Positions 1 through 64,000 of a DNA stretch of 64,000 nt are shown one piece after another (positions within the stretch are counted from its first letter, which is position 1; each line of letters begins with the position of its first letter). The notes beneath the pieces were generated by a model. The model was not told the origin of the DNA. It was given only the letters and a program-made list of their open reading frames with translations, and did no database searches. Source of the DNA: Ruditapes philippinarum (lineage: Eukaryota); NCBI RefSeq assembly GCF_026571515.1, contig NW_026862393.1, forward strand, positions 124,001 through 188,000. The letters run 5' to 3'. The translations under genes were made by a program, and so were the position numbers.

Positions 1-805
1 GTGTCACAATCACGGCGTTTTACTCATTTAAAAATCAAAGTTATTTTATTGTCATGTTTGCGCCAAGATTTTGATTGCTAATCAATGTTACTAAAACAAT
101 TGCAAGTAAAATACTAAAAGATATGAGGATATGATAATTGCGTAAAACATTAACAGAAACTATTCTTCATAACACCTTTGATCATCAGAGCTACATTAAA
201 AATCTGCTTTAAACTGCCACAGTCATTTTTCAGATATAAAAATTTTAGAGTACACATCTAATTTTATTTCTTATTGCAACTAATTTGTGTGAAAAGCTCC
301 TCGGGGCAATAAAACATTTATAAAGAGAAATCGCTTTCTAGACAATTTTTTATACCCATTATAATACGAGTGAATTAGCGTTAGAATTAGAATATTTAAC
401 CGTTAACTAAATAACATAATACATTTCAAACTGCAAAATAATTAAAGTTGGTTTACACATCTAAACATGGTGTTTTTTTAACATTCTAGATAGAGCAGTT
501 GAACGAATTCATTCTCGTTAAAGATGCATTCACACAGGGAGATTAAAGAGAATCCTGGAGATTTGCTGGAATCCAAATTATGTCAGCATAATAAAGACAT
601 TGATAACGTGTTATATTAAAACTGACTTGACGGTGTTCACGTTAAGATAACGCTTAACAAAAACAATAAAACTCAGGAGTAATTAACGATTACAGTAATG
701 CTTTGATGTGTTCCATTCTGTAACAAACAATAAAAGTTATCTTAAATTGTGCTTGTCCTATATTATTAATAGTTTTAAACGAAGTAAACTTACTTTGTTC
801 ACGAA

Positions 806-886
806 ACAGAGAAATACAGAATACCTAAAGAAAGCCCAACACGGCAATATTGAAAATGTTGCAGGCTCGGTTTGATTTGGCCTATT
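806..886 (+). repeat. Partial arm of a dispersed foldback/MITE-like repeat (about 10 arm copies in the window)
   Basis: ACAGAATACCTAAAGAAAGCCCAACACGGCAATATTGAAAATGTTGCAGGCTCGGTTTGATT matches the arms at 24795-24995, 35983-36165, 44065-44375 and 45808-46000. Confidence 0.7.
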
Positions 887-3815
887 TGTGTTTGCTCATG
901 TGTAAATGGACCTCTTATATAAGTTATGAAATTCTAAATAACATATAAACATATGTGTTTGGCTTCATTTGTACGGAGGTAAAAAGTTGATTGGCCTGTC
1001 CGTGCTCTGCCTTGTGCCCTGTCCTGTTCTTTTTTGGGGGGTCCCCCTAGGCTCCTTGCCACTGATTCTTGTTGCTGGGTTGTGTGGGGGTTGCGCTCAT
1101 TGAACGCAGACTTTCCTTGTTGACCGTTTTTATCATATTTGATAGCATAATATAACAGTAAGCTGAACAAAAATAAAACATTATTAATGATAAAGTTCAC
1201 GTGTAAAAGATGCACAAGAACATTGGATCTGGTATTAATATATAGGTTTGTTAATTATGTAAATATATATGATATTACTCGAAAAATGTCTTATTGCATT
1301 TAATTCCAAATATCTTAAATTATACCCCAAAAAACCATCATTTTTTTGGTTATGCTGTCAAACTATTTTCTATACATTTAAAATTCTAATCATTGGACTT
1401 AATTTGTGTAACGTTTGGACGAAATGTAACAAATAAATAAAAAATAAAGTATGTGAATGGTATAGAATGGGATATTTAATCAACCAGTCTGTTTTATTTA
1501 TAATTTGGTCAGATATATCTGTCAGTCATAAACAGTTACACCTCATTATAAATGGACAGTTAAATGGGTTTAATTTAGGAACCACACATTGCCGCCCTGG
1601 AACATGCTGTGAGTTCAAGAGCCATATTGATTTATGAAACTTGCCTGTTTTTTTATCAGTAGGGAAATATCTCAAAACTATTTCATTTTAGGTAAAGCCA
1701 AGACTTCAGTCCGCTTTTGAAAGAGTATATTCAATATGTTCAATAACGTTTATCTTTATCATCTCAAGTATTGGAAATAAAAGTATTATACAACTAAATT
1801 ATTCATTACCATCTTAAGTATTTATCACTGATGGTAGAAATACAATTATTTTAAAGGTGAATTACTCATGTTGAAGGTCAACTGATAAATAACTAAAATA
1901 ACCATGTATTGAAATTATTTTACCAATTATTGTTTATGTATGTTTCATCCAACGACATAGTTTTACAACCTAGTAGATCAACGTTCTCTACAGCTAAACA
2001 TGTGGCAAAATAACGCTATGAAGTTATTATTATAATTTGCATCGACACCAGTGTCATTCAATATACTGTTATTATTGACTCTCACAGCGGTTACCCCCCT
2101 GGCGCGATACAAGTAGTAACAAATCGGGACGTAATCAGTCCGAGAAGTTTGATGAGAATTCTAAGCATGGCATATGATTCCAACTTTTTTGAGGCAAACG
2201 TAAAATTCATTTGTGTTGATCTATTAGGTTGAGGTAACATAAGATAACCTACGAATTATTACATAAACAGTTTTAGGTCATGCTCCAGCAAACAAGATAT
2301 TCTGATCTTTCTAATATTTAGTGACAAGTACTGTCAAAAACACCATGTTAAAACATTTTTGTGATGATATTGTAAGAACATCCGTTACTATAAAAGAATG
2401 AGAATACACCACATTTTGTGTACGATTAGAAATCTATTTTTCACTTATTATAACATTAGCTAATGACCTTACATTTAAAGACTCATGGAAGCTACAAAAT
2501 GAGAATTTCTGTATTGAATACGTTATTATTGTATTACATGCAATACATTAAAAAATATAAAAAAAAGATAATAATGATAAAAAAAATTCTTAAGAAGACA
2601 AAATGTCAAAAGCTAAAGAAAAGCGTTTGATTTTATTGCACCGATTATATATATATTTGTAACAACATTTAAATGGAAAAGAAAAGAAAATAACTTGTTC
2701 CTTAAAAACTCTTGAATAATTAAAAAAGGTGTATTCCACTGCTTTTTTTATAAAACTATCTGATTTGTTCACTACTCTTGAGAATTTCTGTGCTGAAAAA
2801 TATAGTGATGAGATTATATACAGATTCAACTCTTCATTGTCTGTTGTCTGGTTAAATATTTAAAAGACTGTTATATTTATTTTTACATATATATATTGAC
2901 GTTCTATGATGATAAAAGTATATACGAAAATTATTGTATGATAGTTGTATTTGGAGAAAATACTCGTCTCTTTGATTCTCGAGTACAAAATAGGTTGATT
3001 TTCTTGATAAATGGTATATGATGTCGAAATAATTGTACAAAATGAATAGATGTGTCAAATAAATAAGAACGGAATTACAAATGATTCTAAGTAACTAATG
3101 GAGAAATTATATTGTCATATTTATGGCATATTTTGAATTGCAAATCTGTCTTAGAATTTGTGGAAGCTTTTGTAAAAAACTATGTAAATTATTGTTAACG
3201 TTCATTCTTGAATTCGTGGATTCTAGTTCTACTTGAGATAATATTGTAAACAATAAAAAAGCCATTCATGCATTATGTTGTTTTAAGTATTGGGACGTAA
3301 TGTGAGTCAGAAAATATATCTATAGCCCTGCAAGAAACAGCACAAACTAACTTTACTAATAAACATACATATTCAAAATATACATAGCGAAAAATGATGT
3401 TATAACTTAGAGAGTAAATCAACACACAGTTGTTCCAGGAATTATTTCTAATATACATCAAATATAGAATATACAGCATGCTATCATGACTTATCATTGT
3501 AAGACTTGTATGTTTTTCTGCTAAAGTAGCTTATAAAGTTGCATCGTTTAATAAACAAGATATTCTACTTTACAAATTGAATGATGTGATGAGCATTTAA
3601 AATTCTTACATTTATACCTTACAGAAATCTTGATGATAAATATTTGATATACACATGTATATGTCGCGCTCTCCCATGTTAGAAAACTAAACAATAATGG
3701 TACGATCATGATGTTTTAATAGTGCTACACCTCTGGTACATTTTCCAATTTAATATTATTACATTCCTGTTGAATAAGTAAAATCTAAGTTATATTTACA
3801 AATAACATTACGAAT

Positions 3816-4460
3816 AACAAAAATGCCACGATGGTCCTAGATCGCTAGCCTGAAATTTAGCCCATTTAGCAAACTAGATAGAAATTGAAATTGGATGATG
3901 CAAATTTACTAAATGTCTTAAGAGGAGAATACTTTTAAAGATGTTCATATATGATTCCATGTGTTGTGTATACATGTGATCCAAGGACGAAACCTCCAAT
4001 ATTGGCCCTATAGTCATGACTTTCACAAGTGATTTACTATACAATGCTAAAAAACAACTATCTAAGCTTTATACGGTGCATTTATAAAAAGACGAGTAAA
4101 AGGTCCTTTCCTATATAAATCTATGTAAAATCAAGATCCGAAGGGCAGGGCAAATTCTTTTACCCAATGGTTATGATTTAAACAAACTTGATAAACGTCG
4201 TTTAGACAATGCAAATGCAAAACACTCAATATCTATTTTTTCATTCTATATGTAACATCCAGTGATACCTGGACTTCTGACTCATTATTTGAATAAATAT
4301 GGTTGTGCTGCACTAAACATCTAACCTAAAGGCATTGTATATATTGAGAATTTTTCCTTTATGACTCTAAACAAAATAAAAAGACCCCGAGGTTGTGTAC
4401 AATTTAACCTCTTGCCATTTAGCCACATGTCATAACGTTAACTATGAGCAATGGTGAGCT
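3816..4460 (-). mobile_element. Degenerate Helentron-type non-autonomous element (HINE relic) related to 59364-60955
   Basis: Left end AACAAAAATGCCACGATGGTCCTAGATCGCTAGCCTG resembles ACAAGAGGGCCATGATGGCCCTGAGGTCGCTCACCTG. Decayed core repeats are visible (GGGCAGGGCAAATT...TTTAAACAAACTTG at about 4140-4190). The right end GGTGAGCT is at 4453-4460. Confidence 0.6.
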
Positions 4461-4713
4461 GACAATGATCGAAGGGCACCTTAACTTTAGACATAATAAC
4501 AATACAGTATGCTTGCAAAGAAAACGGAAACATAAATGGAATATGATATCACTTAATTAAAATCAAAATCTAATACAATCATTTGATTTATGTGTAATTG
4601 ATGTAATATTGAAAAGAATAACCAATGAGTATCCTAACAACTAATTTGATGTAATATAAATCTAATTCACCACAGCTTATATAATATTATAAAATTTAAT
4701 TCTATAAAACAGC

Positions 4714-4970
4714 TGTCGTTGACTTCAAACCACTTGCCCCTCACCGCTGTGGGTTCGAATGTCGACAGGGACTTTGGATTCTTTCATGTGAGGAAGCTAT
4801 CCAGCTAGCTTACGGAACGTCGGTGGTTCTACTCAGGTGCCCGTTCGTGCCTGAAATAATGTACGGAAGGGAACCTGAGGTCTTCCTCCACCAGTAAAGC
4901 TGGAACGTCGCGATATGACCTATACTGTGTCGGTGTGACGTAAAACCCAATCAAACAAACAAAAAAGAAA
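4714..4970 (+). mobile_element. tRNA-derived SINE, slightly 5'-truncated (family A)
   Basis: B-box GGGTTCGAAT at 4751-4760, a GC-rich body, and a 3' tail CGCGATATGACC...GTGACGTAAAACCCAATCAAACAAAC. A 12-bp TSD with one mismatch flanks it: CTATAAAACAGC (4702-4713) and CTGTAAAACAGC (4971-4982). A second copy lies at 52562-52678. Confidence 0.9.
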
Positions 4971-7152
4971 CTGTAAAACAGCCATAATATTATCCTTCTA
5001 AAGATATTGAAACTTCAAGCAAACAAAAGGTCTTAGCATAATCAAGTGTGAGTTATTACCATATGATGCAAACGTAAACACACTTGTTAAGTATAAAACT
5101 CTTTTTTTCCTATTAAATTAACCAAATCCCAATTAGACTAGTTACTATCTACTATCTGTCAACTGCTTTAATTTTGATTAATTTCACAAGAACAGAAAAT
5201 TGAAAACAATATGCTTTGCTTAATCGTTATGTACATTGTAAAAAAAATAAATTAACACTTATATTTTGAATTTATCCCTATTTTCCTTATAGATGATCGC
5301 ATTTTGTAAAAGTATGCATTTCACTGAAATTGATAAAATAATTTTATTGTTTCTGAAGTTTAGGCATTTATCGCAGTCGATGTTTTCTGACATACCGTAC
5401 GTAGTATCAAACTCACGATGCCCATCCCTTTAGTTTCAAATTTTTCATCCCTTACGTTTATGTCTAAATCATTATATTTTGACTTTTATTGATGTTTATC
5501 GGTGTAAAGCACTATAACTTTTAACATGATTTTCACTTTGTGCGATATATCAGAGCATACATAACATATCTTAAGAATGATTTTGTATAAAGGTTCATAT
5601 CTCAATTCATACATTTATTTGTGTTCTTTAATACTCTCGGTCATATTTGTGTTTACAACAAAACTCTTTAATTCTGTGTTGATGGCTTGTTTATCTGACA
5701 GGGAAATATACTTGTCAGATTTATATCTATAGTAAACTGACAGATACCGGGTTAGTATTTTCATATTTTATTGAATGGATTGCCGTTTTGTAGTTTTGTA
5801 AGATACATATGCCAATCATAAGCAAGAGCAACCGGATCACAATTTGAGAAAGAGCGGGTTAAATGTACGAACACACATGGCGCAAACTGTGAAACGAGCT
5901 CAGTAAATGTTAAAGTATCTTGTAATGCATGTTTAATAAAATTGGTCTGTCAGTTTTTATCAGCAGTACAAGCATCTGTTTGTTGTTGTTGATTTTTCAA
6001 ATCCTATATCAATATCAAACACACGATTCATTACAAGCAAATGGTATAAGTTACGGTCAAGACTTATAAAAACTATTAACGTGAAAAGAGCTTAATTATT
6101 CAGATATTTTAACATGCATAACTGTAGGTCGCTCAGAAGACAGGGTCTGATGTTTTTTACAAATAACGCACAGTGTGACATCATTATTATCATCATATGA
6201 AAGGGTTAATAAATGTGGGAAGCTTCTATCCTCAAACGTTCGAATAGAGCATGACTCAAATGTTATAAATATATTGCCTTGCTACTTGTATGTAAAATGG
6301 ATACACAAAAAGGTTTTTCATTTTGTTCTAAAAGGATGAGAAACAGGTCGTTTTGCTTCCCTGTAAACTTCGGAAAGTAAATTTTATTACGCCCAATCAA
6401 TATATTATAACAACGTTAATCCATAACGTCTGTGTGGTATATATTGTAGAAGTTGTCTCATGTTACAGTGTTATACTTAAAGAAGACATAAATCATGATT
6501 GATTTGCAACTTTATGTCGCCAGCATACTCTATCTTGCCCTGTTTTCTTGACATTTTATTATCGGTAGCATATAGAAAATGAAATTTAAGGAAACTTCTT
6601 TCACTTTTAGTAAAAAAAATAGGCACCGCAGATATTCTTAAATAATAGAATGTTTATCACATTATCAAGTGTGTTGTTAACAAGAAACCATTTAAAATTA
6701 TTCAATCAAAAATAAACATAAGCAAATCATTGTTATTTTTGTCTCTATACAGTATTTTTATTGTTATTCTATAATCCGTGACTATTCTCCACAAAAAAGA
6801 AGTACCACACACAGCGAATTCAAAAAGTGCCACACTATTGTTTTCTTTTTTATCTTTTTAAGATATTATATGAATTTATCTTTCTGTTTCCTATAGCAAA
6901 GTAACGTTTATATCAGAACCAATGAAAGTGTTAACATTTCTTTGTGGCCATAAGAAAACACTTGCCTCCCATAAGAAAACACTTGCCTCATGGACATTTC
7001 ATAGAGTTATCTTCATACAATTTACCAAGTAAAATAGTCATATTCGGGAGTAATGGAAATAACATGCATTGTGAAGTCTTATATTTTTAGTATTTGAAAG
7101 AGGAAAGATATGAATAATAGTTATTTTAAATAGCAAATTTATTTTCCAGTAT

Positions 7153-7267
7153 ATATAATACACATTAAATATAGCAAGTAAATTGCAAATGTATTCGTTT
7201 AGTCTACTAGAAGACTAGTTAACGAATACATTTGCAATTTACTTGCTATATTTAATGTGTATTATAT
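7153..7267. repeat. Perfect 47-bp inverted repeat with 21-nt spacer
   Basis: 7153-7199 ATATAATACACATTAAATATAGCAAGTAAATTGCAAATGTATTCGTT is the exact reverse complement of 7221-7267. Confidence 0.95.
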
Positions 7268-7371
7268 TAAGTTAACAATTTGAAATATTGCAAAGATATA
7301 ATGAGCGAGGTCTTTATTGCTCCTTAAACTGATCTATTTTGGCAATCATAAATTAAACATCTCTTCTGGTT

Positions 7372-7486
7372 TACTTTATAACATAGTGTACCATATCACG
7401 TGATACTGTTTTTTTATAACACAGTGTACCAAAGCACTTGCTACTGTTGTACTTTATAATAACGTGTACCATATCACGTGATATCA
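7372..7486 (+). repeat. Short minisatellite, 3 x about 39 bp
   Basis: Three diverged copies of TACTTTATAACANAGTGTACCATATCACGTGATACTGTT. Confidence 0.8.
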
Positions 7487-7660
7487 TAAAGATTAAAAAC
7501 TTGTGTTTAATATATGTCTGTGAACAAAACAACACAATAACAGTACATATATATTTAAGAGCAAGGCGACTAAATGTGGTTTAATTCAACGCTGCAAGAA
7601 TTACAGAAGATGTAAAACACAAATTTTAATTAATGTGATTTATTACATGCTTTTCGGTGG

Positions 7661-8086
7661 TTTATAGAAATATATCAGTGATATAAAACTGGTAATTTCA
7701 CTGTTTGAAACAGTGAAATTACCACTTTGATAATTTCACTGTTTTGAATTTAAGCCCCTTACGTTGTTTCAGTAAAATACCAGCGTGCACAGTACTGGGT
7801 ACCAACTTAATGACGTGACGTCGTAAATGACGTCACGTTGTATTATTATTTGGCGCGCTTTTCATTCAGTATTGGGTTAAATGTCTTTTTAAAACGTTTT
7901 TTTTTGCATATAATAAAAAGAAAATTTGTTTACTTTAGTGTAAGATTGAAATATATTTCACCTTGTGAACACCAAAAGTTCATATTTCACTCGTGGCTGC
8001 GCCACTCGTGAAATATACCTTTTGGTGCTCACTCGGTGAAATATATTCCGATCTTACACTGAACTAAACAAATATCCTCTATATAT
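7661..8086. mobile_element. Non-autonomous palindromic element, Crypton-like architecture
   Basis: Left hairpin GGTAATTTCACTGTT-TGA-AACAGTGAAATTACC. A right imperfect palindrome with about 65-bp arms (7926-8071) is centred on CACTCGTGGCTGCGCCACTCGTG. The ends are TATA-rich and I see no TIR or TSD. The family assignment is from recall of mollusc repeats only. Confidence 0.55.
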
Positions 8087-11000
8087 ATTACCTGATGCAA
8101 TAAATTACTATTCTAATATCTTTATTTTGTAACATGTTCTATATTAGACAATCGTAAATTATTTCCACACATATAACCCGATATGTGTGGTCTAAATAAG
8201 TATCTTGTGGTTTAATAAATTATGGTTAGGAGTATGATGACTTATAAATTATCAATTTGCTAAAACCCAATGCTTTTTTATAAACTCTTATACATTCTGT
8301 TTCAGAACATTTTTAATTAACAATATATCAAAATCTGAGAATAGCAGATATTTTTTGTACTTAATGGAAAACAATATATAGAATTTGTGATGATACATCT
8401 AACCTAAACTCTAACTCAAATGCTTTATTATTAAAACAAGAAATTTGACTAAAATCACTAGTTCTAAATTTCAACGTTTAATTTATAGGTTTATTTATGC
8501 CATTTTTTAATGTTCCCTATATGTCTAGAAAGACATTCTATAACTTATATAATTGATTATAATAACTAAAGAAGCTAAATAAAGCACAGCATGTCTTGAT
8601 AAATTGTGGTGTTATCATAGGTATGTAATGAAAGGACGTTATTGTATACGTAATTAAAGCTTTACATGTTGTCAGTAAATTCTATAAATAAAAAATAAAA
8701 GAAATCATAAATTATTCGTTTTATCAGAAACAAAAAAAGGATATAATTTAGGAACACACACAACGCTAAAGACAATGTAACATAAGATAGCTTATATCGT
8801 GCATTGTTTAAGTACATACCTTTATCAGCAAAATCATACATTTCAAAAGGTAACTTTGTAGAATGTTAAGCAGGAAAAGATTAAGTTGGCAAATATTTCA
8901 AATATGTGTTATACGTATGTATGGTGGTCAAAAATGATATATGTTTTACATACAACAATTGCTTTCCTTGTCACTGAGCAGAGTGACAGTAGTTAAAACT
9001 TAAGCTTATAATAATACAATATCTGTTTCATTTAAGAATAAATATTTTTTCTTAATTTCATTATTTCTCTTATTTTAGGACCTCTTGCTGTCTAAGTATG
9101 CATCCAAATTTTCCTTTATGTAAAGTCCAGGCTCAGTTTGTAAATTTTAAAATACATGTATTTTTTTATTCTTAAATTATCCTGAAGTGATTACAATATT
9201 GTAACGAACAACGAACCATCTCAATATGCTTCAAATTAGATGTAACATTTATTTTACTCAAATTTTAATATATTTATATTGGACAATTTCAAAGACGGTA
9301 AAACTTAATTTTTCAGAACAGAACAGAACATTTATTTTATTAGATTTGTACCATAAGTACATCAACAAACATAGAATGCTATGAAGAAAATATCACCTTT
9401 CAGATAAAGACAGTTGTTTAAGATATATATACACAAGCATACATTTAAAATGCAAGCTTAAACATCGTTGAATATTCACGTATAAATTGAGATAATTCAG
9501 ATGCATGAACCAATTTCATGTTCTTGATTAATGGAAACTTCTGGTAACTAGTATATTATAAAAGAGAGATTGCGAACCGATCTATTCAGCATCTGATACC
9601 GACAGATATTTGGTGATATTAAAATGTCATTAGTGCGCAGCAATACATCCCCCACTAATTGAATGAGCCATTCTTAAAATATTACCTACCAACTGATAAC
9701 GCCATACCCATCGCACACCTGTAAATCATATATAAGTGTTTCGATAGATATCATTTTATAATTATATATATGTTTATTTTAATTTGAGAATATTGAGAAA
9801 TTAAAAAAAACGTAACTGCATACGCAAACACGCATGCATGGAATTACAGGTACGGCTGTATTAAAATTAGAAAATAATAATTTAGTTATTCCTTACAAAA
9901 TACGAGTAATTTTACAATGACATGAAAAAAACCCTGCACTTATGAGATTTAAGGGCGCGATTTTAAATACATCTACTATTTTCAATCTACTATATCAAAG
10001 AAGTAATTAAAACACCTTTTAATTCTGCCGTTTTGGATTTTATATAAGTCAAGTCTATTTACCCTTATACACTTCAATGCTAGAAATTACTTGTTATCGT
10101 TTTTTAAATAAGTATTTTTTGATATCTTCAGTGGTGTAGATAAATCAAGAGCATAAGAACATCTTTACGACATCATAATTAAAATTAGTACATTTGCATT
10201 TTAAGGCGAACTAAATCTGCCAAATGCTATCATTTCATTTATCAAAGTCCTTTTATTTTCGGTATCTTGTTACAGTTTCAAAAAAAAATCATTTGTCATA
10301 TAGATGCTTTTTTTGCTTCTTTTGCTCTGTTGGCAACTGTTAAAATTATAGTGAATTAGTATTTATTTATTACTTCAGCGCTATTGTTGGTAAATAGTAA
10401 CGATTTTTTTTCTTTATTTCTATTTTCAATATTTTTGTCTTTAAATTGATGTACCTGTCAGAAATATTTCACGCATTATTTGAAAACTTTTCTATCATTG
10501 TGTATTGAAGCATTAAATAGTTATTTAGTAATACAAGTAATCCGTTTCTTTTATTTCAATTACATTACAATTTACACCTTGTTCTTTCTTGCACCAAAAA
10601 TAAATTTACTAGAAAGACTAACATACTTCACAATTAAAACTGGTTAAAGTAAAATGGGAATGATTCTGATCTTACATCTGTGTATGGCAGATTTATACCA
10701 GTATCAAAACAGCATTAATACACAACATAAAATTAAATATATCATTCCTAAACTGATAAAATGCATCTCAATACAAATAACAGAACGCTGTGATCAGACA
10801 AATCAATAGTCTTTGAAAATATATAAATAGATTTGTTCAAACAATTCGTTCAAAAATAGAAACAAACATTAAAACGTATAAATTATAAAAACAAAGACAA
10901 CGTCCAGGAACGACGTCAATTACCGAAGGGTCCTGACATGCGTCTAGAAATAAACTTTTTGTAAAAATCAAACGTCTGCATCAAATTGATGTGTTTGGTA

Positions 11001-12290
11001 AATAGATCACTTCCGGCGTTGCTAAACTATAAAATTATATCAAACCCAAAGATGACAGTAAGTGTTATATTTTTGATAGAACAAACAAAATATCAGGGAT
11101 AATACATGTGTAATAGTACACAATGTTAATAAGACTTATTCCCCTTCAATAATTTGAAACGTATGTTTCTCTGTAATTCTGATTTGACGGATTTAATGCT
11201 AAAGATACATATCAACTATATACATTGAGACACATATTAAAACGAGCATCCCGATATCTGATTTTATTTATGTTGTCTTGATGGAGTATCAATAATACAA
11301 ATAAATATTTAATAGAAAAATTGATCAAATGCAATAACAACGCAATTGTCTTACATCTGATTGATTGAAACTATCAAAATGTCATTCCATAGTTATATTG
11401 AATAACAAGCATAACTATTAACTTTGTGGACATTGAAGTATATTAATATAGCCGAGTAATGAAATTTGACTGAACGGTAAATCTTTTCTTTATGCCTCAA
11501 TATATGATAAAAATTAATGTGTACAATATTTCATGATAAATATCAATATTATCATTACTATTGCCACAGAACAGAAATAATGTTATTATAATAGCCATTT
11601 ATATTGATGCGTTTACGTTTAATACAAATCAATGAAAATTGTTCTCCTTTATTTTGTTAGGGAAACTTGTACAAAATATCTTGATATAATAACAATAAAA
11701 ACAAACAAACTTACAACGATAATATCGGGTGTAGGTAAAGTAAAGCTTTAATAAAAACAATCATTTCTAAAATATCTAAAAACGAAGCCTTAAAGAAAGC
11801 CAAGCAGGGCGACATTAAAAATGTTCAGGCTTGGTATGACTTTCACGCCCAATAGCACGGTTGAAATAAGAATACAATTTAACAATGTGAAACAAAATAA
11901 AATGAAATTCAGACAGGGGAGCAGGTTATGATGTTATTCAGACAATACTAAAACATAAATGTGTACATCACTTATAATTAATCATATCTCTTCATTTATT
12001 TTAAGTTTACAGTATGTTCTCATCGTTATATCTTTCATTACACACATATCAAATTGATTACCTTTGACAATATTGGGTGATCTGTCGGATGCATTGATGA
12101 ATCAAAGCACAGAAGGCGCTGAATTTGTTTGGGTCTCAGAATGTAAGAAAGGTGCAGGTTGTGAGATTATATGTATAGTGCCACCAATGCTTTCCAGCGT
12201 TTTAATTGTAGTAAATTGGCTATAAGACTAATTGCAACACTGATATTCAATCCAATGTTTATTTGACTTTAACAATTTGAAAAAAAATGA

Positions 12291-12365
12291 GTTACCTTTA
12301 CTGGGATTTGAACTCCAGACCTCTCGCTTCCTAAGCGAGCCCGAAAACCCTTCAGCCACGGTGAA
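12291..12365 (-). pseudogene. tRNA-Pro(AGG)-derived pseudo-tRNA / Pol III cassette
   Basis: On the minus strand: A-box TGGCTGAAGGG, anticodon arm CTCGC-TTAGGAA-GCGAG, B-box GAGTTCAAATCC, then a T8 run. The acceptor and T stems pair poorly. Confidence 0.7.
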
Positions 12366-12763
12366 TTTATATGTGAACAGGCTGAAGAAAACCATATTAT
12401 TCTAAATTAGGGCTTGTAACGACTTTAACTGTTGTTTAACACAGATGTAAATAATCCTAGAGCTTACTATAAGCATTTATATTTATAAAGAATCAAAGGG
12501 CTGCAAGTTCTGTGGTATTTTCTGATCTTTGCAATCTAAATCGTACTGTATATCTGTATGCATTTTCCTGTATAGGTTTATTTTTATGTATTATAATTCA
12601 TTTTGCAAGGCACCAGAGTTTGATACATACGGAATTCTGCATAACTAGAGTTGCATCAAAAAATCATTTATGTTCATTTTTTACGACAGTCACACTTTAT
12701 CTTGCATATCATGGCTACTTCTTTAACAAAAACACTTAAAAAAGAATTTAACAAAAAAAAAAG

Positions 12764-12835
12764 TTTCCTCGACTGGGATTCGAACTCGAGACCTCTCACT
12801 CACTAAGCGAGCGCGTTACCACTGTACCATGGAGA
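12764..12835 (-). pseudogene. Second tRNA-derived cassette, paralogue of 12291-12365
   Basis: On the minus strand: A-box TGGTACAGTGG, arm CTCGC-TTAGTGA-GTGAG, B-box GAGTTCGAATCC, then a T10 run. The flanks are homologous to the first copy over about 150 bp. Confidence 0.7.
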
Positions 12836-13910
12836 ATTATACACCGACATTTTGAATAATATCAAGTCATTCTAAATTTAGAACTTCCATTGCATTTCGG
12901 GTTTGTAATCCTTATTAATTTCGAGGTATTTTGTTCAGGGTAAACCTGTTGGTTAAAATTGAAGTAAATATTTTAGCATAAATCCTCTCGCCCAAACAGT
13001 CCGACATGTAGAATCTATATATTCCACTACTCGGTTTGTGTAGTATTCGGTAATAAATAGTATTTTCATTGATAAAATCATATTCATCCGCGTAATTTGT
13101 GATTGTGCATTTATCGACAATTCTATAAGCCAACGCTATTGCTTAACTTTAAATGCGATGTAATTTGTTGGATACTTGTAACAAAATAAAATATGACTTT
13201 CTTTTAAATCGCTAGTTTTAAGCTGTTTTGAGAACTACTTGTTGTTAGGTTTGTCGTAAACTTCTGTGTCAGAGATTGAATGTCCGCTTTGTATTTAGTT
13301 ATTTTCGATCAGAAAATACCATTAAACAATATTAGAAATCTTCGACCATTCGGGAATTGCTTTGCTTGAAAATTGATGCGCCTGTCTTTGACCATCTTTA
13401 CGCAGTGATCTCCCCTGAATTTTTCGGCTTTAGTGTACATACAAAAGGGAAGTAACCGCTTCAAAAAAGTGGACTACTTTCGGCATTTGCAATTAACAAC
13501 ATTAGACTCTGAAATTTCGCTACCATTATTTGTTTGGTCTGACGACCCAAACAAATAAAAAATCGTTTGTTGTGGCATAGATCGTTTTCAACATTTAGTT
13601 GATGGTGCAGTATCTCTCACATCGATTCAAACAAATATAGCTAGGACTTGTATTAAGACTTATGCTAAAATTACTTAAAATACGTTTGGCTACTTTAATT
13701 ATGTGTTAATATATCGCAACTAAGCTTTAAGTATAAATGAAATTGTTACAATAGCAAATCATGTAAATTTTTATTTGATCATAATATATTAAATACCTGT
13801 TTAATTTATAGATGTACTCAGATATATTATTAGATATACTAGTACCCAGTATTATCTATGCAGCTTGTTTTTTCTTTAAAAGATTAATTAGAAAATCTTT
13901 AATATAGCTA

Positions 13911-14940
13911 ACGTCAATGCAATACGTATACTGTATGATACTTCACTGAAGCCGTCACTTCAATGCGATACGTATACTGTATGATACTTCACTGAAGCCG
14001 TCACGTCAATGCGATATGTATACTGTATGATACGTTACTGAAGCCGTCACGTCAATGCGATATGTATACTGTATGATACTTCACTGAAGCCGTCACGTCA
14101 ATGCGATATGTTATACTGTATGATACTTCACTGAAGCCGTCACGTCAATGCGATATGTATACTGTATGATACTTCACTGAAGCCGTCACGTTCAATGCGA
14201 TATGTATACTGTATGATACTTCACTGAAGCCGTCACGTCAATGCGATATGTATACTGTATGATACTTCACTGAAGCCGTCACGTCAATCGCGATATGTAT
14301 ACTGTATGATACTTCACTGAAGCCGTCACGTCAATGCGATATGTATACTGTATGATACTTCACTGAAGCCGTCACGTCAATGCGATATGTATACTGTATG
14401 ATACGTTACTGAAGCCGTCACGTCAATGCGATACGTATACTGTATGATACTTCACTGAAGCCGTCACGTCAATGCGATATGTATACTGTATGATACTTCA
14501 CTGAAGCCGTCACGTCGATATGTATACTGTATGATACTTCACTGAAGCCGTCACGTCAATGCGATATGTATACTGTATGATACTTCACTGAAGCCGTCAC
14601 GTCAATGCGATATGTATACTGTATGATACTTCACTGAAGCCGTCACGTCAATGCGATATGTATACTGTACGTCACGTCAATGCGATATGTATACGTGCGA
14701 TATGTATACTGTATGATACTTCACTGAAGCCGTCACGTCAATGCGTATACTGTATGATACTTCATACGTATACTGTATGATACTTCACTGAAGCCGTCAC
14801 GTCAATGCGATATGTATACTGTATGATACTTCACTGAAGCCGTCACGTCAATGCGATATGTATACTGTATGATACTTCACTGAAGCCGTCACGTCAATGC
14901 GATACGTAATTCTGTATGATACTTCACTGATGCCGTCTCG
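13911..14940 (+). repeat. 46-bp minisatellite, about 22 near-identical units
   Basis: Unit ACGTCAATGCGATATGTATACTGTATGATACTTCACTGAAGCCGTC, head-to-tail with no spacers. A few units are internally deleted at about 14515 and 14670-14770. Confidence 0.97.
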
Positions 14941-15367
14941 TGAAATAACGGAGGTTCTGGGGAATACTGGTAATATACTTTATGTAAAATTACTTTTGTA
15001 AAAGGGAACGAGAAGAGACAAGTCCGTTATTTTCACATATTTATTATTGTAAAAACTATAACACTTTATATTTACAAAAAAAAACGTGATACACGCTTTA
15101 TTCTGATATGACAGAGTAATGTTACATTTGTTCATATTAATGAAAAATACCTACCGGCTATGTTTCATATAAAATGATAGTAGTTTTTCATATAAACAAT
15201 AGTGTTTCAACAATGCTGGTTTAATACAAATGAAAAGAATATATTATTATATTATTAAGAACATTATAAATATCAAATACATTGCTCTAGGTAAAAAACA
15301 ACATTTTTTTACATTGTACAATTGACTTTGATAAAAGAACTTGAAATTCATAACAAAGTACTAAAAG

Positions 15368-17216
15368 TGAGTGGTGGGAGTGGTATTTTCGTCCTCGGGT
15401 AGTTTTCTTAGTGCTAGAAAATCGCTTGCTTCTCAAAAAAATAAAGCTATGCATCTTTTATATAGTAGGAATATTCAATCTAGGCTTACCTATTGACTTC
15501 AACTTAAGCTTTTCGATCAAACTATTTTACCTATTCTTATCATTCAATTGTGAAGTTTGGGTTTTTTTTTTTTTTGAAAACCTCGACATTCTAGAAAAAA
15601 TACATACCGATTTTTCTCCGAAAAATAACTCATTTGCAGAAAAAGGTCACCTTTATATATGTTATATGGTGAACTAGGTCGTTATCCTCAGAGATAATAA
15701 TCAAAACCAGAATAATCAGCTTTTGGTCTAAAATTTGTACTTTCACATGAAAATAAGATATCTAGACTATGTTAATAACTATATGTATAGAACTGCCCGT
15801 TAAATTTTAAATGGATTTCGTCATGTACAGAATATACTAGATAATACTGGGAAAACCTTTTTTTTGGTTTTTTAAACAAAATTAAAAAAAAAAAATCGTA
15901 ATATTCCAAAAATTAAAATGGCCTTAAAAGGAAATCCAAAAAAAAATTTTTTTTTTTTTTCAAAAAAATGGTCCCGGGTTTTCTAAGGAATTTTATCCCA
16001 AAGGAAAAACTTTTGATATTTAAAAATGCACCAAAATTTTTGAAACCCTTTCCTTAAAAATTTTTCCTATAAACCCAAAGTTTAAACTTTTTTATTTTTT
16101 GAATGGCAACCCCCTGGGTTTCCAGTCAAACTGGTAAAATTTGGGGCCCGCTTTTGGGAAAAACATGATAAAGGAAAAGCAAATTTTTGTTAAACCAAAA
16201 ATATTGCTGATTTAATTTCCCCTATATAAATTTAAAAAGCCTTTTTTTTTTGTCTTAGTTTGAAGAAGCCAAATTCCCAAATAAAAATTCAAAAGAGAAC
16301 CCCTCAAATTTTAAAAAACTGATGCAATCAATTCATTTCTTTTTCTAAAAATGTTGCCATTTTTTCTTTAAAAGGGATAAAGTATTTTTCAATTTAAAAG
16401 ATTTCTGTTTTTTTGTATAGATTTTAAACCTTAAAATACAAAAAATACAATGCTTTTTTTCAAAATGCAAAATTTTTTTATTTTTTTTTTTATGAAGATT
16501 TTTCCTTTTTTTAACCCGTTTAGTTTCTTACATTTTGTTGTTTTTTTTTTTTATTTTTTTTTCCTATAATTCAAAAGGTTACATGTAATGCTTATATTCC
16601 CGTTTGTTTTTGTTTACTTTTATTTTACAGTATTCTTGTCCCCGTAAAGTTAAAACCCGGGGGCAATTATTGAAAAAATAAAAACAAGGTTTCCAAAATT
16701 TAATAAATAAATAAATAACATGTTAAGAAATATTAACCCCTGATCAATTTGTTGAATTTTTTTTTTTTTTTTTTCAACTTTATTGTTATCCCTTATTTTT
16801 TTATTTTTAAAAAAGTATTCCCTATTTATAAAACAAAACGGTCACATCCCAAGTTGGGACGAATTTCCCAAATTCTGGGAAATGTAAAAACCCCCACCTA
16901 CTGCCCTTTTCAGTGCCCCAAATTGTGAATGTTTTTCTAGTAAATTGCTGTTTTAACCTTTAAAATTATTGTAAAACCATTTAAATTTTTAAATTATTAA
17001 ATTTTTTAAAAATGTCCCTTTTGGGTTTATAAAAAAATAAGATAATTTAATTTTAGTAAATACCTTTTCCCCAATTTTTTTTTATACCATAAAATTTCAT
17101 CAAAATGCCCTGTGTTATATATTCTATTTTTGTCTAAGTGATTAAATCATGTTGTTCTCATGTATATGTACTGTAGAACCTGATTGTAAATAAAAGTATA
17201 TGTCTGTCTGTCTGTC
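15368..17216 (+). mobile_element. Unit-1-specific insertion ending like a CR1/L2-type LINE 3' end; interior poorly resolved
   Basis: The empty site in unit 3 reads CAAAGTACTAAAAGCATCTG (about 38851-38870). The insert ends with AATAAA (17189-17194) and a (TGTC)4 tail, with no long TSD. The stretch at about 15850-17110 is dominated by abnormal homopolymer runs. Confidence 0.5.
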
Positions 17217-20200
17217 AGCATCTCAAATTGAATGACCTAATTTTAATCTATATCACTATGGATTGATTAAACTGCTTTACAATGGTAACATTACACGCTC
17301 TGGGGACATATTATTTCCGTACTGAAGTCATTTTAAATGTCGACAGTAATATTACCTGAACGTTGATTTCATATTGAATATTACACTTACAATTCATGGA
17401 AGAAACTTTAAAATATATCTGTTGTCATATATTCTCAAATCACGACCACTCATTGACTGCTATTCTTGCATGCATCTACTCACGCAGATAAACATTAACG
17501 GAGAGGAAATCATTAAAAGAATAAAAACAATTACAGACCACGCGCCATTGTTGCACTGTTTAAATATGCGCGACTAAGGGCGCCATGTGAAAATAGCTTT
17601 CTGCGATGACGGCTCCGTTAGTTGCATCAAAGTATAACGGTCAAATTACACCGCACTACCACGTGAAAATAGCAAGGAAACGTGTTTTCTTTTACGAAAA
17701 ACAAAAACAAAACAGGAACAAAGTAAAGCAAAAAAAACGAAACGCGGATTTACCGAATCAGTCGCTAATGCACCGTTTTCGTAAATTAAAATCTGCAGAA
17801 TTCCTAGACTCTTCATCTGAATAACCAAAACAGCGCGAGAGATTTCATTAAGGTAAAGGGCTTCTACAAATGTTAACGCAAGAAAAAAATGCACTAGTGT
17901 TATCCTGGCATAACAAATATACATTATAACGTGCGAGTGCAAAATACGTTTGGAAGGTTCTAACAAGAATTTCTTTAAAAACTAATATACACACTGATGC
18001 TAAGCTCTGTGTTAGATATATTTGATAGTATTAGTATTTACATAATCTGCTTTACGTTGTTGTTTTTTATTTGACTACAAATATGGATATCAAAATGATA
18101 TATGATTGGATACATTTCAAATGAAGCATCTCTAGATTTCAGACGCCTGCACGTTCCGCAAGTTCTACTTTCACAACATTGATGCATTTTTGTTTGTCAC
18201 ATTTTCAACGTTTGGGTAAATATAGGTCATGTAAAATTGCTGTTGTTAAAAGAAAATAAAACAAAAATCAATTTAACAATATCATGTTTTATTGCAGATA
18301 CAACTGCCCACACAATGTAAATACTGTAAGTAAAGCTAATTAAATATAAAATTGTGTACATAGTCATTTAGATATGAACGAGTAATGGGCATCAACAAAC
18401 ATGCCTTCATATTGAAACATAATAACCTTTTTCAATTGATTATAAAGAACGTCGATGCATAGTTTTATCATGTTTATGCAAGGCCTGCATAATTTCAAAA
18501 TAAGTTATTATAGTTACGTGTAAGTTAATGCTTCTTAGACATATAATAATGTATTTTAAAATAAACGGATTAAAAACGTGAAAAAGTAAGACTCCAAAGT
18601 TGATAAACATATTACAATTATGTTTAAAAGGCCCATTATGCCCAATAAATGCTTTTTTCTACTTTTCAAAGGGCTTTACTTTTGGGGTACATTTATCGTT
18701 TTCAAAAGGTTAATTACCTCAAAAATGCTTTGCCTCTGTTATCTTTTGGCATTTAGTAAAGTAATAGCGATTACAATTAGAGTCTTTTGTATAAAAGTAA
18801 ATATACTTCTTTGTTCATATTTTGTTTGCTACATTTATGACAAATCATTTAACATTTAGCACTACTTTCTTCAGGTAACAAGTATCCAACATTTCCAACA
18901 TGCTATGAACCCATTATCTAAACAGCATACAATTCTTGTTTGCCAATTTATTAAGGAAAAATTGATTCGAAAACGGTTTCTAATGCATAATTTTACCTTT
19001 ACATGAACCACCTAAGCTGAAAACTCTACAGGTGTATGATTTTGTACCTGATTTCTGATGAACTAATAAAAAATTTTTTAATTCATCACAAACTACTTAA
19101 AGTATCTAAAATAAAATGACGTAATGAATATCTATTTATGTCATTTAGGATTGATTAAATCTCTTTATGATGGAAACATTACATGCTCTGGGGACATATT
19201 AGTTCCGTACAGAAGTCGTATAAATGCCGCCTGATATATTAAACGACAATTGAGCGGATGTCATATTGATAACGTTGAAGTAACAGTTATTTAAGTAACA
19301 CACTTTAAAAAATAAATATCTGGTTGATACATGTAATCAATTAAACGTGCAACTTGTTCTTGGATTGCAATCAGTTGTATGTAACTGTTATTTTATTTTA
19401 ATATTATGTAAAATAAAAAACGAATATGTCTTTGACACCACTACGTAGAAATGATAGCACAGAGCCTTTTTAAAAGAAAGGTGAATATGTTGACGATACA
19501 AGTTTAAAAGATTTGTTCTGATTGTATCGGAAGGTCCATTATTGTCCATTATTGTCCCGAAAGTTGTATGTCATGTGACCATTGAAATAACTATAATACT
19601 TATACTGGAATTTTTTTAATCTTAATTCTCAAAAACGAATAAATAGAATTTAAATTTTAAAAAAGCAACAAAAAACAAAACAGAAGCAACACCCCCCCCC
19701 CCCCCCAAAAAAAAAAGTGCAAAAAATAAAACATCAACAACAAGCAAAAAAAAAACGTGATAAATAATTGTATTTGAAAGCTTATACTGTTGCTCATTAT
19801 AATAAGGAAAGTAGTTAATACCAGTGATAATACAAAGTTTTCCATTCTCATCAAAATACTTCCATTACACTTACCCTGATTTTTTTGAATCCGCCTTTCT
19901 CATTTTCAGTCTTAAGAATAGAAAATATTGTATTTTATATGCGATTTGAATTCCCATTTCAACAATAATGTACGATAAATAAAACATTTTGGAGTTCATA
20001 CAATTCTCTATAGTTTATTTATTTTATTACTGACGAAAACAAATGCGGAATTTAGGATCATAATGATTTCTTGAATGATAAAAGCTGTTGTTATAGGAAA
20101 TGTTTGGAGAGTATTTGTGAACGCACTAATGTAAATACCATATTCCATTGATGTTATTCTAATACATTTTTCTTTTTATTGAAATTTCGCTTCTAAATTA

Positions 20201-21885
20201 ATGTTCTACAGACATTGATCGTTACGGATGATAGCACTTGTGTTGAATCAACAACAGTTTAAGTAGCTGAAATTATGATTATAACAGATAAAAAATAACC
20301 GTCTTCTCAAAGAACGATTGCATTATAAAAATGTGAATAAAATCAAATTTGAATAAAAATGAACATATATTGTTTGTTTTGCCAACTCCGCACATGTACC
20401 GTCACTTCACCTTATTGAATATCATGCACGTTTATAATATATAACAACAGAAATTGCAGAAATTATTATTTTAGGAACAACAACTGAATTTTGACGTGCA
20501 AGCATTAAAACGCCATTACAAAGGACTTCTGTTTCTGTTTCTAACGTGTATATAACGTATCTAAATTACTTAAGTAGGAAAAGTTGAGGATCAAATTCGA
20601 AACCTCTAATTTTGTAGTCAAAAGGGTTTTTAATATAACTAGACCACTAGAATCTCTGGTTTTAGCAGTGTCTTTTATGTATTTTCTGTGTATTTTTGCT
20701 TTTGTGTGAATGACCAATTTGCAAATCTATATGCCTAACTACAGTACCTCTACATAGATCTTTAACAATGTCGAATATAACAGGAACTTATAATTATATG
20801 CATATTATGAAGTACTAGTATGAATATGACAAAAATAAGCGTTGTATCATTTTTCTAATATACCGGAGCAACAACGGCGCAGCTCCGACAGCCTTTGCTA
20901 GGCTCATTTGGCTCTTTATTTATATCCTTAAAGAAATACAAATAAAATATTGCCGACACATTGTCATATCTAAGAAAAATGAAAAATAACACCGGTTAGC
21001 TGTCAGTACATGAACTGAAATCGTTTTTGTTAAGTAGTTATGGTCCGTACTGTGTTGTTATCTTAACTTACATTATCTAAGACTATATTATTATAATGGT
21101 TAGTTTCACATTTTTCTAAAGTTAGTTTTCAAATATATTTAAACTGATTCTGACAAAACTTAATCATCACATGAACAATTTGCTTCTTTTCAATTATTGG
21201 TATTTAACACTATTTAAAACAGAAAACAAAATTATCTTAGTTTTTGGATACAAGAAACAGAAACAAACCAATAATGAAGTAGTTACGATAAAGATAAAGA
21301 TATTTAAAAAATAATTCGTTCAAGATTAGAACCTATTGAATTCATGCAAGTGTGTACCCTCTAGCACTGAAGCATTTAAAATGTTTTCACGTATCTTTGA
21401 TTGATTGTAATATCATGAGATTGTTATACCATAAATAAAACAAGTTTATCCTTTAGAAAATTATTACCTCCGTATTGAAGACATAGAAGTGCTTGCAATA
21501 TCTCCTTCAGTAAAATAATATACAATTGTATTACGTACTTCGGGAAATTGTGCTAAACAAACTATACAAGAAAAGATTCATGTAAAAGTCTTTATTATGA
21601 GCCATACGTTCTGCTGTCAACCCGACAGACACACACTAAATTTATATATTCTAATAATAAAACAGTGTAGATATTATTAAATAAAATGTGCACTTAAAAA
21701 TACTTAAGAAATGAAAATTTTACTAACGAGTTTGTTTGTATATTTTATTGGATAAACTGGAATATATTTTACTCAACAATACAGCACAACATCTCCACGC
21801 AATGTGTTTAGAATCAATAAATTAATTTTTCTTTGTTTCTTGTCAAAATAATCAAATATACGTATCAATATACCATTAAGATTTC

Positions 21886-24800
21886 TGAAGGTTCCATGAA
21901 AACCGTCGTATGAAAGTTCACCATTTTCTTGTTTAAATGTTGAAGTCTGCTTAAGTGGTTGCTTCGGGGCATGGACGGTAACTTGCACTTTTACCGTTTA
22001 TGAACAGGCGCACTGCAACATGTTTTTAGCGTTCTTTATGGATTCAGTTTTTTCTGTTTCTATACGAATAATATTTACACATTAGAATATTAACTCACAA
22101 CAAACAGACATTGAAATGAACAGGAATCAGCTAGAGGTAGATGCCACTTAAAAAAGATCATTGTTTAATGTTTATTTGTTTACTTTTTTATAGTTTGTAT
22201 ATGCAATAATGTTCAGAATTAAAAAGCTGTCTGTCAAGCAAATGGAACCTGTAAAGATCAGAACACATTTGTACTGCTATAGAATACTTTGAATTAACTC
22301 TGTTAAACTACGCTAAGGAAAAGTGGCCTACTTTTTGAATTCGTCTTTTGACAGTTTTTCTGTGATAATTATGCAGGCTTCATAACCTTTGATCCCCTTT
22401 CAAAATGAAATCTTAATTAGTTCCGCCCATTGTTTTTCTCGTTTTGGGTACACGCATATTTTACTGGGGTTCCATACGCCGCTTTTCATGGAATGGCACG
22501 AAAGTGTCATATTGAATAACCGCTGTATGAACAAATCAGCGGATGTTTCTAAATTCGAAATTTGACTTTTATTATCATTAAATGTTGAATTCTGCTTAAG
22601 CCGGTGCTAGGGGGCGTGGACGGTAACTTGCACATTCCATTTACGCCCATGACCAGGCTCAATCATACCGAGACTGCAAAATTTACTATTTTTAATGTTT
22701 CCCTAGCATACTCCTTAAGGTCGGAACAGAAGGAACTTTAGACTTAACAACTATAAGTTGTTATATTTTTCTGGTCCTTCGAAATAATTGATTCGAGCAC
22801 AAATTATGTTCTGCTAAAGCCGGTGCTAAGGGCGCGAAGGATGTTGCCCTCATGTACGTTTGTATCAACTGTATACTCGGTTGCTTCAATTAATGAAGTA
22901 TTTTCATTTTTTCCCAGATAAGCAGATTTCACTTCACGTGGCCTAAGTCGGATAGAATATTTCGTGGAGTTGTCTGTACGATATAGACAACCCCACGCGT
23001 TTTCTATTCTTTACTCATTTTATTTTGAATCAGTTTTATGGAGTCATAGATTTTTAATTCAATAAGTTTATTCACGCAACGTATGACAACCGGCTATTAC
23101 ATTTTATTGTAAAGAATACAACAATGGTCATTCAGTAACGGTCTATTTGTAATCGTCACCATTCATACTATACAACCCTGATAAAGTCTTTATATGCCAA
23201 TGTATTTGGATATTGTATGCTTAAACACTGAATACATGCTTATTATGTTCAGGTTGCCAGAGTTTTAAGTGTGCACATATTTGTTGTTATTGGATAACAT
23301 GTCAAACTACTCGAGTCAAACTTGTCTTTTTATCGACAAAATGGGGGTTTAAAGATTAAAGAGCATGATGTTTACATGTTCTACTTCTGTGAAGACACGT
23401 GACATTATCAGGTTATGACATTTCTCAGTCTTAAACTGATTCTTTTATGATCAAATGGTGAATACTTCCAGATGCTTCGAAACATTTTATATCCATCTTT
23501 TGAATATTTAAACTAATCATTCGTTGATAATCATCTATTAATTAATTTATCTTACTTAACACATTTTACGCGAAGTTACCTGGCTTTACACAGCGGACGA
23601 TTACACTACAGTTTTGGGTATAGCGCGGTTTCGATGCTGTGATTTACTTCAGGCTTCACAAATACAATACAAATAAACTCTGTTTCTTTTAAAAACAATA
23701 TAAAATGGTGTTAATAGTGATTAAAATTCAAACAACTATAAAAGTGTAGACTATTAAATTAGTTTCAGCCACCCAATATCCGAAAATGGAACATTCCAAG
23801 ACAAGAATTTATAGTCCTTTTCAAAAAAATAAATGGAGTAACACACTATCACTATTGTCAACCCCGTTAAGCAAACAATCTGTCACGTGACCTCACAAGG
23901 TATTTTTGTTTGTATTATTCGCTGTATGCTGCTTGTTATCATGGCTTGAGCTTAATAAAGTTTTTGTTGTTGTTGTTAAAACGAAATTTTAGTGCTTTTA
24001 AAAATCATTCTGAGGGAACTGATGAACGACAATCTTATTGTTAACTAATTTAGTAATAAGCTATAAATGTTAGGAGGCGTGGACGGTAGTTTGCACTTTA
24101 CTGTACCGTCAATAAACAGGCTCAATCAAATAGAGCCTGTAACATTTTCAATTTTGCCGTTTTGGACTTTCTTTAGGGATTCTTATTTTCTCTACTTTAA
24201 AACAAATTGAAACGCATTAGGTTTATGTAACTGCATTTCCTAACCTACTATAGCTACGTCAACTAATTGGTGATTGACAGACATCGGCTTTCGTGATAAC
24301 AATCTTTTGTTGAGATTATTACACATGTTAAAGGGTATTTCACTTAGTCAAGGAAAAGTTTTAACATGCATTATGCAGATATAAACGAACGGATAACTCA
24401 ACATTATAGTATTTGTATCATATCGAACGATAAATACAGATGTGCAAAGATAAGAAGAGTAAAACATAGTATTTTATTTCAGAAAAGTATCAATATTTTA
24501 AACTTTTATGTCTCAATTTTCTCGTTGTGTTTCAATTTGTAAAACGTTCATTCTGTTACTGAATGCACAAATCTAAAATTTGTAAAAGATTGCATCAACA
24601 CTATTTTATGTTTCCTTTAAAACGATCAATATCACTTTAATTTTGTAAACTATATGTTTTCCTGGAGAGGAAATTCATTGCCATGTGCGTGAACAAAACG
24701 ATTATCTACGTTTAGGGGGTTTAGATCTTATATATGAAATTGCTTTTGCGCTATTTTAAGCAGTCTTAATTATGAAATTATTTTTTATTTACCAAAATAT

Positions 24801-24995
24801 AGAAAACAGAATCCCTAAGAACGCCCAAAACGACAAAAATAAACATTTTGCAGGCTCGGTTTGGTTGAGCCTCTTCATGGGCAGTACTGGACAGTGTAAG
24901 TTACCGTCCTCACCCCCTAGCACCGGCTTAAGCAGAATTCAACATTTATACTTGAAAATGGTAAAATTGTGAATAATGAAATATCCGCGGCAGTA
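21886..24995. repeat. Cluster of foldback/MITE-like arms in unit 1
   Basis: Minus-oriented arms at 21886-22060, 22417-22700 and 24070-24195, and a plus arm at 24795-24995. Shared core GCAGGCTCGGTTTG.TTGAGCCT...CCCCTAGCACCGGCTTAAGCAGAATTCAACATTTA. Confidence 0.75.
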
Positions 24996-25115
24996 TTGTG
25001 ATTTTCATCGCATAATAGACGGGTATGTAGCACAACAGCCTTCAAGATAAAGATTTTAATTTAACATTGTATCTCGGGTTTACATATGTTGCTTTGGACC
25101 TTTAAATAAGATTAT

Positions 25116-26596
25116 ACGACTATACCCCCAGCAGAGCTATTCAAAAAGTGTCTTCTTACGTCTGTAAGAAGACACTTTTAAACAACCGTTACTTTCCGCG
25201 TGGATTTAATACAGTTGAAATATACGGTGTCCTGTTTGGGCCAGTTGAAGACAGGTCTCCTACTGAGATGCTATTTTTTTCTAAAGTCTTACCCCTCTTT
25301 CTGTATTTTCATAGAAAAGGTGATAATATTTTACATTCTCGCAAGAAACTTTTCGCGCTATACAACGTTGAATTGGTCCCATGCTTATACTTTCTCATAC
25401 TTAAATGCTGGTGCGAATCAAAATGTAAAAATCTTCGCGATGATTAAAGCAGCACGCCTCCAGATTCATGCTAATTTTCATGAAAATTTTGAAAATGTAT
25501 TTGAATGTTAAATATAAAGGAAGCAATTTACACATTATCAATGGCACTTACAGCCCACCTAAATTACCAAAAAGTGGTCAAAATATGCATAAATATGCCT
25601 TACTGCGTTAATAATGCAATAGAAATATAGTTGTGAATACTGAAACATCAGTCCTAAACCGCACATAACTTGTAAAACATGTATTACATTGTACTTGAAT
25701 CTTGCATCATTTTACTTTTCCTTAAATCATAATACACATTTCTGATGTTTGATTTCATTGAAATATTTTGACTCATCTTGAGGCAAGCAGCTTGAACCTT
25801 AATTTTCGCATGTTCCTTTCGAGAACTTTTACTTATTACCAGTGTCTTCGAACGAGAATGTTAAATCTCCCTAACTTATCTATTAACAAGAGCCAGTGCG
25901 TTTGACTAGTCTCAGTGCTTGATAGTAAAACAAGAGCCTGAATAATGGACAATTTTTTATCTTCAAAAATTGCCGTAGTTCTGTCAAAATTCACAATTAC
26001 AATAGCTTTCCCTATTTTGTGAGTTGTCGAGCTAAAACAACAGATTTAGTCAATTTTAAATCGTAACAGGTGATATTTCAACTGCCTCAAACAGGACACC
26101 ATAGAAACTGACGGAAAATTGTAGCGAACAAGATAGCGCAACTCGTGGGTAAATTCAGTTCATCGAGAAATGAATCAAATAAATTGGATGGCCAGCCCCC
26201 CAAACACAAATCATCGGCCATATACAGCTGATTATTGCGCTAAGCTAAGCATGTGAATAAGGAAACTTACCAACTTTGGGGTCAAAATGTTATCCATATA
26301 TCATTGACACAAAACATGTTCAGAGACGGTTTCAATGTTGAATGGCATAAAAGATATCTCTGATAAAGGCAACCATTTTAACAGTGTTTATCATGAATGA
26401 AAGTGGATTCTGTCCGATTGAAATAAGTGCACGAAAATTCCGTGCGAATACAATTTGCTTACAACATGTTCAAAACCTATAAGGCCATGCAAATATTTTC
26501 TATAGTTTTATATTTTCAACGTGAACATACATTTAATTTCAATAAGATCTATTTATAATTAATTTTGTTTATTTATCTATCTGTTTTTTACACTTG
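25116..26596. mobile_element. Unidentified unit-1-specific insertion with subterminal 16-bp hairpin
   Basis: Absent from units 2 and 3, which read AAGATTGTATTGTTTGATTT contiguously at about 36266 and 46130. Hairpin AAAAGTGTCTTCTTAC-GTCT-GTAAGAAGACACTTTT at 25144-25179. Confidence 0.55.
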
Positions 26597-28488
26597 TAGT
26601 GTTTGAATTTTTAATCTGTCATTTACATACAGATTATACGGTCAATGCACACAATATATTAATCTTCGATAACTGGTAAATTTCTTGAGATGTTCGCAGT
26701 AAGATGTGATTAAATGCAATTTGTTTCTATGAAATAATTATACTGACCGTTATACAGCACAACATGGTGAACTGCAGGTTTATAATATCTAAATGAATTA
26801 CTTGTTGTAAGACCGAGACCGCGTATGTGCATTTTTTTTCCTTATTTATAACTATTTTTAACATACGGTTATTGTATGTTTTAATTTGAATATGAGTTGC
26901 AATTATTTAGGAAAATACTATACATTTTTTAAATAATATGGTTTAAGTATTAATATCTAAATTTCTCTTGGTTCAAAATCAATACATGTCATTTCAGTGC
27001 CGTTAAATACAATACAAAACGATACAATTCAGTGTTTCTAAGATGTTTTACACCCGTGTAGACAACTATGCAAGTACTTGGCCATTTTCATTAAAATATG
27101 CTTCTAAATATAAGGAATGAAAAGGTCTAAAAACAATGTTAATGTAGGTATCGTACCTCAGACCTCTTATATATGAGGTAATCATTCAACCGACTGTGAT
27201 ATTGCGGATGTGACGAGAACATATGTATTATGCTAGTGTAATTTTTCCAAACATTAGTTATATATTTGATATTAATTCTCGTAAACTATACGGACAGAAC
27301 CGACATTGGATTAGATATTAAAATAAGTGCTTTAATGTATTCATTATTGGAAGGTCAATAAAATCAGACTATAGCACCCGATGTTAGTCAAAGCCCGCTT
27401 TCTTGTTTTGGCGCCATATGAAATAAATTTTAATGGTACTGCAGTACGCCGTAAAACAAAACAAAACAGACACAGTTTGAGACAACTCAACTACCAAGAA
27501 ATTACATGCTTTAATGTAACATTGTGAAAGTTAAATCTTGTAAATATATCTTCAAAGATGATAGTAATAAGTTTTGATTATTCACTTTGTATTACCATTA
27601 TATTGAAATAAAACTTTTTTATCCCCACTTATTAGACTATAGTAAGCGTTGTATCTTTAAGATACGTGCATAAAATGAATTTCCTCAAATATAAAACACT
27701 GTTACACTTTTAGTTTTCTTCAAATCTATATCCGTTACTTGCAACAGTGGTTTTTATGAGCATGTAATAACAGCTGAACCTTATAGATTTCAGATAAATA
27801 TCGACATTAGAACAAATGTTACAGCTTGTTATAAATGTAGATGCCACTTGATTGAACATTCAAAACTACAAAATGTATACATGTACATAGAATTTATATA
27901 TTGTTGATGTTCCGACAAAAAACAAGCATTTGAAAATGACAATTGAAACTCGGCATCCTGAAAGATCAAAGCACCGGGAAATTGCTGTAGCAGATTTGTA
28001 ATAAGAAATTACTTTCCCGTAGGTATTTAGAAATTGCTTTCCGTAGAAATTTATTATCTTTTTGTACATTTAATGCCCGGATCTTATCACACTAACTTCC
28101 ATGAAGCTTAAATTTTAATTCAGAAGAAAATAATTTTCTGCCTAAAATCTTGCATCTGTGTTCGCTGATATGATACTGACATTTTCACAAAAAACGACAA
28201 ATTATATCGTAGAGACATCTCACGATAAATCTCCTTTTCACAAAAAATCTTAAGCAAGCTGAAGTGCAAAAGTAATCGAAACTTTACGATAGGTGTTCCA
28301 CGTTTGTGTGATTTTTTTCTCTTAAGAGTAAAATATCATGTATCTTTTATCTAAAAAAAAGATAAAAAAAATGGAATCATATCATCTCTTGAAAAAATAC
28401 TGTTACCCTCGACTACGCCTCTGATACCATGATTTTATTTATGTTGTCTTGATGGAGTATCAATAATACAAATAAATATTTAATAGAA

Positions 28489-29676
28489 ACAAGTGCCGTC
28501 ACAGGAGACAGCCAAGCTCGACTAAAAAAATACTGGACGCAGTAAGGAGGACAAAACTATGAAAGAAAAATCAATTATGTATAATTATGTATCAAGTTAT
28601 AGTAAAAAAATAACATTTGTTAAAATAAATTCCAAGATCAAGGGAAATAATTCTAGAAATAGTCACGCTAGAGTTATGAACCTTGTCACACAACATGTAT
28701 GTAATGATAAGAAGTATATATTTGAAGTTTGAAGTAGATACCTTAAAAAGTAACAAAGTTATAATATTTCTTAAAGAGAATCCTAAGTTCAAAGAGAGAT
28801 AAATCTGTAATAATTACTTCAAAAGTTATGAACATTGTCACATAAAATATAATTGATTATAAGGAATAAGTATTTGAAGTTTGAGGTAGATACCTTTAAA
28901 ACTAAAAAAGTTATAGTAAAAAATAACATTTTTCTAGTAAAAAAATCTAAGTTGATGGGGAGATAATTCTTGCAATATTGGTGCTAGAGTTATGAACCTT
29001 GTCACATAAGATGTTGATGATGATAAGGTACATTTATTTGAAGTATGAAGTTGAACCCATTTAGAAATAAATAAGTTACAGTAAAAAATAATATTTTTTA
29101 AAGAAAATTCTAAGTTCAAAGGGAGATAAATCTGAAAATATTGGTGCTAGAGTAATGAACCTTGTCACATAAGATGGGGATGATGATAAGGTACATATAT
29201 TTGAAGTATGAGGTTGATCCCTTAAGAAATAAAGAAGTTACAGTAAAAAATAGTATTTTTTAAGGAAAATTCTAAGTAAGGGGAGATAAATCTGAAAATA
29301 TTGGTGCTAGAGTTATAAACCTTGTCACATAAGATGGGGATGATGATAAGGTACATATATTTGAAGTATGAGGTTGATCCCTTAAGAAAAAAAGAAGTAA
29401 CAGTAAAAATAGTATTTTTTAAGGAAAATTCTAAGTTCAAGGGAAGATAAATCTGAACATATTGGTGCTAGAGTTATGAACCTTGTCACATCAGATGTGG
29501 TTGATGATAAGGAACATATATTTGATGTTTGAAGTTGATACCTTAAGAAATGACAAAGTTATAGTGAAAAATATTTTACTGCACCAAAACTTTAATCTGA
29601 AATCTGGACGCGAACGCGGACGCCGACGCCGGGGCGAGTAGGACAGCTCTCCATATACTTCGTATAGTCGAGCTAA
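28489..29676 (-). mobile_element. Helentron-associated non-autonomous element (HINE/DINE-like) with about 6 x 160-bp core repeats
   Basis: subTIRs AGCTCGACTA (28515-28524) and TAGTCGAGCT (29665-29674), a terminal stem-loop, and a GACGCC/GACGCG microsatellite near the 5' end. Core period is about 160 bp (29120, 29280, 29440). It is inserted in an A-run with no TSD relative to the empty sites at 11311 and 38101. Confidence 0.9.
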
Positions 29677-31474
29677 AAATGATCAAATGCAATAACAACG
29701 CAATTGTCTTACATCTGATTGATTGAAACTATCAAAATGTCATTCAATAATTATATTAATAACAAGCATAACTATTAACTTTGTGGAAATTGAAGTATAT
29801 CAATATAGCCGAGTAAGGAAATTTGACTGAACGGTAAATCTTTTCTTTATGTCTCTATAGATGATAAAAAGTAATGTATACAATATATCATGATATTTAT
29901 CTATATTATCATTAATATTGCCACAGAACAGAAATAATATTATTATAAAAGCCATTTATATTGATGCGTTTATGTACGTTGAATACAAATCAATGGCAAT
30001 TGTTCTCCTTTATTTTGTTGCAGTCCTACAAAATATATTAATATTTAAACGTGTGTAGATGTAAATTAAAGCTTAAATTAAAACTTTATATTTACAAAAA
30101 TAGTTTGATACACGCTTAATCTGACAGAGTAATGTAACATTTGTTCATATTTATGAAAGATACCTACTTTTTAAAACCAGACAATGTTAATATAAAATGA
30201 AACATGTAGTAGTTTTTTAGGTAAACAATAGTGCAAACTGATAGCATACAAATGAAAAGAATATATAAGAACATTTCAAATATCAAAAAAGTTGCTCTTG
30301 GTAAAACACGTCGTGTATTTTTACACCTGACTTTAATAAGCAAAGAATTTGAAATTAAAGTAAAAGCATCTAAAATGGAATGACGTCATTTTCATCTATC
30401 TATATCTAAACTTCTTGACGATGGAAACGTTACACGCTCTAGGGACATATTATTTCCGTATTGAAGTCATTTAAATGTCGACAGAAATATTACCTGAACG
30501 TTAAATGGATTTTATATTGAATATTACACTTACAATTAATGTAAGAAACATTAATATACGTCGGTCAAGTCGTTGTCATATTTTCTCAAATCACGACGAA
30601 TCATCGACTGCTATTCTTACATGAATCAGGCCACGCAGATATACGTTAACGGGGAGGAAATTATTAAACGAATAAACACACGAGAGCATACGCCGTTGTT
30701 GCACTATTTTAATATGCGCGACTTATGGCGCCATGTCAAAAACGCTTTCTGCGATGACGGTTCCGTTAGTTGCATCAAAATATAACGGTCAAATTACACC
30801 GCACTACCACGAAAAAATAGCAAAGAAACGAGTTTTCTTTTACGACAAAACAACAACTTCATCAACGAAAACAACAAAAATAAACGCGGATTTACAGCAT
30901 CAGTCGTACATGTATGCAAGAATAGCGCTTATGCACCATTTTCGTACAATAAAATCTGCAGAATTCCTAGAAACTTTTCGCGCATTATGCAATGGCACAA
31001 CAGGACGAGAGATTCCATTAAAGCAAAGGGCTTTTACAGATGTTAATGCAAGAAAACGGTGCATTAGTGTTATCGTGAAATACAAATATACGTCCACTTT
31101 GATGATTCAATGTTTCAGGAATTGACTTCTCGTGTAAAGAGAGCAATTTGGCAGTCTTATAACGTGCGAGTATAAATTAAGTATTTAACTCAGAAATTGT
31201 GGTAAAGGATTTCGTATTGCAGTTGAAAAATATAGTGCAGTACCTTCGAAAAGTTCTACAAATCTTTTAAAAGAAGAATAACTTATAAACACAGGATGCT
31301 AAGCTCCGTGACAGATATATTTAATAGTATTTACACATTATGCTTTTTTATTTGACTATAAATATTGATATAAGGATGATTATCTATATGATTGGATACA
31401 TTTCAAATGAAGGATTAATGAAAACGTCCTCTAGATTTCAGACGCCTGCAAGTCTAAAGAAGTGAAATTGATTC

Positions 31475-31984
31475 ATTTGTTTGTTTGTTTGGATTGTTAC
31501 TGCACGTCAGCACACAACTGGCCATATCGTGCCGAATGCTATAATAGGCTTAAAATGTTATGTAATGCTTTGTAAATGACAAAAAAGTGAGTCAATTAGA
31601 TCCTAGAGTACAAGTTTATCTCTTTCAAATAATCAATAATTTTTTTTGATGGAATTGTATTAAATAGTTCTTTGAGTGAGTTTACACGATAAAATCTATT
31701 ACGGGCCTGTGAAAAAATATGACATTCAAGCAGAAAATGTTTGACAGTAAAAATTTTATTACAAGCTTCACAGAAAGGGGCATTGTCATTCGTAAAGAGG
31801 TAAGAGTGGGTAATTTTAGTGTGTCCAATTCGGCATCGAAGAAGAACTATTTGATCATGGAGAGTTGACAGAGATAGAGATGGTGACATATGAAGATATG
31901 GGTTTATATCGTTATGTTTATTAAAAACGGCATTGTTCCAATTTGCTTTCCATTCAGATGATATGAGTTTGTTTATAGCCGGTC
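31475..31984 (-). mobile_element. 5'-truncated non-LTR retrotransposon, I/Nimb-like clade
   Basis: 10-bp TSD AAATTGATTC (31465-31474 and 31985-31994) and a (CAAA)n tail. Absent from units 1 and 3. Confidence 0.9.
31596..31982 (-). pseudogene. LINE ORF2 C-terminal fragment with CCHC zinc knuckle
   Basis: Open frame PAINKLISSEWKANWNNAVFNKHNDINP...LLRCRIGHTKITHSYLF...PFCEACNKIFTVKHFLLEC...IIDYLKEINLYSRI*. The RxRIGH and CxxC-x7-H-x4-C motifs are typical of the post-RNase H region of I-group LINEs. The frame extends upstream of the Met in the ORF track. Confidence 0.9.
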
Positions 31985-34763
31985 AAATTGATTCGTTTTT
32001 GAGGCATCGTGTACCTTAAACCACCACAGTTAACAGTCCTACAGGTGTATGATTTTGTATCTGATTTCTGATAACCTAATAGAAATTTGAAATTTATAAC
32101 AAAGTACTTGCAGTATCTAATATAACCTGACGTAATGAGTATCCAGTTATGTCACGTAAGATTGATTAAATGTCTTTATGATGGAAGCATTACATGCTCT
32201 GTGGACATATTAGTTCCGTACAGAAGTCGTATAAATGCTGCCTGATATATTAAACGGCAGTTGAGCGGATGTCATATTGATAACTGTAAAGTAACAATTA
32301 TTTAAGTAACACAGTTAAAAATATATCTGGTCAACCCGTTGATAATCAATTAAACGTGCAACTTGTTCTTAGATTGCGACTTCTCATACAACTTCTATAA
32401 TTTTGATAATATTTTGTAAAAGAAAACGCATAAGTCATGGGCACCATTATGCAGAAAAGATCGCAAAGCACCTTTTTTAAACGGTGAAATATTTTGACAA
32501 GTTTAAAAGTTATATGCTTATTGTATCGGAAGGTTCATTATGTCCAAAAAGTTGTCTGCCATGTGTTAATAACCTAGCCATAAAAATACCTAGACTAATC
32601 ATACTGTTTAAATCTTAAATTACAAATAAAGAAATTAAAAGAAGTTTGTGATGATAAAACTTTTACATTCTCATCAAAATAGTTCCAACAATTACCCTAA
32701 TATATCTAAACCTTTCTTTTTCATTTATGTAATCAGTCTAAAGGATAGAAAATAATGTATTTTATACTAGTATGCGAATTGAATTGTAATAAAACGTTTT
32801 TACATTCCCATTTCAACAATAATGTACAATAAATAAAACATTTAGGAGTTCATACAATTTTCTATAGTTTATTTATTTTATAACTGAGGAAATGTGGAAT
32901 TTAAGATAATGATAACTTGAATGATAGAAGCTGTTGTTATAGGAAATATTTGGCGAATATTTGTGAACGCACTTATGTAAAGACCATATTCCATTGCTGT
33001 TATTCTAATACATATATTTGTTTGTATTGAAATTCCGCTTCTAAAATAATGCTTTACAGACAATGATCGTTATGGATTGTAGCAACAATCGTTTAAGTAG
33101 CTGAAATTATGATTATAACAGACAACGAAACAACCATCTTTTCAAAGTACGCTTGATAAGAATGAGAATAAAATCAAATATGGATCAAAACTTTAGGTAT
33201 AATAATTGTATTTTAGTATACTGTCACAAGTCGACTAGTTAGGTATTAATGTGCCGTTAAAACCAACCAACCAAACAAATGAATGTTCCGGCTTGAAACA
33301 CATGTGGTACGAACAGCCTTTTTGTACCAAGATTTTTCTAGAGATGAAAATGAAAAAATCATTGGTTTCTCGTAACTTATTGAAATGCATATGTATCTTT
33401 GTTCCATTTCAACATCAAAGTGTTTGAAGTTTGGCCCGTTGTGTTTTTCAAATAGAAAAAAAGAAATGTAGAATCAGCAAAACATGTTGGCGTCGGAAAT
33501 ATGTAGAAAATATATATTTATCTTGCTTTGGAGGAGAATTCAGCCTTCAAAGTAACAGCTAAATCATGTTCTGATTTTCACAGTGATTGTTATACAGTAT
33601 AATCAAACTGGTGTTAAATCCATCTTGAGTTTTCACACATACACACATATGGTGTTTGTAAGTCAGCGAATAAATCAGTCACGTTAAACCTATCGTATAC
33701 AACTTGCTTCGACAAGGCTTTCTACATAAAAGGAAACCAAAATGTGCACGTTTTATGATGATCATGGTATTCCATGTGTTTTGTTTTTTTTGTAAACTTT
33801 TAAGTGTAAAATCCAGCTTGCAATACATATACGTATTTGGTGCGATCATAAAATAACACCTGTTAGCTGGCAGTACATGCACTGAAATTCGTTTTGTTAA
33901 GTGGTTATGGTCCGTATAGTGTTTTGTTATCTTAGACTGTGTATAATGGTACGTTTTACATTTTTCTAAAGTTAGTTTTCAAACTGATTATGACGATACT
34001 AAATCAGCAAATAAGCAAATTTTCTTCTTTTCTTTTATTGTTATTTAACACTTTTAAAAGCATTTAACAAAATAAGCGTAGTTTTCGGATACAAGAAACA
34101 GAAAAAAACAAATAATAGTAACGATAAAAAACAAAGATATTTTAAAAAAAATTCGTTCAAGGTTAGAACAAATTGAATTCCTGCAAGTGGTAAGCCTATA
34201 GCACTGAAGCATTTAAAATGTAATAAGATGAAACATTAAAGTTTGCATGCATCTTTAATTTATTGAAACATCATGATATTGTAATGTTATAAACCAAACA
34301 AGTTTATCCTTTAGAAACTTATTACATCCGTATTGAAGACATAGAAGTGCTTGCAATATCATCTTCAGTAAAATAATATATTACGTACTTTGAGAAAATG
34401 TACTAAACAAACTATACAAAAAAGATTCATGTAAAAGCCTTTATAATTATGAGCCATACGTTCTGCAGTCAACCCGACAGACACACACTATATATATTCT
34501 AATAATAAAACAATATATCATTAGATATATAATTATTAAATGAAATTTGCACTTAGAAACATTTTAAGATTGGACATTTTTCTTTCAAAGTAAATGTTAC
34601 TTACGAGGTCGTTTGTTTGTTATTTTTTGATAAACTGGAGTATATTTTACTCAACAATACAGCACAACATCTCCACGCAATGCGTTCAGAATCAATTAAT
34701 TACATTTTCCTTTGTTTCTTGTCAAAATAATCAAATATACGTATCAATATACCACTAAGATTC

Positions 34764-36165
34764 TGAAGGTTCCATGAAAATCGACGAATGAAAGTATTTG
34801 AGGAAACCTCAAAATTTCACCATTTTCGTGTTTAAATGTTGAATTCTGCTTAAGGGGACCGTTTATGAATAGGCGCACTCAAACCGAGCCTGCAACATAT
34901 TCAATTTTGTCGTTTTGAGCGTTAGGGATTCCATGTTTTCTGTTTTTTATCTAATAATATTTAGACATTAAAATGTTAACAAACAACACACAGATATGGA
35001 AATGTACAGGAATCAGCTGGAGGTAGATGTCACTTAAAAAAGATCTTTACTTAATGTTTATATGTTTACTTTTCTTATAGTTTGTATATGCAATAATGTC
35101 AAGAATTAAAATGCATATGGAACCTGTAAAGATCAGGAACCATTTGCACTGCCATAGAACAGTTTGAATTAACACTGTAAAACTACCCTTGGGAAAAGTG
35201 GCCTACTTTTTAAATTCGTCTTTTGACAGTTTTTCTGTGATATGCAGGCTTAATAATCTTTGATCCCCTTTCAAAATGAAATTTTAATTAGTTCAATTTG
35301 TCATAGTCACAATATTTTCACATTTTTTTATTTTATGTTACCACTGAAAACTTGATATTACACAATACACACATTGTGTGTTTTGCCGTGCTCATATTTT
35401 TCGTACTGTACAACCCTGATAAAGGCATTATATGCCGAATGTGTTTGGACATTTTGTACTTAAAACACTGAAACACACTGCAAAAGTGTATTTCCTTGAT
35501 CAAGGAAACGTTTTAACATGCATGCAACATTCTATTGATGCAGATATAACGAACGGATAACTCACATCATCAGTATTTGTATCATATCAAATGATAAATA
35601 CAGGTGTGCAAAGATAAGAAGAGTAAAACATTAAGAATCTTGATACAGTATTTCATTTTCAGAAAAGTATCAATATTTTAAACTTTTATGTCTCATAATG
35701 TTCTCGTTGTATTTCAATTTATAAAAAGTTCATTCTGTTACTGAGATATAATTTAGACTGCACAAAGCTAAAATTTGTAAAAGATTGCATCTACACTATT
35801 TTATGTTTCCTTTATAACGATCAATATCACTTTAAATTAATTTTGTAAACTATGTTTTCCTGGAGAGGCAATTCATTGCCAAGTGCGTAAATAAAAAGAT
35901 TATCTACGTTTAGCGGGTTAATATTTTATATATGAAATTGCTTTTGTGCTATTTTCAGCATTGTTTATTATTCTTATTAAACAAAATATAGAAAACAGAA
36001 TCCCTAAAGAACGCCCAAAATGACAAAAAATAAACATTTTGCAGGCTCAGTTTGGTTGAGCCTGTTCATGGACAGTACTGGAGACCACACCCCCTGCACC
36101 GGCTAAAGCAGAATTCAACATTTATACTTGAAAATATATAGACCACAGACGTGTTCATACGCCGG
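34764..36165. repeat. Inverted pair of foldback arms in unit 2
   Basis: A minus arm at 34764-34950 and a plus arm at 35983-36165 enclose about 1 kb. Confidence 0.75.
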
Positions 36166-37752
36166 TATTGTGATTTTCATCGCATAATAGACGGGTATGT
36201 AACACAACAGCCTTCAAGATAAAGATTTTAATTTAACATTGTATCTCGGGTTAACATATGTGGCTAAGATTGTATTGTTTGATTTCAATAATATGTCAAT
36301 TACATACAGATTATACGGTCAATGCCCAAAATATATTAATCTCCGATAACTGATCGGTAAATTTCGTGAGATGTTCGCAGTGAGATGTGATTAAATGCAA
36401 TTTGTTTCTATGAAATAATTAAACTGACCGTTATATAGCACAGCATTGTGAACATTTAAATGCATTACTTGTTGTAAGACCGAGACCGTTTATGTCCATG
36501 TTTTTTTCTTATTTATAACTATTTTCAACATACAGTTATTTTATGTTTAATTTTTTATATGATGTGCAATTATTTAGGTAAAAACTTTACATTTTTTATA
36601 TAATATGGTTTAAGAATTAATATCTAAATTTCACTCGTATTAAAATCAATAAATGTCATTTCAGTGCAGTAAAATACAATACAAAACGATACAATTCAGT
36701 GTTTCTAAGATGTTTTATATCCGTATAGACAACTTTGCAAGTAATTGGCAATTTTCATTAATATATGCCTCTAAAAATACGGAAAGAAAAGGTCTAAAAA
36801 CAATGGTAAATGTAGGGATCGGATCTCAGACCTCTAATATATGACTGTTATATTGCAGATGTGACGAGAACATATGTATTATGCTAGTGTAATTTTTCCA
36901 AACATTAGTTATATATTTGATATTAATTCCCTTAAACTATGCGGACAGAACCGAAGTGAAATCAAATATTTATTAATTAATCACGTTGTATGACCACTAT
37001 CTTAGTGGTATGAAACAAACATTTTTATCCCCACGTATTAGAATATATTAAGAGTTATAAGTACGAATTTCATCAAACTTAAAACACCTATAAACTTTGT
37101 GTTTTCTTCATCAATGCGTTTGAAGATTAATTCATAAATCTATATCCGTTATTTACAACATTGGTTTTTATGAGCATGTAAAACAGCTGAACCTTATAGA
37201 TTTCAGATAAATATCGACATTAGAACAAATGTTACAGCTTGTTACATATGTAGATGTCACTAGTTTGAACATTCAAAACTATAAGATGTATACATGTACA
37301 TGGAATTAATATATTGTTGATTTTCCAACAAAGAATAATCATTTGAAAATGACAATAGAAACTCGGCATCCTGAAAGATCAAAGCACCGGGGAATTGCTG
37401 TAGCCGATTTGTAATAAGAAACTGTTTTCCCGTAGGTATTTAGAAATTGCTTTCCGAAGATATTTATTATCTTTTTGTACTTTGCCCGGATCTAATCACA
37501 CTAACTTCCATGAAGTTTAAATTTTAATTAAAAAAAATATTTTCTGCATCTGTGTTCGCTGATATAATTTTTAAATATTGATCTGCAGACATTTTCACAA
37601 AAAAAGAACACACAAACTTAAAACAAATTTTTATCGTAAGAAAAATCTCACGATAAATCTCCTTTTCACAAAACATCTTAAGCAAAACTGAAATGCAAAA
37701 TCAATCGTAACTTTATGATAGGTGTTCCACGTTTGTGTGACTTTTTTCTCTT

Positions 37753-37911
37753 AACAGTAAAATATCATGTTTCTTTTATCTAAACAAAATAAATAATGGA
37801 AACATATCATCCCTTGAAAAAATTATGTTACCCTCGGCTACGCCTCAGGTAACAGTATTTTCCTCGTGATGATATTTTTACTGTTACCCACAAACCAATG
37901 TGTTAATTATA
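37753..37911. mobile_element. Palindromic terminus of a Crypton-like element at the unit 2/3 junction (truncated paralogue at 28325-28430)
   Basis: Nested inverted repeats AACAGTAAAATATCAT...TGTTACCCTCGGCTACGCCTCAGGTAACA...ATGATATTTTTACTGTT ending in TATATA, the same style as 7926-8086. Confidence 0.45.
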
Positions 37912-40900
37912 TAATGTTAATAAGACTTATTCCCCTTTAATAATTTGAAACGTATGTTTCTCTGTAATTCTGATTTGACGGATTTAATGCTAAAGATACA
38001 TATCAACTATATACATTGAGACGCATGTTAAAACGAGCATCCCGATGTCTGATTTTATTTATGTTGTCTTGATGGAGTATCAATAATACAAATAAATATT
38101 TAATAGAAAAAAATGATCAAATGCAATAACAACGCAATTGTCTTACATCTGATTGATTGAAACTATCAAAATGTCATTCCATAGTTATATTGAATAACAA
38201 GCATAACTATTACCTTTGTGGAAATTGAAGTATATTAATATAGCCGAGTAATGAAATTTGACTGAACGGTAAATCTTTTCTTTATGCCTCAATAGATGAT
38301 AAAAAAGTAATCTATACAATATATCATGATAAATATCTATATTATCATTACTATTGGCACAGAACAGAAATAATGTTATTATAATAGCCATTTATATTGA
38401 TGCGTTTACGTTTAATACAAATCAATGAAAATTGTTCTCCTTTATTTTGTTAGGGTTGTACAAAATATCTTAATATTTAAACAAACAAACAAACATCAAA
38501 TTTTATCCATCACGATAACCTTGTGTGTTGATGTAAATTAAAGCTTAATTTAAAACTTTATATTTACAAAAATAGTTTGATAATGCTTAATCTGGACATG
38601 ACAGAGTAATGTTACATTTGTTCATATTGATGAAAGATACCAATTTTAAGCAAATCCAGACAATGTTTAATACATGATACATGTAGTAGTTGTACATGTA
38701 AACAATAGTGTTTCAACAATGCTGATAGCATACAAATGAAAAGAATATATAATTAAGAACATTTTAAATATCAAATACATTGCTCAAGGTAAAAACACTT
38801 TTCACGTTTGTACAACTGACTTTGAGAAGCAAAAAATTTTAAATTCATAACAAAGTACTAAAAGCATCTGAAATTGAATGACGACATTTTAATCTTTCTA
38901 TATCACTACGGATTGATTTAACTTCATTACGATGGAAACGTTACACGCTCTAGGGGCACTTAAGTCATTTAAATGTCGATAGTAATATTACCTGAACGTT
39001 AAGTGGATTTCGTATTGAATATTACATTTACCATAAATGTAAGAAACTTGGAAATGTGTTGGTCAAGTCGTTATCATATATTCTCAAATCACGACCACTC
39101 ATCGACTGCTATTCTAGCATGAATCAGCCCACGCATATATACGTTAACGGAGATGAATTTATTATAAGAATAAAAAATATACACGAGACCACGCGCCTTT
39201 GTTGCACTGTTTAATTATGCATAGCTTTCTACGATGACGTTCCGTTAGTGGCATCAAAATATAACGGTCAAATTATACCACACTACCACACAAAAATAGG
39301 AAGGAAACGGTTTTCTTTTACGAAAAAAAAAAAAAAAAAAACAAGAACAAAAAAGACCCCTTTTCTCGCATTATGCAGAGGCACAACAGTGCGAGAAATT
39401 TTATTAAGACAAGGGCTTCTATAGATGTAAATGTAAGAAAAACGTGCTGGCATAAATATATACGTTATAACGTGCGAGTGCAAAATACGTTAATTGTGGT
39501 AAATGATTTTGTATTGCAGCTGAAAAATAAAGTACAGTACGTTTGGAAAGTTCTACAAATCTATGAAAACAAGAATAACTGTAAAAACTAATATACACCC
39601 TGATACTAAGCTCTGTGTTAAATGTATTTGATAGTATTTACATCATTTGCTTTACCTTGTTGTTTTTTTTATTTGACTACAAATATTGATATAAAAATGA
39701 TATATGATTTGATACATTTCAAATGAAGCATAAATGAATATTTCCTCTAGATTTCAGACGCCTGTACGTTCCGCAAGTTCTACTTTCACATCATTGATGC
39801 ATTTTTGTTTGTCACATTTTCAACGATTGGATAAATATACGTCATGTAAAATTGCTTTTGTTAAAAGGAAATAAAACAAACACATGTCTATCAATTAAAC
39901 AATATTATGTTTCGTTGCAGATACATCCGCCTACAAGATAAGTAAAGCTATTTAAATATAAAATAGTGTATAAAGTCACTTAGATATGAACGAGTAATGG
40001 GCATCAACATACATGCCTTCATATTGAAATATAGTAACCTTTTTCAATGAATGATAAAAGAACGTCGATGCATAGTTTTATCATGTTTATGCAAGGCCTG
40101 TATAATTTCAAAATAAGTAATTATAGTTACGTGTAAGTTAATGCTTCTTCGACATATTATGTATTTTAAAATAAACGGATTAAAAACGTGAATAGATAAG
40201 TTGATAATCATATTATAATGTAGTAAAGGCCCATTATGCCCAAGAAATGCTTTTATTTCTACTTTTCAAAGGACTTTACTTTTAGGGTACTTAAAAGTTT
40301 TCAAAAGGTTAATTGCTTCAAAAAAATTATTTGCCCCTGTTATCTTTTGGCATTTAGTACAGTCATAGAATTTGTTATTAGAGTATTCTGCATAAAAGTC
40401 AAAATACTACTTTGTTCCACAATTTATAACAAATTATTTCACATTTAGGGCTACTTGCGTCAGGTAACAAGTATCATTTCCAACGAACTAAGAACCCATT
40501 GTTTAAATAATATAAAAATCATGTGTGTCCGTTCTAAAGAAGTAATTTAAAAGTTAATTCGTTTCTGAGGCATAATGTACCTTAAACCACTACATCTAAC
40601 AGTCCTACAGGTGTATGATTTAATATTTGATTTCTAATAAACTGATACAAAATGAAATTCATCACAAAGTACTTGAAGTTTCTAAAATAAAATGACGTAA
40701 TGAATATCTATTTATGTCATTTTGGATTGATTAAATCTCTTTATGATGGGAACATTACATGCTCTGGGGACATATTAGTTCCGTACAGAAGTCGTATAAA
40801 TGCCGCCTGATATATTAAACGACAATTGAGCGGATGTCATATTGATAACGGTAAAGTAACAGTTATTTAAGTAACACACTTTAAAAAATAAACATCTGGT

Positions 40901-43603
40901 TGACACATGTAATCAATTAAACGTGCAACTTGTTCTTGGATTGCAAGCAGGTGTATGTAACTGTTATTTTTCTTATAATATTATGTAAAATAAAACGAAT
41001 ATGCCTTTGACACCACCACACGGAAGGTGAAATATGTTGACCATAGAAGTTTTATTCTGATTGTATCGGAAGGGAAGGTCCATTAATGTACCAAAAGTTG
41101 TATGTACTGTTTTAATAAACTAGCCATTGAAATACCTAAAAATATCATACTGAAAATGTTTGAATCTTTAATCACAAAAACAAATGAATGAAATTAAAAA
41201 TAAAAAGAAAACAAGAACAAAAACAAAATAACACCCCCAAGCAAACAAAACAAAAACGTATTTGAAAGCTTATACTATATAAAAAGTAGTTGGTGATGAT
41301 CAAAATAGTTCCAACACTTACCCTGATATATTTAAACCTGTCTTTCTCATTTAGGATAGAAAATTGTTATGATTGCAAATTGAATTGTAATAAAACGTTT
41401 TTGCATATAATGTACATTAAATAAAACATTTTGGAGTTCACTCAATTCTCTATAGTTTATTTATTTTATTACTGACGAAAACAAATGCGGAATTTAGGAT
41501 CATAATGATTTCTTGAATGATAAAAGCTGTTGTTATAGGAAATATTTGGATAGTATTTGTGAACGCACTAATGTAAAGACCATATTCCATTGCTGTTATT
41601 CTAATATATATTTGTTTTTAATGAAATTTCGCTTCCAAATTATGTTTTACAGACATTGATCGTTACGGATGATAGCACTTGTGTTGAATCAACAACAGTT
41701 TAAGTAGCTGAAATTACGATTATAATGGATAAAGAATAACCGTATCTTCAAAGTACGCGTGCTTTATAAGAATGTGAATAAAATGAAATATGAATCAAAA
41801 CTGATATAATTTCTTTAACCTATGTATACACTGCACGTTTACCATCACTTCACCTTATATTACGTACGTGTATATGATATACGTGTTGTTTGATCGATTT
41901 CTTAACAAATAAACGTGTATTCTAACGCATACTAGTAACAGTTTGATGTTGTAACTATGTCCTTATCTACCTTATAGATAATAATCGTATTGTAGTACTT
42001 ACAGTGTTCGACACGAATCGATCAGTAAAGTATCAATGTGCAGTTAAAACAAACCAAAAAACAAATGAATGTCGCGACTTATGCATGACACATTCATAAA
42101 AACTGTTCAAAATGTTTTTTCGAAGCCAACGAATTCGAACAATTATTACATTATAAGATTTATAGGATGACTGGATTTTGACGTGCAAGCGTGACAGCGC
42201 CGTTACAAGGAACTTTGGTATGAAAGCCATTTTGTACCAGGATTTATCTAGTCTAGAGATGAAATTGAAAACTCATTAGTTGCTCGTAATTTACTGAAAT
42301 GGATGTTTATCTTTGTTCCATTTCAACACCAAAGTATTTGAAGTTTCGCCCAATGTGCTTTTCAAATAAAAAGAAATGTAGAACCAGCAAAAAATGTAGG
42401 CGTCGGAAATCTGTTGAAATATATATTTATCTTGCTTCGGAGGAGAATTCATCCGTCAAAGTAACAGCTAAATCATGTACCGATTTTCTCAGTGATTGTC
42501 ATACAGTATGGTCAAATTGATATTCAATATTTCATCTGGAGTTTGAATGCTTTCACACATACACACTGTTGGTGTTTGTAAGTCAGCGAATATGTCATTC
42601 ACGTTAAATCTATTTTTACAACTCGCTTTGACAAGGATATGTAAATAAAAGGAAACAAAAATATGCACGTTTAATGATGATGGTGGTAGTCAATGTGTTT
42701 TCTTTTTTGTATTATTTTAAGTATAAAATCCAGCTTGCAATGCGTATAAGTATTTGAATGCAATACGTGAGATCATAAAACTACGTAAGCCTGTTAGCTG
42801 ACAGTAATTCGTTTTTGTTAAGTAGTTATGTTCCGTACAGTGTTTATTTAAGACTATATATAATGGTACGTACTTAGTTTTCAAATATTCTTAAACTGAT
42901 TATGAACGATACTAAATCTTCACATAAGCAAATTTGCTTCTTTTCTTTTATTAGTATTTAACACTATTTAAAACATAAAACAAAATAAGCGTAGTTTTGG
43001 ATACAGGAAACAGAAATAAACAAATAATGAAGTTGTTAAGATCAAAATAAAGATATTTCAGAAATAATTCGTTCATGGTTAGAACAATATTGCATTCATG
43101 CAAGTGAAGCATTTAAAATGTAAAATTAGGTAGAACATGAACGTTTTGTCGTCTCTTTGATTGCTTATTTTATTATAAATAAAACAAGTTTATCCTTTAG
43201 AAACTTATTACCTCTGTAATGAAGACATATCCGTAATAATGCAATATCTCCTTCAGTAAAATAATATATTACGTTCTTTGGGAAAATGCACTAAAGAAAG
43301 TATACAAAAAGGACTCATGTAAATGAATGTATTTAAGGAGTTATGAGCCATACGTTTGACTGTTAACAGGCACACAAAGCGGATATTTATTTATAATATA
43401 CTTTCTATAATAAAACAATGTATTATTAGATAATATCAAATACAATATGCACTTAAAAACATTTAAGAAATGAACATTTTACTTACGAAATTTTTAGGAT
43501 AAACTGAAATATATTTTACTCAACAATACAAAGCGTCAATCAATTACATTATGTTTCATGTTAATCATTATCAAATATGCGTGTCAATATAACACCAAAG
43601 TTG

Positions 43604-46000
43604 TGAAGGTTCCATGATAACCACCATGTGAACACATCTGCGGAGTTTTCTAAATTCAAAATTTCAGCATTTTTTGTCTTAAAATAGGTGGTAACTTTCA
43701 CTTTTCATTACCGTTTATGAACAGGTTCAATCAAACCGAGCCTGCAAAATGTTAAATTTTGTCGTTTTTTGGGCGTTCTTTAGGGATTCCGTTTTTTTTC
43801 TGTTTCTACTCGTATTCTAAAATTAATTACACATTAAAATGTCAACGAAAAACAAACAGGCATGGAAATATACGGCATGAAAATGTACAGGAATCAACTT
43901 GAGGTAGATGTCACTCAAAAAAAGATCATTATATAGTTGCTTTTCTTATAATTTGTATTTGCAATAATGTCAATAACTTAAAAGCTATCTGACAAGCATA
44001 TGAAACCTGTAAAGATCAGAAATCATTTATACTGAATATAATACTATAAAATAAATAAAATAAAAATCCCTGAAGAATGTCCAGAACGGCAAAATTGAAA
44101 ATGTTGCAGGCTCGGTTTGATTGAGCCTGTTAATGGACGGTACTGTCAAGTGCAAACTACCATCCTCGCCCCATAGCACCGGTTTAAGCAGAATTCAACA
44201 TTTAAACATGAAATGGCAAAATTTTGAATTTAGAAACATCCGCAGATGTGTTCATTCGGCGGTCATCATGGAACCTTCCATGTGACACATTAGTGCCATT
44301 CCATGAAAAGCGGCGTATGGTCCCAAAATAATAGAAAGCGTGTGCCCTAAGCGAGAAAACAATGGGCGGAACTAAACAAAATGGAATTGAATTAAAGGTC
44401 ATACTTTGTGAACTGATAAACAACTTACATGTTCTAATAAGCTATGAATGTTTTAAGAAAATTGAAGTGCATTTGGTTTATGAAACTGCATTTCCTTTCC
44501 TACTTTAGTTACGTCAACTAATTGATGATTGACTGACATCGGCGTTCGTGATAACAATCCTTTATTGAGATTATAACATGTAAAAGGGTGTTTCACTTAG
44601 TCAAGGAAACGTTTTAACATGCATGCAACGTTCTATTTATGCAGATATTAATAATTGTTCTCGGTTCTTTCTAGTTTTTACCTTGTAGTATTAAGAAGTC
44701 TTTGGTATAAATAATTCTCGTTTTTCGCGGCTTAACTGTTCTTTCGTGGTTTGCCACCATACAAGTAACATTACTTTGGTTCAGGTTATTTAAAGATGAT
44801 TTTAAATTAAATCATTATAACGCAAAACATGCTTTTATACGCGAAACGAATTGATACCATGATGTTTCTTATTACTTCTGATGATATATGAGATGATATA
44901 AAACAAACATGGTCATACATGTATTCTCCATCACCATAAATATGATATCAATTTAATTTATATTTGATTTTTTATTATTATTATTATATCCTAATCTTTT
45001 TAGTATACATATTTGATAGTAGTCACAACTGTATGTTCGTTCGTTCGTTCGTAAGTATAAACAAGTGTGATTGTTGCTTCGTGTTGCAATTAAACTGTCA
45101 ATTATCTCAAGTATTTTTATAATTTTGTTGATCGAAAATTTGTCTTTGAAGATATATTTTGTCTTTATAACATGATAAAATACTTTATTACCCATGTTTT
45201 GTTATGAGATAATGCTTGACAACTGTAAAATAATATAAAGAGTCGAACCGCCTTCTAGCCCGATATAGTCTCTGTTTTTCCTAGTTAAGTATTGCAAAGT
45301 ATAACAAATAATTGTTTTATATCCGGACGAACGTAAGTGAGGGAGAAAATAAAAACGGATAACTCGATCTCTGTATCAGATCATCATAAGTTTATGGATC
45401 ATATCAAATGGTCAATAAAGGTGTTCAGTGAAACGTTATGAGTTTTGATACAGTATTTCATTTTCAGAAAAGTATCAATATTTTAAACTTTTTATGTCTC
45501 ATAATTTTCTCGTTGTATTTCAATTTGTAAAATGTTCGTTTTTTTACCGAGATATAATTTAGACTGCACAAATCTGATCTTTATAAAAAATGTAAAAGAT
45601 TGCATTAACACTATTTTATGCTTCATTTATAAAGATCAATATGACTTTAATTTTGTAAATCGGATGTTTCCCTGGAGAGAAATACATTGGCATGTTCGTG
45701 AACAAAAAGATTATCTACGTTTAGGGGGTTAATATCTTATATATTAAATTGCTTTTGTGCTCTTTTCAGCATTCTTTATCATGATATTATTTCATTTCTA
45801 ATTTAACAAAATAGAGAAAACAGAATCCCTAAAGAACACCTAAAACGGCAAAAAATGTAAATGATGCAGGCTCATTTTGGATAAGCCTGTTCATGGACGG
45901 TAATTGACGATGCAAGTGACCGGCTTAAGCAGAACATTAAAATGGTAAAATTTTGAATTAAGAAATATCCGCAGATCTGTTCATACGCCGGTATTGTGAA
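43604..46000. repeat. Cluster of foldback arms in unit 3
   Basis: Minus arm at 43604-43808, plus arms at 44065-44375 and 45808-46000. Confidence 0.75.
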
Positions 46001-46649
46001 TTGCACCGCATAAAAGACGAGTATGTTACACAACATTTTTAACATAACATTTTAAAGCAGATTAGAATACTGCATTTTCATTTTAAATTGTATCTCGGGT
46101 TAACATTTGTGGCTGAAGGCCTTTAAATAAGATTGTATTGTTTGATTTTATGTACCTGTAAATTGCATACCGATTATACGGTCAATGCACACAAAATATT
46201 AATCTTCGATAACTGTTAGGTAAATTTCGTGAGATGTTCGCCGTAAGATGTGATTAGATGCAAATAATTATACCGTTATATAGCACAACAGTGTGAACTG
46301 CAGGTTTATAATATCGAAATGCATTACTTGTTGTAAGATCGTTACCGCGCATGTCCATGTTTTCTCTTATTTATCACAAGTTTCAACATTATTGAAGCTA
46401 CGATTATTTTATGATTTGCCATTATTTTGGTAAATACTATACTCTACATAACATGGTTTAAGAATTACTCTCTAATTTTCTCTCGGATTAAAATCAATAA
46501 ATGTCATTTCAGTGCCGTAATAAATACAAAACGAGACAATTCAGTGTTTCTAAGATGTTTTATGTCCGTATAGACAACTTTGCAAGTACTTGGTCGTTTT
46601 CATTAAAATATGCTTCTAAAAATAAGGAAAGACAATGTCTAAAAACAAT

Positions 46650-46722
46650 GGCAAATGAAGGGATCGAACCTCAGACCTCATATTTATGAGGTAATCATTT
46701 AACCGACTGTGATATTGTGGAT
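46650..46722 (-). pseudogene. Degenerate tRNA-like sequence (CAT loop, Met-like); paralogues at 27141-27208 and 36805-36860
   Basis: Minus strand CACAGTCGGTTAAATG-ATTACCTCATAAATAT-GAGGTCTGAGGTTCGATCCC has a clear B-box but no intact cloverleaf. Confidence 0.5.
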
Positions 46723-49700
46723 GTAACGAGAGCACATGCATTATGCTAGTGCAATTTTTCCAAAAATTAGTTATACATTTGATATTAATTCTCGTAAACT
46801 ATACGGACAGAACCGAAGTGGGATCGAATATTTAAATAAATGCTATAATTTACTCATAATTGACAGGTCATTAAAATCAGACTATAGCACCCGATGTTAG
46901 TCAAAATCAGATTTCTTCTTATGGCGCCTTTTGAACTAAATTGTGATGGTGCGCCGTAAAACCAAACTAAACAAACACAGTTTGAGGCAACTTAACTTAC
47001 AATAAATTACATGCTTAAATGTAACATTGTGAAAGTTAAATCTTGTTAATATATTTTCAAAGATGATAGTAATAAGTTTTGATTCTATACATTGTATTAC
47101 CCTTATTTTACTGTCTTGAAATAAAACTTTTATATTCCCACTCATTAACTATAGTTAGCGTTGTATCATATGACTACGTGCATAATACGAATTTCCTCAA
47201 ATATATAACAACTTTAAACTTTTTGATTTCTTCATCAATGCGTTTGAAGAATAATTCATAAATCTATATCCATTTCTTGCAACACTGGTTTTTATGAGCA
47301 TGTAAAAACAGCTGAACCTTATAGATTTCAGATAATGTAAATGTGTTATATATGTAGATGTCTCAGAACTACAAAATGTATACATGTACATGGATTTAAT
47401 ATATTGTTGATTTTGCGACAAAGAACAAGCATTTGAAAATGACAAGAGAAACTCGGCATCCTGTAAGATCAAAGCACCGGGGAATCGCTGTAGCCGATTT
47501 GCTATAAGAAATTGCTCTCCCGTAGATATTTGGAAATTGCTTTCCCGTTGATATTTATTATCTTTTTGTACTTTTAATGCCAGATCTTATCACACAAACT
47601 GCTATGATGTGCTGGTATTTTCACGAGATGTAAAGCTTATTAAATGAATATTTATTCAATTTTAAATTCTAATTAGGAGAAAAATTATTTTAGCCGTAAA
47701 ATTTGGCATCTGTGTTATCTGATATCATACCAAAATTGTAGATTTTTCAATATTTACATTTTCTCCATAAAGACTGATACAAAACCTTTGCATATATGTT
47801 CCAGGCTTGTTTGCATGAAGGCGTATATTTATTATTATTCATTAATAAAATTTAAACTATTAGTGTATCGTTTTGCAAAAATACTATAAATTTAATACCT
47901 TTCTTAATTGTAAAATGTTGATTATATTCTTTAAGTTATTAAATTATTTTACATTTTACAAAATACATAATAATAAATTAAAATATCATTATAACTTTCT
48001 GTATGTAAACACCATGACTTAGACTTATAAATCATGAGAAACAGCTTGCAATCAATTACCATTGTATACGATTGTAAGTCAATCAGCTTTGATGTTACAT
48101 ATTGTGATATTGCAGACAAGAATCAAATGCATCAAATAGATGCGATCAATGCAATATAGTGTATCACGAAATGATATCTTACATACAATATAAACAAGCG
48201 AGTAAATTTCAAAAAAGGCAATTACGTGAACAGGATATACAATGTACAATATAAATGTCTAGTATTATTCAACATATTCTGTAAAAGCTACTGCAAATTA
48301 TAACATGTCAGTTAGTTATTTAGCAATTCTTAAAAACATGTAGTTCGTAAAATCCGGTTACCAAAAAGCAATGTTTAACCATTCACGTATTTTTATATTC
48401 GAAACTCAAAGACTGAAATCTGAAGCAAATTAAACGCTTCCGGATTATTTCTTTAACTTTAAGAATAATCCATATGTTTTTTTTTTATAAATTTGACTTT
48501 TATGTAAAAGTATTGAAGGCTCATTATGCATCGGATATGCTATCATTTTTATTTCTCAAAAATATGTTTCATTTTTTTTTTTTGGTATCTTGTTACAGTT
48601 TCCAAGGAAATAGTCATTTGCCATATACATGTACAATATTTTGTTTTGTTACTCTGATTGCAATTGGTATAAATAAAGTGAATTAATATTTTGTGTGGAA
48701 GTGAAAATACTCATTTGTTTTTATTTTGCTGCCTTTATGACACTACTGCAATTTCAGCGATATCTTATTCAGTTTTTAAACATCTACAGTGTACCATTCT
48801 GTATATCTATTATTGAAACATTTTAAATACACGTTTCACAATTCAAAAAAGTATGGATTTCTGAATCAGAATGTGCCTTTAACCGTAACTGTTAACTTTA
48901 AGACACATTTTGCATTGTTTTATTGAATATTGTTCCAGAACGGTATCATTTATGTTTTAAAAAACGATACGAATTTAATAAGTTTATAGATAAATAATGG
49001 TGAAACGGAAATTCATGTTGATATTTTACATGTATACGAGAAACATTATTTTTTACAATAAGGCAATCATAGCGGAGTCCCTAGGAAAAATATATCATTT
49101 GTTAATGTGTGTTCATTATAATACATAACTTTATTATTATTATTATTATTATTATTACAGTAATCAGTAAACATTATTTTAAAGTTATTCAAATTATAGA
49201 CTGTTTATCGATTAAGTTTGCATCAGCAATAAATTTAAAAAAAGATATTTTGCATTCAAAACATGAAGATTGGTCAACATTTGCCTGCATATTTTAAAAA
49301 ATGTTTAATGTTTAAAGTTTACGTTACTCCACAAAAAATAAAATAGTACATCAAAAGAGAACGAACAGAAAGAAGACCTACCTCGAACACAACAGATACA
49401 TCCCGAACACTATAACAATACAGATATTATAAACTTGAGATTGTGCTGCTGTAATTATAAAACAGTATCCACTTTTCATGTAAACTCTCTATCACGTTCT
49501 GTTGTTATATACACTATAGAACTTACGTCCAGCGCTTCCTACGAAAAACTAACAAATATACCTGTATGTTAAAGGCATATAAGAAGACTTACTGCAATAT
49601 TTCAATTCATAAATAAACAGAACTACAGAAACATTTTCGTTCAATGCCCATAGTAGTAAACATAAACTTGTTAATATTGATAAAATAATAAAGCTACTCT

Positions 49701-50079
49701 GTTATCAACCTTGTATCTTTATGTCTTTTAAACTGTTTTACTTCGCCCGATAAGACTGCAATATTCTATGGAAAAACAATAAATTTAATTTATAGAGATA
49801 TATTTATATATAAAATTTTAATATCTTGACAGAAACAAATTTCTGCTGCAAAATACGCAAAAACATGAAAGTATAAATATTAATCATATCTTTTTGTAAA
49901 AAATTTACTTTATATATCAACTGATCTTAACTAATAAAATCAATAATTTACTCCATCTGATTTCATCAAAATCTAGCTATCAAGCTGAAGAAAATGTTTA
50001 TCAGAAAAAGTCACTCATCTCATAACTTCAGTTTGCTTGTTTTTGTTTAGAAACGCACTCTCATGAAATAATTGCTATT

Positions 50080-50280
50080 TGAGCCGCGTCACGACAAAAC
50101 CAACATAATGGGTTTGCGACCAGCATGGATCGAGACCAGCCTGTGCATCCGCGCAGTCTGATCAGGATCCATGCTGTTCGCTATCAGTTATTCTACTTGT
50201 TAAAGGGTTTGTAAGCGAACAGATTGGATCTGGCAGTTACTGTCGCAACATTTGTTAGAGTTATGCATAGGCGCGCTCAT
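50080..50280. mobile_element. MITE (palindromic, TIR begins TGAGCCGCGTCACGACAAAACCAACATAATG); right end garbled
   Basis: Internal subrepeats CAGCATGGATC / GGATCCATGCTG. The left 70 bp is nearly the reverse complement of 54121-54189. Confidence 0.8.
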
Positions 50281-50927
50281 TTGTACTGCATTGACGAATG
50301 AAAGATAATACATTATCTCAAACTTACAGGGCTACAGCTTCATATTGTTTTTGTTCCTTTGTTTTAGGCTGTTTCTTTTAACAGTGTAAATTTGTAGTTT
50401 AGACACACATGCAATTGCAAAATAAACAATGGTTACAGCATAAATGCCCTGAAACTTATTTTTGAAAAGTAATTGTTAACAGGACAAAAATTACCACTTT
50501 CATATCACGTTATATATTTTTATATATTTTCTGTCTTTCTTAATAAGACTAGCGGTGGTTTTTTTTTGCCCGGGAGCGGAATGGGTCGTATTACTTGAGG
50601 CGTGTTTAGTCTTGAGGGGGTATGCAATTCCTGTTGAACCATTCCTTGTCGACATTATAACGTATGCCTTATATACAGATGTTTATTTGAAAGCACCAAT
50701 ACAATCGACATGTAGCAGCAAATGAAAGGAACACATTATCAGCTCGATTGCAAAAACGCATTAAGTTATTTATTGATACGTATTTAATTTCAGCAGCCAA
50801 CAAAACAAATGCGTTAAAAAGGACGATTTTCCCCAGTAAAGTAATCTTCAAGACAGATTAAAATGATTCAGCTGAGACTACTTTCAGATAAATTTGAAAA
50901 TGTTAAACGGATTTATTGTAGAGCTAA

Positions 50928-51222
50928 GGTATAAAATATCCCCCTTGTGGTATAAAATATCCCCCTTGTGGTTGAGGGGTCGCCTTAAAGGATTGAGGCA
51001 TCAGAATTGCAGCCACCGTTTATACCTGCGTGATTGTAAGAGGCGACTAAACTGATTCCAATTACTGGAGTCTGTGCATCTTAAAGCTCCAGCAGGTGAG
51101 GTGGCTTTGATCCCCGTAGTTGCTTTTAAGTCTGCAACACCCGAGGTTAGCCAAAATCATTTTTCCTGTTTCGGCGAAATATGACTTATATTGTGTTGGT
51201 GCGCCATAAAACTAAACTAAAT
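50928..51222 (+). mobile_element. 5'-truncated SINE, family B (Meta-domain-like)
   Basis: Central CCACCGTTTATACCTGCGTGATTGTAAGAGGCGACTAA resembles the MetaSINE conserved domain (from recall). Tail TTCGGCGAAATATGACTTATATTGTGTTGGTGCGCCATAAAACTAAACTAAA. A 21-bp tandem duplication sits at its 5' end. Confidence 0.75.
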
Positions 51223-52082
51223 GTACACAATATTAATTTAACACACATGCCTACTTGTTTATCATATGATGAGGTACCTCAAAGTCATGTTACCACAAGA
51301 AAATTATAACAGAGCCATATGTTTGGACCATTGGTAATATAAAGTTTAGCGTATCTCTACAAATCGTTTAATAATATTTTGTTATGAATATTGATTACTA
51401 AGCAGAAATGGTTACAGCAAAAATGCCCCTGGAGCCTTGATTTTTGAAAAGAATTGTTAAACAGGACAACAAATTACCACTTTCATATCAGCGTTTATAT
51501 ATTCTCTTATATATTATCTTGTCTTTCTAATAAGGGGTAGGTGGTGTTGCCCGGGAGGGATGGGTGGTATTATCTTTGAGGGGCGTGTGGTTGTCTTGGA
51601 GGGGGCGTATGCCATTCCCTTGTTGACCATTCCTATCATTCTGAATTCTGCTTTTACAGATGCTCGCGGATGTAAAAGATTTCACATCCCAGTCTCTCTC
51701 ATGAAAAAATAAAAACCGATTCTGTGAAATTTAACTACATATTTTTTTCGTATCTGATTAAGCTCATATTGCACTCGAGGGGACTCTTTTTTTCCAAGAT
51801 TGTTCGACATTATAGCGTATGCCTTATATACAGATTTTCAATTGAAAGTACCAATACAATCGTTATGTAGCAGCAAATGAAAGGAACACATTATCAGCTC
51901 GATTGCAAAAACGCATTTAGTTATTTATTGATACGTATTTAATTTCAGCAGCCAACAAAACAAATGCGTTAAAAAGGACGATTTTCCCCAGTAAAGTAAT
52001 CTTCAAGACAGATTAAAATGATTCAGCTGAGACTACTTTCAGATAAATTTGAAAATGTTTAACGGATTTATTGTAGAGCTAA

Positions 52083-52356
52083 GGTATAAAATATCCCCCT
52101 TGTGGTTGAGGGGTTGCCTTAAAGGATTGAGGCATCAGAATTGCAGCCACCGTTTATATTTGCGTGATTGTAAGAGGCGACTAAACTGATTCCAATTACT
52201 GGAGTCTATGCATCTTAAAGCTCCAGCAGGTGAGGTGGCTTTGATCCCCGGAGTTGCTTTTAAGACTGCAACACCCGAGGTTAGCCAAAATCATTTTTCC
52301 TGTTTCGGCGAAATATGACTTATATTGTGTTGGTGCGCCATAAAACTAAACTAAAT
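52083..52356 (+). mobile_element. Duplicate of SINE family B
   Basis: Near-identical to 50949-51222 and lies inside the tandem duplication. Confidence 0.75.
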
Positions 52357-52561
52357 ATACACAATATTAATTTAACTCACATGCCTGCTTGTTTATCATA
52401 TGATGAGGTACCTCAAAGTCATGTAACCACAAGAAAATTATAACAGAGCCATATGTTTGGACCATTGGTAATATAAAGTTTAGCGTATCTCTATCTATAC
52501 AAATCGTTTAATAATATTTTGTTATGAATATTGATTACTAAGCAGTATGCATAATTTACAC

Positions 52562-52678
52562 ATGCACGGAAGGGCACCTGAGGTCTTCCTCCACCAGTAA
52601 AGCTGGAACGTCGCGATATGAACTATACTGTGTCGATGTGACGTAAAACCCAAAACAAAACAAACAAAAAAAAAAATA
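52562..52678 (+). mobile_element. 3' fragment of SINE family A
   Basis: Matches 4859-4970. Perfect 11-bp TSD ATAATTTACAC (52551-52561 and 52679-52689). Confidence 0.92.
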
Positions 52679-54120
52679 ATAATTTACACGCGTTTTTAAG
52701 AAGTAAAATAATAAAAGTTCATCTCCAAACGACAAGATATATCTTATTTAAGATTTCATTGGTTATAAAAAGTTTGTAGAACGGAACCTATTCGGCGTGC
52801 GAAACATAATCGTTAATTTTCAAGTATTTTCTTCGTGCTTAACATTTTCACAAAACTTTCGTATTTGCTGGAACAAATTTAATCTATTTTATCTTGTTTA
52901 TATTGTTCCAATGTTAAAAATTATATCTATCTCTGCTGTTTTAGAACTGCAAGCAAGTTGTTGCCTGAAAATAATAAAATGCTATATTTAGACTAATAAT
53001 TAGATTTAATATTCATCTGTCAAATATAGATACGTTGGCTATGTCTGGAGGTATTAATTGACATCCATTGATAAACCGAAATTACTTTTGATACAAAGTT
53101 GCAAAATATGCCAGTTGAAGAAAATGATATGTATCTAGTATTATGGTATGCAATTTAACATATATACAGGCATCATTCATTATAGTAAATTTGCAGGTCG
53201 CATTATATCCAGTACTATATTTTCATTCATAATTGAGGTAACGTAAATATTACTGCTGGTGTAAATGAACGAAATGTAAAATATATTAAACATTCAGGAA
53301 ATATGCATTGTCGAAAAAAGATTTGTTTCCAAAGGAAGTATGTGTGTGTGTGATACGTAATATAACTACAGTAATACTTTATACGTTTCTATTTATCATT
53401 AACAGGGAATTAAGAAAACAAAATCCAGAATACAATTGTCAGATTTAAACTATGACAAATCTATCATATTATAAGTACATGTACAATTTTTATAAGATTA
53501 ACTTTCGCCAACTGTCTTATCTTTAACACCTGCGAAGCTATCTAGGGGAACAACACAATTCGCTTTGATGTTGAATTGAATGATTCTATGGCCACATTTT
53601 GCATGAAGCGAGTAGCTTTTATCATATGCCATATAGCTGTGATAAATGTGCCTGTATCACGATATAATATGTTAGATATGGTCTGCAATACGTTCACCTA
53701 GCGTGCCAACTGCGATTTACCATTCAAATAACCGATTCAATTCTGAATGTCATGATAATTGTGTAATAAATTACTCCCGTCATCTTAGATTAATCAACTG
53801 CTGTATTATTATTTTTTTACAATACGCGCAACATTTATTTGTTATGCTACGGCTAAAAATAAATAAGATTTTTATTTTTAAAATAATTTCAATTCTCTTT
53901 TACATGTCCTATGACAGAGTGTTATATAGAATTGGAAACTATAAAGTTAAATGAGATTTCTCCGTAAAATACATTTTTGGTAAATAATCTACTTCGCTTT
54001 AACATTTTAAAACTTAAATATTCTAATGTAATCTTGTTTATATAATGGATATTATTCCTGCGAGATAACTGTTAACTCTGACTTTGATTGATAGAAATCA
54101 ATATAAATTGTATTTTTGAC

Positions 54121-54189
54121 ATGCGCAGGCTGGTTAGGATCCATGCTGGTCGCAAACCCATTATGTTGGTTTTGTCGTGACACGGCTCA
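54121..54189. mobile_element. Solo right TIR of the MITE family at 50080
   Basis: ATGCGCAGGCTGGTTAGGATCCATGCTGGTCGCAAACCCATTATGTTGGTTTTGTCGTGACACGGCTCA. Confidence 0.8.
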
Positions 54190-56825
54190 ATTGTGTTTAC
54201 ATGAAATAGTTATCTAGAACATATTTGTTAGTAACAATATTGTCGTTTTTTCCAAATACATCTCTGACATGCCGACACGATAACACTCATTTTACACCCA
54301 GATAAATCAGTCAAAAGTATACCATTACAAAAACAAACAAAAAGTTTAAATGAATTGCAGTATAGCCCATAAATATCTTTGAATTACATACAATAAGCAC
54401 CTTGAATACAATAAATAACTTACTAAAAATATAACAATACATGTAATAAATTTATTTAGTTTCAGTATAGCGTAATGTTGTTGCTTGATATACACACATC
54501 TTCCTGTATACATACAAAAAAATATACAAAAAAATAAGTTGTTTTCATTTGGGGGTCATGACCTTTTGATACGGTATGTGGTAAGTAATGTTCAAACAAG
54601 ATGAAAAATGTTTCCGTCAAGATGAACAATTTCTCTATTTACAAGGATTATTTCACACTTAAAGCAATATAAAGAAACTTTCAGCGATAGCATTAACTGA
54701 GGTTGCATCAAACAACTTTTATATCATTATTAAACGAAAAACCAGCAAACTAGTCCACAAAAAGCTTTTCTATGAGGAATACTAGATTTCGGACCTCTAC
54801 AAGTTACAAAATCATTGTTTGTTTGTTTGTTTCATTTTACGCCTTTTCCCACGTATTATATTTCGATATGCTAGTATAATATTCAAAACATCAAAGGTAG
54901 TTTTTCACTCTTCATTGCTCGTAAATCTCAATTATACTTTGGGACTTTGGGGAGGCAATGAAGGTAGTACCCCCATGAACGAGCTCAAACCTATATTTTA
55001 AGTGTTGCACGATGTTTTTTTCTCTATTTTCAGTCACCTAAACCATATTTAAAGTCTCAGCGTGTACAAACATTACTTTTTGTTTACGTGATTTTAAAAA
55101 CAAAAGTTTTTAAGAAACTGCAAACATTATCTTTTGTTTTGCTTGAATTTGAAATGATACTCATTTGTTAGAGAGCTAAGCAATCTTTTGACTTTGGCCA
55201 TTTGTTTAGTGACAGTGATATTGTGACTTGTGTTTTGAAGAGGAAAATACCACTTTCTCTACATTTTGCTTTCTTTAACGCCGATTTCCTTAGTTGGTAC
55301 ATATGTTACATGGTCTAAAACCATTATTAAAACACAGGTGCAGTAAAATAACTTTTGAGGTATGATGTATTTTGATTTAATTAATGAGCTAGAAATTACT
55401 GCATGTGTATTGAATTTCTCTAGAAATATGATATTCTATCCAAGATGTTATTAAACTGAATAATTATCGGAAACGAGGAACATAATATATGAACCATCGT
55501 TAAGATGGGCGTTTATTTGTTTTTGTAATCCTGTTTTTACCAATAATAAACTTGTCAAGGATTATCATCAACTCATCCTTGAAATTCATTATAAAAATCT
55601 ATCAGCCCTTTAAGATATATAAACATGCTATATTTAAAACGGAACAGAGCTGAAATGAAACATGATAGAATATAAGAAATAAAATATTACAATATTTCCG
55701 TTGCCCAATAAACAGTCCTATTTTAAAAAATGCGTTTAAGTGACAACTGTAGAAGAAACTCTTTTATAAATAATATTTCACACATTATATATCATATCTA
55801 TCACAGTGAGACATTACATCAACTAATACAATACACAATATTGATATAGACCTTGATACCTGCCATTTAATTCTTGTTGAATTCGATCTACTAATTATAA
55901 TTTACAACATTACACCCTTTGGGACAAACGTTAATTCCATACGCATCAACCGAGAAATAATCAAAGTCTGAAAATTCAAGATTGAATTGATTTGTTTATA
56001 AATATGTTACAGAGAGTGATAAAACAGTTTTTTATATTTATGATTCTTCAAACTTTACTTATAGTCGATGCATAATATAAATTTTCATTAAACCCGTCAG
56101 AGCAACAATTCAAATACAAAATTGAAAGAAATGCTTCATTAACTGTAGCAGACATTTCCCCACAGATAACTGCAAATGATTAATATGTTTTAAATATAAA
56201 CCAGCAGTCATCATTAGGGTCATGACCTCCGAAAGAAAACCTGTTTTGAGAAGGTGGATAATCATTTTTCAATATTTCCATGATCAATTCGGAACAAGAA
56301 AAAATCATACATACTGATTTAATAAAATAAATATGCAGATGTATCGTACAGTTTATGTGTACATAAAAACATAGTTGTGTAACTAAACTTCATAATAAAA
56401 TTATTCTTAAATTTGCATGATTTTAAAACTCGTGAATTTCTTAGCAAAAACCAAGTGAGCAACATTAATTGGAATTTTTGTCCCTATCAGATATTTTCTG
56501 TGCTCTCTTCTTTGTTGTCAATCCGTAAAGAAATTCATGATAATTGTAAGATATTCGGAACACTGGCCAATTCTCCAATGTACGCAGAACCATAACAACT
56601 GTTAGAATTTCACTTTGCGGGGATTCATTTTATTTACACTGTCTCGTTAATAGGAACATGGTAGGACTAAGAGCGAGGTTTGGTGCACCATTACCCGGTT
56701 TAAACTCCCCAGCAGTATTTCTCGTCTACGGAAAGTATCATTCCTTTTGCCCCTAGTTTTTATTTCCTATATTTACTCCCCCCCCCCCTTCCCCTGTGTC
56801 CTTTGATTTTATGGGACATAAAGTC

Positions 56826-56970
56826 ACATATATTTTCTACAGACCGACATATCTAGGTAAAACAGATATTGGTCAACATGAGATCACGTTAACTAAAGAC
56901 ACTGCTTTTAAGGATGCTTATCGTAGGATTCCTCCTGGTATGATTGTCCGACAAAATCTAAAGTAGATGC
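56826..56970 (+). pseudogene. Ty3/Gypsy pol relic, piece 1 (region preceding RT)
   Basis: Translates as LGKTDIGQHEITLTKDTAFKDAYRRIPPGMIVRQNLK*M, matching the Gypsy DLG...H.I.L....PFK..YRRIPP motif. Confidence 0.8.
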
Positions 56971-58451
56971 AATTTATTAGTCGCCGGTAAAAACCGGCGA
57001 CTTTATTTGTAACAGTTTAATATTATACCTTAAAATCTGTAAATAAAAGCATATCAATTATTGAACAATTAAAGACTACAATTGTTTTCAGTAATCTCAA
57101 AAATTCAAACATACAATAACGCTGCTCAATGAAATGAAATATTCAAATATTGACATCTTAAAAAGCAACATTACAATTTTTATAAAATGAAATTAATGAT
57201 GTATCCCTATGGATAAGTCATTGAGTTTAGGAAGACTTTTACTTATTTTAAAGTGTCAAGCGTTGCTATTTTATGATAAATAAATCATACATGATATTTG
57301 AAATGACACTTTAAATTATCTGGTTGTTTATATCTTTTGAGATCTAATCTATTTTATTATTTTATTTAGTTATAAACTATTTCTCCCTGTTTCTTTGTAA
57401 GACTCACGTGACTACACGTTGTATGTTATTGTTATAAAATCTATTAATAGTAACAAATGGCTGATAAGACAGACATACATGTAACTTGTGAATGGTTGGC
57501 ACAAGGTATAGAAGCTGATAAAGTGAAAATCAACGTAATTTTGTATGAATAATAACAAAATCTTGGTATGACGGTAGGGGGCTGGAATCGTATTGGATAC
57601 ACATATAAAACTAATAAACTATCTTTGTGTTGATAGTTTATCGCACTGAAAGGCAATTAAATGTTAACTATATGATCGTATGTAACGACTTCAACATTTT
57701 TTTTCGATAGCGCATAAGAATAATTTGTTTTATGTTACAGTAGAATTGCATTGTTTTATGCAATAATTAAGCATATATATTTTCAAAGTCACTTTGCAAA
57801 TATTCGATGATCGCTAATTATTTGTCGGTAAAGTAAACCGTATGGTACAACAGTATTTAAATTAGAATTAAATAGAAATAACAAGCATATCACTTGCTTT
57901 ACAAGCCTCGGTGACAAGGTGTTAGATTTTCATTTTGTTTCAAATTGAAGAATGTAGGGTCGATAACGTGACTTTTTTATGTTTTCTTCTATGATATTTT
58001 TTTGTGTTTTGCAAAACTTGATAATTTATTAAAATTATGAAATAAAAAAGTGCTAGAAATGAAACACACGATTTATCAACTTATGTGTCATATAGTAAAG
58101 ATATAATAAATATCAATTTATGAAAACTACAAACAGGATTTGTCCAAGATTCGAACTAGGTTACAACTTCGTCATACTTACCACTAGGCCATCGAACAGT
58201 ATTAATTGATATATACATGTAATTATACTTACAATAATATCGTTAACATTAATCATAATAAGTTACGAAAACTAACGAAACACCTCCCCAAAATTAATGA
58301 GTCTCGGGTAAATATTGCCAAACAAAACTTCCCTATTTAATATTGATAACAGTTTCTTGACAAAATTGCTAAGCAAGTTTACTTCAAATATGATGTTTAT
58401 TATAACATAGCATAAATTTATTGCATAAAAACTCTTTAACAAAGTTTATAG
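56971..58451 (+). mobile_element. Insertion into the Gypsy relic with a HINE-like 5' hairpin and a tRNA-like cassette
   Basis: Begins TTTATTAGTCGCCGGT-AAAA-ACCGGCGACT. The minus strand at 58140-58195 has A-box TGGCCTAGTGG and B-box GTTCGAATC. I did not find a matching 3' subTIR. Confidence 0.55.
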
Positions 58452-58963
58452 CAGGAAAGATATGGTCGTCTTAGATTATGACTTCCGTAAGTTAAACAAT
58501 AGGACTACAATAGATGCTTATATGTTGCCTAGAGTAGATGATACAATAAACATGTTAATTGGATCTAGGAAGTGGTTACTAGTAGGTGAAAATTCAAGAA
58601 GAAAACAAATTTAAATCTGTTTTTACTGTATGAAATCTTGGTTTTATGAATGCAATAGGATAGTGGTTGGTTTAACCAATGCACCGACAATATTTCAACG
58701 TTTAATGGAGCGATGTATTGGTGATTCAAATTTAAATGTCTCGAATTTTTAGATGATATTCTTATATCTTCTGAAACTTTTGATAAATACGTCAGTAGGC
58801 TTGAAGCAGTTTTCTCTAGGTTAAATGAACATGGGTTAAAACTTAAACATGGTAAGTGTGAACTATTTAAAATCAGTGTAAGTAATCTTGGACATATTGT
58901 TAGTCAAGATGGTATTTCTACAGACACTGAGGAGATAAAGGCTTTGATCACTTGGTTTGCTCC
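58452..58963 (+). pseudogene. Ty3/Gypsy reverse transcriptase relic, piece 2
   Basis: With frameshifts and stops: DFRKLNNRTTIDAYMLPRVDD, SGY**V, GLTNAPTIFQRLM, FLDDIL (YxDD box), LKLKHGKC, LGHIVSQDGISTD, WFAP. Confidence 0.95.
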
Positions 58964-61059
58964 TGTCGCGAACATCGCGATGATTTATTATATGAATGTT
59001 AATAATTTATTAAATGTTTCGTTTTTTTTCTTGTATTAAAGTTAATAATATAATGAATTTGTTCTTTTTCATATACAACTGTGTAGTTTACATTAATTTG
59101 ATAAACATTTTATACCGTTCTTATTGTAACGTGCAAACACCGCCGGTAAACGTCTATTGTTACATCAAAGGTGTTTTACACCGTTGGTCATGTATTTTAC
59201 GTGTCTTTCATATATTTGGCGGGAAAAAAGATTGTATAATAAAGGTTCATAGTATATATAATATTTAGTTACTTTATGTATTACGAACCTTTCGGACTTA
59301 TGGAAATTGGAACTTAAAATTGGACTTAAAATGTGATTCTTGGATTATTAACATGAAAAATAGACAAGAGGGCCATGATGGCCCTGAGGTCGCTCACCTG
59401 TATATAGCCCACCCTCCCCCCGGGCCAATTTTTACCCAAGGGCTTTTATTTGTTTATTTGAACAGACTTGGTAGACACCCATAAGAAGATGTTTCATGCT
59501 AAACATCTAAGTTCTAGCTCATTGAGTTTTTTAAAAGAAGATTTTTTAAGTTTTTACTATACACATATAGTTAAAAATAATGACACCCCTGGGGCAGGGC
59601 CAGTTTTCAGCCCCGGACTTTTATTTGAACAAACTTTGTAGATATTTACTTAAAGATGTTATATGCTTAATATCTAAACTCTAGCTATTTGGGTTTTTTC
59701 AAAGAAGATTTTTAAGTTTTTGCTATACATATATAAGGAAAATCAATGACCCCCGGGGCGGGCCAGTTTTGACCCCAGGGCTTTTATTTAAACATACTTG
59801 GTAGACACCCATTAGAACATGTTTCATGCTAAATATCTTAGCTCTAGCTCTTTGGGTTCTTTAAAAGTAGATTTTTTAAGTTTTTACTATATGCATATAG
59901 GGAAAATCAATGACCCCCTGGGGCGGGGCCAATTTTGATCCCAGGGCTTTTATTTGAACAAACTTGGTAGACATTCATTAGAAGATGTTTCATGCTTAAT
60001 ATCTAAGCTCTAGCTCTTACGGTTCTTTAAAAGAAGATTTTTTAAGTTTTTACTATATGCATATAGGGAAAATCAATGACCCCCCGGGGCGGGGCTAATT
60101 TTGACCCCAGGGCTTTTATTTGAACAAACTTGGTAGACACTCACTAGAAGATGTTTCATGCTAAATATCTTAGCTCTAGCTCTTTGGGTTCTGTAAAAGA
60201 AGATTTTTTAAGTTTTTACTATATGCATATAGGGAAAATCTATGACCCCCTGGGGCAGGGCCAATTTTGACCCCAGGGCTTTTATTTGAACAAACTTGGT
60301 AGACATTCACTAGAAGATGTTTCATGCCAAATATCTAAGCTCTAGCTGTTACAGTTCTTTAAAAGAAGATTTTTTAAGTTTTTACTATATATATATATGC
60401 ATATAGGGAAAATCAATGACCCCCCGGGACGGGGCCAATTTTGACCCCAGGGCTTTTATTTGAACAAACTTAGTAGACACTCACTAGAAGATGTTTCAGG
60501 CCAAATATCTTAGCTCTAGCTCTTTGGGTTCTTTAAAAGTAGATTTTTTAAGTTTTTACTATATGCATATAGGGAAAATCAAAGACCCCCTGGGGCGGGG
60601 CCAATTTTGAGCCCAGGGCTTTTATTTGAACAAACTTGGTAGACACTCATCAGAAGATGTTTCATGCCAAATATCTAAGCTCTAGCTCTTTGGGTTGTTT
60701 AAAAGAAGATATTTAAAGATTTTTCTTTCGGTTGCCATGGCAACCAGAGTTCTGCATGGAATTAAATTCTTTGAACAATTTTTAAAGGTGACCACCAAAG
60801 GAACATTCCTGTGAAGTTTGGATGAAATTGGCTCAGCGGTTTATGAGGAGATGTCATTTAAAGCAAAAGTTTACGGACGGACAGACGAACGGACGGGCGC
60901 CGGACGAAAAGCGATCACAAAAGCTCACCCTGTCACAAAGTGACAGGTGAGCTAAAAAAATGGATATTGAAAGTAGTCAGTCATTTCTTGTTATTTCTTT
61001 TATATAACTATTTCTAGTGTATCATTTGAAAGCTTAAAATTAAAACTTCGCTACTGTTT
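58964..61059. mobile_element. Unidentified insertion of about 0.5 kb splitting RT from RNase H, itself interrupted by a HINE
   Basis: The pol frame ...WFAP resumes as PKNVEELRSFLG at 61060. The insert starts (T)GTCGCGAACATCGCGA and ends AAAACTTCGCTACTGTTTC. I see no clear TSD. Confidence 0.7.
59364..60955 (-). mobile_element. Intact-looking HINE/DINE-like element with about 8 x 166-bp core repeats
   Basis: 3' stem-loop AGGGCCA-TGA-TGGCCCT and subTIR GCTCACCTG (59392-59400) / CAGGTGAGC (60944-60952). 5' hairpin AGCTCACCCTGTCAC-AAA-GTGACAGGTGAGCT and a (GGAC)n-type microsatellite at about 60873-60905. Core units start at about 59581, 59747, 59911, 60077, 60243, 60417 and 60583. Confidence 0.93.
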
Positions 61060-61445
61060 CCCAAAAATGTCGAGGAACTACGTTCTTTCTTAGGAAATTC
61101 TTGAGAGATAATTCCAAGCTGGCTATGCCTTTAAATGATTTATCATTAGGTATTTCTATCAATACAAGTACGAAAAGTACTCCAAAACAGTTGTCAAATA
61201 AATGGTTTTATGTAGACTTACAACAGAAGGCATTTGAAACATTAAAAGAGTACCTTTCATCTCCTCTAATTTTGGCCTATGCAGATTAAAACTTGCCATT
61301 TCATTTGAATGTTGATGCCTCAGGTCTAGGCTTAGAAGCAGTTTTGTACCAGAAGCACGATGGCAAAGACCGTGTCATTGCCTATGCCAGTAGAGGTTTG
61401 AGAGGTGGTGAGAAGGATTATCCTGCTCATAACTTGGTATTTCTG
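61060..61445 (+). pseudogene. Ty3/Gypsy RT-connection / RNase H relic, piece 3
   Basis: PKNVEELRSFLG...QQKAFETLKEYLSSPLILAYAD*NLPFHLNVDASGLGLEAVLYQKHDGKDRVIAYASRGLRGGEKDYPAHNLVFL. Confidence 0.95.
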
Positions 61446-62771
61446 ATATATTCGATGTAACCTAAAGGTAATGGATATATATTCTGAATTCTCTTTGCTT
61501 AGCATAGATTCATTATATTATACTCTCTAAAGTAAAGGCACAGTAACCAAAAATAGAAAATATTATTAAAGTTGACAATTATACACCAAAATAATCCTAC
61601 TATAATATATTGAACAATTATAACAACTAGAATATACTACAAAGCTTGATCTAATAAATTGCTAAATAAAATGAACTGACCAAACATGCAAGACAAAATA
61701 ATATATAGTATTTGTAGATAATGTTAAAATAATCCATGTTCTCTTTTTAGAATAAAGATGGTTATTTATCTTAAAGATCAGACGGGATATATTATGGTGA
61801 TAAAAAATTGAAGAAAAACCGAACACGAATTGTAAATTATTGGTACTTTATTACTCTGTTGTAAATATTTCAACTTCTCTTTTAGTCACAGCAAAATTTC
61901 TTCATTCACAAGTTTTATCTTTTTTAATCAGTTGGTTCATCTGCAAGCATGAAGCTTAAAAGAGAAAATTTCAGCGCTATATCCATATATATCATTTTCT
62001 ACCATTTAACGCATAAATGACTTACTTATTTTACGTTTTATTTATTTATTTTTGTTTAGGTTTGTTTCTATTTATTCATTTTGTAGCGATGCCATTTAAG
62101 TCGAATGTATTTACGACGACACTCCATCACGATGACATAATAGGCAACACCATTACCTTCAATATCATCTTTGGTAGCATCTTATTTGTTTTATATTAAT
62201 AAATTCATATCACATAATCCACAATCTAAATAATAGCCTGTTAGTATACTTGGTTATATTCAGAGTAGCCAAACACTTTGAAATTGAAACTATTACAGGC
62301 TTTGATTGAGTCAGTCCATGGACCACGGAAAAAAAGAATCTATTTAGTTTACAATAATTATTCAGTATCTAGAGAATTTGTTTCCTCAACAACATCTACC
62401 AAATCTATGTCTTTCGGTACGGCTGCAGACGGTGTTATTATTTCGAAGACTTATGTTACGTCAATTTATGCAGTTACATCACATTGAATGGAGAGAAACC
62501 TCTGTATATGTCTAAGTGATTGTTGAAAATTATAATATTTCTCTGAAATATTCCCAGTGTACACTATCAATCAAACAATACAGACTGGGAAAATCCATTT
62601 GATGCTCCTTAGGTTAAGGTGTTAGCTAAATATAATTGTTATTATGTTAACTTAATACCAACTAGTAACCAACTATGTCGAAGAGCTGTGGAAAACATGA
62701 AAATATACTTAATGATTTAATATTCGATACTTAGGTGTTTACCTCGGCCGCGTGTGAAACACAGTATGTCG

Positions 62772-62850
62772 GTTTGTTTAGTTTTACGGCGCACCAACAT
62801 GCGGAAACATAAAGATGATTTTGGTAAGCCTCGGGTGTAACAAACTTAAC
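62772..62850 (-). mobile_element. 3' tail remnant of SINE family B
   Basis: GTTTAGTTTTACGGCGCACCAACA...ATGATTTTGGTAAGCCTCGGGTGT is the reverse complement of the tail at 51138-51220. Confidence 0.7.
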
Positions 62851-63205
62851 AAAATCACTTCACTAAAGCTGCTGTAAACCAGCTTTGGAAATTAATATAT
62901 TAACGATCCGGTGTTGTTATCTTTTCAGTGCGTTTGAAAAATTATTGTTTTCTTGTCTTAAAAAGATATTTGATTTTAACGTCTCTCCTCAGGTATTTCT
63001 TTATATCTGTTGTATTGCTTTTTACAGGTATATATGATAACTGGTCAATCTTAACTTGATTTTTGAGTCAGAAGTTGAGTCAAATTAAATATTAAGATAT
63101 TGACTTTAAAATTTTATATTGACCGTGTTCATAAGAAGATGCAAAACCCAAATACGTCTGTAATATTTTCGATTCTTAAAGATATTTTAGTTTGTCATAA
63201 TTACT

Positions 63206-63347
63206 TTTAAGCTCGACTTTACGAAGTTCACGGATATTGGAAGTATCTGGAGACCTGTCTTATTCTCCCCGGCGTCCGCGTCGTCATCCTAAATTTAGAT
63301 TGAAGTTTTGGTGCAGTAAATTATTTTTTTACTATAACTTTGATATT
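63206..63347 (+). mobile_element. 5' fragment of the HINE family seen at 28489-29676
   Basis: TTTAAGCTCGACTTTACGAAG...CCCCGGCGTCCGCGTC...AAGTTTTGGTGCAGTAAA...ACTATAACTTTG matches the reverse complement of 29550-29678. Confidence 0.8.
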
Positions 63348-64000
63348 GCCCATCACAAATTAAAGGAACTCCATTGACGTCCAAAAGCCTAAAGACTTAA
63401 ATATTGAATTTCTTACAATAATAATCTTGGGCTCGAACATTCATTGTCGGTCCCGTCATGCCGAAATACATTGGTAGAGTCCCTTTAATATTGGATTTCC
63501 CCCTCATTTTATCATTTATATTTTCATTGAATTTCTTTGTTGAAAGAAAATTTATTTTTCCTCAAAGAATGGTTCTACCGGTTATTTAATAAGTAAAAGG
63601 TTTTATAAATGTTCTATTATAATTGTTTTTATTAATCCACCTTCTCTCTTTCCATTACATCAGTATTTTAAATTATTCAGAGATATAAGAATTGACCGGC
63701 CTCGGACTTTCATGGTCGATTTGCATTGCAATCTACTCATTATTTGAAGAGTTATTCCCCTTTGTCAGCATTTTTTTCTGTGAAATTATTGGTTTCCACA
63801 AACCACAGGTCAAATTTGATAATCTCTGCAATCAGCTATTTGCAACCTTGAATTAATTGGTTTATTTGAATTTAACCGATATCAAGCCATTATATTCCAT
63901 TATCTTCTATTTCTAATATGTTGCCTTGCTACAAAAAATTTATACTGTATTTTAACACTCATAATCTGAGCCATTTACAACATTTCTTAAGACATCTTTT

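Follow-up and report, generated by a model that had tools for sequence, protein, structure and literature searches.

Rolling-circle elements capture fragments of protein genes and tandem repeats. The described elements closest to the insertion analyzed here are HINE / DINE-1 (PMC4067079) and the oyster Cg_HINE (PMC7492417), which, in the available portions of these papers, are non-coding, high-copy elements with a 5′ subTIR, a fold-back repeat and a distal subTIR that enter T-rich targets without clear duplication; according to the same portion of PMC4067079, it is the Rep-helicases of Helentrons that mobilize HINEs in trans. The insertion found in the window (the whole 64-kb stretch of AT-rich DNA that was analyzed) shares this layout, target, copy number and lack of coding sequence, but a tRNA-derived cassette is present instead of the microsatellite or 140–180-bp tandem array reported in those portions. 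It probably represents two related HINE families, each with one captured tRNA-Pro(AGG) remnant, one copy being nested in the other at this locus. The subTIRs (13 bp in the outer and 15 bp in the inner element) fall inside the range of 11–15 bp and are asymmetric. The distal subTIR lies 22–23 nt from the end, as compared with 38–60 bp in the mite HINEs treated in the portion of PMC4067079 available, and the 3′ stem-loop is weak in the copies at this locus. No matches to the subTIR motifs were found in two supplement files on Cg_HINE (PMC7492417).

Other systems invite comparison through their tRNA-like content. As far as PMC10886601 is available, Helenus / Cassandra TRIMp3 are likewise non-SINE mobile elements that keep tRNA-like A and B boxes, show isotype mismatch and inflate tRNA gene predictions; they are LTR retroelements that need a Pol III transcript as template, whereas the carrier here is a DNA element without PBS, PPT or 4-bp duplication, and with the terminator directly behind the tRNA. 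Bivalve tRNA SINEs (PMC11481361, in part) also contain tRNA-derived A and B boxes and reach thousands of copies, but here the tRNA part is internal, and conserved body, LINE tail and duplication are missing. Capture of tRNA genes by a rolling-circle element was proposed for an Arabidopsis tRNA-Cys cluster overlapping annotated Helitrons, which three Helitron finders did not confirm (passages of PMC10701932); there the genes are intact and grouped locally in tandem, whereas the copies described here are dispersed, with ends and an empty site shown. The pearl / DTC84 elements of bivalves have an architecture of HINE type as well, and the portion of PMC3879986 available states that A and B boxes of Pol III were not found complete in them. 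Within the literature covered, to which subscription papers mostly do not belong, no established tRNA-carrying HINE was found, and none is established in passages of PMC6934838 or of the main text of bioRxiv 10.64898/2026.02.10.705023; Repbase, Dfam and the supplements of the bioRxiv paper may hold such families. The motif had 0 matches in 12 of the 33 supplement files of PMC10294476, and the remaining files may hold families.

To delimit the insertion (Table 1), reads and contigs were compared with positions 11770–13870 at 80% likeness in four of 24 listed runs, each from a different study: contig sets X1 (kind unrecorded), X8 and X13 (both guessed to be DNA), and RNA run X23 (150-nt paired library). 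The filled or empty state of the site was readable in X1 and X8, not in X13. Three contigs (record 1 of X1, records 16 and 17 of X8) join 12098/12099 directly to 13557, indicating that the insertion is 1457 bp long, is missing from those haplotypes and is located at a T-run. Assignment of the TT to the 5′ end gives the equivalent limits 12102–13558. The initial annotation had placed the limits at 12101 and 13561, within 1–5 nt of the empty-site ends, and had named insertion into a T-run without target-site duplication as a point to check, which holds at this one locus: the three empty-site contigs show no duplication longer than a possible TT.

Depth inside the element (bins of 4.6e4–2.9e6) exceeded that of the unique flanks (bins of 10–160) by ratios of about 1,500–37,000, of the order of 10^4, which are not copy numbers; each of the two elements has thousands of copies. 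Loose ends leading into unrelated flanks piled up at 12100 (124 and 117 contigs and 86 RNA reads; agreement 0.40–0.47) and at 13561 (34 RNA reads). Combined, depth, diverse flanks and empty-site contigs bear out the earlier assignment to a HINE-type mobile element, which is interspersed, high-copy and polymorphic. None of the 11 open reading frames of at least 100 amino acids overlaps the element, which is thus non-coding. No second copy was found in the 64-kb window, and exact-pattern scans of metagenomes, GTDB genomes and viral contigs gave no match. The longest listed contig piece internal to the element measures 233 nt and none spans it whole, so that co-occurrence of ends and cassette is read from depth and junctions. 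In X13, the flank 11770–12082 differs at 22 of 313 nt, and depth inside the element is distributed differently from X1 and X8, suggesting a diverged population, or a related species labelled alike.

It is hardly credible that the element is no rolling-circle HINE but a MITE moved by cut-and-paste and flanked by a TT or AT duplication. At the empty site an element-borne TT is indistinguishable from a duplicated one, and the weak 3′ stem-loop would also suit a MITE; but an equal T ambiguity is described for Helentrons in the portion of PMC4067079 at hand, the inverted repeats are asymmetric (0–2 nt from the 5′ end, 22–23 nt from the 3′ end), fold-back occurs at the 5′ end only, and two further HINEs in the window show the same layout.

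Table 1. Features of the composite insertion (positions in the window)
Feature	Position	Strand	Evidence or remark
Whole composite insertion	12100–13556	-	1457 bp; empty-site contigs, depth step, loose ends at 12100
T6 run at 5′ junction (target site)	13557–13562	-	Up to 2 T may be the element's
Outer 5′ subTIR, 13 bp	13544–13556	-	Perfect pair with 12123–12135
Outer inverted repeat, 12 bp, folds on 5′ subTIR	13526–13537	-	z -3.23
Outer element 5′ body	13324–13525	-	Joint 12494 to 13324 in 4/4 runs
Outer 3′ subTIR, 13 bp	12123–12135	-	23 nt from 3′ end
Outer 3′ stem-loop, weak	12106–12120	-	5 bp including a G-T pair; z 0.15
Inner HINE-like element, ~830 bp, nested in same orientation	12491–13323	-	Loose ends at 12491; 829-nt skip
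Inner 5′ subTIR, 15 bp	13307–13321	-	Perfect pair with 12513–12527
Inner inverted repeat, 7-bp stem with subTIR	13300–13306	-	DNA fold -4.9 kcal/mol, without shuffle control
Inner 3′ subTIR, 15 bp	12513–12527	-	22 nt from inner 3′ end
Inner 3′ tip	12491–12498	-	8 nt identical to outer tip 12100–12107
Cassette A, tRNA-Pro-derived, loop AGG	12293–12362	-	A box 12348–12358; B box 12305–12313; Rfam 17.3 bits
Internal T4 of cassette A	12344–12347	-	Between A box and B box
T8 run behind cassette A	12280–12287	-	Pattern match
9-nt motif upstream of cassette A	12400–12408	-	Identical in cassette B
Cassette B, tRNA-Pro-derived, loop AGT	12765–12836	-	A box 12819–12829; B box 12777–12785; ARAGORN, Rfam 24.6 bits
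T10 run behind cassette B, Pol III terminator-like	12753–12762	-	Pattern match
9-nt motif upstream of cassette B	12870–12878	-	Identical in cassette A

The ends of the outer element were examined against shuffled sequences. Its fold-back was equalled in 2 of 200 shuffles, whereas the distal stem-loop was no better than chance (100 of 200 as good). The 13-bp inverted pair by itself appeared in 17 of 300 shuffles, so the element ends rest on the read data. Of the HINE-type ends previously proposed, the T-run, the 13-bp subTIR pair and the 5′ fold-back stood, and the distal stem-loop is weak in this copy. These ends had also been described as copying those of two neighbouring elements; the layout is indeed common to them, but the sequence is not shared, and the perfect subTIRs of the neighbours, 15 and 46 kb away, are of 10 bp. 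One neighbour, at 28490–29675 (minus strand), is a HINE with a 160-bp array; its insertion into an A/T run is indicated by paralogous sites that are empty, one near 11317 and one near 38115. The other, at 59364–60960 (minus strand), has a 166-bp array of 7.6 copies, a strong 5′ hairpin with z -6.06 and a 3′ stem-loop with z -2.69. Such arrays within HINE ends, together with the label mollusc metagenome on three of the listed runs, suggest that the host is a mollusc, probably a bivalve. No tandem repeat was found inside the element under study, in keeping with the earlier observation that its interior is not a 160–170-bp satellite.

The initial annotation, in which the nested element was overlooked, read the insertion as one element with a two-cassette cargo. 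Read data did not sustain this reading. A joint of 12494 to 13324, skipping 829 nt, was found in all four runs (7, 7 and 5 contigs; 25 RNA reads), and at 13320 the form without the inner piece accounted for 88% (X1), 96% (X8) and 84% (X13) of depth. The usual outer form, some 630 bp long, accordingly carries cassette A only. At 12491, loose ends running into unrelated DNA (X1, 124 contigs; X13, 110 contigs; agreement 0.39) mark the left edge of the inner element, which micro-homology spreads over 12491–12495. Both elements consist of a subTIR, an inverted repeat and a distal subTIR 22–23 nt from an end with the same 8-nt tip, although the inner 3′ stem-loop does not fold in the copy at the locus, a single copy and not a family consensus. 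Homology between the two was found only in the cassettes and the 8-nt tip; outside the cassettes, alignments of outer with inner sequence were insignificant (equalled by 36, 180 and 80 of 200 shuffles). The dominance of the inner-less allele and the inner piece's own ends indicate that the cassette pair is a product of nesting, each family contributing one cassette. In RNA run X23, 78 and 69 reads at 12489–12579 have one uniform flank per side and come from one expressed locus in which the inner 3′ end is present.

The same data were weighed against a single long ancestor in which the cassette had been duplicated; the 630-bp form would then have lost internal sequence, and 12491 would serve as an alternative 3′ end in combination with the outer 5′ end. 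Coverage of the outer 5′ part in X13 (37,000x) approximates the sum of the outer 3′ part (15,700x) and the inner piece (23,600x), as a common 5′ end would predict; in X1 and X8 the outer 5′ depth does not equal that sum. The identical 3′ tips and a micro-homology of 2–3 nt at the junction also agree with a deletion, as does the lack of a loose-end pile near 13323, the 5′ end of the inner piece, among the 24 loose-end rows listed of 1946, where the outer 5′ end of the DNA runs is likewise unlisted. Against it, one limit of the skip falls within 2–4 nt of the inner 5′ subTIR and the other at the inner 3′ tip, a matching 15-bp subTIR pair, reached in 1 of 300 shuffles, belongs to the inner piece itself, the window-type allele at 13320 makes up just 4–16% of depth, and the two units show no alignment beyond the cassettes. 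This alternative is therefore unlikely, and nesting of two elements is the preferred reading.

As had been annotated, the two cassettes are homologous, co-oriented and about 470 bp apart, each with an A box, a paired anticodon arm (loops AGG and AGT), a B box and an oligo-T run. They align over 139 nt with 72.7% identity (E 1e-13) at an offset of 470–472. Tandem duplication of a 470-bp unit was considered as their origin and rejected, given the lack of alignment between units beyond the cassettes. The A and B boxes were assigned by box patterns; the order A box, B box, oligo-T of a type 2 Pol III transcription unit is present in both, with the extra T4 before the B box in cassette A, and the combined pattern of A box, B box and T-run occurs in two places on both strands of the 64 kb, namely the two cassettes. 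Anticodon stems are paired 5/5 in both, acceptor stems 6/7 in B and 5/7 in A (the highest value among three registers) with changes in both strands of the stem, T stems 3/5 in the cassettes and the D stem of B 2/4. Minimum-energy RNA folds were not better than those of shuffles (z 0.47 and -0.81). A perfect 14-bp palindrome at 12870–12883 contains the upstream motif of cassette B about 35–47 nt before the tRNA, presumably where TFIIIB would sit. Joints of 12325 to 12805 and 12757 to 12300 were also observed, yielding cassettes in part like A and in part like B, one with a different anticodon loop; these suggest further subfamilies or recombinants.

To trace the origin of the cassettes, a pattern derived from cassette A and built toward tRNA-Pro was used, which retrieved at least 117 metagenome loci. 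ARAGORN called tRNA-Pro(AGG) in 115 of 122 cases on these loci; since the pattern was built toward Pro, this shows close likeness and not an equal contest among isotypes. Cassette B is identical to the commonest tRNA-Pro(AGG) core at 49 of 72 positions, and over the 47 columns from the anticodon stem onward A and B match the commonest Pro core at 35 and 36, respectively. Over the same columns the cassettes agree with each other at 39, and seven changes from Pro are common to both, indicating descent from one already altered copy. By these comparisons, both cassettes derive from one altered tRNA-Pro(AGG) gene. The tRNA-Thr identity given by ARAGORN to cassette B was rejected, the core being Pro-like and the call reflecting a mutated anticodon. 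Homology between A and B reaches about 45 nt upstream of the tRNA, with 29 of 48 positions identical in register as against 13–19 of 48 at five other offsets. Genuine Pro genes mostly have a T4 2–9 nt behind the gene, and the T-runs of the cassettes start 2 and 5 nt behind. Upstream homology and T-run spacing would be more readily explained by uptake of a genomic gene at the DNA level than by retroposition.

Two retroelement origins were evaluated on these grounds. That the cassettes are heads of tRNA SINEs, or tailless tRNA retrocopies, which inserted into the elements and ride along is improbable. Frequent tRNA SINEs in bivalves (PMC11481361, as far as available) and derived changes common to A and B, as within one SINE family, are in its favor, and an ancient SINE origin of the cassettes may be considered. 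However, oligo-T stands directly behind the tRNA without body, tail, CCA or duplication, the homology extends upstream of the tRNA, there is no depth excess over the cassettes and no pile with diverse flanks at a cassette edge among the 24 rows listed of 1946, and the motif had 0 matches in eight supplement files of PMC11481361. The internal position, the T8 and T10 directly behind and the location of the unit ends elsewhere uphold the earlier distinction from a SINE. A derivation from Helenus, with the two cassettes as the LTRs of one TRIM or each as a decayed solo LTR, is very improbable. The portion of PMC10886601 available reports tRNA-like LTRs in 51 bivalve families, seven of them called tRNA-Thr, and a TG lies upstream of each cassette, with ends one base off the usual LTR end. 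But B is not followed by a TGG primer-binding site, CA end and 4-bp duplication are missing, the sequence before A is pyrimidine-rich and not purine-rich, the cassettes are just 73% alike and separated by an element end, and the shared anticodon-arm motif had 0 matches in the supplement of PMC10886601. Capture as DNA is retained as the preferred origin.

The state of the cassettes bears on their possible role. Rfam scores fall below the gathering threshold of 29 bits, the T stems and the D stem of B are eroded, the anticodon differs among A, B and the third variant found in a joint, and B combines a Pro-like body with a Thr anticodon; to judge from these features, the cassettes do not appear to work as tRNA. 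In X23, 908 reads in both orientations were recovered, of which 65% continue into unlike sequence, with no start or end piles in this 150-nt library, which is blind to 85-nt RNAs; the reads are element copies within longer transcripts. Pointing to retained function are both boxes, the terminator and the paired anticodon and acceptor stems, seen in three sequences only. Against it stand the T4 between the boxes of A and the coverage of cassette B, the lowest of the inner element (1,500–8,100x versus 14,000–24,000x), which implies that many inner copies lack cassette B or carry a diverged version. The element bodies lost detectable homology while the boxes, the anticodon stem, the two-sided acceptor changes and the 9-nt motif survived, a hint of a selected Pol III unit. 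That the cassette is kept under selection, rather than hitchhiking, is conceivable but doubtful. Equally tentative is the idea of a rolling-circle lineage that would keep a self-terminating Pol III unit under selection, whether because occupancy by TFIIIC / Pol III would leave the donor accessible or protected from silencing, or for an RNA of about 85 nt acting on the element.

The data establish that the insertion is mobile, high-copy and located in a T-run, and they fix its ends; an outer form without the inner piece, derivation from tRNA-Pro and shared ancestry of the two cassettes are likewise established. The structure, probably sister HINE families with a tRNA-Pro-derived cargo nested at this locus, is well supported. 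An ancestral element would have acquired a genomic tRNA gene as DNA, with 5′ flank and terminator and no RNA step. The families would then have diverged in subTIR and body, both being presumably copied in trans by a Helentron Rep-helicase through rolling-circle transposition, which needs no RNA, and an inner copy would have inserted into an outer one. The cassette would no longer yield a working tRNA and probably still binds TFIIIC in some copies. A tRNA gene remnant, carried by two high-copy rolling-circle families with mapped ends and an empty allele, is an unusual cargo. Such copies can inflate tRNA gene counts, yield false isotypes (as with the Thr call of ARAGORN for B) or pass as SINEs. 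With active boxes, insertions that are polymorphic would relocate TFIIIC sites across the genome, a movement directly testable with filled versus empty alleles; and were a selected Pol III unit to prove true, the families would be a DNA-transposon counterpart of TRIMp3, seeding thousands of polymorphic TFIIIC sites.

The remainder of the window is also rich in repeats. A 46-bp minisatellite of about 22 copies (13911–14941) lies 350 bp from the element. Between 17.2 and 47.6 kb, several kilobase blocks are repeated at 70–86% identity (e.g. 17962–20443 with 39568–41881), which would make this region a diverged tandem segmental duplication. The segments 22579–24972, 34809–36124, 43605–44278 and 50079–54190 are flanked by long inverted repeats, and are MITE-like or inverted copies of one repeat. 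A 128-aa frame at 31596–31982 (minus strand) had no Pfam match, and we take it to resemble the C terminus of a protein from a non-LTR retrotransposon. A fragment of a reverse transcriptase (Pfam RVT_1, E 4e-8) is encoded at 58725–59036 (plus strand).
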